Source of the DNA: a virus
Lineage: Duplodnaviria; Caudoviricetes
Direction: 5' to 3' (one strand)
Length of the DNA: 61,006 nucleotides
IMG/VR virus record: IMGVR_UViG_3300028809_000015
Coordinates: 1 to 61,006 of that record
The translations under genes were made by a program, and so were the position numbers. Below are positions 1 to 61,006 of this stretch, in pieces. Position 1 is the stretch's first letter. Every line of letters begins with the position of its first letter. The notes beneath the pieces were generated by a model. The model did no database searches. It was not told the origin of the DNA and was given only the letters and a program-made list of their open reading frames with translations.

Positions 1-481
1 GGATAACCTCTTTAAATAAAATATCTTCTTTGTTTTTTATATATGAATCAACAACATCGCCATCGCCATAGCCTCCAGAGTATTCAATGATCTGAGAGAG
101 GGCGGCCTCTTTTTCTTTGCATTTGAATAAATACAAAATCTTGTCAGACTGGTAACTCTTGCCGGCAGAGTTTTTTTGATGCTTATCATATGAGCGCAGT
201 ATCCAAGCCTTTCGGTGCGTCGAGGTTATGGCAAAGCTATCTTTGTCTACGTACGAAGCATATTCTCCAGATTGCTTTGATAGATCAACCCAGTTTTTTG
301 AAAGAGGCTCTCCAATTGGGAGGCTAATCTTTTTGCAGCCCGATGCGTCCCCATTGTTTTTGTATTCTGGCTTCCCGCTCTCATTAATACAGCGGTAGAC
401 CTCCAGAGGAAGAGGTGCCTGCGCATACCCAAGCAAAGGCAATGCCGATAAAACCAAGGCGATGGCAGCTGCGGTTTTCAT
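1..481 (-). CDS. Secreted protein (signal peptide + DUF4124-like segment + surface-adhesin-E-like domain), 5' part; continues across the circular join to 60907 (190 aa total)
   Basis: Manual translation [50 protein letters not shown]|PDSVGAGLLRRIC..stop; ATG overlaps the upstream Arc gene stop (ATGA); absent from the ORF track because it spans the end. Confidence 0.75.
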
Positions 482-768
482 GGCTTGTCCCTTTTTTCAA
501 ACACAAGCTGAAATTTCGCCCCCATCTTTTCCGCCTCTGCTTGGAATATCTTGATTGCATCTTCAAGAGTGCCCTCCCTAGAAACAGGGCTGAAACTTTC
601 TTGTAGGCGAGCAACGATCTCGGCGTTCATCGAACGTTTATTTGCCTTGGCTGATTCAGCAATACGGTCTCGCATGCCGTCTGGCAGGCGCACCACAAAT
701 TGATCTGCGGTCCGGCTTGGGTAGTTCTTTTCTTTTTCGCTTGTCATTTGCGTCACGATACTAGCCAC
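478..768 (-). CDS. Arc/Mnt-family ribbon-helix-helix repressor
   Basis: [34 protein letters not shown] is a canonical Arc signature; true start may be 748. Confidence 0.9.
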
Positions 769-831
769 TGCATATTTTTTCTATGATATGCACTTGCTAT
801 GATATTAAATTGGGACTAATATGTAGTTGCG

Positions 832-1020
832 ATGGTCGCAAAGCATGGGGGAAATATGACTGATCCAGTAGCAATGCAGGTTCGAATACCGCTTGACCTG
901 AGAAATTGGCTGCGCAAAGCGGCTGAGGTAAATGCTCGTTCAATGAACGGACAACTTGTCACCATCCTAAGGAATGCCAAAGCCGCAGATGAAAAGCACG
1001 TCATTGGGGCGACGGCATGA
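832..1020 (+). CDS. Arc-family RHH protein, divergent from the first Arc gene (immI-like arrangement)
   Basis: MQVRIPLDLRNWLRKAAEVNARSMNGQLV. Confidence 0.85.
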   Translation: MVAKHGGNMTDPVAMQVRIPLDLRNWLRKAAEVNARSMNGQLVTILRNAKAADEKHVIGATA

Positions 1021-1658
1021 GCAAACTCGTCAAGGCTGAATACGAAGGCGTTGCCGTCAGTTTTCAGGACGACGGCTGGTTCAATGCAACACAAGTGGCC
1101 GCGAAACATGGAAAGCGAGTGGATAACTGGCTGCGCTCGCAGGAGACTCAGGACTATGTGGGCGCCCTTTCCAATGCACTAAATACCTCAGATGTGAGGG
1201 ATTTGGTAAAAACAAAGCGCGGCAAGGATGGTGGCACTTGGTTACACCCGAAACTAGCTGTTCGGTTTGCTCAATGGATTGACGTTCGATTTGCGGTTTG
1301 GTGCGACATGCAAATTGATGCGATATTGCACGAAAACAAAGCTGAACAGATTGACGAGAGTGAGCCAAGTACTGTACTGGAGCGGACGCCGCTGTATTTG
1401 GACGTCGTCCAGGCAGTAATTCGCCACCGTCTGATGTTTCCTGTTGTGTACCAAGGCATCAACGATGTCGCCGGGTCCGACGCATTTTGTTACATGACAA
1501 AAAAGCAGGTTCGCATTGCCAAGCCATTCGCCAGACGCATTGCAAATGGGACGGCGACGTCAGAAGACTGGAAAATTCTTGACGCTCGGCGGAAGGCTTT
1601 GGGGCGCGATCAAATTCAGCCAGAACTCAACGGCTTTGGGCCGCCGGCATTGAAGTAA
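1017..1658 (+). CDS. KilA-N domain antirepressor-like protein
   Basis: WFNATQVA..GKRVDNWLR..GGTWLHPKLAVRFAQWIDVRFAVWCD is the KilA-N pattern; follows an Arc gene as in the P22 mnt-arc-ant layout. Confidence 0.88.
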   Translation: MSKLVKAEYEGVAVSFQDDGWFNATQVAAKHGKRVDNWLRSQETQDYVGALSNALNTSDVRDLVKTKRGKDGGTWLHPKLAVRFAQWIDVRFAVWCDMQIDAILHENKAEQIDESEPSTVLERTPLYLDVVQAVIRHRLMFPVVYQGINDVAGSDAFCYMTKKQVRIAKPFARRIANGTATSEDWKILDARRKALGRDQIQPELNGFGPPALK

Positions 1659-1729
1659 AAAAGAAACCCCGAACGATCTTGGCGGAGGATTCGGGGTCAT
1701 GCTCACCACTAAGAAGAATGGAGAAGCAA

Positions 1730-1936
1730 ATGAATATTATCACAACACGCGATGATGTAAAGGCGGAGTTTAAGCTAACGCCAGACGAAATGCGGGTGAT
1801 CCGAGCATATAGAAAGTTCGATGATGACAGCCAAGGCTTCTGGCTGGATAGCATGGAGGTATGCGCAAGAAAGCCAGAGTGCGGACTCCGAGCTAAAAAA
1901 TCCGAGTTGCGCCTGGTGGCAGGAGGTGCAGCATGA
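1730..1936 (+). CDS. Small protein resembling the C-terminal helical domain of XRE repressors
   Basis: LTPDEMRVIRAYRKFDDDSQGFWLDSM..LRLV; GGAG RBS upstream of ATG 1730. Confidence 0.6.
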   Translation: MNIITTRDDVKAEFKLTPDEMRVIRAYRKFDDDSQGFWLDSMEVCARKPECGLRAKKSELRLVAGGAA

Positions 1937-1944
1937 GTAGCAAT

Positions 1945-2127
1945 CTAAAATCTCACGCTCGCCGGCCACCACTCATAGACCTCTTCGGCGGCGACATATC
2001 CAGGTTGTTCGGTGAAATAGAACCGGCGCTCATCGGCATTCCAAACGGCTTCGCGCCTAGTTCCGTCATGCAATACGGTAACGCAAATCTCGTCGTGGCG
2101 TAGGCGGGATAGGGCTGAATCTAGCAT
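1945..2127 (-). CDS. Small hypothetical moron, probably leaderless
   Basis: Extended -10 TGC-TAAAAT 6 nt before ATG; 60-aa ORF. Confidence 0.55.
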   Translation of the reverse strand: MLDSALSRLRHDEICVTVLHDGTRREAVWNADERRFYFTEQPGYVAAEEVYEWWPASVRF

Positions 2128-2231
2128 GTTGCAATTTTAGCATTGCGGCTCAGGGGGCGTCACGCTGCCTTGATTTTGCGCAACCGCAACATTTCCTTAT
2201 AGATCATTTACTTGCCTAACGTTATCACCAC

Positions 2232-2240
2232 TTATCCACA
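2232..2240 (+). promoter_or_regulatory. Perfect DnaA box (TTATCCACA) with degenerate flanking boxes
   Basis: Exact 9-mer consensus in an intergenic region; TTATCACCA at 2222 and TTGGGCACA at 2244. Confidence 0.5.
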
Positions 2241-2284
2241 GAGTTGGGCACAGGAACTGGGGGTATGTTTCTTTTTGTAATTGG

Positions 2285-2494
2285 TTAGGCTTGCTCCGTC
2301 CTTACGTCCTGCCAGTCGGTCCATGCAATCTTCGGCTCTTCCGGGTATCGAAGTGGCGCGGTCAAAATCTTCTTCCGCCATTGCAGAACCTTTTCCGTTC
2401 TGAATGATGGGCGCATTGAATTGCTATCCAGATGAAAGAACTCACCATATTCCACCTGTCGTTCGACAAACCGAAAATCCACGTCAACCATCAT
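2285..2494 (-). CDS. Hypothetical protein
   Basis: Last ORF of a tightly packed minus-strand gene run; start uncertain. Confidence 0.45.
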   Translation of the reverse strand: MMVDVDFRFVERQVEYGEFFHLDSNSMRPSFRTEKVLQWRKKILTAPLRYPEEPKIAWTDWQDVRTEQA

Positions 2495-2515
2495 TCCTCC
2501 TGCGCCCGTAGGCGA

Positions 2516-2719
2516 TCAATCATTATTACGCGGTTTGGCGCCAAGGGCAGTCTGTCCCTGCGCTTTCATTTTCGCAATAGTCCTCGCCAGCTTATTAATA
2601 TGGTTGGCAAGCAGCACCAAGTCTGAATCCTTAACGCTCGGATTGCTCCGCGTCAACAACTCTTGGCGCAGGCGGGCCGCGTGTTTCATTGCGTCGGCTA
2701 GGGTGCGGGTGGTGGACAT
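2516..2719 (-). CDS. Hypothetical protein
   Basis: GGAGG RBS before MSTTRTLAD. Confidence 0.55.
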   Translation of the reverse strand: MSTTRTLADAMKHAARLRQELLTRSNPSVKDSDLVLLANHINKLARTIAKMKAQGQTALGAKPRNND

Positions 2720-2940
2720 GCATCCTCCCTTGTGTCTGCTTCTGGCGGGACGCCGACCTCGGCCGGATAAGCTATCTTGAATTCGACGAACCAATTCTCA
2801 TCGAAATATTGCCGAACAGAAAACGATCCGCCAAGTGCCGTAACTCTTTTGCACTCCTCACGCATTAAGTCCACCGTCTTCTGGTCTGTATAAAGCACTG
2901 TGCTCAGTGAAACCATCATTTCCCACCTCCCAATGGTCAA
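2698..2940 (-). CDS. Hypothetical protein
   Basis: Coupled ORF in the minus-strand run. Confidence 0.5.
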   Translation of the reverse strand: MTIGRWEMMVSLSTVLYTDQKTVDLMREECKRVTALGGSFSVRQYFDENWFVEFKIAYPAEVGVPPEADTREDACPPPAP

Positions 2941-3141
2941 TCAGTTATTCCCGGCGCTCGGGGCTGCGTCCGGTCGAAGCGCCTTGAACTTGACGCCGAA
3001 TATTCTCAACGTCTTCGTGTAGCCGTGCCGCTCGCTGAACGTCGGCTCCATTGTCGAAATGCACAGGCCGTAGCCAAAGACGCGAAACCAGCAGCCCCAA
3101 TGCCTTCCTTGCATCCAAGCTGTGCCGCACAAAGCTTTCAT
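2941..3141 (-). CDS. Hypothetical protein
   Basis: ATGA overlap with the upstream gene. Confidence 0.55.
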   Translation of the reverse strand: MKALCGTAWMQGRHWGCWFRVFGYGLCISTMEPTFSERHGYTKTLRIFGVKFKALRPDAAPSAGNN

Positions 3142-3518
3142 GCTTGGCCCTTGGTCGGATCGGCCAGTGCTACGGCAGCGCGGGTGATTGCGCGCCTGAT
3201 GGCGCCGGCTTCATCGTCTCCATATTTCTCATCGACGCGCACCGGCGTTCCAGAGCTCTTCCATACACAAACAGCAGGCGACTTTATCCAATTGCAATCC
3301 TTGTCGTAGCCATTGAACAATTCGCAGCCGGTATCAATGCATAGCTTCAGGCGTGCAGCCAGCCGCAGTGCATCGCCATCGTCGGCAAGTGAATTGAACT
3401 CAACAATTCGACCATCTCGCCAGATCATCACCCTGCCAGTCGCATCATTTGGCGATTCGTAAAGTCCGTAATTGGCCGCCTTCGCCGCCAGTTCGAGCAG
3501 TGTCTTGTCGTCTATCAT
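3138..3518 (-). CDS. Conserved phage hypothetical protein
   Basis: LLELAAKAA..FNSLADDGDALRLAARL..AIRRAITRAA pattern common in proteobacterial phages; ATGA overlaps. Confidence 0.7.
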   Translation of the reverse strand: MIDDKTLLELAAKAANYGLYESPNDATGRVMIWRDGRIVEFNSLADDGDALRLAARLKLCIDTGCELFNGYDKDCNWIKSPAVCVWKSSGTPVRVDEKYGDDEAGAIRRAITRAAVALADPTKGQA

Positions 3519-3826
3519 GATGCTTCCTTTGCTTGGGTTGGCTCGTATTTGCGCAGCCGCTCAATCTCGGCGATCAGCTTGAGGACGGTGGCGGGGTTGG
3601 CGGCGGCGATGAAATGCACGTCGTGATTGTCGCGATACGGGGGATCTTTTGTGTCAACACAAGCGGCGCATCGAGCGACAACCATGGACTTCCCGGGTTG
3701 CCTTAAGAACTCAGGCTTGTACACGTACATATCCACCGGGTACGCGGTGCCGACATATTTGGAGCTCCACGGTCCCGGCGTTGCCGCAAGCGCCAGCGCT
3801 TTTAGTCTTTCAAGGTCCATTCCCAT
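3515..3826 (-). CDS. Ead/Ea22-like protein
   Basis: LERLKALALAATPGPW..FIAAANPATVLKLIAEIERLR signature. Confidence 0.82.
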   Translation of the reverse strand: MGMDLERLKALALAATPGPWSSKYVGTAYPVDMYVYKPEFLRQPGKSMVVARCAACVDTKDPPYRDNHDVHFIAAANPATVLKLIAEIERLRKYEPTQAKEAS

Positions 3827-3829
3827 CCC

Positions 3830-4018
3830 CTAATCTGGATACTTTTCATAGAATGCTCCCCTGCCGATTTCGTCGCATTCCTCGACGTACTGCCAAACTT
3901 CATCGGCCAGGCTTTCCTTTCCGTACATGTAATCCGAATATTTCAGCGTCTCGAAGTCCATGCGCTTTTCGATTGCCTTCTTCGCAATCCAGATCATTTC
4001 TTCTTTATTCATTCCCAT
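3830..4018 (-). CDS. Hypothetical protein
   Basis: RBS AAGGGG; packed in operon. Confidence 0.6.
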   Translation of the reverse strand: MGMNKEEMIWIAKKAIEKRMDFETLKYSDYMYGKESLADEVWQYVEECDEIGRGAFYEKYPD

Positions 4019-4026
4019 CCCCTTGG

Positions 4027-5052
4027 TCAGTTCTTCGATTGCTGAATGGCTGCGTCGATAGCGGCGCGCGGCGTCTCAAACGATTTCCCCTCTCCGGAAA
4101 GAACGATGTATTCCTCATCTTCATTCTGCGTGAACAACTGATACCGAACGACTGGGTGATCGAGTTTTGCCGCCTGAATCCATGCGGTATTCGAGATAAC
4201 AAAATCAAGTCGCTCTGCATCCTTGCCCTCTGGCTTCGCAGCCACCTGATTGCTGGATAGGGCGGCGCGGGCTTTCCATGCCTGCCATGCCGAGATAACC
4301 CAAATTTCTTCATTCGGCTGAGTGGTCACCCATTCTTGAAAAGCCTTCTGCTCATCCACTACGCCAGATACAGGCTGCGCATCTGTAGTTTGCTTCTCAC
4401 CAGTGAACGACAAATTTGTTTGATCTTCACATTTTCCAGAATCTTGAACACAAACGTGCTGCGCCTCCACTGAAGCTGGGAGGGCGGCAACGCGTCGAAT
4501 AAGCTCAGTCGAAGTAACGCCTTCGTACATGGCGCGATAGTCGGCAACGCAGTTGTGTTGGAACACGGCTTTGCGATGTCCGTGCGTGTCATGCCATTCA
4601 ATTAGCCATGCCTCAGTTTCCCGCTCGTCTGCCACCGGCTTGGCTTCTGCGGCATCGGCTGCAACAAATCTAGGATTTGTCATCATTGGCTTTACTTCGC
4701 CCATGCCTGGATACGTTTTAAACTTGTCGTATGCCTTGACCGCTTCCATTGACGGAAACCATCCATTGTTCTGGCCGTAGCGATGCTGACCGCAAGGCTT
4801 CAGCCAGCCGCAGGCATTACAGGAATAGAAATCGTAATGCGGCGTCCCTGATTTATGATCGCAAGGAATCATGCTTTCGTCGCCTGCGGCATTGGTAGCG
4901 GCGAGGGCGTCTTTGGCGAACGTCATGGCGTCCGACGCTTTTACGTACCAAACCGTCGGTCCAAGTTGCACCCCATTTGACAGGTTAAGCAAGCCAGCGG
5001 ACTCGATAATGTCTACCAAGTCTTTCAGCGCTTCGCGTGTGTTATCGGTCAT
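4027..5052 (-). CDS. Mosaic multi-module hypothetical protein (Eaa/Ead-region type)
   Basis: AGGA RBS before ATG 5052; modules joined by QPV linkers; CxxC; C-terminal KDAERLD..TPRAAIDAA module. Confidence 0.7.
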   Translation of the reverse strand: MTDNTREALKDLVDIIESAGLLNLSNGVQLGPTVWYVKASDAMTFAKDALAATNAAGDESMIPCDHKSGTPHYDFYSCNACGWLKPCGQHRYGQNNGWFPSMEAVKAYDKFKTYPGMGEVKPMMTNPRFVAADAAEAKPVADERETEAWLIEWHDTHGHRKAVFQHNCVADYRAMYEGVTSTELIRRVAALPASVEAQHVCVQDSGKCEDQTNLSFTGEKQTTDAQPVSGVVDEQKAFQEWVTTQPNEEIWVISAWQAWKARAALSSNQVAAKPEGKDAERLDFVISNTAWIQAAKLDHPVVRYQLFTQNEDEEYIVLSGEGKSFETPRAAIDAAIQQSKN

Positions 5053-5129
5053 GTCCAAATCCTTTCTGGTTTGATCGGCATACCAGCCACCCCCCTTAAT
5101 CATTTAAGCAAAAGCGCATCCCGACAGAA

Positions 5130-5356
5130 ATCGTCGTCCAATATACAGTTGTAAGTGGTTGATTTTATTGATGCCATACAGTGTGCTTTTGTGGATATGA
5201 GATTGCTATCAAAATGCCGTTTTGTCTTTAAAAATCAAACGGTTAAAGATAAATTGCCGATATAATGCACACATGTATATCGATTCCGCTAAGGCTAGTG
5301 TACATGCTGGTTTTGGGGCAGTCGTCCAAAATCGTCCAAAATTCGTCCAAAATAAA
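5130..5356. other. attP site (intact)
   Basis: Arm-type repeats TCGTCCAA(AA) at 5134, 5322, 5332 and 5343; two IHF consensus sites WATCAANNNNTTR at 5152-5164 (minus) and 5233-5245; AT-rich; immediately downstream of the integrase. Confidence 0.8.
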
Positions 5357-6457
5357 TCAACCATTTGCCACGTCGATCCAATCAGATCCGCGCGGATCGA
5401 TGTACTTTTCCGTCATCTCTAGCGATGCATGGCCGAAAAGTTTTTGGGTAAATTCCTTTTGGTACTCCCTTTCGTAAAGCCTGCCAGATAATGACCTGAT
5501 TTCGTGAAAACTCTGTGGGGTTTTGTCTGTATTTGGCATTACCCCGGCAGCATCACGCGCCGCAGCAAATGCATTGCTGATCGTATCCATTTTGACCTTT
5601 GCCCCAGCCTTCACCACGCCAATACTGCGACGGTGGTGTATTAGGTACTTGCTTACAACCCCGCTATTCCGGCATTGCTTTACAACATCATCAAGCGACA
5701 TTCCAACGGCATTTAGCCGCAATGTGACTGCAATTCTGATTTTGGCACCTGTTTTACCGCGCTGGCAGTACCAGTACCCGTCCTTGAAGTCTGAAAACAT
5801 GGCGTTGGAAATCTCGGCGCGGGCTTGCCCTGAAAGCAATGCGAGCCACATCGCATTAGTCAGCCATGGATCAGCATGCGGCAGTATTTGCATGAACTGG
5901 TCAAGCGACAGCCGATCCCGTTTAATAGTGACCTTTGCCGTCTTCGTGACTTCGACGGGGTTATGCCCGCGATTGATCAGCCCCTGCGACTCAGCATCAA
6001 AGAAGATGTCGAAGAGGGCTGTTCTACGCTGTCTTGCTGCGCTCGTCCCTCGTGACGCCTCAGTTTCGGCAAGAAAAACATGGATTTCACGCGTTGTTAC
6101 GGTGTTTACTGGCTTGCTTGCGAATGGCGCGGCCAAGATAAATCGAATGCTGGACTTCATCTGCTTGACCGTGTTCGGGTTCGGATGCTCCAATGCATAG
6201 GCCAGTTCGTATGCCTTGGCGCACTCAGCAAGCGTCTTCGTGCCGCCTCCCTGAACCCAATCCGCAAGGGTCGTCGCCTTTTTCGATGATAAGCAAAGGT
6301 TTGCTGTTATCGCCTCGTCAAATGCTTTTACCCGGTCCCGGCCAAGCCCCTTGGTCTTGCCGTTATCAGGGTTCCTGTACCAAAAATACCCATCCGGCTT
6401 TTGGTATAAATTGTCAGGCCAGTTTTTCCGCTTTGAAATTCTTCGTCTTGCTGCCAT
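5357..6457 (-). CDS. int: Lambda-family tyrosine integrase with N-terminal arm-binding domain
   Basis: N-term WPDNLY..GYFWYRNP..GLG; catalytic R (GQARAEI), K (GKTG), HxxR (FHEIRSL), GH (LFGH) and Y (TEKY). Confidence 0.95.
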   Translation of the reverse strand: MAARRRISKRKNWPDNLYQKPDGYFWYRNPDNGKTKGLGRDRVKAFDEAITANLCLSSKKATTLADWVQGGGTKTLAECAKAYELAYALEHPNPNTVKQMKSSIRFILAAPFASKPVNTVTTREIHVFLAETEASRGTSAARQRRTALFDIFFDAESQGLINRGHNPVEVTKTAKVTIKRDRLSLDQFMQILPHADPWLTNAMWLALLSGQARAEISNAMFSDFKDGYWYCQRGKTGAKIRIAVTLRLNAVGMSLDDVVKQCRNSGVVSKYLIHHRRSIGVVKAGAKVKMDTISNAFAAARDAAGVMPNTDKTPQSFHEIRSLSGRLYEREYQKEFTQKLFGHASLEMTEKYIDPRGSDWIDVANG

Positions 6458-6459
6458 CT

Positions 6460-6642
6460 TTAATCCCTGTATTGTGCGTCAGGCTGCACGAACCAGCCGC
6501 GCCCAATCTTCTTTGGGCGAGGGGAGATGCGCCCGCTATTTACCCAATTCCGCAAAGTATTGGCATGCGGGAGTTTTTCCCCGAACTGGATTTTTGCCCA
6601 GTCTCGCAACGAAATAAGTCTTGGCATTATTACTGCGCTCAT
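6460..6642 (-). CDS. xis: Excisionase
   Basis: LISLRDWA..TLRNWVNSGRISPRPKKIGRGWFV..AQY; directly upstream of int. Confidence 0.9.
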   Translation of the reverse strand: MSAVIMPRLISLRDWAKIQFGEKLPHANTLRNWVNSGRISPRPKKIGRGWFVQPDAQYRD

Positions 6643-6683
6643 CTCTCACCACCTTTCGCTAACTGCTTATGCTGCTTGCTTAA

Positions 6684-7061
6684 TTACTCTGCCTGTTCGG
6701 CAGCAGGTCTGTCGGCCCGCGCCTCGGCTAGCTGCGCGTCCAGCTCCGCAATCTTGCTTCTGGCATTCGCCAGGCGTTCCGGCATGTCCGCGTGGACGGC
6801 GATGCGCTCACCAGTGAAAACGCGGCGTGCGTCATCAGTGCGGCTCAGTATGCCCGGAACAACCCCGCGCACAGACTCGAACAGGGTGCGCAGGCCAGCT
6901 TCGTGCGGCTGCATGTAGTGCTTGCCCAACTTTTCGTAGAACACCTTCAAGAAGGCGTCCGAACCGTAGCCCACCAGTGCGTCCAGTGCGCGCAGCTCGG
7001 CTTCACTGAAGCTCATCGTGGCCGTGACCTCGACTTTCGGCAATTGGATGATTTCAGCCAT
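6684..7061 (-). CDS. Hypothetical protein
   Basis: GGAGG RBS before MAEIIQ. Confidence 0.65.
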   Translation of the reverse strand: MAEIIQLPKVEVTATMSFSEAELRALDALVGYGSDAFLKVFYEKLGKHYMQPHEAGLRTLFESVRGVVPGILSRTDDARRVFTGERIAVHADMPERLANARSKIAELDAQLAEARADRPAAEQAE

Positions 7062-7938
7062 TCTGACCTCCTGCACCCTTGGCAGCAGAGCTGTCATCGA
7101 AATACGCCTCCTTCAGCTCACGGACGTGCTTGTTGATAAGCATGGCATCCGCAGGGAGGGCGTCGGCGGCGCGCTTGCGCCATGTTTCTGTCAATGCCGT
7201 TAGGCGGGCGTGAGTGACGACGTTGGATTCGCGCAGCTTTCCAGCGATCATGCCGAGCACTGAACCGCGTGCGCCGTCCAGTGTCGCATCGTCTTTCGGC
7301 ACGGCGCTTTCCAGTCCTACCAACCGCGCCACATTCCGCAGGCGCGTGGCGTTGAATTGCAGTTCGCCGTCGCCGTGTTCTGCTGCGTTGGCAGCAGTAG
7401 GTCTGCTACCCTGTTCAGCCACTTCCAGCAGGGCCGCGCGAAGCTGTTCCAGCGCCTTGTTGTAGCCGTCTGCAAACGCTTTTGCGGTATCTTCAGTGTG
7501 AATCCAGGGTGTCAGTTGGATATTCACCAGCATCACGCACGCTAGTGGCCCGGTGCCGCCAGACAAGCACACCCGCGCTTCCCTACCTGCGCGCAATGCC
7601 TTGGTGATGTGAACCGGCTCTTTCAGCGGTGTGATGCCCTGCAGCGCCAGCAGCAGGTCGGTGGTCGCGTCTGGCGCTTTCGGTTCTAGGCTGAACAGGT
7701 ATCGTATCCAGTCCTGCGCGCCGCCTTTTGTGAGGTGCATGTCCTGAATTGTCCAGTCAGGCCACAAGTCTTCAAAGCCAGACATTGCCAAGTGATTGCG
7801 CATCTGCTGCGTAGTCACTGATGTATTGCCGCCGTACATTGCAAGGAATGAACGCACGGCGCGGTTCTCGCCGTCATCGTCAATCAGGTCACGCTTCAGT
7901 TCTTCCGCCGATACCGGCGATACATTAGGGGTGGTCAT
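7054..7938 (-). CDS. Mosaic hypothetical protein
   Basis: Long ORF in the early-left operon. Confidence 0.7.
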   Translation of the reverse strand: MTTPNVSPVSAEELKRDLIDDDGENRAVRSFLAMYGGNTSVTTQQMRNHLAMSGFEDLWPDWTIQDMHLTKGGAQDWIRYLFSLEPKAPDATTDLLLALQGITPLKEPVHITKALRAGREARVCLSGGTGPLACVMLVNIQLTPWIHTEDTAKAFADGYNKALEQLRAALLEVAEQGSRPTAANAAEHGDGELQFNATRLRNVARLVGLESAVPKDDATLDGARGSVLGMIAGKLRESNVVTHARLTALTETWRKRAADALPADAMLINKHVRELKEAYFDDSSAAKGAGGQNG

Positions 7939-7941
7939 GCC

Positions 7942-8163
7942 TTAATCCTTCCACTCAACTTTGAATTTCAGGATGTCGTCGGCGATTTCCGACATTACGC
8001 AAGGCGCGTCGATAATTGAGTTATCGCTTTGATGGATTCCCTCGCCGGAAAAATTCTCATGCTTCACGTAGTAGGCAAGGACGCGATCAAAAATAGCCTG
8101 CTTGGTCGCCTCGTCGTCGTTGAATGTAACGCGCAAATTCGTGGTTTCGATGGTTTGCATCAT
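7942..8163 (-). CDS. Hypothetical protein
   Basis: GGAGG RBS; ATGA overlap. Confidence 0.65.
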   Translation of the reverse strand: MMQTIETTNLRVTFNDDEATKQAIFDRVLAYYVKHENFSGEGIHQSDNSIIDAPCVMSEIADDILKFKVEWKD

Positions 8164-8726
8164 TCCTCCTGTTGTCCCGCCCCAGCGGAGGCGGATAGCT
8201 GGTTATCTGCGCTCTGTGCTGTATGGGCGGCAGGGGTGGAAAACTGCTCAAGCATCGGCAGCAGCGTGTATTCCAAAAACTGACGCGCACGGATCACGTG
8301 TTCGTAGTTTGTGATGTAGTCCCTGGTCGGGCACTTCTCGCCCACGATGGCAGCGGATATGTGCGTCGAAGTCAGTTCTTCAATTACCTGCTTGGCGGTA
8401 TCGATTGCTTCCGCAATTCCAGTCACTTCTCCAACCCGCGCTGTCTGCTCTGCCTGTACAGGATGGGCATTGGCTGCAATAGATTGATGACAAATGTGTT
8501 TGTCCGCCATTTCTGCTGGCTTTTGAGACGCAACGTTACTCGGCTCGGTATTGGCTGCGGAGAGCAAGGAGATGGCGCGATCTATCGCTGCAAGATCGTC
8601 ATCGCTAGGACGAGGCTTGCGCCCTCCGAATCCTTCAAACATGCCTTCTGCGCGATTTTGCAGTTCTACGTACTTACGGCCTGTTGTTAGCGCATCCAGT
8701 AGTGCTGCCTGTGTTGGGTTAGTCAT
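8160..8726 (-). CDS. Hypothetical protein
   Basis: AAGGAG RBS before MTNPTQ. Confidence 0.65.
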   Translation of the reverse strand: MTNPTQAALLDALTTGRKYVELQNRAEGMFEGFGGRKPRPSDDDLAAIDRAISLLSAANTEPSNVASQKPAEMADKHICHQSIAANAHPVQAEQTARVGEVTGIAEAIDTAKQVIEELTSTHISAAIVGEKCPTRDYITNYEHVIRARQFLEYTLLPMLEQFSTPAAHTAQSADNQLSASAGAGQQEE

Positions 8727-8895
8727 GGCTTGGCTCCTTTTTCTTAATTGCTCGAAGCGTTGCAACGGAAAAGAAAAGCGAAACTGCTAGCGATGGAATC
8801 ATCCGCCAATCGCGAGTCGCAATGCTATGCGCGCCAAGAACAAGGACGCCGACTATGCAAACCCACATGAGAAACTTCAATGCTGGAGTCTTCAT
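8719..8895 (-). CDS. Small membrane protein
   Basis: Two hydrophobic segments; GGAGGG RBS. Confidence 0.55.
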   Translation of the reverse strand: MKTPALKFLMWVCIVGVLVLGAHSIATRDWRMIPSLAVSLFFSVATLRAIKKKEPSHD

Positions 8896-9278
8896 TCCCC
8901 CTCCCTTTGAGTAGAGGCGGCAATAGCGGCGTCCCATGCAGCATTGAAGAACCCTTCGGTGCCAATTGCGCCGCCTATATAGCTCTTGTATGCCTTGGTG
9001 AGCGCTTCCTGCTTTGCTTGCGCAATCTCGTGCTCATTCAGCATAGTCGGCTGCTCTACAGGTGCTTGCTGTAGTGCTGCGTCGATAGCTGCAATAGCCT
9101 CCAATGCGGTGTCTGGAACGTCGTAGAGCAAACGGCGCTGAACCAAGTCCTTCAGGTGTTCGTCGGATGTCTCGGCCAGCGCTTCGGTGAGACCATCGAT
9201 CTGCACAGCTTTAAAACAGCCGCAAATATGCTCTAGCGTCTCTCGCGCCATGCGCAGCGCATCGTGTTGTGTAGTCAT
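8892..9278 (-). CDS. Hypothetical protein
   Basis: Operon context. Confidence 0.65.
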   Translation of the reverse strand: MTTQHDALRMARETLEHICGCFKAVQIDGLTEALAETSDEHLKDLVQRRLLYDVPDTALEAIAAIDAALQQAPVEQPTMLNEHEIAQAKQEALTKAYKSYIGGAIGTEGFFNAAWDAAIAASTQREGE

Positions 9279-9359
9279 ATTAGTAAGGCAGGAACCGCCA
9301 AAAATGGTTGAGAATCAAGATAGCGATGATCAAGACACTAATCACTTCCCAAGGTCGTC

Positions 9360-9668
9360 TCACGATTGCTCCTTCCCCGCCATTGCGCGGTCGATAGCTG
9401 CGCGTGGCGTATCAAACCAGTCGCTTTGTGCTTCGCCTGAATCAGGCCAATGGAGGCGGTAGCGCGTACCTGACTGCAAGGTTAGGTTTTCGATCTGGCA
9501 ACCCTCTTCAACCAGATAATCCAGACGTTCCGCATCCTTCCCGCCAGCGGCTTCTTTGATTGCCTGGCATTCATCTATGAAGGTCATAAATCGTTCTGCA
9601 TCTGACTCGCGTAGCGTGAAGCTGACAGGCGGCAATCCGTCTTCAAGATCAAAGTTCATTACTGGCAT
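9360..9668 (-). CDS. Hypothetical protein sharing its C-terminal module with 4027-5052
   Basis: GKDAERLDY..TPRAAIDRAM. Confidence 0.65.
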   Translation of the reverse strand: MPVMNFDLEDGLPPVSFTLRESDAERFMTFIDECQAIKEAAGGKDAERLDYLVEEGCQIENLTLQSGTRYRLHWPDSGEAQSDWFDTPRAAIDRAMAGKEQS

Positions 9669-11467
9669 TTCGCATCTCCTTTGTCGGCTTCCGGCGCGGG
9701 TTCGGGGCGCTTGAGTTCAAGGATGGCTTTCTCGGCTTCTTTCGCAAACTGTGCAGCGGGGGAGTTCTCGTGTAAGAATGACCCGTTTTTTATGCGCTTT
9801 GCCGCCGCCTCAATCGCCGCATTCCACTCGCTCGGCTGCTGCGCATTTACCACTTCAGCAAGCAACTCGCATGCTTCCTCTGCCTTGAGTGCGCGTCGCA
9901 TCCAGTCATGTATTGTTTGTTCCGGCTGCTGCGCTGCTGGTGCTGAGATGCGGGAACACAGCATTTCATGTACAGAGAATCCGGGTTTTATGCTTCTTGC
10001 CTGCTCAGATGCTTTTTCCCTTGCCTCCTCCTCTGTTTCTGCATCACTGATGATGTGCAGGGTGAACGTATAGCCATGAATCCCGATGCTTGACTGGTTC
10101 AACTGGCATGCGACGGCAAACGTCGGACGTTCGCTTACTGCTGGCGCTGCTGGTGCTGAGAGAGCGCCTGTCTCAAGTTTCTTGATGCGGTCATACACCC
10201 ACGCTATCCCGTCACACAGACTACCTGTCGTGCCAATCTCTACGCCGCGTTCCGCCCGCTCTTTTTGGAACTGCTCCATGAGGTCGCAGGCATACATATA
10301 TGCATCGGCCTCGATATTCTCCGGCTGTGCTGGCGCTGCTGGCTGGGAGAGTAGAGCGCGGGCAAGCTGATAAGCAAAGTCGCTGGCTAGTTCATCTTGA
10401 ATGTAGCGCGTGAACGTGCGATCCATGAAATGCTCCAGCATGTATCGGATCAGGTAGTTCCGCGCCGAAGTTGTGTCCGCGATTCGCTCATCACTCACTG
10501 CCACCACAGGCTGAGATGATGGGAACTCTGCGCCTTGATAAAATGCCATCAGCGTCAGTGCGCCATTCTCAACCCCTGGCAACCCACTACGGGCCGCTTT
10601 TTGCAGCCAGCCGTAGACCTCTGCTATGTCATCTACAGGCTGAGAGCGGGCAAGCAGGGCACGGGCGAAGCCGATCAGCCCTTCAGCCTTAAACTCGTAC
10701 TTCTGGCCCCCACCAACATCGAAGGCAATCGCCATCTTCTTGATTTCCGCATCCGTTAGCGGCGCTGTCTGTTCGGAATCTACATGTTGGGGCGTTCTTG
10801 CAAACACCTCTTTTTGGACGAGTTCGGCGAACACATACAGCTTTTCAAGTTGGCTTCCATCTGGATGTAACGTGGAGACGCCAGCGGTTTGCATCAGCAC
10901 ATCGACGACACGCTCTGGGAGCGGCGACGGCACTGCCTGTGTTACTTGCTGGAGGGCGGCTTTCTTTTGGCGCATTCCAAGCTCGTAACCGGAGCTATGC
11001 GCCTTCAGCACATCAACAACCGAATATTCCTTATCCGTCGCTGTCTGTGCTGGTTGGAGGGCGGCGATGTCGGATCGCAGAGATTCCCGAATCTCCTGCA
11101 TAACGTCATCGTCTATGCCGTCGAATATTCCTCGCCGGTCGGCCAGATTTTCCATTACCGCATCAACGATCCGCTCATCCACTTCGCCAGATACCGGCTG
11201 TTCGGCGGTATCGCTTTTGCATTCGCAGAGCGGCACCCACTCGTAGCCATTGATTAGCGGGGCTGTCGGCTTGGCGCGCATTGGCGTTACATCTGACAAG
11301 CTCCCGTTGGGGCTGCGAGCGGCCCATGCCTCCGGCGGCGCTTGCTTGGCTGCGAGTAGTTCAATAAACCGCTCGAAGAAAGCGGCATTTGCTTCTGGCA
11401 TTGGGTGTCCGGCTTCTTTCGCCAGCCGCAGCACTTCGTCTTTATCTGTGGTCATAAATACCCTCAC
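9659..11467 (-). CDS. Large mosaic accessory protein (Eaa-like modules joined by Ala/Pro/Gln linkers)
   Basis: 602-aa ORF with repeated QPV/APA linkers and ARALL motifs. Confidence 0.75.
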   Translation of the reverse strand: MRVFMTTDKDEVLRLAKEAGHPMPEANAAFFERFIELLAAKQAPPEAWAARSPNGSLSDVTPMRAKPTAPLINGYEWVPLCECKSDTAEQPVSGEVDERIVDAVMENLADRRGIFDGIDDDVMQEIRESLRSDIAALQPAQTATDKEYSVVDVLKAHSSGYELGMRQKKAALQQVTQAVPSPLPERVVDVLMQTAGVSTLHPDGSQLEKLYVFAELVQKEVFARTPQHVDSEQTAPLTDAEIKKMAIAFDVGGGQKYEFKAEGLIGFARALLARSQPVDDIAEVYGWLQKAARSGLPGVENGALTLMAFYQGAEFPSSQPVVAVSDERIADTTSARNYLIRYMLEHFMDRTFTRYIQDELASDFAYQLARALLSQPAAPAQPENIEADAYMYACDLMEQFQKERAERGVEIGTTGSLCDGIAWVYDRIKKLETGALSAPAAPAVSERPTFAVACQLNQSSIGIHGYTFTLHIISDAETEEEAREKASEQARSIKPGFSVHEMLCSRISAPAAQQPEQTIHDWMRRALKAEEACELLAEVVNAQQPSEWNAAIEAAAKRIKNGSFLHENSPAAQFAKEAEKAILELKRPEPAPEADKGDAKCQ

Positions 11468-11603
11468 TTTTTCGTTTCAGCAGCCCGCTGTATCGCCCTG
11501 CAAAATGATTCCCAGCGCCCAAGGTGCAGAACCATAATGTGGCCGGTGCGGTAGTGCCTGTACCAGCCAATGAACGATTTGAGCTTGTGCATTTAGTTGC
11601 CTG

Positions 11604-12083
11604 TCAGAAAGGAATATCGTCATCCATGTCGCTGAAGTTCGGCGCTGGCTTGCTCCCGCCTTTGGCATTTCGGTAGTCTTCGCCAGACGCTTGGCGCGGC
11701 GCCGGGGCGCTTCCATGATCGTCATCACTTGGATTGGCGTTGCCGCCTTGTTTCCCGCCTAACATTTGCATGGTGTCCGCGATGATCTCGGTCGTGTAGC
11801 GCTCGGTACCATCCTTATCCGTCCATTTACGCGTCTGCAAACGGCCCTCGACGTAGACCTGCGAACCTTTTTTCAGGTACTGGCCGGCAATCTCCGCTAA
11901 CTTGCGGTAAAAGGTGATGCGATGCCATTCCGTCAATTCCTTCTTCTCGCCAGTCGCTTTGTCTTTCCAGCTTTCAGTAGTTGCAACTGTGATATTGGTG
12001 ACGGCCTCGCCATTCGGCATGTAGCGCGTCTCCGGGTCCCGCCCGAGGTTGCCGACGATGATGACTTTGTTGACTGATGCCAT
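11604..12083 (-). CDS. ssb: Single-stranded DNA-binding protein
   Basis: [30 protein letters not shown] tail. Confidence 0.98.
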
Positions 12084-12092
12084 GACTAATCC

Positions 12093-13145
12093 TTAGTAAT
12101 TAACTTGAATCGCAGGCACCTTGCCGGATGCGATTAGGGTGATGCACTGGATTCCGCATTCTTCGCTGATGCCGCCAGCGATAAGTGCGGCAAGCGCGGC
12201 TCGGTTAATCTTTTTCTTGTGAGCGGTGTTCGCTTCGCGCTTAGCCTGGGCCTCTGCTTCTGCTCTCGCCTGTGCAGCAACGCGGTCCTTCTCGTCTTGA
12301 ATGGCGCGCTGCTTGTCCGCTTCTGCTTTGGCGGCAGCTTCTTTCGCGTCGTCAATAGCCTTTCGTTCCGTCTGGATGCGGCTGATCTCCGCACGTTCTA
12401 TCTGGAGTTTCAGCTCAAGTTCCTTGCGCTCGGCGTCTTCGCGCTGCTGATTGGCCTTGGCTTCGGCGGCGGCAATCGCTTGCGCTGCTTTCTGTGCTTC
12501 GGCGGCTGCGCGTTGCTCGGCTTCAACACGGGCCTTTTCAGCAGCAGCGGCTGCAATGGCGGCATCACGGTCGGCTTGTGCGCGGGCTTCGGCTTCGGCG
12601 CGGAGGCGAGCCAGCTCGGCGGCTTCGGCCTCGCGCTTCTCGTAAGCAGCCAAATCAGTACGCAGTTGAGCAAGCGCGGCATCCTTTGCCTTGGAGGCTG
12701 GCACCGCAAATTCTTGCCATGAGTCGTCAATCGCAATGCCTTCAATCTTGGCGATTTCGTCCTTCACAGACTGCACGGTGTCATCGATAGATAAGTGCCC
12801 AGCGAAAGCAAGGAGTCGCAATTCCAGTGCGGCAATTCTGTCTTTCTCGCGCTGCTCAATCTCGTCGAGTTTTGCCTGGTGCACGACAATCATTGCCTCG
12901 ATGCGGGCATTGATGGCGCGACCAATGCGCAATGATTCCTCTTTTGCTTCCTTGCGAGTGCGCTCCAAGGCTCCTTTGGTTAGCCGCAGCGTATTCACGT
13001 GGCTGCGCGCTTCTTTGTTGCCCTTCTTGCTTTCGTAATCGAAGGCGAGGGCGGCATTGTCTTTTTCGAGTTGCGCAAGTTGCGCGTAAAAAGGCTGGTA
13101 TTCAGCAACGGCGCTTTTTGGTGCGTCTAAAAGTTCGGTTGTCAT
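12093..13145 (-). CDS. Ala/Glu-rich coiled-coil phage protein
   Basis: Composition and position in the recombination module; C-term HKKKINRAALAAL..IASGKVPAIQVNY. Confidence 0.75.
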   Translation of the reverse strand: MTTELLDAPKSAVAEYQPFYAQLAQLEKDNAALAFDYESKKGNKEARSHVNTLRLTKGALERTRKEAKEESLRIGRAINARIEAMIVVHQAKLDEIEQREKDRIAALELRLLAFAGHLSIDDTVQSVKDEIAKIEGIAIDDSWQEFAVPASKAKDAALAQLRTDLAAYEKREAEAAELARLRAEAEARAQADRDAAIAAAAAEKARVEAEQRAAAEAQKAAQAIAAAEAKANQQREDAERKELELKLQIERAEISRIQTERKAIDDAKEAAAKAEADKQRAIQDEKDRVAAQARAEAEAQAKREANTAHKKKINRAALAALIAGGISEECGIQCITLIASGKVPAIQVNY

Positions 13146-13798
13146 GCCGCCTCCCTCATTGAAAACAGTGCGCGGTAGGTTTCGACGCGACGGTCAAATG
13201 CAAGAAGCTGCTCGACCATTGCATCAATGAAGTTGTCATCTCGCTCAATCCGCTTGATGAACAGATCCTTATCGACTGGGGCAAGATCCGGAACGTACAT
13301 GATGAAGTCCAGCCACTTGCGTCCAGTCAGCCACATGCCGCCCTGAATCTGGTGGATATACTCGGAGACGTCGCCTGTCTTCCACATCTGGGCGATCTTG
13401 AAGCCATCGATAGGGCACTTGATCTCGATTAGTCCGTCATCGCCAACGAAGCCATCTGTGCTGTAGCCGAACTTGCGATCATCGGTCAGGACAATCCCTG
13501 ATTCGGCCGCCAGCATCTCGGTCTTTGCTTCGTACCCCATACGTGCTTTCGGCTCCAAGTCGTGGCCGCGGGCAAGAATGGCGGCCCTCGGCGGGATGCC
13601 GTAGGGTTTGCCGCTGACACGTTCGATTGCCTTGTCACAGGCGTAGCGATCGGATGCGTCGGTCGGGTCGCCGGCCTTCTTGCTGCCAGAGGTGCGGGTC
13701 AGCTTGGAGATTGCGACCTCGTATTCCGAAGCGGTAATCACGCCTGCGCGTGCTTCGAACCATTGGGGCGTGCCTTGTTGGCATTCGATCATGATCAT
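13142..13798 (-). CDS. YqaJ/lambda-exonuclease family nuclease
   Basis: QGTPQWFEARAGVITAS..RGHDLEP..YSTDG..LIEIKCP..YIHQIQGGMW. Confidence 0.93.
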   Translation of the reverse strand: MIMIECQQGTPQWFEARAGVITASEYEVAISKLTRTSGSKKAGDPTDASDRYACDKAIERVSGKPYGIPPRAAILARGHDLEPKARMGYEAKTEMLAAESGIVLTDDRKFGYSTDGFVGDDGLIEIKCPIDGFKIAQMWKTGDVSEYIHQIQGGMWLTGRKWLDFIMYVPDLAPVDKDLFIKRIERDDNFIDAMVEQLLAFDRRVETYRALFSMREAA

Positions 13799-14802
13799 TG
13801 CTTGCCTCCTGCCGCACGAGCATTCAGGCGAGCGAAAACGCCTTCCAGCTTGTTGATGTTGTCCTTGGTTGCCTTGGAGAGTGAACCCCATGCTGAGTTG
13901 AAGGCTTCGGTGCCTTCGTCAGCGGCGGCTTCGAGGTCTGCGATCAGGCCTTCCAGTTCCGGCGGAATGGCGACAGGACTCTCCGGTGCGGATGCAGATT
14001 TGAATTCCGCTCCCTTGGCGGTTACGGCAGCCTTGAAAGCATTGGACGCAGCCACATCCTTGGCGGCGTTAATTTCTTTTACGCCAGCCTTCCAGACCGC
14101 GGAGAGTTCTTCCGCATTGGTGGCCTTGTTTGCTTCACCGACCCACTTCAGCGCAAGATGGGTGAGGACGGGTTCGCCGCCCTTACTTTCATGGTCACGC
14201 AGTTCTTCCGGCAGGTCTTCGATGTCCTGCGTGAAAATGTCAGATGCGGCTGTCACATTGAGCGTCATCGCGATCATGGCGCGCTTGCAGGCCATCTTCA
14301 GTACTGTATTGGCAAGGTCTGCGGCTTCGGTGCGGACCTGCGTTTTCTTCTCTACGTTGCCTTTGTATTTCGCGAACTTGAGGCGGCGCATGTGTTCTGG
14401 CGTCAGGTCGAATTCCTCAGTGCATACAGCGCCGCGCCATTTGTACTTTTCCTCGCCTGACGAGCACTCGCCAACGCCTTCGCCAAGCACGATGCCAGTT
14501 GTTTGGTGCCTACCTACGCAGGTCACGCGATAACGGGCGATGTCTGCGGTGGAAAGATCTTCAATCTTGTATTCCTGCGCCACGCGGAAAGTCACGCATA
14601 ACACTTCTGCACCCGGCTTGTACAAGGTTGGTTTTGGCGTACCGGGGATGGTGCCGTAGTGGGTATCCCTCTTCATGATGCCCTGCATAACCTCTTGAAC
14701 CAGGTTCACGCGCTGGCGAATCTCGACAGCTGAGAATCGATGCGTCTCTCCTGCTACAATCCCGGCGCTTTCACGGCGCGGCATTTCAATAACGTCATTC
14801 AT
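13795..14802 (-). CDS. Putative single-strand annealing recombinase (Sak/Rad52-like)
   Basis: HYGTIPG..KPTLYKPGAEVL..NTVLKMACKRA..ASDIFTQDIEDL; adjacent to exonuclease and ssb. Confidence 0.65.
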   Translation of the reverse strand: MNDVIEMPRRESAGIVAGETHRFSAVEIRQRVNLVQEVMQGIMKRDTHYGTIPGTPKPTLYKPGAEVLCVTFRVAQEYKIEDLSTADIARYRVTCVGRHQTTGIVLGEGVGECSSGEEKYKWRGAVCTEEFDLTPEHMRRLKFAKYKGNVEKKTQVRTEAADLANTVLKMACKRAMIAMTLNVTAASDIFTQDIEDLPEELRDHESKGGEPVLTHLALKWVGEANKATNAEELSAVWKAGVKEINAAKDVAASNAFKAAVTAKGAEFKSASAPESPVAIPPELEGLIADLEAAADEGTEAFNSAWGSLSKATKDNINKLEGVFARLNARAAGGKQ

Positions 14803-14884
14803 TACTTTCTCCCTTTCAATCTCTTAACCACCCGCCGCCACACCCTCAACAGCCGCCCAACTCGGCAAGTAGGCAAGCGGGTCA

Positions 14885-15097
14885 TCACATCCGCGCTAGT
14901 TGGCTGATCCTTGATGCAAGCCTGACTTGCCGCTCGTGCTCGTGCCTCTCTTCGGCCCGCAATTGCTTCTGCTGCATTTGGAGTACTTCAACGTTGCGCG
15001 TTGACTGCTTTCTCTGTCGATCCAGCCACCAAATTAGTGGGCGTTTTACGGACATGAGCAATAGAGCGGGCAGGGTGATTTGGGTTGATTGGTTCAT
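14885..15097 (-). CDS. Hypothetical protein
   Basis: GGAG RBS; coiled-coil. Confidence 0.55.
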   Translation of the reverse strand: MNQSTQITLPALLLMSVKRPLIWWLDRQRKQSTRNVEVLQMQQKQLRAEERHEHERQVRLASRISQLARM

Positions 15098-15187
15098 TGT
15101 TTTCTCCGGTTTTATTTACGTGGCCGATGCCTCAAACTGCCGACATCAACCTCCCCATCGAGGCAAAAAGTAGGGCGGCTGGAATGA

Positions 15188-15529
15188 TCATTCTTGATCG
15201 CATTCACGCTCGGCTTGAACTGGAGCGCTCAGTGGCCCAAGTTGGAACCAATCTGGTTTTTGCCCGCCGACATCCCCCGTATAGCAATCTTTGCGCTCTT
15301 CGTTCCCATCCTTGAATTGGATTTCCAAGGTGGGCGTTGCCCAGAAGGAGCTATCGATCCCGCCGATCTGCAAACCGTCGGCGTCAAAATCCTTGGTAAA
15401 TTCGCCGTTTTTAAAAACGGTTTCCGAAGTCCAGAACCAGTCTTCGTGCATTCCCATCGATGCGCTCTCAATTCGATCGCGATGCATCTCGATGTATTCC
15501 TTTGCGCTTTTGAAGTCGTAAGTCGCCAT
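15188..15529 (-). CDS. Hypothetical protein
   Basis: GGGAG RBS; 113 aa. Confidence 0.7.
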   Translation of the reverse strand: MATYDFKSAKEYIEMHRDRIESASMGMHEDWFWTSETVFKNGEFTKDFDADGLQIGGIDSSFWATPTLEIQFKDGNEERKDCYTGDVGGQKPDWFQLGPLSAPVQAERECDQE

Positions 15530-15548
15530 GCTTCTCTCCCTATTTGGT

Positions 15549-16011
15549 TGCTGGTGGCCGGCACCACATCCTTAATCCCGGCAGGTCAGAAATCGCCAAC
15601 ACAGAAGCGGGCCGGGCACCAATCCGGCATGGCACTGTCAAGACGTGCCCCACTAGTCGGCCGCATGATTCCGGTAGCGGCCAAGCTGATTTCTTCCCCG
15701 GTTTATCGTCCCGGCATATTTCCGGCTTTGCGTGCTCTGCGTAACAACCTTCCACACCGCCGCTTCTGTGTTGCCCCTGCTCTTACCCGGCAAGGGCTTT
15801 AGGTGTCGGTGGCCGGTGCTGACTTCTTCCGGCTTGCCGTGCAGTCCGAACAACGGTACCGGCTCGTTACACTGCTCTTTCTCATAGCGCATCAGCATTG
15901 CGCTTTCACCAACAGGGAGGGCGACTGTATTGGCCCCGTGCGATGCCATCTTTCCGCATCCGGTTTGCGTTCCGACCATCGAAGCCGGTGCCGCAAGTCG
16001 CCCTTCCTGTT
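15549..16011 (-). ncRNA. Tandem array of structured (tRNA-shaped/multi-stem) RNA elements in the early-left transcript
   Basis: Closing stems 15911-15926/15996-16011 (15 of 16 bp), 15804-15811/15907-15914, 15598-15610/15760-15772 (13 bp perfect) and 15549-15556/15594-15601; recurring GCCGG-loop-CCGGC arm just before the 3' closing strand. Confidence 0.6.
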
Positions 16012-16074
16012 AGCCGCCACGTTTCGTGGGCGAGACGGCGCAGCTAGTTAATCTGCGCACCAAGGGAGACTCGG

Positions 16075-16422
16075 TTAGTTACCCGGCCCGAAGTCTTCGG
16101 GTGTCATAGCGTCAACAATTACTTCGGCGCGTTCCTCGGCGATGCGTTGTGCTGCTGCGTTGTATTCCTTGAGGACAAGACCGATTAGCCGCTCACCATC
16201 GCCAAGCAAAGCCGCCCTGATTTGATCGGCCATCGCTTCGTCAGCAAGACGGCAAAGAATTCCGTCTGCAACTTCAAGTGCATCTGAATCATTGGTAAGC
16301 ACAGTCAATTGCAAGCCTTCGGCTATGCTCTTTGCTCGCGTATCAATCAGAGCCTGACGGTCGTCCGCGCTGTGGAATGCCTTACGAAATAGGCGCTCTG
16401 CTACTAGTTGGGCGTTGATCAT
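16075..16422 (-). CDS. Hypothetical protein
   Basis: ATGA overlap; GGGAG RBS. Confidence 0.6.
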   Translation of the reverse strand: MINAQLVAERLFRKAFHSADDRQALIDTRAKSIAEGLQLTVLTNDSDALEVADGILCRLADEAMADQIRAALLGDGERLIGLVLKEYNAAAQRIAEERAEVIVDAMTPEDFGPGN

Positions 16423-16586
16423 TTGGATGCTCCCTGAATCGCTTCCCGCGCCATCGCAGCCATATCCAGCGCTGTTAATGTCGCGTCGTACGCTATGCGC
16501 TCTAGAGTCGCCATCGCTGTGTCTCGTGCGATGACGCTGCACTCTTCGCCGACTGGCAACGGCGTTGATGTATGTTTCGCACTCAT
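16419..16586 (-). CDS. Small hypothetical protein
   Basis: ATGA overlaps on both sides. Confidence 0.55.
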   Translation of the reverse strand: MSAKHTSTPLPVGEECSVIARDTAMATLERIAYDATLTALDMAAMAREAIQGASK

Positions 16587-16915
16587 GCTGCACCTGCTTT
16601 GGTGAGAGCAGCGCATTCAGTTATTAATAATCCCTTGATGACTTTCTCTTTAGCGGATTGGGCCTGCCGTTCGGCGAATACTTGCTTATTGATGTCATTG
16701 ATTTCGTCGAATACTTTTTGCGCCAAGTGCTTGCGGATGAATGAGCCTTCTTCGGTTTCGCCCGTGGCAATTTCGATGAGTTTTTGATCGCGACGGAGAA
16801 CGGCTAATCCGGCTTCCTCAAACGAAACACCGTTAAGCATGGCCGGCATCATTCGCAACAGAAATTGCGCCGCCGCCTCGATGTCTTTCTGCGTTGCTGT
16901 ATGTCTCGCTTCCAT
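16583..16915 (-). CDS. First gene of the PL operon, hypothetical
   Basis: AAGGGG RBS, directly downstream of PL. Confidence 0.65.
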   Translation of the reverse strand: MEARHTATQKDIEAAAQFLLRMMPAMLNGVSFEEAGLAVLRRDQKLIEIATGETEEGSFIRKHLAQKVFDEINDINKQVFAERQAQSAKEKVIKGLLITECAALTKAGAA

Positions 16916-16970
16916 CCCAATCCCCTTATGTCTTCGCTGACCAGCGGCGTTGTGTTGCGGTATGGACTTA

Positions 16971-17013
16971 ACTATACGCGAATGAATAGATATGTCAATA
17001 CGTGAATGGATAG
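16971..17013 (-). promoter_or_regulatory. PL promoter with OL operators
   Basis: TTGACA (16998-16993), 16 nt, TATAGT (16976-16971); operators CTATTCATTCGCGTATA (16973-16989) and CTATCCATTCACGTATT (16997-17013) match the OR sites. Confidence 0.82.
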
Positions 17014-17123
17014 AAATATGCGAAAATATCCCCAGCCCGATCTGGGCGAAGAAATCCCGGACTAACCGGGATCTTTAAGGCAGTTAAGGCAGGGAGTCTC
17101 GAAGGGGTATTCTTGGAGATGTG

Positions 17124-17300
17124 ATGCTGAACAGTATTGGCGAAATGCCGCTGGTTAAGATTTATAGTTTAGACGGCCATATGTGGACGGTCTGGCCGGA
17201 TGGGAGGATTGATGGGTTCCCTCCCGGCGTTTTTGTAATCAACCATGCGCAGGAGATCGATTGCCGGCTCAGGAATGAGGTGTGCATTGATGTCAGCTAA
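17124..17300 (+). CDS. Small hypothetical protein (58 aa, below the ORF-track cutoff)
   Basis: GGAG RBS; MLNSIGEMPLVKIYSLDGHMWTVWPDGRIDGFPPGVFVINH.. Confidence 0.5.
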   Translation: MLNSIGEMPLVKIYSLDGHMWTVWPDGRIDGFPPGVFVINHAQEIDCRLRNEVCIDVS

Positions 17301-17360
17301 ATAACAATAGCCCGCAAGCCGGTTGGCTATGCGGGCCATTTAATGGGTGTAAATGGGCGT

Positions 17361-17422
17361 AAAAAACCGGCTCATGGCCGGTTGGTAGGGGGGCGGAAAA
17401 GAAAAACCCGCCGGAGCGGGTT
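17361..17422. terminator. Intrinsic terminator hairpins between convergent genes
   Basis: AAAAAACCGGC-TCATG-GCCGGTT and AAAAACCCGC-CGGA-GCGGGTT. Confidence 0.7.
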
Positions 17423-17449
17423 GGGAATCTTTGAGCGGATGTATCTGGC

Positions 17450-18172
17450 TTATAGGGCCGTCGAAGCCAATTTCTTTTTAATGCTCCACCAATCACATGT
17501 GTCGGTGTGACGAGGAATGCAATAAACTGGCTCGTCGCAGCCGTACTTTTTTGCGCACCGCTTTTCTTTCAATGCGCCGCCAACCAGCTTGTCAATAATC
17601 GATTTGTGAAGTAGTGGGACAGACATGGTGGCATCCACTCGGGCCAAGACAGGATCGGCTTCTGAGATTTGGCGGAATATATCGCCAGCCTTTGTCAGGT
17701 CATCCTGGCGCTCGAAGTTATTCAATGCTCCGTCACGACCACGAACGCGGCTCACCGCCAAGTCAGATGGCAAGTCCATCCAGAACGCAACATCGGGGAC
17801 GACAACCTCATGCCGAATACGGGCCTCTATTTCCTTATAGTCACCAACTAGAATGCCCTGATAGGCAATCGTTGAGTAAAAGTAACGATCCAGAATAACA
17901 ATACTTCCAGACTCTAGCGCCGGGATGATTTTGTTGTTTAGATGGTCTTGTCTGTCATGGATGAATGCCTCCAGCTCTTCTGCAAATGGCATGCGCCCAT
18001 TTAAAGCAGATTCTCTGAGCTTCTTTCCCCACTGTCCGTCCGTTGGCTCTTTGGAAACGATGACATTTTCGCCGATGGCGGTAAGGGCGTCTTCAAGCAA
18101 ACGGACCTGAGTGGTCTTGCCAGCACCGTCGATTCCGTCAAAGACAATTAAAATGCCGGGATATGTATTCAT
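17450..18172 (-). CDS. tmk: Thymidylate (dTMP) kinase with a Cys-rich C-terminal extension
   Basis: FDGIDGAGKTTQ P-loop, SKEPT, LDRYFYSTIAYQG, PDVAFWMDL; tail CAKKYGCDEPVYCIPRHTDTCDWW. Confidence 0.9.
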   Translation of the reverse strand: MNTYPGILIVFDGIDGAGKTTQVRLLEDALTAIGENVIVSKEPTDGQWGKKLRESALNGRMPFAEELEAFIHDRQDHLNNKIIPALESGSIVILDRYFYSTIAYQGILVGDYKEIEARIRHEVVVPDVAFWMDLPSDLAVSRVRGRDGALNNFERQDDLTKAGDIFRQISEADPVLARVDATMSVPLLHKSIIDKLVGGALKEKRCAKKYGCDEPVYCIPRHTDTCDWWSIKKKLASTAL

Positions 18173-18207
18173 GCCCGCGAGTATAACAAAACTGGTTTGC
18201 AGTAACG

Positions 18208-18231
18208 AAAAAAAGCCACCCGAAGGTGGCT
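18208..18231 (-). terminator. Intrinsic terminator
   Basis: AGCCACC-TTCG-GGTGGCT followed by a T run on the minus strand. Confidence 0.85.
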
Positions 18232-18299
18232 ATCGCTGGCTCTAAAGAAGGTCGCACCAATTAGGGACACCTCATTGAGCTGAGCGTTTTTTGGGGGCA

Positions 18300-18473
18300 C
18301 TAGGCGGCTTGTTTTAGCGCTAGGGTTTTACTCTGCGAGCACAAGGCGTCTATAACGATACTCTTCCCGACTTTTTGGGCAGCCTCGTGAATGCAATTTT
18401 TGATAATCCTATCAAAAGATTCTGGATTGACATCCCGTACTGATGCCAATGTGGTGTGGTGAGTGGTTTTCAT
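18300..18473 (-). CDS. Small protein (57 aa) ending LALKQAA; not in the ORF track
   Basis: GGAG RBS; starts 9 nt after the stop of the upstream gene; followed by a terminator. Confidence 0.65.
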   Translation of the reverse strand: MKTTHHTTLASVRDVNPESFDRIIKNCIHEAAQKVGKSIVIDALCSQSKTLALKQAA

Positions 18474-18481
18474 CTTTTCTC

Positions 18482-19012
18482 CTATGTTGCAGAAATCACA
18501 AGCCAGCGGCCTTCAATTTTTGTGGAGTAGTCTCCACTAATTTGGGCGGAAAGTCGTTCTTTAAGGGCGATCAGCAATTTCATTAAGCTGTCATTTCGAC
18601 CATATAGTTTCACGACCCTAGCCATATGTCGTCCTGTTAGCCCAATAGTTCCAATTGTGGCTATCGCATAGATGTCTAATACCTGCAGAAGTTTCTCAGG
18701 GTTTGCGTCAACTTGTTCTGGTGCAAATTCAGGCGAAAATTTAACGCTCAGCATTTTTAGCCACCCTCTGTCTGCGCCGACTCGTTGATGGTAAACAATA
18801 TCAACGACAGCAACTGCAGCCGAATTTCCCTCTAGAAATATACCATACGCAAAAGAATCTCCATTTGCGTTTCCATAATTGGAGTGATTCTCGGCCCAAT
18901 CCAATACCATTTCATAATCAAGCGCGGGCATATCCAAATCCTCTGCGGCTTGTATCCAGGCTTCTCGCGTAGCGGCAAGTGATTCAATGGTGAATTGTTT
19001 GAGATTACCCAT
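18482..19012 (-). CDS. AT-rich hypothetical protein, possibly GNAT-like fold
   Basis: Strand/helix pattern FAYGIF..VAVVDIV..WLKMLSVKFSP..VVKLYG; lower GC than flanks; fold is inference. Confidence 0.65.
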   Translation of the reverse strand: MGNLKQFTIESLAATREAWIQAAEDLDMPALDYEMVLDWAENHSNYGNANGDSFAYGIFLEGNSAAVAVVDIVYHQRVGADRGWLKMLSVKFSPEFAPEQVDANPEKLLQVLDIYAIATIGTIGLTGRHMARVVKLYGRNDSLMKLLIALKERLSAQISGDYSTKIEGRWLVISAT

Positions 19013-19237
19013 TAATAAATTTGCCTTTTTATTTAAAAAATCATCGTAAAAATTGCAAGCCCAGTACTGTACTTTATTATTAATATTGTGGCTTACCAAA
19101 ATTTGGTTTATTCGCAGAAACTTAATCCCGTTTTGCGTCCGCCATTAAACCCCAATCCTCTCTTTACGACATCCCATGTTCATGGGGCCTTATTCTTGCG
19201 GGGATTTTGTCGACAGGCGGAGAGAGGCGGTAATAAG

Positions 19238-19543
19238 CTACGCGAGCCAGCCGAAGCCTTTTGCCATCAGGCCGGCAAGGCCAAGGGCAACAGCAATAAT
19301 CGCTCCGAACAGGATACGGAAGTCAGTTTTGAGGTCTTGGCGCAGCTCACGAGCATCGACCTTCAGCTCTGCAATGTCACGCTGAATGTATTCGGTGGTT
19401 GATTCTAATTTTGCTACGCGAGCTTCCATATTCCCATCTTCTGGCTGCCCTCCAGTCGGAGGCGTTTCATCACCAGAATAGGGGGCGCGTGTGCGTATGT
19501 CAATCCGCAGCGGCGCAGGGCTACACAACCGGGATGTATTCAA
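19238..19543 (-). CDS. Coiled-coil protein with a C-terminal transmembrane anchor
   Basis: MEARVAKLESTTEYIQRDIAELK..FRILFGAIIAVALGLAGLMAKGFGWL; start uncertain. Confidence 0.7.
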   Translation of the reverse strand: MNTSRLCSPAPLRIDIRTRAPYSGDETPPTGGQPEDGNMEARVAKLESTTEYIQRDIAELKVDARELRQDLKTDFRILFGAIIAVALGLAGLMAKGFGWLA

Positions 19544-19580
19544 TGCCGTTCTGAATGAGGGGAATGGCGCTATGAGTAGG

Positions 19581-19877
19581 TTAGGGCGAACGATCTATTT
19601 CTTTATGTGTTGCGACGCGACGGAGTGTCGCTTGAGTCCCGTCGATCTCCAAAGAAATCTTGTAGGAGTGATTAGAGAACACATCAATGGTATAAACTTT
19701 TGGATTTGATGAGTAATCGACGCAATGAAGTCGTCGAGAAGTGGGCACTGGTACTTTGTACAAATCTTCGATGGCAGCCTTGGCTGCTTTCAATATATCA
19801 GGAGGGAGCCCTTTCAGTTCCCGCTCAAAACGCTTCGTTGGTTTCGTTGCTTTAATTGTTGGGACGAACGGAGGCAA
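19581..19877 (-). CDS. RelE/YafQ-like toxin
   Basis: TKRFERELKGL..RRLH..YTIDV..LRRVATHKEI; 98 aa, basic; abuts the upstream acidic gene. Confidence 0.7.
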   Translation of the reverse strand: MPPFVPTIKATKPTKRFERELKGLPPDILKAAKAAIEDLYKVPVPTSRRLHCVDYSSNPKVYTIDVFSNHSYKISLEIDGTQATLRRVATHKEIDRSP

Positions 19878-20375
19878 TCACACACCCAGCGCGGCAAATA
19901 AATCATCAGAAGATGTGTAGGGCCCGCCTGGCAGTGGCTCGTCAAAGTCCGCGTCGTGCTCACCAATAGCCCAGCACAGAGAATTGATGGCATTATGCAG
20001 ATCCGCTGCGGCGTTTAGCATGTCATAGTACGCCTCAACAACGCCATCATCTTCGCATAATTCTTCGGACCGCTTGGCGGACTCGCATTTTCTTACGAAT
20101 TTTGCGTGTACCGAGCCGAGCAGATCTCTTGTCTCTTCAAGAGACTTGACGATTGATCCATCCTCATCAATAACCTTTGCATAGCCCCTGACTCGAACAA
20201 TCTCGCCACGGACAGTATTGGTATGGTAAGACATCTGCTCCTTGATCAGATCAAGGACGGCAATCGTTTTGTCGATTGCCTCGAGTAGATCAAGGTCACG
20301 CGCAGTAGCGCCGACGATGCGGTTCAGCGCACGAAATTTACTCGCTTCGTGAGTGTTCATATCAACTCGGCTCAT
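19878..20375 (-). CDS. Putative cognate antitoxin
   Basis: Acidic; C-terminus GPYTSSDDLFAALGV resembles RelB/DinJ toxin-binding tails; own promoter TTGCTA-17-TAGAGT upstream. Confidence 0.6.
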   Translation of the reverse strand: MSRVDMNTHEASKFRALNRIVGATARDLDLLEAIDKTIAVLDLIKEQMSYHTNTVRGEIVRVRGYAKVIDEDGSIVKSLEETRDLLGSVHAKFVRKCESAKRSEELCEDDGVVEAYYDMLNAAADLHNAINSLCWAIGEHDADFDEPLPGGPYTSSDDLFAALGV

Positions 20376-20644
20376 GATGATTCCCCCATGGAAATACTCT
20401 AGTTCTTTTCGTGGAGTTTAGCAAACTTTTGCTATTGACAGGCTTCTTTATTTCGCGTAAGGGAATGCGGTTTATCAAAAATCTCCACTCTTGGTTAGTG
20501 GCTTGATCTTTGTGTTTTGTTCCATGCTGCCCATTCCAATGGCGACAATGCAATTGCAAAAATGCATTACACCTTAGACCCACCAAGGCGGCATCCCATA
20601 TCTATGGGGCTGAATCGATTCGTGCCAGACGCAAGTTAATTCCG

Positions 20645-21001
20645 TCAGCAATATGCGCCATGCTTTCGACAAAGCAAGCGTGCGTGCCTTTCGCACTTCT
20701 TAAGCGCCTCTTGTCCATTACGGACATGTAGCAAACACTTAGTGCGGCCAACTTCTTCAGGGATGGATCTGCATTGATCAAGTGCCGCTACGTATTCCCA
20801 GCGTCTTTCAATTTGCATTTCAAGTACAACATGTTGCTCAACCCAGAAGTCCTTCGGGGCATATTTTTCTCTGAGGGCGCTTAGTAAGCCATCTGGCTCG
20901 CAGCGCACCAATTCAATCCGCAGTTGGAAGTCTTTTGCTTGCGCCGATGATTGACTCAATAGCGCAAGCAGCCAGAAGGCTTTTGCAATTGCCTTCATCA
21001 T
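20645..21001 (-). CDS. Secreted Cys-rich hypothetical protein
   Basis: Signal peptide ending SAQA; six Cys. Confidence 0.6.
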   Translation of the reverse strand: MMKAIAKAFWLLALLSQSSAQAKDFQLRIELVRCEPDGLLSALREKYAPKDFWVEQHVVLEMQIERRWEYVAALDQCRSIPEEVGRTKCLLHVRNGQEALKKCERHARLLCRKHGAYC

Positions 21002-21004
21002 TGG

Positions 21005-21136
21005 TCAATGACAGTGGTAACCACCGGTCGAGTGATCTCGATGGCAACCGTTTCTATCCGTTCCGCCAGAATGTGCAAAAGAAGCAGTGCTTGTAACAAG
21101 TGCCATTGCCAGTACTGTTGCGATTAGTTTTTTCAT
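21005..21136 (-). CDS. Secreted YHYH-domain mini-protein (43 aa; not in the ORF track)
   Basis: MKKLIATVLAMALVTSTASFA-HSGGTDRNGCHRDHSTGGYHCH; AAGGA RBS. Confidence 0.8.
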   Translation of the reverse strand: MKKLIATVLAMALVTSTASFAHSGGTDRNGCHRDHSTGGYHCH

Positions 21137-21248
21137 TTGTCTTTCCTTTTCTTATGCAAGATGGCGTGTCGTTATGTCACGTCTAAAATTGCATAAAAGG
21201 AATTACACCGCAAACCTCATACATCCGCATCCCATATTTATGGGGCCA

Positions 21249-21521
21249 TCAGAGCTTCCCGGGCTTGACCATCTTGCTTGCGAGCTTGCTAAGGATGTTC
21301 AATAATCGGCCAGCAGCGGTAAGCCCAGATACTGGATCGTCTCGATATGTGCCGGTTGCTCCGATTCCATGCTCAAAGTCGGTCAGGCGCAGGGCAAAGA
21401 GCATTCCTGTTACTTCGCCTCGTTCGGCCTTTTCAATGATTTCCCTGCAAACTGCGATCGTGTCTTTGTTCTGGTATTCAACGATTGTGATTGCGTTGCT
21501 TGGCGGCGTCTTCTTCGGCAT
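21249..21521 (-). CDS. Hypothetical protein
   Basis: AGGAG RBS; 90 aa. Confidence 0.7.
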   Translation of the reverse strand: MPKKTPPSNAITIVEYQNKDTIAVCREIIEKAERGEVTGMLFALRLTDFEHGIGATGTYRDDPVSGLTAAGRLLNILSKLASKMVKPGKL

Positions 21522-21834
21522 GATGGGTTTCTCCTGAATCGGTTAGCTTTTTGTTTAATGCCTTTACCGCATCTTGGATTGCCCCGCCGTCTTCTTGTTC
21601 GCCGCCAATGCGGATGAATATACGTTCGCGGCCCCAGCGCCGGATTAGCTCGTCGATCAGCTCGCCGTCGCTGAATGCGCCCAGTTCGTGACGAGTCTTA
21701 AGACTTTCCTCAAGGCGCTCCACGATTTCTGCGTTGAGTGACCATTTTGGCTTTCCTGCCGCTGCTTCTTCCAGTTTAGACCTCAGATTTGGCTGCATGC
21801 GCAAGCCGAATGGAGCAATGTTTTTATATTTCAT
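21478..21834 (-). CDS. Arc-family RHH protein (third copy)
   Basis: APFGLRMQPNLRSKLEEAA..SLNAEIVERLEES. Confidence 0.85.
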   Translation of the reverse strand: MKYKNIAPFGLRMQPNLRSKLEEAAAGKPKWSLNAEIVERLEESLKTRHELGAFSDGELIDELIRRWGRERIFIRIGGEQEDGGAIQDAVKALNKKLTDSGETHHAEEDAAKQRNHNR

Positions 21835-21976
21835 CCCCCGGAAATTAACCGCATATCCGGAACAAATGTGGCTACATAGGTGTAACTATATCTGGAATCA
21901 TCAGTCAAATTGCTGGTCGTGGTCGTAGTTAAAATACGCGCCCATTAAGGCGAGTGATTTCTGCGAGGAATAGGTT

Positions 21977-21998
21977 TATACTGTGCATACATACAGCA
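21977..21998 (+). promoter_or_regulatory. LexA (SOS) box overlapping a -10 element
   Basis: TA-CTGT-GCATACAT-ACAG-CA (CTGT-N8-ACAG at 21981-21996) overlapping TATACT at 21977-21982. Confidence 0.8.
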
Positions 21999-22117
21999 CT
22001 CTTCTGATCCCCGCAGACCTTCGGCCAGAACCTCAGAAGTTACATTTCTTAACTGAAATTTTCATGGCAGCCACAAATTAGAGGCGTAGCCTTATCAGAC
22101 AAAGCGGTGGAGGCAAT

Positions 22118-22306
22118 ATGCAAAAGCAGCAAGACGAAGCATTGCTGGAGGCATTTCACTTAATGAATGCGGATGAACAGCAGTTCTTCTTGGAGATGGC
22201 GCAAGTACATACCGAAGGCCGAATTTCCAAAAAACCGGTATTAACGTTAGTTTTGTGTAGTTCGACCGCGCCTGTTGGCAACTCGCTTAGCCGCGGCCTT
22301 GGCTGA
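22118..22306 (+). CDS. SOS-controlled small protein, candidate antirepressor
   Basis: GGAGG RBS; downstream of the LexA box; convergent with and overlapping the cI 3' end. Confidence 0.65.
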   Translation: MQKQQDEALLEAFHLMNADEQQFFLEMAQVHTEGRISKKPVLTLVLCSSTAPVGNSLSRGLG

Positions 22307-22654
22307 ACTCATCAGAATTCCGCGTTCTGTTGGAGTCATGCTTTTGTATGCGTTGATTAACTCAATTATTTCTTCGGCTGTCACGTTCGCATCGTTTGCT
22401 GCTTCTGCTTGATGGAAGCGCTCTTCTTTGTTGGGCGCTCCAATCCCGACGCCCCCTTCGTTTAGCGACTCAAAAGAGATATTTAGCGCTTTCGCTAATT
22501 TTTTGACCGTCTCTGTTTCTGGCCCTTTTTTCCCGCCGCCCTTGAGTATCCGACTAATAGTCGCTTGAGGTACGCCAGACCTACGCGCCAGTTCGCTCTG
22601 CGACTCAATTTTCGCAGCCTTCATTGCCCTGTCTAGTCGGTCGCCAATAGTCAT
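22247..22654 (-). CDS. cI: CI-like XRE repressor without an S24 autopeptidase domain (135 aa)
   Basis: TIGDRLDRAM..SQSELARRSGVPQATISRIL HTH; divergent from cro; leaderless PRM-like promoter TTGCGT-17-TATAGT-6nt-ATG. Confidence 0.85.
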   Translation of the reverse strand: MTIGDRLDRAMKAAKIESQSELARRSGVPQATISRILKGGGKKGPETETVKKLAKALNISFESLNEGGVGIGAPNKEERFHQAEAANDANVTAEEIIELINAYKSMTPTERGILMSSAKAAAKRVANRRGRTTQN

Positions 22655-22660
22655 GCGCGA

Positions 22661-22736
22661 ACTATACATCTGCGTATATGGCGACGCAAAAATCGACTCA
22701 TTCGCGTATTGCATTATCTATCCATTCGTGTATAGT
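22661..22736. promoter_or_regulatory. OR region: PRM/PR and three operators
   Basis: CTATACATCTGCGTATA (22662), CGACTCATTCGCGTATT (22694), CTATCCATTCGTGTATA (22718); PR TTGCAT(22709)-16-TATAGT(22731). Confidence 0.82.
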
Positions 22737-22742
22737 TGGATC

Positions 22743-22988
22743 ATGGACAAGGACATTTGCACCCTTCTAAAAGAAATCAAAGTCGAGAGCGGCTGGAGTG
22801 AGACGCATATTGCCCGCGAGATAGGCACGTCTCAGCCGACTGTAAATCGCATCCTTAATGGGCAGCTTGATTGCCAAGGAAGCACTTTGCTCTCCATTGT
22901 TAATGTGCATAAGCGAATTTGCATCGCCTCCGTTGCAAAAGTAAATGCGGCATCAAAGAAACGACGCTCCACCGATAAACAAGAGTAG
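22743..22988 (+). CDS. cro: Cro-like HTH protein
   Basis: GWSETHIAREIGTSQPTVNRILNG; ATG 6 nt after the -10. Confidence 0.85.
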   Translation: MDKDICTLLKEIKVESGWSETHIAREIGTSQPTVNRILNGQLDCQGSTLLSIVNVHKRICIASVAKVNAASKKRRSTDKQE

Positions 22989-22998
22989 CTCCAGGGTT

Positions 22999-23028
22999 CG
23001 CCGCTGGCTTCGGCTGGCGGTTTTTTTT
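22999..23028 (+). terminator. tR1-like intrinsic terminator
   Basis: CCGCTGGC-TTCG-GCTGGCGG followed by a T run. Confidence 0.8.
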
Positions 23029-23154
23029 GGCTTGAATTTGAGTTTTTGAGATTTATCAATCGAGTTTCCAGGCAAAAAGTGTGTTTGTTTTTCAAGAATC
23101 AATTGCCGTTAAGACAGTTTCTCTTTTTTTAACCAGACCGGGTAGCCAAATAAA

Positions 23155-23619
23155 TTGAATACGTCCACCAAATTACAGGTTGTCGATCTCGATAAAAATC
23201 CTCCGGCTGATGTTGAGGTTAGAGAGTCGGATATTTCGTTCTCCAGAGAGCCGATGCATATCGACATCCCGCTAGAAAAGATCCGCGCCTGCAATACGCC
23301 GGGCGATGCATTCAAGCTGGCCTGCTGGGCGTCTGGGTTGGACGACAAGGAAATCTACTCAGAAGTGGGTATTGATGCGGGTTATTTCACAAACATAAAA
23401 AAGAATGCCGCGACCCTAAAGGCGGACAAAGAGGCTTTGTTCTGCAAGGTCGTTGGCAACCGTATCTATCCAGAGTGGCGCGCGGCACAACTTGGCTGCT
23501 CGATGGTGTCGGTTGATCGATACGAAGATCTATTGGCAATCGAAGCCGCCGCAAAAAAACTAAAGATTGAAAACGAGTTGCTGCTGTCGGTCCTCGGTCA
23601 GCGCGTGAGGTCGGCATGA
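23155..23619 (+). CDS. CII-like transcriptional regulator
   Basis: HTH-like GLDDKEIYSEVGIDAGYFTNIK; position after cro; start uncertain. Confidence 0.65.
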   Translation: MNTSTKLQVVDLDKNPPADVEVRESDISFSREPMHIDIPLEKIRACNTPGDAFKLACWASGLDDKEIYSEVGIDAGYFTNIKKNAATLKADKEALFCKVVGNRIYPEWRAAQLGCSMVSVDRYEDLLAIEAAAKKLKIENELLLSVLGQRVRSA

Positions 23620-23703
23620 AAAGCGTAGCGCTGATAGTTGTGCTGACAGCCTGGGGCGCTATGTGCGCCATTGCGGTCGCGGCTAGTTTATAGGAGCGGT
23701 GCC

Positions 23704-24066
23704 ATGAAGCGGAACGTCGCCCAAAGTTCTCTCGATGCTTATTTTGGAGGTGTGAAGCAGGTCATCGCGCCGAATCAGAAGAATGTAATTCGCGCCGCCA
23801 TGTGTGTCGGCGTGAAGTACACCAGAGCAGAACTTGGGCGCATTTGCGGGTATAGCCAGACGTCGGCTGGTCGCGCAATTGGCGAGCTAATTAAAGATGA
23901 AATTGTTGTGGAAGTTGGCCGCAAGGTTTGCGATGTGAATAAAACCAACGTTGGCGCGGTAACTCTTTCTTTGGCCGAGGCGACAAATCAGAACCTCCCC
24001 ACTATTGCCAATACTGCGCCCATCCAGCAAGGGCTTTCTGATGCGCGTCAAGGGGGTGATAAGTGA
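23704..24066 (+). CDS. Winged-HTH protein
   Basis: QSSLDAYF..YTRAELGRICGYSQTSAGRAIGEL..CDVN. Confidence 0.7.
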   Translation: MKRNVAQSSLDAYFGGVKQVIAPNQKNVIRAAMCVGVKYTRAELGRICGYSQTSAGRAIGELIKDEIVVEVGRKVCDVNKTNVGAVTLSLAEATNQNLPTIANTAPIQQGLSDARQGGDK

Positions 24067-24497
24067 GCACTCTTGTCATCAACAGCGACGAGTCCCTGCA
24101 ACGCTTTTTTGGCATGTTGCGCGAGGATTTCGCCAAATACAAATATCTGCAAATGAACTGGAAGCGCGGCAAAGATCGCAGCGCAAAGCAGAATAGCCTT
24201 AGTCACGCATGGTACGCGCAAATGGCCCGCGAACTGCGGGAAGACGACGAGCTTGGATGGAAGTGCTACTGCAAGTTGCACCACGGCGTGCCGATCCTTC
24301 GCGCCGAAGATGCCGAGTTCCGCGAGACATACGACGGCGCAATCAAAGGCCTGACCTACGAACAGAAGCTAAAGGTCATGCGCCTATTCCCAGTCACGTC
24401 CTTAATGACCAAAGAGCAGCTATCCAAGTACGCAGAATCTGTGCAGATGGACTTTGCGCAGCGTGGCGTGCGTCTTGACTTTCCGGAGGCGAAGTGA
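24063..24497 (+). CDS. ninB: NinB/Orf-family recombination protein
   Basis: RSAKQNSLSHAWYAQMA..TSLMTKEQLSKY..FAQRGVRL. Confidence 0.8.
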   Translation: MSTLVINSDESLQRFFGMLREDFAKYKYLQMNWKRGKDRSAKQNSLSHAWYAQMARELREDDELGWKCYCKLHHGVPILRAEDAEFRETYDGAIKGLTYEQKLKVMRLFPVTSLMTKEQLSKYAESVQMDFAQRGVRLDFPEAK

Positions 24498-25888
24498 TCG
24501 ATCGATACCTTGAGTTTATCAAATCAAAGCAGGCATCGTTCGTGCCTTCCGGCTTTGATTGCGGCGATCTTGGTGGTCATATGTTCGACTTCCAAAAGGC
24601 GATGGTGCAATGGGCGCTCAAGCGTGGGCGCGCCGCCTTATTCGCTGATACTGGCCTTGGTAAGACCATTATGGAATCGACATGGGCGCAGAAAGTCCAT
24701 GAACACACAGGCGCCAATGTCCTGATCGTTGCGCCGCTGTGCGTTTCTCAACAGACAGTCGAAGAAGCAGCCAAGTTTGGCATCACAATCAAATATTGCC
24801 GCTCACAGGAGGAGGTTGAGCCGGGCATCACGATCACCAACTATGAAATGCTGGAAAAGTTCGATCTGGATTCGTTCATTGCTGTCGTGCTGGATGAGTC
24901 CTCGATCATCAAGAGCCATACCAGCAAGACACGCGACTTCATCATTTCCGCTTTCCGCGATACGCCCTACAAGCTTACCGCGACCGCAACACCTAGCCCG
25001 AACGACTTCATCGAACTGGGCAATCAGGCGCAATTTCTGGGCGTGATGAGCCAGCAGGAAATGCTCGCGACGTTCTTTACTCACGATGGCGGCGATACGT
25101 CGAAATGGCGCCTTAAAGGCCACGGCAAAACCAAATTCTGGGAATGGATGGCGACCTGGGCGATCTGCGTGCGCAGCCCGGCCGATCTTGGTTTTGACGG
25201 CTCGCGGTACATCCTGCCCCCGTTGAATGTGCGTGAACACGTTGTATCTGGCGGCGAGCTTCTTGATGGGCATCTGTTCGCTACGGTGGCGATGAGCTTG
25301 TCCGAGCGCCGCGAAGCCAAGCGCAAGAGTATGGCTGACCGCATTTGTCTGGCCGCCGACATCGCCAATGCGAACAATGAACCGTGCATCGTTTGGTGTC
25401 ACTTGAACGACGAATCAGCTGCGCTCGCCAGGGAAATCAATGGCGCAGTTGAAGTAACCGGCTCCATGAAACCGACTGAGAAGGAAGAAATGATCATGGC
25501 ATTCACGCACGGCGATGCCCGCGTGATCGTGACGAAGCCATCCATCGCCGGATTCGGCATGAACTGGCAGCACTGCCGCAACATGATCTTTGCCGGCATG
25601 GATGACTCGTTCGAATCCTATTACCAGGCAGTGCGCCGTTGCTATCGCTTCGGACAGAAACGCGAAGTCAACGTGCACATCATCACCGCCGAAACCGAGG
25701 GCGCAGTGAAGGCCAACATCGAACGCAAGCAAGCGCAATCGAATGAAATGGCCGCGCAGATGGTTGACCACATGCGTGAAATCACTTGGCGCCAGATCAT
25801 TGGCGCATGCAGCAACACCGAGACATATATCGCCAGAGTTCCAATGACGGTTCCCGCCTGGCTTGTTCAAAACGTGGAGGCGGCATGA
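24494..25888 (+). CDS. SNF2-like superfamily 2 helicase
   Basis: ADTGLGKT (Walker A), LDESS (Walker B), TATP, GFGMNWQ, QAVRRCYRFGQ. Confidence 0.92.
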   Translation: MIDRYLEFIKSKQASFVPSGFDCGDLGGHMFDFQKAMVQWALKRGRAALFADTGLGKTIMESTWAQKVHEHTGANVLIVAPLCVSQQTVEEAAKFGITIKYCRSQEEVEPGITITNYEMLEKFDLDSFIAVVLDESSIIKSHTSKTRDFIISAFRDTPYKLTATATPSPNDFIELGNQAQFLGVMSQQEMLATFFTHDGGDTSKWRLKGHGKTKFWEWMATWAICVRSPADLGFDGSRYILPPLNVREHVVSGGELLDGHLFATVAMSLSERREAKRKSMADRICLAADIANANNEPCIVWCHLNDESAALAREINGAVEVTGSMKPTEKEEMIMAFTHGDARVIVTKPSIAGFGMNWQHCRNMIFAGMDDSFESYYQAVRRCYRFGQKREVNVHIITAETEGAVKANIERKQAQSNEMAAQMVDHMREITWRQIIGACSNTETYIARVPMTVPAWLVQNVEAA

Positions 25889-26769
25889 ACGTCATCAATC
25901 AGGAAATCACCGACAAGTTCGCCCTGTATCACGCCGATTGCGTGGATACGGCGCGTGCCATTCCCGACAACTCGATCGACTTCAGTGTCTACTCGCCGCC
26001 GTTTGAGTCGCTGTATGTGTTTTCAAACTCAGAGCGAGACATGGGCAACAACGCCAGCTCAGAGGATTTTTGGGCGCACTACAATTTCCTGATTGCCGAG
26101 CATTTCCGCATCATGAAGCCTGGCCGCCTTATCGCGATCCATTGCATGAACCTGCCGACCTCGAAGGTGCGCGACGGGTATATCGGTATCAAGGACTTCC
26201 GCGGCGAAATCATTCGCGCGCACCAGAAGGCCGGGTTCATCTATCACTCCGAGGTTTGCATTTGGAAAGACCCGGTAGTCGCCATGCAGCGTACCAAGGC
26301 GCTAGGCCTGCTCTACAAACAACTCAAGAAAGACAGCGCCATGTCGCGGCAGGGTATTGCTGATTACCTGGTAGTCGTTCGCAAGCCGGGTGACAACCCC
26401 GATCCGGTTACAAAGACCGAAGACGGGTTCCGCGTTGATAAGTGGCAACAATACGCATCGCCGGTCTGGATGGACGTCAATCAAACCCGCACGCTGCAAT
26501 ATATGAGTGCCAGAGAAAGCGACGACGAGCGCCATATCTCACCGCTTCAGCTTGACGTGATTGAGCGCGCTATTGATCTGTGGACGAATCCGGATGATCT
26601 TGTTTATTCGCCGTTCGTCGGCATCGGATCGGAACTCTATACGGCATTAAAGATGGGGCGGCGAGGAGTCGGCTCAGAACTAAAGCGCAGCTACTTTGAA
26701 GTTGCTCGACGCAATCTGCTTGAGGCAAAAGCGGAGCAAGTCGACCTCTTCTCCGAGTTGGGCGCATGA
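25885..26769 (+). CDS. Beta-class N4-C/N6-A DNA methyltransferase
   Basis: SPPF motif IV near the N-terminus, SPFVGIGS motif I near the C-terminus; ATGA-coupled to the helicase. Confidence 0.9.
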   Translation: MNVINQEITDKFALYHADCVDTARAIPDNSIDFSVYSPPFESLYVFSNSERDMGNNASSEDFWAHYNFLIAEHFRIMKPGRLIAIHCMNLPTSKVRDGYIGIKDFRGEIIRAHQKAGFIYHSEVCIWKDPVVAMQRTKALGLLYKQLKKDSAMSRQGIADYLVVVRKPGDNPDPVTKTEDGFRVDKWQQYASPVWMDVNQTRTLQYMSARESDDERHISPLQLDVIERAIDLWTNPDDLVYSPFVGIGSELYTALKMGRRGVGSELKRSYFEVARRNLLEAKAEQVDLFSELGA

Positions 26770-27407
26770 CCACCTCCACCCTAAAGCCGTCCAGAAAGCC
26801 GGCAATTTCTCCGAAGCCGAAGCTGCACAAGTGCCGTGTATGCCAAGAGAAATTCCAGAGATCTCGCTCCATACAGCCGACCTGCGGAAAGATCGCATGT
26901 CAGCTTGCGTACGGCAAACAGGTAGCTGCCAAGTCTGCCGAAAAGCGGATGAAGGAGAAAAAGCGGGCAGAGGTGGCTCAAATAAAAGCGCGTAAGGATG
27001 CGATCAAGACGCGCTCTGACCATGTGCGCGAGGCGCAAGAGGCATTCAATGCGTACCGGCGTGCAGTGGCAAAGCAAGCCGGGTACGACTGCATATCAAG
27101 CGGGAAGCCATTGGACTGGAATGGGAATGGCGTCGATGCGGGGCACTACAGGAGCATTGGTTCTGCGCCCCATCTTCGATTTGACGAGAGAAACGTCCAT
27201 GCGCAATCGAAGCACGATAACCGATACCTGGCAGGTAATGCAGTGGATTACCGAATCGGCTTGATCAAGCGTATCGGGCTTGCGGAAGTCGAAGCGCTCG
27301 AAGCCGATCAAACCCCGCGTAAGTGGTCAATTGATGACCTAAAGGCAATCAAGGCTGAATACAAAGCCAAATTAAAGGCGCTGGCGATGGATAAGGGAGA
27401 GGCGTGA
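26766..27407 (+). CDS. ninG: NinG/Rap-family endonuclease
   Basis: CRVC..AQEAFNAY..CISSG..DAGHYRSIGSAPHLRFDERNVHAQ..YRIGLIKRIG. Confidence 0.93.
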   Translation: MTTSTLKPSRKPAISPKPKLHKCRVCQEKFQRSRSIQPTCGKIACQLAYGKQVAAKSAEKRMKEKKRAEVAQIKARKDAIKTRSDHVREAQEAFNAYRRAVAKQAGYDCISSGKPLDWNGNGVDAGHYRSIGSAPHLRFDERNVHAQSKHDNRYLAGNAVDYRIGLIKRIGLAEVEALEADQTPRKWSIDDLKAIKAEYKAKLKALAMDKGEA

Positions 27408-28432
27408 TGCGGGATTACGCAAAGGTAAGCCCGAAGTTCTGGACGGGCGAGAGCGGCAAGAAGATGCGTGGTCAAGTCGAGGCGCAGATCGTCGCCATGT
27501 ACCTGATGTCTTCGCCTCATTCGGACATGACAGGCGTCTATACCTGCCCAATGATTTATATCGCTTACGAAACTGGCCTGGGGATGGAAGGGGCTTCGAA
27601 GGGTCTTCAAAGGCTTATCGAGACTGATTTCTGCACCTATGAAGAGGTAAGCGAAACCGTATTCGTCCACGAAATGGCGAAATACCAGATTGGCGAAGAA
27701 CTGAAGGTAAATGACAACCAAGTAAAAAGCGTCAAAAAGGCTTACGCGTCTATGAAAGGCGTGATTCGCGAGCGCTTTTTTGCCCGGTACCACATCTCTT
27801 TTCATTTGGAAGGAGTGAGCCCCTTCGAAGCCCCTTCTAAGCCCCTTCGAAGCCAAGAGCAAGAGCAGAAACAAGAGCAGAAGCAAGAGCAAGCCCAAGC
27901 AAGCGTGGGGGCTGTCACGGCTGCGCAGCTTTCCATCGCAATGCGAAAGGCCGGCGTCAACTCGCAACCTGCAGACCCACGCTTGATCGCTTTTGCCGAA
28001 CAGGGGGTTAGCGTTGAAACCGTTGAGGCGGCTTGCTCCGAGGCAAAGAAATCGAAACCGAACGAATCCATCGGTGTGGGCTACGTTGCGAAGATTCTGG
28101 AGCGCTGGGCGCGGGAAGCATCCGAGCTGAAAGCCAAAGGCGCGGTGACACCGAAGCGAGAGCCTGCATGGTGGCTAACGCCGGAAACAAAACTGGCGAA
28201 GGCTATGGAGGTGGGAGTCGGTCCCGCGAATCTCGGCGAATCAAATCCGGCATGGGAGGCGCGCATACGAGCCGCCATCGACAACGGCGGAAAGCCTCCG
28301 GTGCATAAGCAATCGCCGCCCGTCACCGTCATGGCTGCCGAGCCTAAACGGATTGAAGTTGAGCTGTCAGCAGAAGAAAAGGCTCATCGCAGTCAGGCAT
28401 TGAAAGCGGCTCTAAGTCGAGCCAGCGCATAA
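27404..28432 (+). CDS. Replication initiator (lambda O-like) with internal iterons
   Basis: MRDYAKVSPKFW N-terminal domain, QEQEQ linker, DnaD-like YVAKILERW motif. Confidence 0.8.
   Translation: MMRDYAKVSPKFWTGESGKKMRGQVEAQIVAMYLMSSPHSDMTGVYTCPMIYIAYETGLGMEGASKGLQRLIETDFCTYEEVSETVFVHEMAKYQIGEELKVNDNQVKSVKKAYASMKGVIRERFFARYHISFHLEGVSPFEAPSKPLRSQEQEQKQEQKQEQAQASVGAVTAAQLSIAMRKAGVNSQPADPRLIAFAEQGVSVETVEAACSEAKKSKPNESIGVGYVAKILERWAREASELKAKGAVTPKREPAWWLTPETKLAKAMEVGVGPANLGESNPAWEARIRAAIDNGGKPPVHKQSPPVTVMAAEPKRIEVELSAEEKAHRSQALKAALSRASA
27587..27893. repeat. Replication origin iterons
   Basis: Three tandem 11-bp AAGCCCCTTC(G/T) repeats at 27818-27854, an inverted degenerate cluster at 27587-27616, then A-rich CAAGAG repeats. 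Confidence 0.7.
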
Positions 28433-28446
28433 CGGAGGAACCAAAC

Positions 28447-28695
28447 ATGACCAAAAACACAGCAGGCGACCCGGACAAGCTGATCGACGGGCTGATCGAC
28501 CACTTGAGTCTGAAAAATGACGCGGCGCTGTCTCGCGCTTTGGATGTGGCGCCGCCCGTCATCAGCAAGATCCGCAACCGCAAGCTGCCGGTGGGGCCTT
28601 CGATCCTGGTGCGGATGCACGACGTTACCGGTCTGCCGATCAACGATCTGCGCAAGATGGCTGATCTACCTATACCGGCGCGGAAGGGGAACTGA
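28447..28695 (+). CDS. Small HTH protein of a type common in Oxalobacteraceae
   Basis: LKNDAALSRALDVAPPVISKIRNRKLPVGPSILVRMH. Confidence 0.8.
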   Translation: MTKNTAGDPDKLIDGLIDHLSLKNDAALSRALDVAPPVISKIRNRKLPVGPSILVRMHDVTGLPINDLRKMADLPIPARKGN

Positions 28696-28696
28696 A

Positions 28697-29086
28697 ATGA
28701 ACTCCAACCAGCGAGCAGAGCAGCGCAAATCCATGATCGTCGAAATCCTTGGCGCCAATGAAATGAGCCAAGACGCGATTGGCGAGCTTCTTGATGTTTC
28801 GAGGTCAACGGTTCGGAAGTACATCCTTGACCTGAAGGACGGCGGATTTATTTACGTCGCTCGATACACGGCATCCAAGCCTGGAAGCGATCTTGATACT
28901 GCGATGTACCGTGCGGGCGATCTTGAGGATGCCCCGATGCCGGAAAAAGTCAAAGTGTGGCACGAACGGTTTCTGGCGACGATACAGAAAAAACAAGATG
29001 CTGCGCCCAAGCCGCGCATCAATATTCACCGCCACTGGATGGATGTGGCTCTGTTTGGCGAGTACCAGCCATGTGCACCGACCTAA
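28697..29086 (+). CDS. Winged-HTH protein
   Basis: MSQDAIGELLDVSRSTVRKYILDL..HRHWMDVALFG. Confidence 0.75.
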   Translation: MNSNQRAEQRKSMIVEILGANEMSQDAIGELLDVSRSTVRKYILDLKDGGFIYVARYTASKPGSDLDTAMYRAGDLEDAPMPEKVKVWHERFLATIQKKQDAAPKPRINIHRHWMDVALFGEYQPCAPT

Positions 29087-29322
29087 ACACAGACATCTGC
29101 TGCCGATCCTGCCAACTGGCGGCGAATAGCCATGGATCGGCGGTTGATTACTGGTGTGTCGATTGCTGTGTACGGATGCTTTCGAGGCAAGTGACGGACG
29201 AAATGGTGGACGGACATCTTCGGAGCATCGAGCGGATTACAACGGAGAGGCCGGAGCATGCGGTGAAGGTGAAAGCAAAGTGGGGCGAGCTTGTGGCGAA
29301 ACGGGAAATTAAGGGGAAATGA
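29071..29322 (+). CDS. Cys-rich hypothetical protein
   Basis: CRSC..CVDCC. Confidence 0.55.
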   Translation: MCTDLNTDICCRSCQLAANSHGSAVDYWCVDCCVRMLSRQVTDEMVDGHLRSIERITTERPEHAVKVKAKWGELVAKREIKGK

Positions 29323-29467
29323 TGATTGAAATAATAAAAACACTCGTGGTCCTGTTAGCTGCGGGCATATGCGCCGGATTGTGCGGATTCGCGATCGCAT
29401 TTTGTCTGGCGGATCAAGTGGAGAGTGTGGATCAATGCCGGACGCTAAACGAAATGGTCAACCGCAA

Positions 29468-29626
29468 ATGACCTGGCTAACCAATCCCGCCATCTTTCTA
29501 TGGGCCGTCATCGTGCTATTTGCCCTATCTGCTGGCCGGTATGCATGGAATTTGGACTGGCCGAATGCGGGTTATTCCGCATGCGCTGCTCTGCTTAACG
29601 TATTTGTGGTGATGGGAGGGAAGTGA
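29468..29626 (+). CDS. Small membrane protein
   Basis: Two hydrophobic helices. Confidence 0.5.
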   Translation: MTWLTNPAIFLWAVIVLFALSAGRYAWNLDWPNAGYSACAALLNVFVVMGGK

Positions 29627-29770
29627 GATGACCGAAGAGCAAAAGATAAAGCTACTACTCCAGATCGTTGAGCAGCAGGGGCAGCTGATCGACATGAACT
29701 GGGCGATTGTGCGGATGCTGACGGAGCCCGGGAAAGATGACGACGATGGCGTATTGATCGCCACCATCCA

Positions 29771-29974
29771 ATGAAGAACGACGCCCTAGAAGAAATGCTC
29801 GCCATCCTGACCGCAGGTGGACGGGTGACGAATCAGCCAAGTAGCGCACTGCCTCAGCGCTCATACGGCGATCCGGCAAATACGGTGGAATTCCCAGCCG
29901 AGAGGGAGCGGAGGAGGAAGGCGAAAGAGGCGCGGAAGTTGGGTCGGGTGACTTATAGAGGGAAGGGGAAGTAA
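29771..29974 (+). CDS. Hypothetical basic protein
   Basis: Operon context. Confidence 0.55.
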   Translation: MKNDALEEMLAILTAGGRVTNQPSSALPQRSYGDPANTVEFPAERERRRKAKEARKLGRVTYRGKGK

Positions 29975-30520
29975 ATGGAACAGCTTTTCACGAATGCCAC
30001 CGAGGCGCTTATCTTTGCCTTCCGGTTCTCATCACAGCAATATGCGCTGTCGCCAACGGCGAAGATGATGAAGACGGGTATTGTCGGCTCAGGAAAAGGT
30101 CTTGTCTCCTTGGATGGGGCTGGTCAAGCCGGCTTCATCCGAGGGGAGATCGACCGCATGCCGTCACTCCGCAGGTCCTGCATCATCGCCCGTTATTCGC
30201 TAAAGCACGAAGAATGCTCGTGCTGTGGCGGGGAGAAGATGCTGGACGAGTACAAGGAGGCTGTTGCGAATCTTTCTGAGTGGGCTACGCAGTGGATTAC
30301 CGGTATGTCCGTTCGCACGATGCGGCACACCATCATTCGGGCATATTTTGAGCGCGGGGTGTCTATTAGGGAGGTTGCCGAACGCATCAATGTGCCGAAG
30401 TCCACCGCCTACGATCAAAAGAATTTAATTTGGGCGAAGTTGAAGCAGCTCGATTCGGAGGCGCAAAAAGAGGCATCTGACCGTCTGGATAAAATGTGCG
30501 GGTTTCAAGATGCTGCGTGA
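29975..30520 (+). CDS. Late antiterminator/regulator (Q-like)
   Basis: Last early-right gene; CSCC motif; C-terminal sigma-R4-like HTH; followed by promoter and terminator. Confidence 0.7.
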   Translation: MEQLFTNATEALIFAFRFSSQQYALSPTAKMMKTGIVGSGKGLVSLDGAGQAGFIRGEIDRMPSLRRSCIIARYSLKHEECSCCGGEKMLDEYKEAVANLSEWATQWITGMSVRTMRHTIIRAYFERGVSIREVAERINVPKSTAYDQKNLIWAKLKQLDSEAQKEASDRLDKMCGFQDAA

Positions 30521-30528
30521 GAAACTTC

Positions 30529-30557
30529 TTGCGCCGGACAAATATGTCCGCTATAGT
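30529..30557 (+). promoter_or_regulatory. Late promoter (pR'-like) with palindromic spacer
   Basis: TTGCGC-17-TATAGT; spacer contains CGGACA-AATA-TGTCCG. Confidence 0.75.
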
Positions 30558-30588
30558 GCCATTTCATATACACGTCATTAGTGTGTCT

Positions 30589-30622
30589 AAAGCCTGCCGC
30601 CTGAAAAGGTCGCGGGCTTTTT
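30589..30622 (+). terminator. tR'-like terminator
   Basis: AAGCCTGC..GCGGGCTTTTT about 30 nt after the late promoter. Confidence 0.7.
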
Positions 30623-30637
30623 GCATTGGAGGTCACC

Positions 30638-30820
30638 ATGCAGCAGCCGACCAAGCAAGACGAGCGCAAGATCATGCAGCAATTGCAAAAGGAGCGCGAG
30701 ACGCAAGACCGTAAAGACCCCCAGTGGATACGAGACTACTGGTCGCAGTCCACGCAGAGCGACAATGACCGCATCCGGCGGCATCTTGGCTTTGGTCTGC
30801 TGCACGGTAACGGATCATGA
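30638..30820 (+). CDS. Hypothetical protein
   Basis: GGAGG RBS; ..IRRHLGFGL. Confidence 0.65.
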   Translation: MQQPTKQDERKIMQQLQKERETQDRKDPQWIRDYWSQSTQSDNDRIRRHLGFGLLHGNGS

Positions 30821-30987
30821 CCTTTTGGCTGTGGTACTGGGTGATTGTTTGGTATCCGCCAGAGCCAGAGAAGAATTGAATCATCTGATAGCCGACTTAC
30901 CACGGATGGGGCCATAGGGCAGTGGGTAGCAGGGGAGTGGCGAACCCCGAACGGATAAGTAGCCTTTCACCACATGGAAGTGCCTTA

Positions 30988-31058
30988 TGTCGTGCAGCTA
31001 GCGGCAGGGGAAAAACATCAGCCGTAAAGCCAAACGGACGCCGGACGCTGTAACCGGC
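30988..31058 (+). ncRNA. Candidate kissing-loop RNA in the late leader
   Basis: Hairpin TGTCGT-GCAGCTA-GCGGCA, hairpin CCGT..ACGG, hairpin GCCGG-ACGCTGTAA-CCGGC; loops GCAGC/GCTGT are complementary. Confidence 0.45.
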
Positions 31059-31072
31059 ACGAATTCAGCACC

Positions 31073-31107
31073 AAGCCCGATACGGTTAGCCGGTCGGGCT
31101 TTTTATT
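31073..31107 (+). terminator. Intrinsic terminator
   Basis: AAGCCCGA..TCGGGCTTTTTATTT. Confidence 0.75.
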
Positions 31108-31117
31108 TGGGGCCGGC

Positions 31118-31342
31118 ATGTTTAATGTGAAAGCCATCTTTGGCCGCATGGCTAGATCGTGCTACGTCTCATGCTGGCTGAGCAGCTATCGGTGGTATCG
31201 AAAGCTCCATGGCGGACGATGGGAGCTGTGGTGGATTGGGCCGTGCGCAAGCGCCTTGTGGCTTGATATATGCGCAGAAATGCCGGACGACTACCGCCAA
31301 CCATGCTCAGAAGGGCCGAGAATAGCCCGCGAAGACTGGTAA
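31118..31342 (+). CDS. Trp-rich hypothetical protein (moron between terminators)
   Basis: 74-aa ORF flanked by terminator hairpins. Confidence 0.5.
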   Translation: MFNVKAIFGRMARSCYVSCWLSSYRWYRKLHGGRWELWWIGPCASALWLDICAEMPDDYRQPCSEGPRIAREDW

Positions 31343-31563
31343 TGACCGCATAGACGATTCATAAAGATTAATTAACAGTCTCCTCCCTCACATCTCCCAA
31401 GATGTGTTCGCCCGCACTGGTAACGGTAGCGGGCTTTTTATTTGCGGTACGCCAGAGCGCTCCAGTGGCGAATTACGGGCGCACTGCTCGACGAGCAAAG
31501 GCTTCACATGGACCTAGGGCCGTGAGGGAGCGCGGGCGGGCGGAAAATCAACTGAGGAAGAAT

Positions 31564-31842
31564 ATGAAAATCTGCATCCAGACGCAGGAAGACGGCACGT
31601 TCAGCGTGTACGACGAGGAAGTGGCCCCGCAGGGTGGCGAGGGTAATGTGAGTGGCGCCGAAACGCCTGCGCAGACCGCCGCAACCGCTGATGAGGCGCT
31701 TGAGATTGCGCGTGGCATGCTTGGTGGCGGTCAGGGGGGTGATGCGGAAGCCTTGTTCAAGGAGCCTGCGGCAGCAGTTCCAGCCGCCGATGCGATGCAA
31801 GCAGGATTCCGCAAGGGGCGCGGTGCGCCGGCGGGGTATTGA
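31564..31842 (+). CDS. Small acidic protein with a scaffold-like C-terminal motif
   Basis: GAGG RBS; ends AMQAGFRKGRGAPAGY. Confidence 0.7.
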   Translation: MKICIQTQEDGTFSVYDEEVAPQGGEGNVSGAETPAQTAATADEALEIARGMLGGGQGGDAEALFKEPAAAVPAADAMQAGFRKGRGAPAGY

Positions 31843-32114
31843 TCGTGATCGACTCTCAAGCCGCAGCCCAAGCCTGCGAGAACATCGCCAAGCGTCTTGC
31901 TGCGTTGCCTGTTGAGGTGCTACGTGAAGCAAAGCGCCGTGCTGAGATTGAGGCGCATAACGCTGAGGTGGATCGGAAGAAGGCCGAGCGGGAGAAAGAA
32001 AAGCGCTCCCGCAAGATGGCGAAAAAGCGCGCGGAGAATGCCGCTCGTGCCGCCAAGGAGAATAAGTTCATTGCCTTCGCTCATCCATCGGCGGAGTTGG
32101 ACCTGCGGGGCTGA
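31839..32114 (+). CDS. Hypothetical coiled-coil protein
   Basis: Overlaps the upstream stop; abuts terS. Confidence 0.55.
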   Translation: MIVIDSQAAAQACENIAKRLAALPVEVLREAKRRAEIEAHNAEVDRKKAEREKEKRSRKMAKKRAENAARAAKENKFIAFAHPSAELDLRG

Positions 32115-32116
32115 TC

Positions 32117-32746
32117 ATGGCAACGAAGAAGAAGCCAGCGAAGAACCCCGAACTGTCGGAAGATGGGAACTGTGAGATCACGCGCGGCAAGAAAGCCGCT
32201 GCAGCCAAGATCAAGGAACTGGTAACCGGCGCCGGGAAGAAAGCGCCCGTCAAGAAGGTCAAGGCAGAAAAAGCGCTTGAGCCAAAGCCGCTCGGGCGCC
32301 CAGCAATGTTCAGCCAGGCGCTTGCCGACACTATTTGCGAGCGAATCTCGGATGGCGAAAGCCTCCGGTCTATTTGCTCGGAAGAAATAATGCCGAATAA
32401 GGCCACTGTATTCCGGTGGCTGGCTTCGGACAAAGAGTTTAGCGACCAATACGCGCGCGCAAAGGAAGAGCAGGCGGAGACGCTGGCCGATGAGATTATC
32501 GAAATTGCGGACGATGGCCGGAACGACACGTATATCGATCATGAATCTGGCGTCGTCAAGACAGATCACGACGTTATTGCCCGCTCCAGGCTGCGCGTCG
32601 AGGCCCGCAAGTGGGTGGCCGCTAAGCTAAAGCCGAAGAAATACGGTGACAGGACGACGATTGCAGGGGATGCGGAGAGCCCGCTGGCGGTCTTGACCAT
32701 GGACCAGATCGCCGCGAACCCGAACAGCCGTCTCAAAGTGAAGTGA
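32117..32746 (+). CDS. terS: Terminase small subunit (Sf6 gp1-like)
   Basis: GRPAMFSQALADTICERISDGESLRSIC..FSDQYARAK..RKWVAAKLKPKKYGD. Confidence 0.93.
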   Translation: MATKKKPAKNPELSEDGNCEITRGKKAAAAKIKELVTGAGKKAPVKKVKAEKALEPKPLGRPAMFSQALADTICERISDGESLRSICSEEIMPNKATVFRWLASDKEFSDQYARAKEEQAETLADEIIEIADDGRNDTYIDHESGVVKTDHDVIARSRLRVEARKWVAAKLKPKKYGDRTTIAGDAESPLAVLTMDQIAANPNSRLKVK

Positions 32747-34236
32747 TTGAGGTCGTTGACTGCCTCGGGGATTGGCGCTGGAGGTTAGCCAATCTCTATT
32801 ACATCGTTGACGAGTTCGGCAAAAAGGTAAAGTTCAGCCCAAACGCCGAGCAGCTTGATCTGCTGTCGCACCTGCATTTCCTGAACTTGGTTTTGAAGGC
32901 GCGGCAGCTTGGTTTTACGACACTGATCGACCTTGTTGGCCTGGATCAGACGATTTTTACGCCGGACTTCTCGGCCGCGATCATCGCGCATGGCTTGAAC
33001 GAGGCCGGGAAGATCTTCCGGAATAAGGTCAAGTACCCGTGGGATAAGCTGCCGGACGGCGTCAAGGCGTTGAATCCACCGGTGAACCAGACAGCATCGG
33101 AGTTTGTGTTCTCGAATGGATCGTCTATCTCGGTGAGCACATCGGCGCGGTCAGGCACGTTGCAGTTCCTGCACATTTCAGAGTACGGGAAGATATGCCG
33201 GCGCTTCCCGGATAAGGCGAATGAGATTAAAACCGGCTCTCTGCCGGCGGTGCATGCGGGTGGCCTGATATTCATTGAGTCGACCGCAGAGGGAACTGGC
33301 GGCCACTTCTATGAGATGGTCAAAGAGGCCGAAAAGCGCGGCGTGCGGCCGCCGAATGATATGGAGTTCAAGCTCCATTTCTATCCGTGGTGGCGCAAAG
33401 AGTCGTACCGAATGGACCCTGATGGCGTGATCATCGAGCCGGAAGTCATCGAATACTTCAACGAGCTTGAAGAAAAGGGGATTTACGTCGATGACGCCCA
33501 GGTCGCTTGGTATGCCGCAAAGAAGCGTCTTCTAAAGGAAGACATGAAGCAGGAATATCCATCAACGCCGGAAGAGGCGTTCGAGGCGGCGATGCAGGAA
33601 AAATACTTTGCTGAACAGATGGCGGCGGCGCGGAAGCAGGACAGGATCAAGCCGATCCCGATCCTCACGAACAAGCGCGTCAATCTGTATTTCGACTTGG
33701 GGCGCGATACGACAGCGGTTTGGTTTCATCAGTACTCTGCGCTAGAGCATCGCATGATCGACTACCTGCAGGACTCAGGCAAAACGCTGGACTTCTATGC
33801 GCGTGAGATTCAGAAGCGCGGATACCTTCTCGGGAACATCTACTTGCCGCACGATGCTGAAGATCAGAGCGTTGTGACAACCATCACAGCAGAGGCGGAG
33901 ATTAGGCGCCTGTTCCCGGGCGTGAAGGTCCGGGTTGTACCGCGCATCCCGCAGAAGATGATGGCGATCAATGCTGCGCGGTCCCGTATCGCCGAATGCT
34001 ATTTCCATGAAGTGCAGTGCGCAAAGGGCATTGAATGCCTGGACAACTACCGCAAGAAGTGGAACGAGACGATCGGAAACTGGAGCGATGAGCCGGTGCA
34101 TGACCAGGCATCACACGGCGCTGACGCATACATGCAATTCGCGCAAGGGTGGGAGCCGTCGCACGAATTAGCGGATCGTCCTAAAGCTCCACGCATCGCC
34201 GGGTTCACTCCTTCCGATAGCGGGATGGGGTATTGA
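32743..34236 (+). CDS. terL: Terminase large subunit
   Basis: LKARQLGFTT Walker A, LHISE Walker B, ESTA motif III, nuclease FDLG..YLPHD..SHGADA. Confidence 0.95.
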   Translation: MIEVVDCLGDWRWRLANLYYIVDEFGKKVKFSPNAEQLDLLSHLHFLNLVLKARQLGFTTLIDLVGLDQTIFTPDFSAAIIAHGLNEAGKIFRNKVKYPWDKLPDGVKALNPPVNQTASEFVFSNGSSISVSTSARSGTLQFLHISEYGKICRRFPDKANEIKTGSLPAVHAGGLIFIESTAEGTGGHFYEMVKEAEKRGVRPPNDMEFKLHFYPWWRKESYRMDPDGVIIEPEVIEYFNELEEKGIYVDDAQVAWYAAKKRLLKEDMKQEYPSTPEEAFEAAMQEKYFAEQMAAARKQDRIKPIPILTNKRVNLYFDLGRDTTAVWFHQYSALEHRMIDYLQDSGKTLDFYAREIQKRGYLLGNIYLPHDAEDQSVVTTITAEAEIRRLFPGVKVRVVPRIPQKMMAINAARSRIAECYFHEVQCAKGIECLDNYRKKWNETIGNWSDEPVHDQASHGADAYMQFAQGWEPSHELADRPKAPRIAGFTPSDSGMGY

Positions 34237-34263
34237 GCGTAGAATAAAGGCTCGATTGGGAGG

Positions 34264-34536
34264 GTGATTATGACTTATTACTATGCTAGAACGCCCCTTT
34301 TAAAGGACGGGAAAATCGTTGCGTTGTGGGATGTGCCGTCACAAAGCTATGTCCCATTTTCCGGCATTGTTGCTCATCTTGAATACTTAGCCGAACAGGA
34401 TCAGCGGAACGCTGAGATGCGCGCGGCGTTGGATGCTGTTGCGCCACTAAATACAATCATTGCCTCGCCTGTGATGCGTGGTGATGAAGAAAAGCCCATC
34501 GACATCATGGCCGTGACGCGGGGGATGTGCAAATGA
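34264..34536 (+). CDS. Hypothetical protein
   Basis: GGAGG RBS; inserted between terL and the structural genes. Confidence 0.6.
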   Translation: MIMTYYYARTPLLKDGKIVALWDVPSQSYVPFSGIVAHLEYLAEQDQRNAEMRAALDAVAPLNTIIASPVMRGDEEKPIDIMAVTRGMCK

Positions 34537-34751
34537 GTTGGCTTAGATTCCATACGCCGCCAAGGCACTGGTTGCGCGGCGCCACTCTTACATCATTGTC
34601 GCCTCGCGGCAAATGGCTATATGAGCAATCACTCGCGCGGTATAACGCTTCACCGATGGGCGTAGAGATGGCTGCAACCGGGCGCGCTGTGATAGCTGCC
34701 GGCGAAATTGGAAAAATTGAGTCGTTTCGCTTCATAGTGACGCAACCGTAA
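34533..34751 (+). CDS. Small protein ending in a major-capsid-like motif
   Basis: ATGA overlap; C-terminus GEIGKIESFRFIVT. Confidence 0.6.
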   Translation: MSWLRFHTPPRHWLRGATLTSLSPRGKWLYEQSLARYNASPMGVEMAATGRAVIAAGEIGKIESFRFIVTQP

Positions 34752-34774
34752 CAAGCGCAAACCAAACAACTTAG

Positions 34775-34833
34775 AACCGCCTTCGGGCGGTTTTTGCATT
34801 TCAGAGCCTCGCAATCGCGGGGCTTTTTCATTT
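34775..34833 (+). terminator. Tandem intrinsic terminators
   Basis: AACCGCC-TTCG-GGCGGTTTTT and AGCCTCGC-AATC-GCGGGGCTTTTT. Confidence 0.8.
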
Positions 34834-34845
34834 TAAGGACGCGAC

Positions 34846-35427
34846 ATGCGCATCAGTGAATCCTACGCCTCATCTGCCGCAGATACGGATGGCTACGCGA
34901 ACGACGTAACAGCAAGTTCAGGCACCGCATTCACGTTGGCGGCGGACGAAACACCTGATTCGGTGGCGCACAAGATCATCATCACGCCGAGCGGTTCTGT
35001 TACTGGCAACTACGGCATTAGCGGCAAGGATGCTAACGGCGCGACCATTAGCGAAACGCTGGCGACAAACACCACAAATGCCGTCACGTCAGTCAACTAT
35101 TACATGTCAGACATTGTGGTTACTGCGCCGTCCGGTCTTGGCGCCGAGACTGTGGACATCGGCTGGACTGCTGCTGCTGTGACGCCAGCGATCAATATCA
35201 CGCCCTACTTGAAGCAAGGCTATTTCGCCATGGGCATTGCAGTTGAGGCGACCGGAACACCGGCCTATTCGCTCCAGCAGTCCTACGGCGGCGAATGGTT
35301 CAACCATGCCAGCATCGCAACCAAGACGGCCAGCGCTGATGGCTCGTTGTCATTCCCAGTTTCCGCAGTTCGCCTGATCTTTACTGCGGCTTCGACCGTG
35401 GTGATGAATCTGGTTCTACCTGGTTGA
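34846..35427 (+). CDS. Putative virion structural protein (beta-rich)
   Basis: Thr/Ala/Ser-rich; AAGGA RBS; precedes the portal. Confidence 0.65.
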   Translation: MRISESYASSAADTDGYANDVTASSGTAFTLAADETPDSVAHKIIITPSGSVTGNYGISGKDANGATISETLATNTTNAVTSVNYYMSDIVVTAPSGLGAETVDIGWTAAAVTPAINITPYLKQGYFAMGIAVEATGTPAYSLQQSYGGEWFNHASIATKTASADGSLSFPVSAVRLIFTAASTVVMNLVLPG

Positions 35428-37664
35428 CGCGCGCAATGAAAAAACGAGATCAGGCAGCCATTGCTGAAGAGGCGCGTATTGCGCGTTTGGAGGCGTTTGC
35501 TCAAGCTCTTGTCGCCAAACGCAAAGAGGCGATCGATGGTCGCGCTGCGTCTGGCATAGAGACTATCTGGCGCGAGGACGAGGAGTTCTACGAGGGCATC
35601 GACGATGTAAATCGCGCAGAGGTAATGAGTAAGGCGACGACGCTCAATAGCGGTCTGACGAGCACACGTACGCCCAACTCGACCAAGAGCAATGTTTTCG
35701 TCAACATCACGCAGCCGTATGTGGATATGGCCAGCGCGCGTGTTGCGGACATGCTTCTGCCGACGGATGACATGCCGTTCAGCCTGGACCCGACGCCGAT
35801 GCCTGACATCGTCTCCGCGACCAAAGACATGACGACGATGGTCGGCCCTCCGGGGGCGATGAAGCCTGCGGCCATTCTGGCCAAGCAGATGATCGCCGAG
35901 GCAAAAGAGAGGGCGAAGAAGGCTGAGACGCATATTTGGGACTGGCTGGTCGAGTCGCAATGGCATAGCGAGGTTCGCCAAGTGATTGAGGACGCGGCAC
36001 GTATCGGCACCGGCATTCTTAAAGGCCCGTTCCCTGTCAAGGTTCGCAACAAGGCAATGAATCGTCTTGAGGATGGCACGGTCGAGATGACGATCGTCGA
36101 GAAGACGCGGCCAGCTTGCAAGCGCATTGACCCACGCAAGTTCTATCCTGATCCAGGATGCGGCCGGTCCATTCATAACGGCTCATTCGTGTGGGAAGAG
36201 GATGACATCACAGCCCGTCAAATCCGCGAACTCAAAGGAACGATGCATAGCGATGGTACGCCGCTGTATATCGACTCCCAGATTGATGAGGTTTTAAGGG
36301 AAGGCCCGCAAAAGACTTATCTCGAAGCAGGCAGCGTGAAGTCTGACAACGATGTCTTCAAGATTTGGTACTACCACGGCATTGCAGGCGCTGAAGATTT
36401 GCGCGCGGCGGGTTGTGAGTGTGAAGACGATAAGACCCTGCCTGTCATGGTCACAATGATCAATGACCGCGTGATCAAGGCAAAGCTGAGCGCGCTTGAT
36501 TCCGGCGAGTTTCCGTATGACGTGTTTGTTTGGCAGCGCAAGGCAAATTCTTGGACCGGCAAGGGCGTCTCCCGTCAGATTCGCACCCCGCAACGCATGA
36601 TCAATGCAGCAACGCGGAACATGATGGATAACGCAGGTTTGTCTTCTGGTCCGCAAATTCTGGTTGATCAGTCAATGATCGAGCCTGCCGACGGCAATTG
36701 GGAGATCACGCCGCGCAAGATTTGGCTGCGCGTTGAGAGCGAGACTAGCGGCCAGAAAATGTCCGACGCCATCCACAGCGTGGAGATCAAGTCTCTCCAG
36801 CAGGATCTGATGAACGTGATTACCTACGCCATGGAGTTGGCGGAAAAGGTCACGAACATGCCGCTGCTGATGCAGGGCCAGCAGGAGCCGAACGCTGAAA
36901 CTCTGGGCGGCACCCAGATCAGGAACAACAACGCATCCGTCGTGCTGCGCCGCACCGCCAAGATTTTCGACGATGACATCACTGTGCCGAAGATCAATCG
37001 CTACTACGAGTGGCTGATGCTGTATGGCGAAGACCCTGAAGAAAAAGGTGATTTCGTCATTGTCGCCAAGGGATCGACGGCTCTGTTCGAGCGAGATGCA
37101 CAAAATCAGGCCATCTTGCAGATGGGTGCCCTGATTAAAGACCCGACGTTCAAGATCAACCCAGAGAAATGGATCGTTGAGGCATTCCGTGCTCAGCGTT
37201 TGGACCCGTCCCGCTTTCAGTACACGGAAGAAGAGTGGGAGGATGTTCAAGCCAAGATGGCAGAGCAAGGCCCGCCAGCAGATCCACGTATCGAATCCAC
37301 CAAGATTAAAGCCGAAGTCGATAAGTACAAGACCGACAAGATGGCCGAGGTCACGCTTGAAAAGGCGCGCCTGGATACAGACCGTGACACCGTTTATGTG
37401 CAGGCCGAGCAGGAGCGCACACAGTCTATGCACGAAGCCAAGATGGTTGAGTTGGCGCAGCGTGAGCGTCTAGCCATGCTTGAGTATGCCAACCGCGAAA
37501 AGATTAGTCTCGAGCAGGTCAAGGCCAAGCTGGCTGGCGACGCAATGAAACTGCGAGTGCAGAAGGAGTTGGCCATGACGCCGCCTGCTGGCGCGCCGCA
37601 GATTGCAACGCCGCCGACGGAGCCGGCTGGGCGCGCACCTAATGGACAGGCATTTCAGCGATGA
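35424..37664 (+). CDS. Portal protein (P22/BPP-1-like, long C-terminal coiled coil)
   Basis: 746 aa; VFVNIT..ARVADMLLP..GTGILKGP..FYPDP; position between terminase and scaffold. Confidence 0.88.
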   Translation: MTRAMKKRDQAAIAEEARIARLEAFAQALVAKRKEAIDGRAASGIETIWREDEEFYEGIDDVNRAEVMSKATTLNSGLTSTRTPNSTKSNVFVNITQPYVDMASARVADMLLPTDDMPFSLDPTPMPDIVSATKDMTTMVGPPGAMKPAAILAKQMIAEAKERAKKAETHIWDWLVESQWHSEVRQVIEDAARIGTGILKGPFPVKVRNKAMNRLEDGTVEMTIVEKTRPACKRIDPRKFYPDPGCGRSIHNGSFVWEEDDITARQIRELKGTMHSDGTPLYIDSQIDEVLREGPQKTYLEAGSVKSDNDVFKIWYYHGIAGAEDLRAAGCECEDDKTLPVMVTMINDRVIKAKLSALDSGEFPYDVFVWQRKANSWTGKGVSRQIRTPQRMINAATRNMMDNAGLSSGPQILVDQSMIEPADGNWEITPRKIWLRVESETSGQKMSDAIHSVEIKSLQQDLMNVITYAMELAEKVTNMPLLMQGQQEPNAETLGGTQIRNNNASVVLRRTAKIFDDDITVPKINRYYEWLMLYGEDPEEKGDFVIVAKGSTALFERDAQNQAILQMGALIKDPTFKINPEKWIVEAFRAQRLDPSRFQYTEEEWEDVQAKMAEQGPPADPRIESTKIKAEVDKYKTDKMAEVTLEKARLDTDRDTVYVQAEQERTQSMHEAKMVELAQRERLAMLEYANREKISLEQVKAKLAGDAMKLRVQKELAMTPPAGAPQIATPPTEPAGRAPNGQAFQR

Positions 37665-37861
37665 AGCTGACTGACGCTGAGAAGGTTTCGCCGCTCTGGC
37701 TGAAGATCAAGTCGCACCTAGAAGAGCGCATAGAGATACACCGCGCATCCAACGACAAGACACAAGAGGCTGACGCAACAGAGAAGTTGCGAGGCCGCAT
37801 AGCCGAACTGAAGGATCTGCTGAGGCTGGAGAAAGAGCGTCCGCAGATCAGCCAAGAATAG
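37661..37861 (+). CDS. Conserved small protein after the portal
   Basis: SPLWLKIKSHLEERI..LRGRIAELKDLL. Confidence 0.75.
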   Translation: MKLTDAEKVSPLWLKIKSHLEERIEIHRASNDKTQEADATEKLRGRIAELKDLLRLEKERPQISQE

Positions 37862-37971
37862 AAATTCGTTGGCGCCGGCAACGGCCCCAACACAAGAGAC
37901 AAGCGACGGTACGCCGCCCCTTGTCATGTGAGAGCCGCCCTTGAGGCGGTTTTTTGTTTTGGAGAGCAGCT

Positions 37972-38913
37972 TTGGAAAACACAGAAAGCCAGGAGAACCA
38001 GCAGGAACAACAAGTTCATGAATCGATGATGGCCGGCTTCAACAAGGTGCGTGGTGATGAGCCTCCCGCCGAAGACCCGCCTAAGCAAGTCGAAGTCACT
38101 GAACAAGCGCAATCAGAAGCTGCAACGGAACCCGTCAAGGAAGAAGAAGCCAATGCCGACGTCGTCAACACGTCAACAGAGGCATCGGAAGCCAAGACAG
38201 CCGAACCAGCTGCAGCAGATGAAGACCCGATCGTTCCAGGAATCGGCCTTAAAGCATCCGAAGTAAAGAACCTTCTTTCGAGGGCGGCCAGTTTTGACCC
38301 GGCGGCAATCGAGGAAAGGTTGAGCAGCAAGATGTTCGGCAAGTTCGGGCAGTTTCAGCGCGAAATCAATCAGCTGAAGTCCTCGCCAGCCGGGCAGCCC
38401 TTGAAGCTCACGACGGAGAAGCTGAAAAGACTGCATGCCGAATACCCGGAAATGGCGGCGATTCTTGCTGAGGACTTGAGCGAAGTGCTCACGGCCCCCG
38501 CAGGGACGTTTACCCAGGAACAGGTCGACCAGATGGTGGCGAAAAAGGTATCGGAGAAATCCACCGAAACCGAACTCAAGCTGCTGACTATTGCGCATCC
38601 CGACTGGTACGAAAACAGGCGTTCGCCTGATTTCAATGTTTGGCTTTCCACCCTGCCTGCTGACATCAGTGAGCGGGTGCAGACAAGCGAGGACTCCGCA
38701 TTCCTCACTCAGGCATTCCACGGTTTTAAAGCCTGGAAAAACGCAGCGCAGGAAGCAAGGCGCGCTGCCGAAGAAGCCGCTGCCGCAAAACAAAAGAACG
38801 AAAAGCGATTGGAGGGAAGCATCACGCCGAAGGGTGTGACTGTCGCCGCTCCGCCACTACCAACAGCATCAAGCGCCATGCAGGCCGGATTCAAGAAGGT
38901 CCGCGGGCCTTAA
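37972..38913 (+). CDS. Capsid scaffolding protein
   Basis: Acidic disordered N-terminus, AHPDW..FNVWL motif; directly upstream of the MCP; GGAG RBS + TTG. Confidence 0.82.
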   Translation: MENTESQENQQEQQVHESMMAGFNKVRGDEPPAEDPPKQVEVTEQAQSEAATEPVKEEEANADVVNTSTEASEAKTAEPAAADEDPIVPGIGLKASEVKNLLSRAASFDPAAIEERLSSKMFGKFGQFQREINQLKSSPAGQPLKLTTEKLKRLHAEYPEMAAILAEDLSEVLTAPAGTFTQEQVDQMVAKKVSEKSTETELKLLTIAHPDWYENRRSPDFNVWLSTLPADISERVQTSEDSAFLTQAFHGFKAWKNAAQEARRAAEEAAAAKQKNEKRLEGSITPKGVTVAAPPLPTASSAMQAGFKKVRGP

Positions 38914-38928
38914 ATCTAAGGAATCACC

Positions 38929-39978
38929 ATGACTACGCAAGCCTATTCCACCCAGGCGGGTCGGATCAATGAAGTCAAGGGCGAGATGATCGCTCACGCG
39001 CTGCCGCACGAAGTTCTTTCGCTTGGCTGCACCATGAAGCCAATGCCGAAAAAGCAGGGCGACAACATCACTTATCGTCGCGTCCTGCCGTACGGTGCCA
39101 CCACCACCAACGCCAACACGATTAACCGCTGGTCGCTGACCGCCGCGGCGCACGTCGTTACAGAGGGCGTTACGCCTGCAGCTGAGGGTATCACTTACCA
39201 CGATGTGGCGGTGCAGATCCAGCAGTACGGCTGCCTATACAGCTACACCGACAAGGCCGCACTCCTGTACGAAGACGACATCCCGCAGGATGAGAAAGAG
39301 CAGTGCGGCGAACGCATGGGCATGGTCCGCGAGATGATCCGCTTCGGCGCAATGAAGGCCTGCTCCAATGTCTATTACGCCGGCGGCACGACCCGCTCCA
39401 CCGTGGATGAGCCTGTCAGCCTGCCTCTGCTGCGTCATATCGCCAAAAACTTGGCGCTGAATGGCGCGAAGATGAAGAACAAGATCCTCTCTGCGAGCCC
39501 CGAATACGACACCAGCGCGATCGAGGCGGGGTACTTGGTGTTCGCTTCGTCCAACTGCGAACCGGACATCCGCGATCTACCAAACTTCGTTCCGGTAGCG
39601 AAGTATGGCGATCGCAAGCCGATCAACGAGCATGAGCTTGGTTCGTGCGAGCGCTTCCGCTTCATCGTGTCGAAGGAGTTGACAGCCTACGCCGATGCTG
39701 GTGCAGCAGTTGGATCAACCGGACTCGAATCAACGTCCGGGAGCAACATCGACGTCTACCCGATGATCGTTGTCGGTGCGGATGGGGCGTTTGACATCGC
39801 TCTGCGTGGCGAAAGCGCCCTGAGGGTGGTCCATATCTCGCACGACAAAGAAGACAAGGCCGACCCGCTGTGCCAGCGCGGCTATGTGGGCGCAACGTTC
39901 TGGTCCGCTGTTCTGGTCGCCAACCCCGGCTGGATGGCTGTCGCTGAAGTCGGTACCACCAACACCGCTCCTGCCTAA
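38929..39978 (+). CDS. Major capsid protein (N4-gp56-like family)
   Basis: MPKKQGDNITYRR..TEGVTP..IQQYG..FVPVAKYG..ELGSCERFRFI..DPLCQRGYVG. Confidence 0.92.
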   Translation: MTTQAYSTQAGRINEVKGEMIAHALPHEVLSLGCTMKPMPKKQGDNITYRRVLPYGATTTNANTINRWSLTAAAHVVTEGVTPAAEGITYHDVAVQIQQYGCLYSYTDKAALLYEDDIPQDEKEQCGERMGMVREMIRFGAMKACSNVYYAGGTTRSTVDEPVSLPLLRHIAKNLALNGAKMKNKILSASPEYDTSAIEAGYLVFASSNCEPDIRDLPNFVPVAKYGDRKPINEHELGSCERFRFIVSKELTAYADAGAAVGSTGLESTSGSNIDVYPMIVVGADGAFDIALRGESALRVVHISHDKEDKADPLCQRGYVGATFWSAVLVANPGWMAVAEVGTTNTAPA

Positions 39979-40023
39979 TCAATAAGGCCGCACTGAGTGG
40001 CGGCCACTCCTTAAGGAATCATC

Positions 40024-40497
40024 ATGGAAAAGAATGCGCTTTACGGGCAGAACTGCTGCCTGTCGTCTGGGCTATTGACGGCCACTGGAGCGGAAACGGT
40101 GTACGACACGACCGTCACCATCGATTACGTGCTGGATGGCGTTATCGCCAGCAAGACCGCAATCACCGATGGCGTTACGCCGACCACGGATTACGTGACC
40201 GGCAACGCAATCACTCTGACAGCAAGTAAGGCCCGTATTGTTGTTTGGGGCTTGATCTCGGGCGGCACGGTCAAAGTGATTGCTGGTGACATCGTTGACT
40301 GGGACGGCGTGGCGTTCAATGTCCCGCCTCCGATGCCAACAGTGCCGGATACGTTTGTTCCGTTCGCAACGCAGATGCTGAAAGCTAGCTCGGCTGCGGG
40401 AACGATCACGTTCGGATCTTCGAACTGGAACGCCACCGGTTTCACCAATTCGATCAAGAACGTGGCTTGGCTGCCGGCGCGCACCCGCACCGCTTAA
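40024..40497 (+). CDS. Putative head decoration/structural protein
   Basis: Follows the MCP with a strong RBS; followed by a terminator at 40521-40545. Confidence 0.65.
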   Translation: MEKNALYGQNCCLSSGLLTATGAETVYDTTVTIDYVLDGVIASKTAITDGVTPTTDYVTGNAITLTASKARIVVWGLISGGTVKVIAGDIVDWDGVAFNVPPPMPTVPDTFVPFATQMLKASSAAGTITFGSSNWNATGFTNSIKNVAWLPARTRTA

Positions 40498-40558
40498 GCA
40501 GGATAAATCCCATTCAAATAACGGCCCTTCGGGGCCGTTTCTATTTCAGGAAACCATC

Positions 40559-41164
40559 ATGCTATTACGCAAACTTACGACTGCGATTGTCGAAAAGACG
40601 CTGACTTTCGCCAAAGGTGCCGTCCTCAGGGTAACAAACTCCGACGGCACACTGAGCACCATCAACCTGACAGAGCTAGGCGTCCTCGACGGACTAACAG
40701 CCAGCGCCGCAGAGCTGAACATCCTCGACGGCGTTACTGCCACTGCAGCGGAACTCAACATGGCGGCGGACAGCTCAGCCAACGTGGAAGTCGTCGCTGC
40801 AACCAATGTCATCACCGCGGCGGAAAGCGGCAAGACTTTCTTCCTGAACTCAGCAACAGAGTTCGTTTCCACGCTCCCCGTTGCCGCTGCCGGTCTGCGC
40901 TACACGTTCATTGTGTCTGGCGCGCCGTCCGGTGCCAGCTATACGGTTGTCACTGATTCCAGCGCAAACGTCATCATAGGCTTGCAAAACAGCGCAGCCG
41001 GCGACGCCGGAGACACTGGAACCGCAGACGATACCATCTCATTTGTCGATGGCCAGGCAGTTGCTGGTGACCGCGTTGATGTGATTAGCGACGGCACAAG
41101 CTGGTTTGCCTACGCTCGCAGCAAAGTAGCAGCCGGCATCACATTCACTCAAGCATCGGCGTAA
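40559..41164 (+). CDS. Putative head fibre/structural protein
   Basis: Repeats ELGVLDGLTASAAELNILDGVTATAAELN; C-terminal beta domain SDGTSWF. Confidence 0.7.
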   Translation: MLLRKLTTAIVEKTLTFAKGAVLRVTNSDGTLSTINLTELGVLDGLTASAAELNILDGVTATAAELNMAADSSANVEVVAATNVITAAESGKTFFLNSATEFVSTLPVAAAGLRYTFIVSGAPSGASYTVVTDSSANVIIGLQNSAAGDAGDTGTADDTISFVDGQAVAGDRVDVISDGTSWFAYARSKVAAGITFTQASA

Positions 41165-41217
41165 TAGCCAAAAAACAAGGGCCTCTTCGGAGGCCTTTTT
41201 CTTTTTAGGAGAAGACT

Positions 41218-41730
41218 ATGCCAAGAGGCGTACCCAATACACAGCGAGTTCCCAACGTTGCCCCGACCAAGACTTTTGAGCCGATGGAGCAGCAAATTGG
41301 TCAGGACGCTCCGCGCGTCATGAAAAGCACCGGCCCGGCAAGAGAAGCGCTGGAGGATGCTTACATCCAGGTCGTAGATCGCCCTCTCGATCAGGAGAAA
41401 TTGGCGATGATGGCCTTCATGGAAGAGCCTGTCACCGTCCATATTCACAGCGTCAGCGACCCGAAAGAAGCACAGATTTTCCCGATCGGGAATAACGGGC
41501 AGACTGAAATTTTCAAGCGCGGCGAAACCAAGACCGTCAAGCGCAAGTTCGTCGACATCCTCGCATCGCGCAAGATCACGACCTACACCCAAGAGCGGCG
41601 CCAGAATGCACAAGGCATCTTCGAGGACGTGCAGATCCCGCATTCCTCGTTGATCTATCCGTTCAGCGTGGTCCGTGACGCCCATCCTCGTGGTGCGGAC
41701 TGGCTCCGGGCAGTATTGGCCCAGCCCTAA
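41218..41730 (+). CDS. Conserved podophage hypothetical protein
   Basis: AFMEEPVTV..NG..RG..YPFSV..PRGADWL pattern upstream of the adaptor. Confidence 0.75.
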   Translation: MPRGVPNTQRVPNVAPTKTFEPMEQQIGQDAPRVMKSTGPAREALEDAYIQVVDRPLDQEKLAMMAFMEEPVTVHIHSVSDPKEAQIFPIGNNGQTEIFKRGETKTVKRKFVDILASRKITTYTQERRQNAQGIFEDVQIPHSSLIYPFSVVRDAHPRGADWLRAVLAQP

Positions 41731-41732
41731 GC

Positions 41733-42413
41733 ATGTCCACCTTCTTGGAGTTGTGCCAGGACTTCCGAGAGGAGGCTGGCATCACAGGCAGCGGGCCGGT
41801 TTCCGTCATCGGGCAGACTGGGGAAATGAAGCGGGTCGTCAACTGGATTTTGAAGGCATACAAGGACATCCAGAACAAGCATAGGAATTGGGATTTTCTG
41901 CGCGAAAATTTCTCGTTTGAGACTATCGCGAGTACGTCCACCTACCTTCCGACGGCTGTCTCTCTCGACGAGCTGGCCACTTGGAAGCAGGACACTTTCC
42001 GCATCTACCGGACAGCTACTGGCGTAGCGGATGAGCAATGGCTTCGGTGCTGGCGCTGGGACGAGTTGCGCGATGCCTATTTGATCGGGCCTAGTCGCAG
42101 CCAAACAGGTCGCCCAACTGAGTTTGCGATCAAGCCGGACAAATCGGTGGTGTTCTGGCCGGCGCCAGATGCCGTCTATACGGTGACCGGAGAGTATTTC
42201 CAGCGTGCGCAAACCATGACCGCGAACGCGGATGAGCCTCTTTTGCCGGAGCAGTTCCACGACATCATCAAATGGCGGGCCATGATGTACTACGGAGCCT
42301 ATGAGGGGGCAGCGGAAGTTTACGCAAATGGCAAATCCGAGTACGCAAGGATGATGTTCGAGATGCGTCTCGATCAGCTTCCGGGAATCACGCTGGGAGG
42401 CGCACTTGCGTAA
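41733..42413 (+). CDS. Tail adaptor (tubular protein A-like)
   Basis: TFLELCQ..WDFL..FWPAPDAVY..PLLPEQFHDII. Confidence 0.8.
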   Translation: MSTFLELCQDFREEAGITGSGPVSVIGQTGEMKRVVNWILKAYKDIQNKHRNWDFLRENFSFETIASTSTYLPTAVSLDELATWKQDTFRIYRTATGVADEQWLRCWRWDELRDAYLIGPSRSQTGRPTEFAIKPDKSVVFWPAPDAVYTVTGEYFQRAQTMTANADEPLLPEQFHDIIKWRAMMYYGAYEGAAEVYANGKSEYARMMFEMRLDQLPGITLGGALA

Positions 42414-44442
42414 TCTGCCGAATGTGGATGTCCGCACTGACTATGCAAAACTGGTCGGCGGCTTAGACCTGGTATCTCCCGCGTTGTCGGTACGCCCCGG
42501 TTTTGCGCTGGATGCCGTCAACTATGAGCCTGGTGTTTTTGGCGGGTATAAGCGGATTGATGGGTACGAGCGATTCGATGGGCGGACGTCGCCATCGACC
42601 GGGACGTATTACTACACCACCTATACCCCGACAACGACTGCGCCGGCTGTAGGAGACACCTTGACGCAAGGAGCGGTAACGGCTGTTGTCGCTTATGTCG
42701 CTGATGGTGCGCTAGCTCTTACGAAGGTTGCGGGCGGGACGCTTGCATCAGGGGCGTACACGGGGAGCGGCGGCGGGACGTTCGGCATGACGCCGCTTGC
42801 TCGCGGCTTCGCGGATGGGTACACGGATGCTGTTGCGCTGAATGCTGCGGCGGACATTTACCGCGCCGATATTGCGGCAGTGCCTGGAAGTGGCTCCGTC
42901 CTCGGTGCTTGGATGTACGACGGTACTGTCTATGCATTCCGCAACAATGCCGGCGCTACTGCGGCTGTCATGCACAAATCAACCGCTTCAGGATGGTCCG
43001 CCGTTTCGCTTGGTCGAGAACTGGCTTTCACCTCTGGTGGCGCGACCGAGATCGTCGAGGGGAATACGATTACCGGCGCGACATCAGGGGCAACGGCGGT
43101 GATTACGCGCGTGGTGCGGCAAAGTGGCAGCTGGGCAGCAGGGAATGCGGCAGGGCGTTTTATCTTCGCGTCGCAGACAGGGACATTCCAGGCTGAAGAC
43201 CTGAACGTTGGCGCCACGCTGAATCTGGCAACCATTGCCGGGAACAGCAGCGCAATTACGCTTCTGCCAAGCGGACGATATGAGTTCGTCAATCACAACT
43301 TTACTGGGCATACCGACACCTTCCGGATGTATGGCTGCGATGGTGTGAACCGCGCATTCGAATTTGACGGGACGGTATTTGTACCCATTGCCACAGGGAT
43401 GGTAGAGGACAAGCCTTCTTATATTGCCGCCCATAAGAAAAAGCTCTTTCTATCATTTCGCGGATCCTTGCAAAACTCCAGCGACGGCGACCCATATGAA
43501 TGGTCTGCCATCACAGGCGCAAGCGAGATTGGCGCAGGAGAAGACATCACCGGCTTGCTGGTCCAGCCGGGTGAGGTCCTGGCGATCTTCACGCGCAACA
43601 GCATCAAGCAGTTGCTCGGTTCAACGATTGATAACTTCGACCTGCAAGAGTTGGCGCCGGAAGTCGGGGCGATCGGCCATACGGTGCAAAACATTGGCGT
43701 GGCGTACTGCTTCGACGACAGAGGTATTAACCAGATCACGCGCACTCAAGCGTACGGCAATTTTAACCACGGCACGGTCAGCCGTTTGGCGCAGCCCGTC
43801 ATAGACTCGCTTCGCAGCAAGGTTGTTGCCTCAACTGTGTATCGCGCTCGCAATCAGTACCGGCTTTATGCGAATGACGGCACCGGCGTAATTATGACCG
43901 TCGAAGGAAGCAAGATCGTCGGCATCACAAAGCTCGAATATCCGGTCAATGTCACTTGCGCATGCAATGGAGAAGACGCGACGGGCAAGGATGTCGTGTT
44001 CTTCGGCGATGACGACGGCTTTGTGTATCAGGCTGACAAAGGATCGAGTTTCGACGGAGAAGAGATCGAGGCCTATATCCGCCCTGTTTTCAATCATTCC
44101 GGATCGCCGCGTATTCGCAAGCGTTATCGAAAAGCCGTCTTGGAGATGAGCGCAGAAGCCTATTCGTCCATCCGAGTTCAACCTGAATTCACTTATGGCG
44201 ACGCTGACGCAGCTTCGCATATCACGCAAACCGAAACGATCCAAGGTGCGGGCGGATATTGGGATGTGGACAACTGGGAGAGCTTCTTCTATGACGCCCG
44301 CGTTGTCGCAGCTCCCGAATTCAGCATCGCCGGCACCGGCACAAATCTATCCCTGATTTTTTATTCGAAGAGTGACATTGACCTTGGACATACGCTTCAA
44401 GGGGTGTTGCTGCAATTTACGCCAAGAAGGTTGTCACGATGA
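42406..44442 (+). CDS. Tail nozzle (tubular protein B/P22 gp10-like)
   Basis: 678 aa, beta-propeller-like; N-terminal GGLDL..NYE..GGYKRIDG; RKRYRK near the C-terminus. Confidence 0.8.
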   Translation: MRNLPNVDVRTDYAKLVGGLDLVSPALSVRPGFALDAVNYEPGVFGGYKRIDGYERFDGRTSPSTGTYYYTTYTPTTTAPAVGDTLTQGAVTAVVAYVADGALALTKVAGGTLASGAYTGSGGGTFGMTPLARGFADGYTDAVALNAAADIYRADIAAVPGSGSVLGAWMYDGTVYAFRNNAGATAAVMHKSTASGWSAVSLGRELAFTSGGATEIVEGNTITGATSGATAVITRVVRQSGSWAAGNAAGRFIFASQTGTFQAEDLNVGATLNLATIAGNSSAITLLPSGRYEFVNHNFTGHTDTFRMYGCDGVNRAFEFDGTVFVPIATGMVEDKPSYIAAHKKKLFLSFRGSLQNSSDGDPYEWSAITGASEIGAGEDITGLLVQPGEVLAIFTRNSIKQLLGSTIDNFDLQELAPEVGAIGHTVQNIGVAYCFDDRGINQITRTQAYGNFNHGTVSRLAQPVIDSLRSKVVASTVYRARNQYRLYANDGTGVIMTVEGSKIVGITKLEYPVNVTCACNGEDATGKDVVFFGDDDGFVYQADKGSSFDGEEIEAYIRPVFNHSGSPRIRKRYRKAVLEMSAEAYSSIRVQPEFTYGDADAASHITQTETIQGAGGYWDVDNWESFFYDARVVAAPEFSIAGTGTNLSLIFYSKSDIDLGHTLQGVLLQFTPRRLSR

Positions 44443-45488
44443 CGAATGCTTATTACACCAGCCCTACCGACATTTCAGCAGGTACGAAAGCACGGTCCGT
44501 CGATATTAACACCCTTGATTCGTCAGTTGATGCGGCATTCGACAAACTGCCGACCGAAACAAATATCAAGCAAGGGAAGGTTAACTATGCGGTGACAGGC
44601 GGCTCCGCCAATGCTTACACTATTTCTCTACCGCACGCGCCGGCAAGTTACGCCGACGGCCTGCTGGTAGATGCGTACATCCATGCCACAAATGGAAGTG
44701 GCGGATCGACGGTCAACGTCAATGGATTGGGCGTAAAGAGTATCAAGCTTCAGAACGGCGACGACCCAGCCGCTGGAGACTTGCAGAAATTCGTGTCTAT
44801 GAGGTACAGCACGACGACGGGGTTTTTTCATGCCCAAGGCAGCGCATCTACTGCCGCCGCAAGCGCATCAGCAAGCGCGGCTGCTGCGGCAGCAGCATCT
44901 TCTGCGGCAGCAGCAAGCGAATCTACAGCATCAGCCGCAGCCCAGTCGGCGTCAGAATCTGCGGCATTGGCATCTGGGTACACCGTGCCTTTTAGTGATG
45001 CTAATCCCCTAGTCAAAGGAAGCGCGGACGACACCAAGCGCTGGCGGGTAGAGGTTGACGGCTTTACAGCGGGACAGACTCGTGTTGGAACACCGCCAGA
45101 TGCCGATTTCAACATGGCCGGCACGAACTTGAAGCAGGAGTTTTCCAAACCTCAGCGCCCGAGCCTGTCCACCGAAACCGCCCCATCGTCCAACGCGGTC
45201 ACCTGGGACCTGACAACGGATAGCGTCTTTCGCATAAATCTAAATGCAAACATCACGACGTTCAACTTAACAGGCACGCTAGCCGATCTTGCTGGCTACC
45301 AGTTCCAGACAATCGTGCGCTACAACGGCGGCACGGCGGTAACGTGGAACGCAAACATGAAGCTGCCCGGCACGGTGACTCTGACGGGCACCAGCGGAAA
45401 GGTTGACATCTTCAATTGGGTAGTTGCTAGCGCCAACGGTACCGACTACTACCTGCTCTGCACCGGCTACAGCCAGAATTTGGGGTGA
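44439..45488 (+). CDS. Tail fibre, proximal subunit
   Basis: N-terminal attachment segment, Ala/Ser-rich linker, beta C-terminus. Confidence 0.75.
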   Translation: MTNAYYTSPTDISAGTKARSVDINTLDSSVDAAFDKLPTETNIKQGKVNYAVTGGSANAYTISLPHAPASYADGLLVDAYIHATNGSGGSTVNVNGLGVKSIKLQNGDDPAAGDLQKFVSMRYSTTTGFFHAQGSASTAAASASASAAAAAAASSAAAASESTASAAAQSASESAALASGYTVPFSDANPLVKGSADDTKRWRVEVDGFTAGQTRVGTPPDADFNMAGTNLKQEFSKPQRPSLSTETAPSSNAVTWDLTTDSVFRINLNANITTFNLTGTLADLAGYQFQTIVRYNGGTAVTWNANMKLPGTVTLTGTSGKVDIFNWVVASANGTDYYLLCTGYSQNLG

Positions 45489-45492
45489 CCGC

Positions 45493-47391
45493 ATGTTTCC
45501 ATTACAAGGCGGGGCTCCGCGTCAGACAACGTACATTGAAGATGTGTTCAGCGCTTACACGTATGGGGGAAACACATCTACACAAGCAATAACCAACGGC
45601 GTTGACCTATCTACGCATGGCGGTTTGGTTTGGACGAAAGAGCGTGGTGCTTCATATACGCATTATCTTGCAGATACTGCACGCGGAACGGGTCAGTATT
45701 TAAAGACACCTACCACGGATGCGAATCAAGCAAGTGCCGACCGCATAACGGCATTCAATACGACAGGCTATTCATTGGGAGCAAATCTTGCTCTAAACGA
45801 GAACGGTAAAAATTACATCTCGTGGACCTCCCGCAATGCTGCAAATTTCTTCACCCATAACACTGTTAGCCATACAAACGGGGTAGCGACAAACATCGAC
45901 CTATCGAGTCTTGGCGTAGTCGGTGCGGCTCAAGTAAAGATTACGGGAACGACAGGGGACTGGTATTACTGGCACCGCAGTCTTACCGCTGGCAATAACC
46001 TGCGGCTAAATACGACAGCAGCACAGAGTACAACAAACGCATATTTGTCTGTATCGGGTACAACGCTGACGATTTCGGCATCAGCTCCAAGTGGCACATA
46101 TGTGTATCACGCAAGGGCACATGACGATAGTGAGAACGGGCTGATTTATTGCGGGAGTTTTACAACAGACGGTAGCGGGAATGCGACGGTAACAACTGGG
46201 TGGGAAGCCCAGTACTTGGAGATTAAGTGCATATCTAGCGTACCTTCTGAACCGAACTGGCAAATTTATGATTCGATGCGTGGGCTTACAGCGGCAGGTT
46301 CACTAGATGCATTTTTATACGCAAACACGTCGACAACAGGAGGCACGGGATCGCGCATTGGGCTATCAGCAACAGGTTTTACTGCGGCCCTAGATAACTC
46401 GCAAACCTATATCTTCATCGCCATCCGTCGCGGCCCTATGCGTCCACCTACTAGCGGGACGCAGGTTTATAACGCAGTTGCAAGGACAGGTACGGGGGCT
46501 GCTGCTACGGTGACAGGGGCGGGGTTCCCGCCCGACTTGACACTATTTAAGGCTCGGTCGCAGACATATGCACAGCGCACACATGACCGCCTGCGTGGGG
46601 CCAGTGCAAATCTATCAGCTGCCACAACGTCTGCCGAAAACTCAGACACATCAACTACGACAGCGTTTGGAATGGATGGGGTGTCCCTTGGAGCAAGTGC
46701 TGGGGTGAATGAGAATTCAACCACGTATATTAACCATTTCTTCCGCCGCTACCCCGGCGTGTTTGATCAGGTTTGTTATACGGGAGATGGCGTAGCAGGA
46801 AGGCAGATCCCTCATAACCTCACAGTCTCTCCAGAGCTAATCATCGTTAAAAAACGAAACAGTTCAACCGATTCACTCTGGCCCGTATATAACCCAAGAA
46901 CTGTGGCAACAAATCAAGTTCTGTACTTGGAACAAAACTCAGCGCTGACAAGCAATGCATCTGTGTTATTTGGGAACGGGACAAGTGTGGTTTCGCCAAC
47001 AGAGAACGTATTTACAGTCGGTGCGTTTACTTACGTAAACAATACATCCGACACATACGTTGCCTACCTTTTCGCCACTCTCGCAGGTATTTCTAAAGTA
47101 GGAAGCTATACAGGCACTGGAACAACAAATCAAATCGATTGTGGTTTTGCTGCCGGCGCTAGGTTTGTCCTGATTAAACGTACAGACAGCACAGGTGACT
47201 GGTATTTATGGGACAGCGTGCGGGGAATCGTCGCGGGCAACGACCCATACCTGCTACTGAACTCTTCAGCTGCAGAGAATACCAGCACGGATTACATTGA
47301 CCCGTACGCGCCGGGGTTCGAACTGTCTTCTTCCGCCCCGGCAGCGCTCAATGCCAGCGGTGGAACTTACGTATTTTTAGCATTCGCATAA
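45493..47391 (+). CDS. Tail fibre/receptor-binding protein with internal repeats
   Basis: Repeated YTGxG..PDL/PEL..IK..W..D..RG modules; ends YVFLAFA. Confidence 0.78.
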   Translation: MFPLQGGAPRQTTYIEDVFSAYTYGGNTSTQAITNGVDLSTHGGLVWTKERGASYTHYLADTARGTGQYLKTPTTDANQASADRITAFNTTGYSLGANLALNENGKNYISWTSRNAANFFTHNTVSHTNGVATNIDLSSLGVVGAAQVKITGTTGDWYYWHRSLTAGNNLRLNTTAAQSTTNAYLSVSGTTLTISASAPSGTYVYHARAHDDSENGLIYCGSFTTDGSGNATVTTGWEAQYLEIKCISSVPSEPNWQIYDSMRGLTAAGSLDAFLYANTSTTGGTGSRIGLSATGFTAALDNSQTYIFIAIRRGPMRPPTSGTQVYNAVARTGTGAAATVTGAGFPPDLTLFKARSQTYAQRTHDRLRGASANLSAATTSAENSDTSTTTAFGMDGVSLGASAGVNENSTTYINHFFRRYPGVFDQVCYTGDGVAGRQIPHNLTVSPELIIVKKRNSSTDSLWPVYNPRTVATNQVLYLEQNSALTSNASVLFGNGTSVVSPTENVFTVGAFTYVNNTSDTYVAYLFATLAGISKVGSYTGTGTTNQIDCGFAAGARFVLIKRTDSTGDWYLWDSVRGIVAGNDPYLLLNSSAAENTSTDYIDPYAPGFELSSSAPAALNASGGTYVFLAFA

Positions 47392-47400
47392 GGAACAAAC

Positions 47401-48015
47401 ATGGAAATCAGACTCAGAGAAAACGGCGCCGTCATATCGGATCAACAATTCAGGGCGATGTACCCAAATGTGACTTTTTCATCCGTGCTCACGCACGAGG
47501 TTCTAAACGACTTTGGCGCCGATCCGGTTTTGCCATCACCGCCACCGATGGCGCAGCCGAATCAAATCCCCATCCGCAATGGCGCGACACAGGATGTCAA
47601 TGGCAATTGGGTATGGGCGTGGGCTCTTCAGGCCATCCCGCAGGCTCAGCTAGACGCATCATTGGCGGCGGCAAAGACTGCAAAAAACACCCAGATTAAT
47701 CAATGGCGAGAGCAGGCCAATGGTTCCACATTCCCCTATGGCGGAAAGCATATAGCCTGCGACCGGCTGTCTAAAGACGACATTATGGGAACGGCGCTGC
47801 ATGCCCTTCTCTTCAACGCTTTTCCTGATGACTTCCCGGGAGCGTGGAAGGCCACCGACAATAGTTATCTACCCATGCCGGATATAGCCACATTCAAGGC
47901 CATGTTCAGCGCGATGACAAATCAAGGCAGCCTTAATTTCGCCTATTCCCAGCAATTGAAAACGCAATTGGCCAACGCTGCAACTCTGGCAGCCGTAAAT
48001 GAAATCGTCTGGTAA
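47401..48015 (+). CDS. DUF4376-like tail fibre-associated protein
   Basis: WKATDNSYLPM..LKTQLANAATLAAVNEIVW C-terminus. Confidence 0.75.
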   Translation: MEIRLRENGAVISDQQFRAMYPNVTFSSVLTHEVLNDFGADPVLPSPPPMAQPNQIPIRNGATQDVNGNWVWAWALQAIPQAQLDASLAAAKTAKNTQINQWREQANGSTFPYGGKHIACDRLSKDDIMGTALHALLFNAFPDDFPGAWKATDNSYLPMPDIATFKAMFSAMTNQGSLNFAYSQQLKTQLANAATLAAVNEIVW

Positions 48016-48057
48016 TCATTTCGTGACCTTAATGCAGTAACTAAATGGGAGTCCGCC

Positions 48058-48519
48058 ATGCCGTTACAAGCCGCCTTTTACAAAGCCACCCGCCCCGGTA
48101 TCCCTGGAATTTACAACCGGCTGGTGCGAGCGTGGGAGCCGGGAGAATATAGCCACTGCGAGTTGATTTTTTCGGATGGGCTGGCGGCGTCTGCATCGTT
48201 CATGGATGGCGGGGTACGTTTCAAACGGATCGATTTCGACCCGAGGCATTGGGACATCATCGACTTGGGATGGGCAGATGAAGATTATGCGCGTCAATGG
48301 TTCGCAGATCACGAGCATGCGCCATATGACGTAATCGGACAGGTGCATTTTGTGATCAGTCCGGTGCGCGGCAGTAAGCGCGGTTACTGGTGCTCTGAGG
48401 CGATGGCGGCCGCACTGCGGTTGAAAGATCCATGGAGGTACGGGCCAAATTTATTACACGCTGTCCTAAGCAGTACATCACTCAACCCCGCTTCGGCGGG
48501 TTTTTTATTGCCCGGTTGA
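48058..48519 (+). CDS. Permuted papain-like (YaeF/YiiX-type) hydrolase
   Basis: YSHCEL (His) precedes PYD and WCSE (Cys), the permuted NlpC/P60 order. Confidence 0.65.
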   Translation: MPLQAAFYKATRPGIPGIYNRLVRAWEPGEYSHCELIFSDGLAASASFMDGGVRFKRIDFDPRHWDIIDLGWADEDYARQWFADHEHAPYDVIGQVHFVISPVRGSKRGYWCSEAMAAALRLKDPWRYGPNLLHAVLSSTSLNPASAGFLLPG

Positions 48520-48594
48520 GTAGCAAAAAGCAAACAATAAGAATCAACAACAACACCCGCCAATGAGCGGGTTTTCTTTTTTAAGGGGTAACAC

Positions 48595-48957
48595 ATGGCA
48601 GAACCGGCGAGCTCAACGGTGGGCATTGCAATTGCGGCGGGAACCATCACGCTGACGGGGTCAATTTTAGGTGTGCATTACGACGCACTTACTGCAGGCC
48701 TATTTGGCGGACTGGTGGCCTTGTCCTATTTGCCGTCAATGTCTGCGGCGCGTATCGCCGGCAGCGTTGCCACATCATCACTGCTGGCGGGATTCTTCGC
48801 GCCAGTGATAGCGGCGGCGGCGCTGAATTATTTCCCATGGCTGGTCGGCATGGGCGACTACATGCGCATCGCTGCTGCTGCGGCGTTAGGCATTAGTGCG
48901 CAGGCCATTATCCCGTCCGTCTTAAGCTGGATCCGCATGAAAGGCGGCGCGCAATGA
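48595..48957 (+). CDS. Holin
   Basis: Multiple TM helices; MAEPASST..AGLFGGLVAL; upstream of the endolysin. Confidence 0.8.
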   Translation: MAEPASSTVGIAIAAGTITLTGSILGVHYDALTAGLFGGLVALSYLPSMSAARIAGSVATSSLLAGFFAPVIAAAALNYFPWLVGMGDYMRIAAAAALGISAQAIIPSVLSWIRMKGGAQ

Positions 48958-49214
48958 TACTTGCTATCAATCTGATCGCAGCAGCGATCATCCTAATCTA
49001 TGGACTGGCCGCGATAAACAAAATGGGGTGGCGTACATGTTACGGGATGCGCGCTGCGTGGCTGGTCCTGACAACCGGTGCACTTGGGGTCCTGATTTCC
49101 CCGATCTATGGACACCAGTATTTTGGCTTGTGGGAGACGGCTCTGAACGTGGGAATTGCGCTGCATGTTGTATTTGAGCGCAGGCGCTCTCGTGACGAGA
49201 GGAGGGCGATATGA
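48954..49214 (+). CDS. Second membrane lysis protein (holin/antiholin)
   Basis: Three TM segments, basic C-terminal tail; coupled to holin and endolysin. Confidence 0.7.
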   Translation: MILAINLIAAAIILIYGLAAINKMGWRTCYGMRAAWLVLTTGALGVLISPIYGHQYFGLWETALNVGIALHVVFERRRSRDERRAI

Positions 49215-49777
49215 CTCGCGACCAACTGCTGGCGATCATGCCCTACGCAAAAACACGTGTAGATATGTTTCTGCCGCACCTGAATGCAGCAATGGCCGAA
49301 TTTGAGATCAATACGCCGGCGCGACAGGCGGCATTCCTTGCCCAGATCGGGCATGAGTCAGGGCAATTGCTATATGTCCGCGAGCTGGCCAGCGGCTCAG
49401 CCTATGACGTCGGGGATCTTGCGCGCCGCCTCGGCAACACTCCTGAAGACGACGGCGACGGCGAGCGCCTCAAAGGGCGCGGACTGATCCAGATCACCGG
49501 ACACGACAACTACCTTGCTTGTTCGATGGCCTTGTTCGGTGATGACCGATTGCTGCACTTTCCTGAGTTGTTGGAGGATGCGCGCAACGCCTGTCGATCG
49601 GCTGGCTGGTTTTGGCGTTCACGCAGACTCAATGAGCTGGCCGACCTTTGCAATTTCAGACTCATCACCAAGCGAATCAACGGCGGCTACAACCATTACA
49701 AGGCGCGAGTCGCCCTGTATTTCGCCGCGATCAAGCATCTTGGAGCGTTACCAATATCAAAGGAGGTTCGGCTATGA
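49211..49777 (+). CDS. Endolysin, glycoside hydrolase family 19
   Basis: AAFLAQIGHESG..LGN..GDG..KGRGLIQITGHDNY..SAGWFW..ITKRINGGYN. Confidence 0.95.
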   Translation: MTRDQLLAIMPYAKTRVDMFLPHLNAAMAEFEINTPARQAAFLAQIGHESGQLLYVRELASGSAYDVGDLARRLGNTPEDDGDGERLKGRGLIQITGHDNYLACSMALFGDDRLLHFPELLEDARNACRSAGWFWRSRRLNELADLCNFRLITKRINGGYNHYKARVALYFAAIKHLGALPISKEVRL

Positions 49778-50007
49778 AAACCCTTGCTTTCGCTCTGCTA
49801 CTGGTTTGCGCCCCAGCGCTATCGATCACCAACCATCCAGACGGCTCTGTAACTCTGACAAAGGAAGAGGCGGCGAACCTCACGGAAAATTTTCAATCGA
49901 TGGCCTCCGACAAGGAGCAGTACGCAAAAGACAGGGCGCGTGCGACTGAAGTCTTGCAAGACCTGCTTAAGCAGATGGAGGCACTCAAAAACAGGAAGTG
50001 CCTATGA
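49774..50007 (+). CDS. Small exported coiled-coil protein inside the lysis cassette
   Basis: GGAGG RBS; signal peptide MKTLAFALLLVCAPALS; ATGA overlaps on both sides. Confidence 0.7.
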   Translation: MKTLAFALLLVCAPALSITNHPDGSVTLTKEEAANLTENFQSMASDKEQYAKDRARATEVLQDLLKQMEALKNRKCL

Positions 50008-50483
50008 ACCCGCTGAACCTAATCCCGACTCAATTCAAAGTTGTTGCCGTGCTGGCAGCAGCTTTGGCGGCGTTCGGTGCCGGCTGGGTTACCAATGGCT
50101 GGCGATTTGGCGGCCAGTTGGCCAGCTTGCAATCGGAGTGGGACAAGGAAAGAGCAGATCAGGCTGAAGCGGAACTTGATCTTGAGCGCGAAACCCGACG
50201 CGCAGTCGATGCCATCACCGTCAACAGTCAAAAGGAGAAACAACGTGCGAAAGCAACTATCGATAGCTTGCGCGCTGATGTGCGTAACGGTACTGAGCGG
50301 CTGTCCGTCGCCGTCTCTTCCTGTGCGACTGGAGATCCCAGAGCTGGGAATCCAGAAGCGCGAGCCGAACTTCTGCCAGCGGTTGCTGACCGAATTGTCG
50401 GCATCGCCGCAGACGCTGACGACGCGGTGCGGGAGTTAAACGAATGCGTGGACAAGTACAGCGCAGTGAAAGAGACAAGGTGA
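50004..50483 (+). CDS. Rz: Inner-membrane spanin
   Basis: N-terminal TM (..FGAGWVTNGWR), coiled coil, LRADVRNGTERLSV..LNEC. Confidence 0.9.
   Translation: MNPLNLIPTQFKVVAVLAAALAAFGAGWVTNGWRFGGQLASLQSEWDKERADQAEAELDLERETRRAVDAITVNSQKEKQRAKATIDSLRADVRNGTERLSVAVSSCATGDPRAGNPEARAELLPAVADRIVGIAADADDAVRELNECVDKYSAVKETR
50245..50439 (+). CDS. Rz1: Outer-membrane spanin lipoprotein embedded in Rz (+1 frame)
   Basis: AAGGAG RBS + GTG; lipobox LSG|C; Pro-rich mature part. Confidence 0.85.
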   Translation: MRKQLSIACALMCVTVLSGCPSPSLPVRLEIPELGIQKREPNFCQRLLTELSASPQTLTTRCGS

Positions 50484-50487
50484 AAAC

Positions 50488-51702
50488 ATGGCAATAAGTA
50501 AGTCTACGGCAGACCAGATTCAGTCTTGGTACACGACATATCTTGGGCGCGAGGCGGATGCAGGAGGATTGCAAAATTGGGCGTCCGCATTGGACAGCGG
50601 AGCAAATGTCTCGGATTTGCAATCTGCATTCCAAAGGGATGCATCGTCTGAGATCTCAGCCCGCCAATCGGCGGTGCCAGCCACAAGTAGCGGAGGCGGC
50701 GGCAGCTCGACGGGCTTGATTAATTCCATTCCCGGAGTGAGTTTCGCTGACTACAACGGGAAACAAGTCAGGGTAGATGATTATTACAAAAAGGACCTAA
50801 CCGACAATGCGGCAGATTTAGGCAAGAGGCTCGGTCGCACGATCACTGCGCAGGAATACGACGCGATGATCAATCCGGATACTTATGGCGCTCGGTGGGG
50901 GAATGTGGCTAACCCCGGGAAGAGTTCTGGGCCGGCGCTTTTATCGCAGACGGATCTCACTCAGCGCTCTGTTAGTCCAGCGACAGAAACTGTAAGTGGT
51001 CAAATGGGGAGCCTTCTTTCTGCGGATAGCCCCTACATGCAATCCGCGCGAGCACGCGGGCAACGTGCAGCGGCATCAAGGGGGCTAATAAATAGCTCGA
51101 TGGCCGGCACTGCTGGCGAGTCCGCTGCGATTGATGCCGCTCTTCAAATCGCCACGCCAGATGCCGCCACTTATGGCCGTGCCAGTGATTACAACACCGC
51201 ACTGGCGAACCAGACAGCGCAGTACAACGCGGATGTCCAAAACGATTTTACGCAACGCCAGCTAGACCGCAACCAACAACAATCGCTCGCGCAAATGCAG
51301 GATGCGACATCGCGATATACAGCAGAGCTGAGTTCAAACACATCACGTTACAACACAGACGCCGATTACCGCAGGACGATAGATGCCAATCGAGATTCGT
51401 TGGTGAATAACATCCTGATGAGTGGCGATTCAATCTCACCAGACCGTAAGGCCGCGATGCTGGAACAGCTTGGCATGGGCACTGCAGCACGCAGAGACGC
51501 CGGCGGAAATGTTATCCCAGGCACTGGCTTGGCTGGTGCCATCTACGTCATCGACAGTGTGAGCGCAGATTTGGTTGCACCAAGCCAGCAGCAATTCCGT
51601 GGAATAGTTGGGGGCAATGCAGGCGGGGTTGGCAACGGAGATGGTGGCGACGGAGGAGGCAGCGGTGGCGATGGCGGATTTGGTGGCGGGATTTCGGTCT
51701 GA
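50488..51702 (+). CDS. Internal virion/ejection protein with an N-terminal DUF4214-like domain
   Basis: IQSWYTTYLGREADAGGLQNWASALDSG; core SPYMQSARARG..RGLINSSMAG..ALQIATPDA typical of podophage DNA-transfer proteins. Confidence 0.72.
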   Translation: MAISKSTADQIQSWYTTYLGREADAGGLQNWASALDSGANVSDLQSAFQRDASSEISARQSAVPATSSGGGGSSTGLINSIPGVSFADYNGKQVRVDDYYKKDLTDNAADLGKRLGRTITAQEYDAMINPDTYGARWGNVANPGKSSGPALLSQTDLTQRSVSPATETVSGQMGSLLSADSPYMQSARARGQRAAASRGLINSSMAGTAGESAAIDAALQIATPDAATYGRASDYNTALANQTAQYNADVQNDFTQRQLDRNQQQSLAQMQDATSRYTAELSSNTSRYNTDADYRRTIDANRDSLVNNILMSGDSISPDRKAAMLEQLGMGTAARRDAGGNVIPGTGLAGAIYVIDSVSADLVAPSQQQFRGIVGGNAGGVGNGDGGDGGGSGGDGGFGGGISV

Positions 51703-52052
51703 TGGACGCCCGCATTGTCAGATATTTTGAAACACTGGGCGTTTCGTCCGAAGCGTTAGATGGGTGGGATGTCAAGTTAGCCCAGCGGGATGGCAAGGAT
51801 TGCGGATTCATCCTGACGAAGGGATCGGAAATCCACATGCAAGCATTCGAAAGCGGCGCGATGTCTCGCAAGAATATTACCGAATACCTGCAGCCACTGC
51901 TTGATGAATATGGCTACGCGACGACGCGTGTTCCCATCGCCGAAAGAGACCACAAATTGCGCCAAGTTCTAGGGTTTGAAATGACTTGGCAGGACGAAAG
52001 TTTCACCTATTGGGCGATTACAGAAATGCCTTTCCAGCGAAGGAATAAGTAA
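51702..52052 (+). CDS. GNAT-like small protein (T7 gp13-like position)
   Basis: EIHM..LLDEYGYATTRV..LGFE. Confidence 0.6.
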   Translation: MDARIVRYFETLGVSSEALDGWDVKLAQRDGKDCGFILTKGSEIHMQAFESGAMSRKNITEYLQPLLDEYGYATTRVPIAERDHKLRQVLGFEMTWQDESFTYWAITEMPFQRRNK

Positions 52053-52981
52053 TGAATAAACATTATCTAACAATTGGGCAGTCTCGCATCTACACGCTGG
52101 ATAACCCTATTGGCGACGCTTTCGGCGGGGCCGCGTATGGCGAGCGGAGGATGCCGGTTGCGGCGGTTGCAATGGCTGCAGGCAGTTTCGCGGCTGGGGC
52201 GACGGCATTCGCTGCGGCCACCACGACACTTGGCGCTATTGCTGCTGGTGCGACGATGATCGGCTCCGCGTTGACGATTATCGGCACGGTCACCGGCAAT
52301 GCAAAGCTGGCGAAAATCGGCGGAGTTCTTTCAATTGGCGGAATGGTTGGCACAGGATTGATTAACCATGCCGCCAAAAATGCTGCGGCTTCCGCTGGCG
52401 CGGCAGAGGCGGGGACAGCGTTAGCCGAAGGTGGAGCGGTTAATGAAGCAGCCGGTATCGCTGACGCCGTAGCCGATACCGGTGCGACCGGAATAGCAGG
52501 CGCCCCGACCGCAGGTACAGATTTGGCAGTGGATTCCATGCAATCAGCCGGGCCAATGACTGACATCCAGGCGCAAGGACTTATCGACAGGGTGCCGCCT
52601 ACGGTCGCTGATACGGCAACAGGACTGCAGCAACAAATTGGTTCGGACGCATCCAATGCGATGGTCGCCCAAGCACCTAACACATTGAGCACTGCAGGCA
52701 CTGGCGTAGAGCAATCCCTGCAAGGAAGCGCATTCGATCCAGAGATGAACAAGCTGTTGAGGCAACAGGAGCTTGTTCAGCAAGGTCAAGGCGGGTTTTT
52801 CGATAAGTTTGGCCGGTGGGTGAAAGACAACAAGGAATTAGTGCAGCTTGGCGGCGAAGGATTGAAAGCTGTTGGGGCGCTACTGCCTAGCGACAAAGCA
52901 AAGGCAGAGGCTGAATATTACAAGACGAAATCTGAAGAGACGCGTCGCCGTGCGCTTTGGGCTTCTGGCCGTACGGCGTAA
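52052..52981 (+). CDS. Ejection protein with hydrophobic Gly/Ala helices
   Basis: Membrane-insertion-like segment, low-complexity Ala-rich region; ejection cluster. Confidence 0.7.
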   Translation: MNKHYLTIGQSRIYTLDNPIGDAFGGAAYGERRMPVAAVAMAAGSFAAGATAFAAATTTLGAIAAGATMIGSALTIIGTVTGNAKLAKIGGVLSIGGMVGTGLINHAAKNAAASAGAAEAGTALAEGGAVNEAAGIADAVADTGATGIAGAPTAGTDLAVDSMQSAGPMTDIQAQGLIDRVPPTVADTATGLQQQIGSDASNAMVAQAPNTLSTAGTGVEQSLQGSAFDPEMNKLLRQQELVQQGQGGFFDKFGRWVKDNKELVQLGGEGLKAVGALLPSDKAKAEAEYYKTKSEETRRRALWASGRTA

Positions 52982-52993
52982 ACTGGAGATCAC

Positions 52994-53515
52994 ATGGACC
53001 AGCAAAACATTCAACAAGAAATCAATCAAGCAGGAACAGATCGATCCGGTATGGTCGATGTGGATTCAATCATCTCCGACATTGACGGGAAGATCCCATC
53101 GAACTTGAGGGGTATGTATGACAAGCTCATCTTGAGCGGCATGCGCATCATGTTTGATCGGAACTCGCATCAGATGTTTCTCGATCAGCTCGACAAGCCA
53201 GGCGACATGCCGACGAAGATGGCAGAGGGGATCATCAGTCTGATTTACATGTTGTGGGAGCGAAGCAATAAGACGATCCCGCCGCAGCTTATCTATCCGG
53301 TGACAGTCGTTCTCACGCTGCGCGCATTCGAATTTCTCCAGCGAGCTGGAGAACAAGAGGCTACGCCGGAGGTTTTGGGCGAGGCTGTATCTCAGTCTGT
53401 TGAGGGAGTTGTCTCGCGCTTCGGGTTTTCCGAGGATCAACTGTTGAACGCGGTGCAAGCACAGAAGTCAGGGAACAAGCGCGGTTTAATCAACGCACAA
53501 CCGGGAGGTAAGTAA
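52994..53515 (+). CDS. Conserved ejection-cluster protein
   Basis: GGAG RBS; helical. Confidence 0.65.
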   Translation: MDQQNIQQEINQAGTDRSGMVDVDSIISDIDGKIPSNLRGMYDKLILSGMRIMFDRNSHQMFLDQLDKPGDMPTKMAEGIISLIYMLWERSNKTIPPQLIYPVTVVLTLRAFEFLQRAGEQEATPEVLGEAVSQSVEGVVSRFGFSEDQLLNAVQAQKSGNKRGLINAQPGGK

Positions 53516-53517
53516 TC

Positions 53518-54594
53518 ATGGCTGATTGGGGTGCGGCACTCTCGTCACTAGGCGGATCGATTTCTAATCTTGCGGGCGCTGCGATTAAGCGCGAAGAGGA
53601 TCAAGCGGCGGAGGAACGGGCGGCAGATAGAAAGCTGGCTGATGCGGAGCGTCTTCTTGCGATTCAAGAAGCCATGAAGATGCGCGCGCATGAACGCTTC
53701 TCCAGCGTGGCAAAAATGAAAATGGAAGAACAGGTGCCGGTTCAGTCGGAGCCTGTCACGTCCTTGACGCCGGAAAGCGCGCGCGCGTCAGGCTTGAAAA
53801 ACGGCTTAATAAACGTGGACCCTGGGCAAATGGCTGGGAAGCTCCAGGCAATCCTGTTTGATCCGAATGCCACGCCGGAGCAAAAAGCAGATGCGCAGGG
53901 AATACTTGAGCAAATCACCGAACAGGCCGCAGCGCAAAAGGGGTTGAATGAAGAGGCCGCCGCAGGGAAGACGCGGAAGAGGACATTCTCAGAAGCTGTC
54001 CAGGCCGCGCGCGAGGAGACCGCTTTGAATGACCCAGCAGCGTTCGTCGCTGGGGAATCGATGTTCGGTGGCGATCGCAAGGCCGAACTCGAAGAGAAGA
54101 AGCTGACTTCCAAGGAGAAAATGGAGCAGTTGCGTATCGAGCAGCGCGACCGTAGCGACGACAAGCGCTTCGAGGCGATGATGGCACGCATTGAATCTGC
54201 TACAGGCGGCAAGGGCGGAAACAGTACGGCACTCATCCAGAATGCCGAATACCTTAAAACGCTTGGCTATTCCGACGACAAGATCGAGAAGTTTATCTTC
54301 GAGAAAAAGGAGATACCGCTTGCCGATCTGGCCGCGAAAATCATGGCCGGCGATTCCGTGCTTACGCCGCAAGAGGCGGCACAAAAAGCGGTGCAACTGA
54401 GCCGTGCGTTGGACGCGAGCCAAGTTAAAGTTCCTGATAAGCAAGGCGCATCGCAAGGTGCATCACCCTACCCAGAAGGTACTCCGCTTCGCGGGAAGGA
54501 CGGGAAAACCTACGTTGTAAAGAACGGGCAGCCCGTACTTCAGACGCAAGCCGGAAGAACTAGCGGTGGCCTCATCAACATGCGCCCACAATAA
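53518..54594 (+). CDS. Ejection protein (helical)
   Basis: MADWGAALSSLGG amphipathic start; coiled coils; C-terminal PEGT..GKTYVVKNG domain. Confidence 0.7.
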   Translation: MADWGAALSSLGGSISNLAGAAIKREEDQAAEERAADRKLADAERLLAIQEAMKMRAHERFSSVAKMKMEEQVPVQSEPVTSLTPESARASGLKNGLINVDPGQMAGKLQAILFDPNATPEQKADAQGILEQITEQAAAQKGLNEEAAAGKTRKRTFSEAVQAAREETALNDPAAFVAGESMFGGDRKAELEEKKLTSKEKMEQLRIEQRDRSDDKRFEAMMARIESATGGKGGNSTALIQNAEYLKTLGYSDDKIEKFIFEKKEIPLADLAAKIMAGDSVLTPQEAAQKAVQLSRALDASQVKVPDKQGASQGASPYPEGTPLRGKDGKTYVVKNGQPVLQTQAGRTSGGLINMRPQ

Positions 54595-54602
54595 GGAAAC
54601 TC

Positions 54603-57600
54603 ATGTCAACAAAATGGGATGATTTCACTCCGATTGACGAAGACGTTACTGACAGTGCCGCTGTTGATTGGGCGTCTTTCACGCCGATTGAGGCGAAGAA
54701 TGGACGTAATGCTTTTGCCGTCGCCAATGATACGGTCATTGAGGCGGGTAATGCCGTTGCCAGCGGTGCTGGCGCGATTGCAAACTTCATCTCCCCAGGC
54801 AACAGATTTTCCAGGTCGGTTGATGAGTTTGTAAAGTCCGGAGAAGAAAAGCAAAGCGATGTCACGAAGGCTGACAAGGAGCAATTCCGCTCTGATCTTC
54901 AGAATTCGGACACGATCAGCGACGACTTGGCTGCCGTGGGGCGACATGTTGTATCTAGTCCGCTCCAAGTTGCCGCGCAGGCGGCTGGTAGTTTTGCCGG
55001 CCCCGGCCTTGCTGTCGGTGCTGCGCGCGGACTTGCCGGTTTGCTTGGCGTAGGAGCGAAGATCGCTGGCCGTGTTGGACTTGGTGCTGGCGCGACAACC
55101 GGCGCGGCAATGGGCGGTGGTGACGCCGCAGGGAGCGCGTACGAGCTGGTGCAGCAAATCAGCGACGACGTTCTGCTGAAGGTCCCTGAAGTCGTTGAGA
55201 TGCGCAATTCCGGCATGTCGATGCAAGACGTCCGGCATGAAGTGGCGACCGCTGCCGCGCGTGATGCTAGTGTATTTCCCGCGCTTGCTGGCGGCGTCGC
55301 CGGTCTGGTTGGCGCGGAGAGGCTTCTTGCTGTGGGCAAGGTCGGTCAGGCTGGCGTAAAGGGAGTATTGGCAACCGGCGCTATTGAAGGTGCTACTGAA
55401 GCGGCTGAAGAAGGTCTGACCCAGTTTGAGGGGCGTCGTGCTGCGCAGCAGTACGATCAATCCATTGACCCGACCAAAAACGTCGCCGCCATGGCTGCGA
55501 TGGGTGGAATAACTGGATTTGGTACAGGCGCGGGCTTGAGCGCGATCACCAGGCCGACTCCGAAGATTGAAGACATCGCCTCCGCCGAATCCGTGGACGA
55601 GGCGATAGCAGCTGCAAACGCTGTCGTGACCGCTCCGCATCCGTCAGCGAACGCGGACCAGCAGAAACTATTGATGGAATTAGAAAGACAAGCCAAGCAG
55701 GTCGCTGAGCCTATCGTTTCGAATCCCATCGAACAGCCTTCTATGGCGGTGCCGTCCGAGCAAATAGCTGTTCCTCCTGCAGTTGCCGCGCAAGAGACGC
55801 CAATTCCAGAGCTTGAAGACTTCATTAAACGCGGACGCACAAAGGACGAACTGTTTGCCGAACGTGAGGCGCAACGCCGCATGCAGGAAGACGCCGCGCG
55901 TGAGCAGGGCATCGCAAAGATGCTGGAAGCCGGTCGAGATCAGCAGGTAGAACAGGCAGAGGTTTTGACGCAGGCGCAAGGATTTGATTCTGCCGAGCCA
56001 ACCGCCATGCAATTGGCGATGCAAAAAGCGCAGGAGCGCCGGAGATTATTAACTACGCCAATTTCCCAACGTCAGCCGGTTCAAGCGGAATCGCCAAAAA
56101 TTGAGGGGCAAACAAATGACAAGCAATCCCTTGCCACTGATTTACCAATTCGAGATGGGGGCGTTGGAGGCGCTGAAGTTGGCGCGCCAATGCTGGGAAG
56201 TGCCGCGACAGGACGCCAAATTGCTGCGCAATCTGCTCCTATGGGATCGCCCAATACCCAAGCGGTTGTTCCCGTTGGTGGAACTGATATTTTTGCTACA
56301 AACCAGACCGCCAACGAACAGCCTGCATTAGGTCAAACTGCCCCGCAAGTAGCTGATGTCGCTGCAATAGAGCGAAGGCTAGACGCGAACGCCCGCAAGC
56401 TGGTTGACCAGATGACGCCGGAAGAAATGCGCCGCGCGCTGTTGACCGATGAAATGACTGGACTTGGGAACCGCCGCGCCTATAATGAAGTTGTCAAAAA
56501 ACCATTTCAGGCAAGCATCGATATTGATTCGTTGAAGTGGATTAATGACAACATGGGGCATGAGGCCGGCGATCAGTTGATTCAGGCTGTCGGCACGGCG
56601 ATGCGGGATGAAATTGCGGATTCCTACCATCTCAGCGGCGACGAATTCGCGGCGCAGTTTGATGATGAAGTCACTGGCAACGAGGCGATTGCCAGAGTGC
56701 GCGAGAGATTGAATGGTGCTACATTTACCTACACGGCACCAGACGGAACCGTTATTACAAAACAGGGAGCGGAGTTAAGCTATGGAATCGCAGACACCTA
56801 TGGCGCAGCCGATGAAAAGCTCAAAGCCGACAAAGCAGGTAGAGAAGCCAGAGGCGAGCGCGCCGGACGAGGCGCAGAGCCTGCAGGCGTGGTTAGAAAG
56901 CCTGCCGCCAGGCGGGAAATTGACCGTGACGCTGCCGCCCAAGAAGTAGAAGCGGGGCCACAGGCAAAGGGCGAAGACGCCAAGTTCTTCCAGCCCGGCA
57001 GCGCAGCAGAAGAAAGCATCGTCCCAGAAACGACTTTCAAAAAAGCAGGGCCTTTCAAGACCAAGACCGATGCGTCTTTATTCCGAGATAAACATAAGCT
57101 ATCTGGCGTATCTATTAGGCAGACGGAAGGCGGATGGGTATTTGACCCAACTCCAGCGCCGCTGACGGATGCGGAGCGAGAGGCTGTTCGTGCCGATATT
57201 CAGGCGTTGAACAAAACTCTCAAGGCAAACGGCATCCCTGCTGTGCTGCCGATCTATACCGCGCCCACCGCCAACCACCAACTCGCTCGCAGTATCGCCA
57301 AGGTCTTTGGCGCCGAAGTCCGCTTTGTCTCAAACAACAAGGTATTCCAAGGTGTTGCGCATCGGGGAAAGGCTTTCATCGCCTCCAGCATGAAGCACCC
57401 GGAATTGGCGATTACGGGGCATGAGACGTTCCACGTCATGGAGCAAACCAATCCTGAGCTGGCTGATGGGCTGCTGGAACAAGTCCGCGCCTATCTCCAA
57501 GACGACGCCATCCCAGACCGGCAGATGCGCGAAGAACTGATGGCTGGCCGCTCGATCAGCGAGCGCTATGCTGCCGGCGAAGTGCTTGCCGACCTGAACG

Positions 57601-60600
57601 GTGCCATGTGGCTTGACCCGAAGTTCTGGCGCGAGATGGTGCAGCGCGATGTGAATCTGTTCCGCCGCGTGGCTTATGTGTTCATGGAGAACGCGACTAA
57701 GGCCATTGAATCGCTGACCGGGACACGGTTCGACGTGGAAGCGCTGGTGACGGATGTTGATAAGGTGCGCTCGATCATTGCGCAGGCTTGGGCGGATCAC
57801 AATCAGGGGCGGGATAAAAAGACGCCAAAAGACGATGATGTGCAGTTCTCGCGCGTCGACGCTGATCGCAGCGCCACTCCAGATAAGCCGAACGATTCCG
57901 CTATTCCAGAAGAAACCAGCACACAAGCGGCTCGCCGAGTTATTCAGGATAAATTCAACCGCTTCAAGGTTCTGCAGGCGAATATTGAAATGGTGGCTGC
58001 GCAGGAGGCTGGCTATCAAGGCGACGACATTTTTGAAGCTCGCGCTTTCATGGAAGAAAAGGGCATACTAAATCCAATTAGCGACCAGTCTGACGTGTAT
58101 CAGGCTGAAACACTGATGTCCGGTCGAATCTCTACTCGCAAGGAGGATTTCCGCGAAAGACAGATGAACCCGCTAATCGAAAAGACTTACGCCGCCGGAC
58201 TGAGCATGTCGCAGGTTGCTGACTTCCTGAAGATGCAGCACGCTCCTGAGGCGAACAATAGAGCGCGCGAAATTCAAGGCAGCCCGGAAGCTACTGCTTT
58301 CGGAATATCGGACGAAAAAGCCGCGCAAGCAATGAAGGAATTCAAGGCGCTACCAAACTTCAGCGAACTGAAGAGCGTCGCTAATGAATGGCGAGCTATT
58401 ACGGAGCAGTCAAAGAAAATCCTTTTAGATGCCGGCATCATTACGAAAGAAATAGCTGACGCATGGGATGCAACATATTCCGTATATGTCCCAGTAAAAG
58501 GCAAGGATAGCAAGTCTGGCGGCGGCAAAGGATTGTCCGTGAATGGCAGGCAGAAGCAGCGCTTGGGACATAGCGAGCGTGACGAGGCGATTCTTGAAAA
58601 CATCCTCCGGGATCATGAGCGCGCGATTTCAAATCAGGAAGTCAACGAAGTTGGGATGACGCTCATCCGCTTTGGTCTGGCGGCGAAGAATCCCGACATC
58701 ATGACGATAGAAAAGCCGGCGAAGCGCCAAGTATTGAAAGATGCCTCAGCATTCGAGGTGCAATATAACGGTAATTTTGTTGCCGCGTTCAGCGACAAGG
58801 CGAGCGCAGAAGCATTCAAAGCAAAGGACGCGCTAAAGAATTCACGCGACACGAAAGATTATTCGATTGAGAAAACGACGAATCCATATGTCGCTCTCAT
58901 GACATCGCCGTTGCTCGCGGAGAATGAGGTAAACGTTTATGTGGCAGGCCATGCGGTGCGCATTCAAATTAACGATGAGATTGCCGCACGCGCCTATACT
59001 AACTTGGGGGTTGAAAGCCTTGGAGCAATCCTGTCAGCTGGTCGCGAAATCAACTCGTGGCTGTCAAAAGCGTATACCGGATACAGCCCCGATTTCATTT
59101 TGACAAATCCAATACGCGATGCGATTCAAGGATCTATCACCCTGGCAGGCGAGCATGGCGCCGGCATGGCAGCAAAGATATTTGGCAATTATCCGCTGGC
59201 AGTAAAAGAGCTGGTCAAACACTTCCGCGAGCCAGGGAAATCGAAGTTGGTGACTGAATACCGGGCGGCAGGGGGATCGACTGGTGCTGCATACCTATCG
59301 GATCTTGAGCGAATCGGCAATGACGTGATGGCGGCTTACGACGAGTGCGCGGGTGCTATTGCAACATATCGACGTGTTTATGCAGAGAAAATCGAAAGTG
59401 GCGCCAGCCCAGCAAAAGCAGGCACTTATGCAGCAGCAAAGGCCGGACTGTCCGGGTTCAAAAATCTACCAGTGATCGGCCATTTCTTGCGGCTGATGGA
59501 GCGAATCAACGCCGTAACTGAAAACGCGCTACGCGTCGCAACGTTTAAAACGCTGGTCGATAACGGCGTCAGCAGGCCGAAAGCGGCGGCACAGGCCAAG
59601 AACTTGATGAACTTCAATCGCAAAGGCGAGTTGTCAAACCAGGCAGGAGCGCTTTACTTGTTTTTTAACCCGAGCGTACAGGGGGCATCTCTTTTTGCTG
59701 ACACGCTCGCCACGTCGAAGCACAAGAACCAAGCGCGCGCATTGGCCGGCACGATGACGCTGGCTGCGTTGTTCCTCGCTGAAGCGGCTCGTAGTGACGG
59801 CGAAGACGATGAACGTAAATGGAAGCAAACGCCCGATCACGTGAAGGACCGCAATTGGGTTGTTGGTTTCGGCGATTATCAATTCACACTGCCCTTGCCG
59901 TATGGGTATGGCGTGTTCCAAACGCTTGGTAATGTGATGTCCGACTACATGCACGGCGAGGATGGTTATAAGCTCGGCATCCGCCTTGCCTCAAGTGTGT
60001 TCGGCAATTTCTCGCCGATTGGGAATCCAATGGAAGGGAAGTCGGCTGTTTTTTCAATGTCGCCAACGCTGCTCAAGCTGGCTGGCGGCCCGGGCATAAA
60101 CGAGAACACTTTTGGCCAGCAGATTAAGCCGGATCAGTGGGGATCTTCTAAGCCAGAGTCGCAACTGATGTACCGCAGCACGAAAGGGTCAAGCTACGCA
60201 GAGATTGCCGAGAGTCTTAACGCCATAACCGGCGGCTCAAAGTTTGAGCGAGGAATTATCGATGTTTCTCCGGAAACATTAAAGTATTGGGTTAAATCGC
60301 TTACCGGCGGCGCAGGACAATTTGCATTTGACTCCATCAATATTCCCTCAAATCTAGTTCAGGGCGCCCCTTTGGATCCCAAAGACATCCCGGTAGCGAG
60401 AAGATTTGTTCGGGAGGTTGGCGTCACCGATGCTCGATCGGCATTCTGGGAAAAGGCCAATGCAGTCAAGGCCGCAGCAGATACCTTTTCAACAGCAAAG
60501 AAGTCCGGCGACATGGCGGCGGCACGCGCAATATTCAACGAAAACAAGGCCCTAATATCGCTTGCCGACTACGCTAGGGAGTCGCAAAAGATGGCAAAAG

Positions 60601-60752
60601 CGCGAAGGGACCAAGCGGACAAAATCCGTATGGATGACGCAATCCCGTTGGCCGTAAAGCATGAAAGAATGAAGATTATCGAAATGAAGGAAGCTGCGGT
60701 TTATCAGCGGTTCTTAAAGAACTTTGACGCAAGGACTGAGGCGAAAAAATAG
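54603..60752 (+). CDS. Giant internal virion (polyvalent) protein: Gly/Ala membrane region + GGDEF diguanylate cyclase + HExxH metallopeptidase + LPD38-like C-terminus
   Basis: 2049 aa; TDEMTGLGNRRAY..DIDSLKWINDNMGHEAGDQLI..SGDEF (about 56440-56850); GHETFH..GEVLAD (from 57420); KDRNW..LPLPYGYG..NENTFGQQI..SPETLKYWV (about 59820-60420). Confidence 0.88.
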   Translation: MSTKWDDFTPIDEDVTDSAAVDWASFTPIEAKNGRNAFAVANDTVIEAGNAVASGAGAIANFISPGNRFSRSVDEFVKSGEEKQSDVTKADKEQFRSDLQNSDTISDDLAAVGRHVVSSPLQVAAQAAGSFAGPGLAVGAARGLAGLLGVGAKIAGRVGLGAGATTGAAMGGGDAAGSAYELVQQISDDVLLKVPEVVEMRNSGMSMQDVRHEVATAAARDASVFPALAGGVAGLVGAERLLAVGKVGQAGVKGVLATGAIEGATEAAEEGLTQFEGRRAAQQYDQSIDPTKNVAAMAAMGGITGFGTGAGLSAITRPTPKIEDIASAESVDEAIAAANAVVTAPHPSANADQQKLLMELERQAKQVAEPIVSNPIEQPSMAVPSEQIAVPPAVAAQETPIPELEDFIKRGRTKDELFAEREAQRRMQEDAAREQGIAKMLEAGRDQQVEQAEVLTQAQGFDSAEPTAMQLAMQKAQERRRLLTTPISQRQPVQAESPKIEGQTNDKQSLATDLPIRDGGVGGAEVGAPMLGSAATGRQIAAQSAPMGSPNTQAVVPVGGTDIFATNQTANEQPALGQTAPQVADVAAIERRLDANARKLVDQMTPEEMRRALLTDEMTGLGNRRAYNEVVKKPFQASIDIDSLKWINDNMGHEAGDQLIQAVGTAMRDEIADSYHLSGDEFAAQFDDEVTGNEAIARVRERLNGATFTYTAPDGTVITKQGAELSYGIADTYGAADEKLKADKAGREARGERAGRGAEPAGVVRKPAARREIDRDAAAQEVEAGPQAKGEDAKFFQPGSAAEESIVPETTFKKAGPFKTKTDASLFRDKHKLSGVSIRQTEGGWVFDPTPAPLTDAEREAVRADIQALNKTLKANGIPAVLPIYTAPTANHQLARSIAKVFGAEVRFVSNNKVFQGVAHRGKAFIASSMKHPELAITGHETFHVMEQTNPELADGLLEQVRAYLQDDAIPDRQMREELMAGRSISERYAAGEVLADLNGAMWLDPKFWREMVQRDVNLFRRVAYVFMENATKAIESLTGTRFDVEALVTDVDKVRSIIAQAWADHNQGRDKKTPKDDDVQFSRVDADRSATPDKPNDSAIPEETSTQAARRVIQDKFNRFKVLQANIEMVAAQEAGYQGDDIFEARAFMEEKGILNPISDQSDVYQAETLMSGRISTRKEDFRERQMNPLIEKTYAAGLSMSQVADFLKMQHAPEANNRAREIQGSPEATAFGISDEKAAQAMKEFKALPNFSELKSVANEWRAITEQSKKILLDAGIITKEIADAWDATYSVYVPVKGKDSKSGGGKGLSVNGRQKQRLGHSERDEAILENILRDHERAISNQEVNEVGMTLIRFGLAAKNPDIMTIEKPAKRQVLKDASAFEVQYNGNFVAAFSDKASAEAFKAKDALKNSRDTKDYSIEKTTNPYVALMTSPLLAENEVNVYVAGHAVRIQINDEIAARAYTNLGVESLGAILSAGREINSWLSKAYTGYSPDFILTNPIRDAIQGSITLAGEHGAGMAAKIFGNYPLAVKELVKHFREPGKSKLVTEYRAAGGSTGAAYLSDLERIGNDVMAAYDECAGAIATYRRVYAEKIESGASPAKAGTYAAAKAGLSGFKNLPVIGHFLRLMERINAVTENALRVATFKTLVDNGVSRPKAAAQAKNLMNFNRKGELSNQAGALYLFFNPSVQGASLFADTLATSKHKNQARALAGTMTLAALFLAEAARSDGEDDERKWKQTPDHVKDRNWVVGFGDYQFTLPLPYGYGVFQTLGNVMSDYMHGEDGYKLGIRLASSVFGNFSPIGNPMEGKSAVFSMSPTLLKLAGGPGINENTFGQQIKPDQWGSSKPESQLMYRSTKGSSYAEIAESLNAITGGSKFERGIIDVSPETLKYWVKSLTGGAGQFAFDSINIPSNLVQGAPLDPKDIPVARRFVREVGVTDARSAFWEKANAVKAAADTFSTAKKSGDMAAARAIFNENKALISLADYARESQKMAKARRDQADKIRMDDAIPLAVKHERMKIIEMKEAAVYQRFLKNFDARTEAKK

Positions 60753-60755
60753 GGC

Positions 60756-60899
60756 TTAATGCGATTTCCAGCCATAGCCGCCTGTGTCCTGTGGCTCGCA
60801 ATCGTCGCAGCGATAGATGGATCGGTCTTTGAAAATGCACGATCCGACGAGCCAAGATGCAAATAGAACGGCTATGACTACTTGAATTTTCTTCCGCAT
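60756..60899 (-). CDS. Small exported/lipoprotein-like moron (47 aa)
   Basis: MRKKIQVVIAVLFASWLVGSC..; AAGG RBS just after the stop of the junction-spanning gene. Confidence 0.5.
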   Translation of the reverse strand: MRKKIQVVIAVLFASWLVGSCIFKDRSIYRCDDCEPQDTGGYGWKSH

Positions 60900-60906
60900 A
60901 GCTGCC

Positions 60907-61006
60907 TTATTGTGCGCGCTTATCTGGCGATTGCTTTTTTTCTGATGCCGGATTGAATGCACATATTCGTCTTAAAAGTCCAGCTCCAACACTATCGGGG
61001 ATAACC
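60907..61006 (-). CDS. 3' part of the junction-spanning secreted protein
   Basis: In-frame continuation after collapsing the 8-nt overlap; TAA at 60909-60907. Confidence 0.72.
   Translation of the reverse strand, partial: VIPDSVGAGLLRRICAFNPASEKKQSPDKRAQ

Follow-up and report, generated by a model that had tools for sequence, protein, structure and literature searches.

The window analysed here, the whole 61,006-nucleotide stretch of a tailed-phage record (IMGVR_UViG_3300028809_000015; Caudoviricetes), contains a very large open reading frame in which a diguanylate cyclase domain had been proposed from the letters of the DNA. The question raised by this locus is whether that domain is a genuine GGDEF domain with an intact active site and, if so, whether it might be packed in the virion and reach the host cell with the phage DNA. 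The features that bear on this question are listed in Table 1.

Table 1. Features of the giant open reading frame, with positions in the window and the evidence for each
Feature	Positions	Strand	Evidence
Giant ORF (P0001), phage-type polyvalent protein, 2049 aa	54603..60752	+	Pfam GGDEF and LPD38; PHROGs matches
N-terminal Gly/Ala-rich region, aa 32-318	54696..55556	+	phrog_18222 match, composition, hydropathy scan
Helix pair preceding the catalytic domain, aa 584-614	56352..56444	+	AF2 helices; clade-conserved E590-R591-R592...R598
GGDEF catalytic domain, aa 615-750	56445..56852	+	Pfam, six-frame search, PDB sequence matches, AF2 and Foldseek, clade conservation
SGDEF signature, S678-F682	56634..56648	+	Direct translation; G679, D680 and E681 each 87/87 in the clade
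Clade-specific C-terminal motif, G751-x-R753-x-x-R756-G757-x-x-P760-x-G762	56853..56888	+	Clade conservation
HExxH domain, aa ~890-1075 (H940-E941-x-x-H944, E993)	57270..57827	+	Motif invariance, AF2 topology
Conserved C-terminal module, ~950 aa, including LPD38 (aa 1739-1931, 59817-60395)	57900..60749	+	tblastn, Pfam, mass spectrometry of the JC1 homologue

The GGDEF module and its predicted fold

Translation of positions 56439-56852 gives LLTDEMTGLGNRR...SIDIDSLKWINDNMGHEAGDQ...YHLSGDEF...ADEKLKADKAGREAR, in which the SGDEF signature lies exactly where it had been placed originally. The Pfam GGDEF profile (PF00990) matches aa 615-722 with an E value of 4.6e-10 and a score of 39.9 bits, against a gathering cut-off of 23.8, over profile positions 3-128 of 161, and a six-frame search of the record located GGDEF at 56445-56813 (44.9 bits, E 4.2e-13, profile positions 3-148). 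The hmmscan match ends at position 128 of 161, the C-terminal third of the domain being diverged. In a phmmer comparison with PDB sequences, 41 distinct chains were matched at E≤0.01. Nearly all of these are named as diguanylate cyclases or GGDEF proteins, and a few carry the titles 'Uncharacterized protein', 'Ammonium transporter' or 'Motility regulator'; the best match was DgcR (6zxb, 1e-8), and PleD (1w25) was found at 1.3e-5. As a matter of sequence comparison, these matches are far beyond chance.

The AlphaFold2 (AF2) model of the module (pLDDT 88.3, pTM 0.77) was compared with the PDB using Foldseek, and 94 matches were obtained at E≤0.001. The top matches listed are all diguanylate cyclases or GGDEF-domain proteins, including SadC (4wxo, 3.2e-9), PleD, DgcB, WspR and DgcR, and identity to the solved cyclases in these fold matches was 19-28%. 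It is apparent that the profile search and the structure prediction, both of which had been suggested as checks, agree on the presence of a GGDEF domain within the giant protein. The conserved module is wider than the span first assigned to the domain (56440..56850), extending over about aa 590-762 (56370-56888). Its additional C-terminal motif is well conserved in the clade described below (G751 and R753 in 84 of 87 copies, R756 in 83, P760 in 82 and G757 in 80), and the AF2 confidence drops over this region (aa 751-762).

A helix had been noted ahead of the domain, and the AF2 model contains two, at module residues 2-20 and 24-32 (aa 584-602 and 606-614), whose arginines are also conserved (R591 and R592 each in 80 of 87 copies, R598 in 79). 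A two-copy complex prediction received a score of 0.48, the best of three controls scoring 0.00. Among proteins solved as one-chain pairs 20 of 30 attain that score, and among those solved as single chains 1 of 23, counts that hold only roughly here because our own alignment was used. Contact agreement between runs was at least 93%, the partner pLDDT was at least 81, and the predicted interface comprises module residues 18-32, 43 and 47 (aa 600-614, 625 and 629). The oligomeric cyclase of the original prediction is thus matched by a modelled homodimer formed through the upstream helices, a result that may reflect likeness to known structures, since GGDEF dimers have already been solved. One relative (P0005) carries two tandem copies of the module.

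Active site and clade

Relatives of the module were recovered as 274 cluster representatives at E≤1e-30. They form a large, distinct GGDEF clade that resides mostly within giant phage polyvalent proteins and is marked by the sequence [YF]-H-x-S-G-D-E-F; of 21 related viral loci, 17 have the module within an open frame of at least 1000 aa. Among 50,697 phage records, no giant protein with the GGDEF module was found in a cultured phage. Conservation was assessed in 87 domain copies from 95 proteins, only copies with i-E≤1e-15 and at least 140 query positions being kept.

The key residues are D640/D642, K645, N648-D649, G656-D657, H676, S678-G-D-E-F682, K744 and R747. Metal-binding D640, K645, the guanine-recognition residues N648/D657 and the C-terminal K744/R747 were placed by alignment to DgcR and to the Pfam profile, and their roles are presumably those given by PleD numbering. 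The GGDEF hallmarks noted originally are all present, and the inventory of metal, base and phosphate residues is complete. D640, N648, G656, G679, D680 and E681 were each found in 87 of 87 copies and K645 and K744 in 86; D640, D680, E681, K645 and K744 are retained together in 85. The base-recognition pair N648/D657 is N/D in 76 of the 87 copies, and N, T or E rather than Asp occupies the specificity position in 11. Asp at this position (D344 of PleD) has been reported for strict c-di-GMP producers, and Ser or Thr for makers of cGAMP (PMC9140294); the Asp that had been said to specify GTP is present here as D657.

Two residues in and near the signature are unusual. H676, confirmed by translation, stands at the usual Arg position two residues before the signature, and S678 replaces the first Gly. 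In the clade, position 676 is His in 72 copies and Arg in 14 (of 87), and the two positions covary (H/S 64, R/G 8, R/S 4, H/G 3), a pattern that suggests a co-adapted active-site variant. Cyclases with SGDEF can be active, as had been stated originally, ECA3270 and (in vivo) MbaA having been so reported. In VCA0965, however, Ser at the first signature position is reported to have abolished activity, and cyclase activity of the module therefore cannot be assumed.

An RxxD motif at the canonical I-site spacing occurs in none of the 87 copies, and any RxxD within 16 aa upstream in only 3; in the alignment with DgcR, the loop containing RKSD reads ADSY in the present protein and is 3 residues shorter. 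The absence of a canonical I-site noted from the sequence is shared by all 87 aligned copies. Many active cyclases lack RxxD, and its loss is therefore no bar to GGDEF membership. With bacterial cyclases such as PleD, WspR, DgcR, SadC and DgcB, the phage module shares the fold, DxLTGLxNRR, the metal Asp, the Lys and the N/D base recognition, as well as the G-D-E-F acid pair, the C-terminal K/R and a helical dimer stalk. Unlike them, it has no sensory or receiver domain, has His for Arg at -2 and Ser for the first Gly, has a shorter post-NRR helix and I-site loop without RxxD, and carries the extra conserved motifs ERR...R and GxRxxRGxxPxG.

An inorganic pyrophosphatase (InPase)-like domain is present in 56 of 205 clade proteins, upstream of GGDEF in 28 and downstream in 28. 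Its distance from the GGDEF module is at most 150 aa in 41 of these 56 proteins; when placement was randomized 2000 times, such closeness was seen in 10.7 proteins on average and in no more than 20.

GGDEF domains in phage polyvalent proteins have been described before, by Iyer, Burroughs, Anand, de Souza and Aravind (2017; PMC5512222), who proposed interference with host nucleotide signalling and delivery at invasion. The original prediction had suspected such a computational precedent, and in the light of that paper its novelty was overrated. On the evidence of sequence and modelling, the present protein is a well-supported new example of the GGDEF-bearing polyvalent proteins predicted in 2017, among which Acetonema longum WP_004096050.1 likewise has GGDEF together with LPD modules and domains unrelated to it. 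That study terms the association 'not very widespread', in contrast to the 274 cluster representatives obtained here. The H-x-SGDEF signature, the missing I-site and the InPase adjacency were not seen in the passages of it consulted here; its figures and supplements may cover some of them.

The clade also has solo members in siphophages, namely in Pseudomonas Yuavirus and Bordetella Vojvodinavirus (e.g. PaSz-4 gp58, 156 aa); they are encoded by stand-alone small genes rather than forming parts of virion proteins and have Arg at -2 where the present protein has His. The Yuavirus-type homologue is 36% identical (E 2e-26) and keeps DxD, K-W-I-N-D, G-D, SGDEF, Lys and GxRxxRG, the last being retained within the 156-aa protein. 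The Yuavirus genes adjoin an antirestriction gene among small early-type genes, a position that agrees with an early role. The one functional hint for the solo proteins, a correlative one, is the hyper-biofilm phenotype of LK3 lysogens (PMC8471281), and no biochemical assay of any clade member was found in the literature searched.

The giant protein, its cargo and its presumed delivery

The giant frame is translated without an internal stop; GGDEF, the HExxH domain and LPD38 (E 6.1e-33) lie on a single chain, and LPD38 is given as specific to phage-type polyvalent proteins (Iyer et al. 2017, PMC5512222). No Pfam domain other than GGDEF and LPD38 was detected in the 2049-aa protein at E≤1; it matches PHROGs of giant phage proteins (phrog_14770, phrog_616, phrog_10691 and phrog_18222). 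The N-terminal region (A 18%, G 13%) contains four hydrophobic segments in a hydropathy scan (aa 45-63, 132-150, 224-242 and 294-312) and is possibly membrane-active; it is shared with only 2 of 208 other proteins collected.

The HExxH domain is common to 12 other GGDEF-bearing giant proteins, and H940, E941, H944 and E993 are invariant in the 13 aligned sequences. Its AF2 model (pLDDT 72.9) consists of a helix, three strands, the HExxH helix and a later helix bearing the Glu, a topology that fits the zincin-like MPTase described by Iyer et al. (2017, PMC5512222). No Pfam match and no relatives in viral contigs were found for this domain; a protein-atlas search led to unnamed viral clusters alone, 20% of one cluster carrying LPD23. 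Foldseek gave nothing at E≤0.001, its weak rows including the zincins BepA, IrrE/PprI and an M48-like peptidase, and VIA-align gave only generic helical matches (Z at most 7.4). Since the fold searches gave no significant match, the domain is named from its motif and topology as a candidate zincin-like processing peptidase.

The C-terminal module is shared with giant proteins of Bcep22-like, Ralstonia GP4-like, Stx-converting and Vibrio phages. By tblastn, its 950 aa matched 342 phage records, 332 of them with at least 80% coverage, and an alignment over 98% of its length shows ~31% identity with the giant proteins of Bcep22 and JC1. Bcep22 gp75 and JC1 gp69 (Lessievirus), like their Ralstonia GP4-like homologues, are giant late proteins with the same C-terminal ~950 aa and LPD38. 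Those proteins, at ~4500-4600 aa, have transglycosylase, helicase and methylase annotated as cargo, where the present protein has GGDEF and HExxH instead. A 'DarB-like antirestriction' label was considered and rejected: no helicase or methyltransferase domain was found by Pfam and only the C-terminal module is shared with Bcep22 gp75, and as the helicase and methylase domains of the P1 DarB type are absent, that name should not be used.

JC1 gp69 was detected by mass spectrometry in CsCl-purified virions with 51 unique peptides (PMC9144972, Table 6). From this result, the ~31% C-terminal identity, the polyvalent-protein concept and the gene context of relatives, we infer that the giant protein is packaged and injected. 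The identity used in this argument lies in a part of the protein other than the cyclase, and the JC1 spectrometry is silent on the attachment and injection of N-terminal cargo. Nameable neighbours of the related giant genes are tail, virion-structural or DNA-ejection genes. At one locus (L014), proteins of the tail families phrog_394 and phrog_376, one of which also matches a 'tail tubular protein' family, are followed by three small ORFs, the giant gene and then tail fibres. Virion-borne enzymes acting at entry are also the concept behind N4 virion RNA polymerase and the RelA/SpoT domains of polyvalent proteins; the latter would likewise make a host second messenger, with a fold and products that differ from those of GGDEF. 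Among these comparison systems, injection has to our knowledge been proven experimentally for the N4 polymerase only.

The phage, an uncultured one, is temperate (an integrase and a CI-like repressor are encoded), and its spanin gene suggests a Gram-negative host; no tRNA genes that might serve as a clue to the host were found in the record. The giant gene lies downstream of the lysis cassette, within the late block of rightward genes. It had been called the last late gene, and 'last' proved to be an artefact of how the record is linearised. Megablast of the gene against the 50,697 phage records gave no match, so the phage is without a close sequenced relative; the best match of its portal, at 46%, is to a metagenomic phage, and its head genes are unrelated to those of Bcep22/JC1-type phages. 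The five ORFs directly upstream gave nothing useful in PHROGs or Pfam, and therefore do not help to decide whether a virion module is present; tblastn of the ORFs at 53518-54594 and 50488-51702 against phages found no match. Among 60 phage ORFs scanned, there was no PilZ, EAL or HD-GYP domain, and thus no recognisable c-di-GMP receptor or phosphodiesterase. This lack, like the position of the gene after the lysis cassette, counts against the reading favoured below.

Proposed injection and function of the giant protein

Sequence, modelling and analogy indicate that the giant late protein is probably a diguanylate cyclase that is injected and that lacks the canonical RxxD feedback site. On balance we lean towards the explanation that aa ~590-762 constitute an active, GTP-specific cyclase that is packed in the virion, injected and able to raise host c-di-GMP; its catalysis, packaging, injection and physiological target are what we infer. 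The conserved C-terminal module would mediate packaging or ejection, with variable cargo attached at the N terminus, in this case the cyclase and an HExxH domain by which the cargo might be cleaved off. Packed in the virion, the protein would enter the cell together with the DNA, two modules would pair via their upstream helices and condense two GTP to c-di-GMP, and host c-di-GMP would rise ahead of phage gene expression or in its absence. Since the canonical motif is missing, product feedback of the RxxD type should place no limit on the output.

It appears unlikely that the cyclase, although active, works mainly in the producing cell, whether late, during accumulation of the giant protein, or once this has been processed, and is not injected. 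The location of the gene in the late block after the lysis genes, from which it follows that the protein is in the cytoplasm before packaging, favours such a role, as does the report that DdrB of phage P1 is cut before packaging (Iyer et al. 2017, PMC5512222). It is opposed by the placement of the Yuavirus solo genes, by the occurrence of related giant genes among ejection and tail genes, and by the abundance of the JC1 homologue as a virion component (PMC9144972).

There is a small chance that the module is an active nucleotidyl transferase or NTPase with another main product (linear pppGpG, a mixed or other cyclic dinucleotide, or hydrolysed NTP). GGDEF domains with other activities do exist, namely the Hypr enzymes and the YybT ATPase, the H-x-SGDEF signature and additional Arg-rich motifs are specific to the clade, the specificity position departs from Asp in the 11 copies mentioned, and the adjoining pyrophosphatase of relatives would fit any reaction that releases PPi; the N648/D657 pair is nevertheless that of strict c-di-GMP producers, and the best sequence and fold matches are all diguanylate cyclases. 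That the domain is catalytically dead, and instead senses nucleotides by binding them or provides the giant protein with a dimerisation or structural block, we consider very improbable. About a quarter of GGDEF proteins are degenerate, some with non-catalytic roles (PMC3974145), and Ser and His do replace two usually conserved residues here, but five catalytic residues are kept in 85 of 87 copies at 34-67% identity, the part that is missing is the product-binding RxxD site, and a close pyrophosphatase linkage would make little sense for an inert domain.

If the cyclase is indeed active and injected, the virus would deliver a ready-made second-messenger synthase, and motility, cell surface and biofilm programmes could be rewired before any phage gene is read. 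Such logic would differ from that of peptides already known from phages to target host cyclases, for example the YfiN binder, and from that of enzymes and sponges that remove immune nucleotides. The question is a general one and not a curiosity of one phage, because the clade is large, its catalytic residues are strongly conserved and a pyrophosphatase is physically coupled to it. A wider proposal is tentative, with a chance that we place somewhat short of even: that a widespread class of tailed phages packs an RxxD-less cyclase in the virion as part of the ejection or polyvalent protein, often fused directly to its own InPase, and produces a c-di-GMP burst within minutes of DNA entry and independently of phage transcription. 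The burst would leave a sessile, receptor-altered cell, with a possible block to superinfection or, in this temperate phage, a bias between lysis and lysogeny, or could jam the cyclic-nucleotide immune signalling of the host, and the H/S variant and Arg-rich motifs would be adaptations to the lack of a sensory partner. The module is small (~200 aa) and cultured Pseudomonas Yuaviruses carry the solo version, which makes these ideas readily testable.

A drain on GTP was also considered as a role for the injected cyclase and was judged implausible, as by a rough estimate a few molecules would need hours to consume a millimolar pool. At typical turnover, a few injected molecules could yield, again roughly, micromolar c-di-GMP within minutes.

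A GGDEF domain in the giant protein

The interval 56440-56850 lies in frame within the giant ORF of the window, a complete 61,006-base IMG/VR virus record (CheckV 100%, class linear), and its translation reads LLTDEMTGLGNRR...SIDIDSLKWINDNMGHEAGDQ...YHLSGDEF...ADEKLKADKAGREAR. Direct translation placed the SGDEF motif at exactly 56634-56648, where the original prediction had located it. A diguanylate cyclase domain had been proposed for this region, and a Pfam profile search matched GGDEF at aa 615-722 with 39.9 bits (E 4.6e-10; cut-off 23.8 bits), across profile positions 3-128 of 161; in a six-frame search of the record, the match widened to positions 3-148, at 44.9 bits. When phmmer was run against PDB sequences, 41 distinct chains were obtained at E<=0.01, nearly all named as diguanylate cyclase or GGDEF proteins, the top match being DgcR (6zxb, 1e-8). 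It is apparent that the three sequence searches are concordant, and the GGDEF observation is real and robust.

The structure of the module was predicted from an alignment of 23 rows, comprising aa 583-790 of the giant protein, 17 stretches translated at related viral loci and five short database proteins. The AlphaFold2 model (pLDDT 88.3, pTM 0.77) contains a core of alternating strands and helices, and the helix anticipated ahead of the domain appears as two, at aa 584-602 and 606-614. Foldseek returned 94 PDB matches to this model at E<=0.001; every top match listed was either a diguanylate cyclase or a protein with a GGDEF domain (SadC 4wxo, 3.2e-9; PleD, DgcB, WspR, DgcR, DosC and DgcZ). 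TM-scores were 0.45-0.66, a range explained in part by differences in the leading helices.

A two-copy complex prediction from the same alignment scored 0.48, as compared with 0.00 for the best of three controls. Of 30 proteins whose solved structures are pairs of one chain, 20 attained this score, as did 1 of 23 whose structures are single chains; these counts are only rough because a custom alignment was used. At least 93% of contacts agreed between runs, partner pLDDT was at least 81, and the predicted interface is symmetric, involving aa 600-614, 625 and 629, i.e. the helices before the domain. Solved GGDEF dimers with helical stalks exist, so this result may reflect likeness to them rather than binding. 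A metagenomic relative of 1628 aa, P0005, carries two tandem modules (aa 345-532 and 609-796), which would allow an intramolecular dimer.

Alignment to DgcR and to the Pfam profile identified the metal-binding Asp (D640 of DID), K645 and N648-D649 of KWIND, G656-D657 of GHEAGD, D680-E681 of SGDEF, and K744 and R747 in the last helix. At the position equivalent to D657, Asp is found in strict c-di-GMP producers, and Ser or Thr in the cGAMP-making Hypr enzymes, as described in PMC9140294. Two departures from the canonical site had been predicted, and both were borne out: the residue at -2 from the signature is His (H676), where Arg is usual, and RxxD is absent. The I-site loop of DgcR carries RKSD, whereas the equivalent loop here, ADSY, is shorter by three residues. 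Reports of active SGDEF enzymes include ECA3270 and, in vivo, MbaA. In VCA0965, activity was lost when Ser was introduced at the first signature position, and the authors of that report suggested that other residues co-evolve with the Ser variant.

Conservation and distribution of the clade

A length-matched, word-indexed search, in which only proteins of 1126-3586 aa were considered, gave 95 hits. Four of these (P0091-P0094) were ordinary cellular PAS/GAF/EAL signalling proteins with E>=2e-7; the remaining 91, the query included, had E values mostly from 1e-16 to 1e-77. In most of those 91 rows GGDEF was listed alongside polyvalent-protein domains, the precomputed Pfam annotation giving LPD38 in 20, InPase in 24, ART-PolyVal in 18 and RadC in 14. 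An exhaustive search of 1.84 billion cluster representatives gave 28,509 matches at E<=1e-3, 1,228 at <=1e-10 and 274 at <=1e-30. The clade module (i-E<1e-10) was present in 205 of 209 collected proteins, 179 of them at least 1000 aa long and the longest 5713 aa. Among viral contigs, it lay in an open frame of at least 1000 aa at 17 of 21 matching loci (1024-4065 aa, some frames being truncated at contig ends); the other four were solo ORFs of 174-208 aa. At one viral locus (L022:10001-10621) an in-frame stop falls inside the module match, and the open frame at this position spans only 208 aa.

Conservation was assessed in 87 domain copies from the 95 proteins, retained at i-E<=1e-15 and at least 140 query positions, with others dropped; P0005 supplies two of them. 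D640, N648, G656, G679, D680 and E681 were invariant, K645 and K744 were each kept in 86 copies and D642 and D649 each in 85, and the five key catalytic residues (D640, K645, D680, E681 and K744) were jointly kept in 85. The specificity pair was N/D in 76 copies, N/N in eight, N/T in two and N/E in one. A canonically spaced RxxD was found in 0 of 87, and any RxxD within 16 residues upstream in only three. The clade signature is [YF]-H-x-S-G-D-E-F, in which 72 copies have H at -2 and 14 have R; at the first signature position, S occurs in 68, G in 11 and H in five. These two positions (H676 and S678; 56628-56638) covary, as H/S in 64 copies, R/G in eight, R/S in four and H/G in three, which suggests a co-adapted active-site variant. 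Two further motifs, specific to the clade, lie outside the Pfam domain (Table), and AlphaFold2 confidence falls across the second. These Arg-rich flanks could represent an alternative nucleotide-binding, regulatory or cleavage site.

Members of the clade are also encoded by small solo genes in siphophages of the Pseudomonas Yuavirus and Bordetella Vojvodinavirus groups (58 phage records, all at <60% identity). That of PaSz-4, of 156 aa, is situated among small early-type genes and adjoins an 'antirestriction protein'; its product, which shares 36% identity with the module, retains both the catalytic motifs and GxRxxRG. Lysogens of LK3 form hyper-biofilms, a phenotype that the authors linked, without a test, to the solo GGDEF gene (PMC8471281), and no further functional hints for solo homologues were found in the literature.

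Gene context and proposed virion delivery

The phage is temperate and probably short-tailed. It encodes an SU10-type adaptor, no tape-measure or sheath gene is recognisable in it, and its portal has a best match of 46% identity, to a metagenomic phage. The presence of a spanin gene suggests a Gram-negative host. The window contains no tRNA genes, and no PilZ, EAL or HD-GYP domain was recognisable among the 60 ORFs scanned.

Features of the window and of the giant protein
Feature	Position	Strand	Remarks
Arc-like repressor	478-768	-	
KilA-N protein	1017-1658	+	
Lambda-type integrase	5357-6457	-	With arm-binding domain
Thymidylate kinase	17450-18172	-	E 1e-37
CI-like repressor	22247-22714	-	
Cro-like HTH	22653-22988	+	Divergent
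Enoyl-CoA hydratase-like 'moron' family (phrog_1128)	48058-48519	+	Between tail fibre and lysis genes
Five co-oriented ORFs	50488-54594		404, 116, 309, 173 and 358 aa; between spanin and giant gene
Giant ORF	54603-60752	+	2049 aa; largest ORF of the window
Gly/Ala-rich N-terminal region	54696-55556		aa 32-318; four hydrophobic segments
E590-R591-R592...R598 (E-R-R-x5-R)	56370-56396		Clade-conserved, on first helix
G751-x-R753-x-x-R756-G757-x-x-P760-x-G762	56853-56888		Clade-conserved, after last helix
Conserved C-terminal module	57900-60749		aa 1100-2049; includes LPD38, E 6.1e-33

The C-terminal 950 aa matched 342 phage records, 332 of them over at least 80% of its length. These include Burkholderia Bcep22-like and Ralstonia GP4-like phages (approximately 31% identity) and, at nearly full length, Stx-converting and related Escherichia phages (approximately 25%) and approximately 100 Vibrio phages. 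In the Escherichia and Vibrio phages the module is mostly annotated as hypothetical, one record being named 'LPD5 domain-containing protein'. It is a widely shared, unnamed virion-protein chassis. The N-terminal region of approximately 320 aa is common to only two of 208 other collected proteins; the sole match to aa 32-318, a segment that may be a membrane-inserting part of an ejection protein, is a PHROG of giant proteins. The Ala/Gln/Glu/Pro-rich stretch at aa 330-585 had no match among the other collected proteins. The giant protein looks like a common C-terminal chassis with exchangeable cargo. Between approximately aa 890 and 1075, H940-E-x-x-H944 and E993 are invariant in 13 sequences. 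The model of this region (pLDDT 72.9) comprises a helix, three strands, the HExxH helix and a later Glu helix, an order consistent with the zincin MPTase core that Iyer et al. 2017 (PMC5512222) describe for polyvalent proteins; no significant match was obtained by Pfam, Foldseek or VIA-align.

Virion delivery of the giant protein is inferred. In virions purified on CsCl, a homologue, JC1 gp69 (4515 aa), ranked second among the proteins, being represented by 51 unique peptides (PMC9144972, Table 6), and a similar mass-spectrometry analysis of Bcep22/BcepIL02 virions is cited by the same authors. The nameable neighbours of related giant genes are virion genes. At L005 a 'DNA ejection protein' family lies two genes upstream, and at L011 and L016 virion structural proteins are found upstream. 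The order at L014 is tail-protein genes phrog_394 (which also matches a 'tail tubular protein' family) and phrog_376, three small ORFs, the giant gene and tail fibres, a placement that we take to recall the internal-core position of T7. In the window, endolysin and spanin genes are followed by five unmatched ORFs and then the giant gene. None of those five matched a PHROG, tblastn against phages gave nothing significant, and a weak hit to DUF4214 was all that was obtained; they may be novel virion or ejection partners.

Pyrophosphatase adjacency and proposed function

Because two PPi are released in c-di-GMP synthesis, a cyclase that turns over would be expected to be tightly linked to an enzyme that removes PPi. 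A small profile built from three InPase segments named by Pfam (PF18823) and run over the 209 collected proteins revealed an InPase-like domain in P0008, P0015, P0041 and 53 others, i.e. 56 of the 205 clade proteins; the window's own giant protein lacks one. The distance between the InPase-like domain and the GGDEF module is at most 150 aa in 41 of the 56, whereas 2000 trials of random placement inside the respective proteins yielded 10.7 such cases on average and never more than 20. The InPase-like domain is upstream in 28 and downstream in 28. Iyer et al. 2017 (PMC5512222) suggested that InPase might serve polymerases or NTases in general by removing PPi, and no GGDEF-InPase link was seen in the passages of that paper that were consulted.

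The reading judged most likely, at slightly better than even odds, is that the module would enter the cell with the DNA, would pair through its leading helices and, as an active GTP-specific cyclase free of RxxD-type product inhibition, would raise c-di-GMP. It is weakest on three points: whether the His/Ser variant is catalytic, whether the virion retains the N-terminal cargo, and which host is infected. By a rough estimate from typical values, ten or so cyclase molecules at 0.1-1 turnovers per second would yield micromolar c-di-GMP in minutes and would not drain a millimolar GTP pool, which makes signalling a more plausible aim than GTP depletion. The cyclase's output could be directed at motility or pilus receptors, exopolysaccharide or the choice of this temperate phage between lysis and lysogeny, or it could interfere with nucleotide-based immunity.

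That GGDEF domains in polyvalent proteins might already have been noted was correctly suspected: Iyer et al. 2017 (PMC5512222) described them as 'not very widespread', with an example from Acetonema longum, and proposed interference with host responses based on similar nucleotides or, alternatively, the triggering of a response directed at competing elements. The original interpretation is reasonable, although its core idea was already published in 2017. Full-text searches, covering few subscription journals, found no experimental work on a GGDEF domain that is virion-borne or part of a polyvalent protein. What this analysis adds is the size and coherence of the clade, the H-x-SGDEF signature with its H/S covariation, loss of the I-site throughout the clade, the Arg-rich motifs on either side of the domain, the predicted dimer interface and the strong pyrophosphatase adjacency. 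Taken together, these strengthen the case for working enzymes.

In P0010, P0073 and P0078 the GGDEF module and a 2H phosphoesterase (PF13563) occur in one protein. P0010 also has a weak, sub-threshold match to the anti-CBASS protein Acb1 (E 1.4e-4; 22 bits, cut-off 27), so that a single polypeptide would combine synthesis of a cyclic dinucleotide with possible degradation of a cyclic nucleotide.
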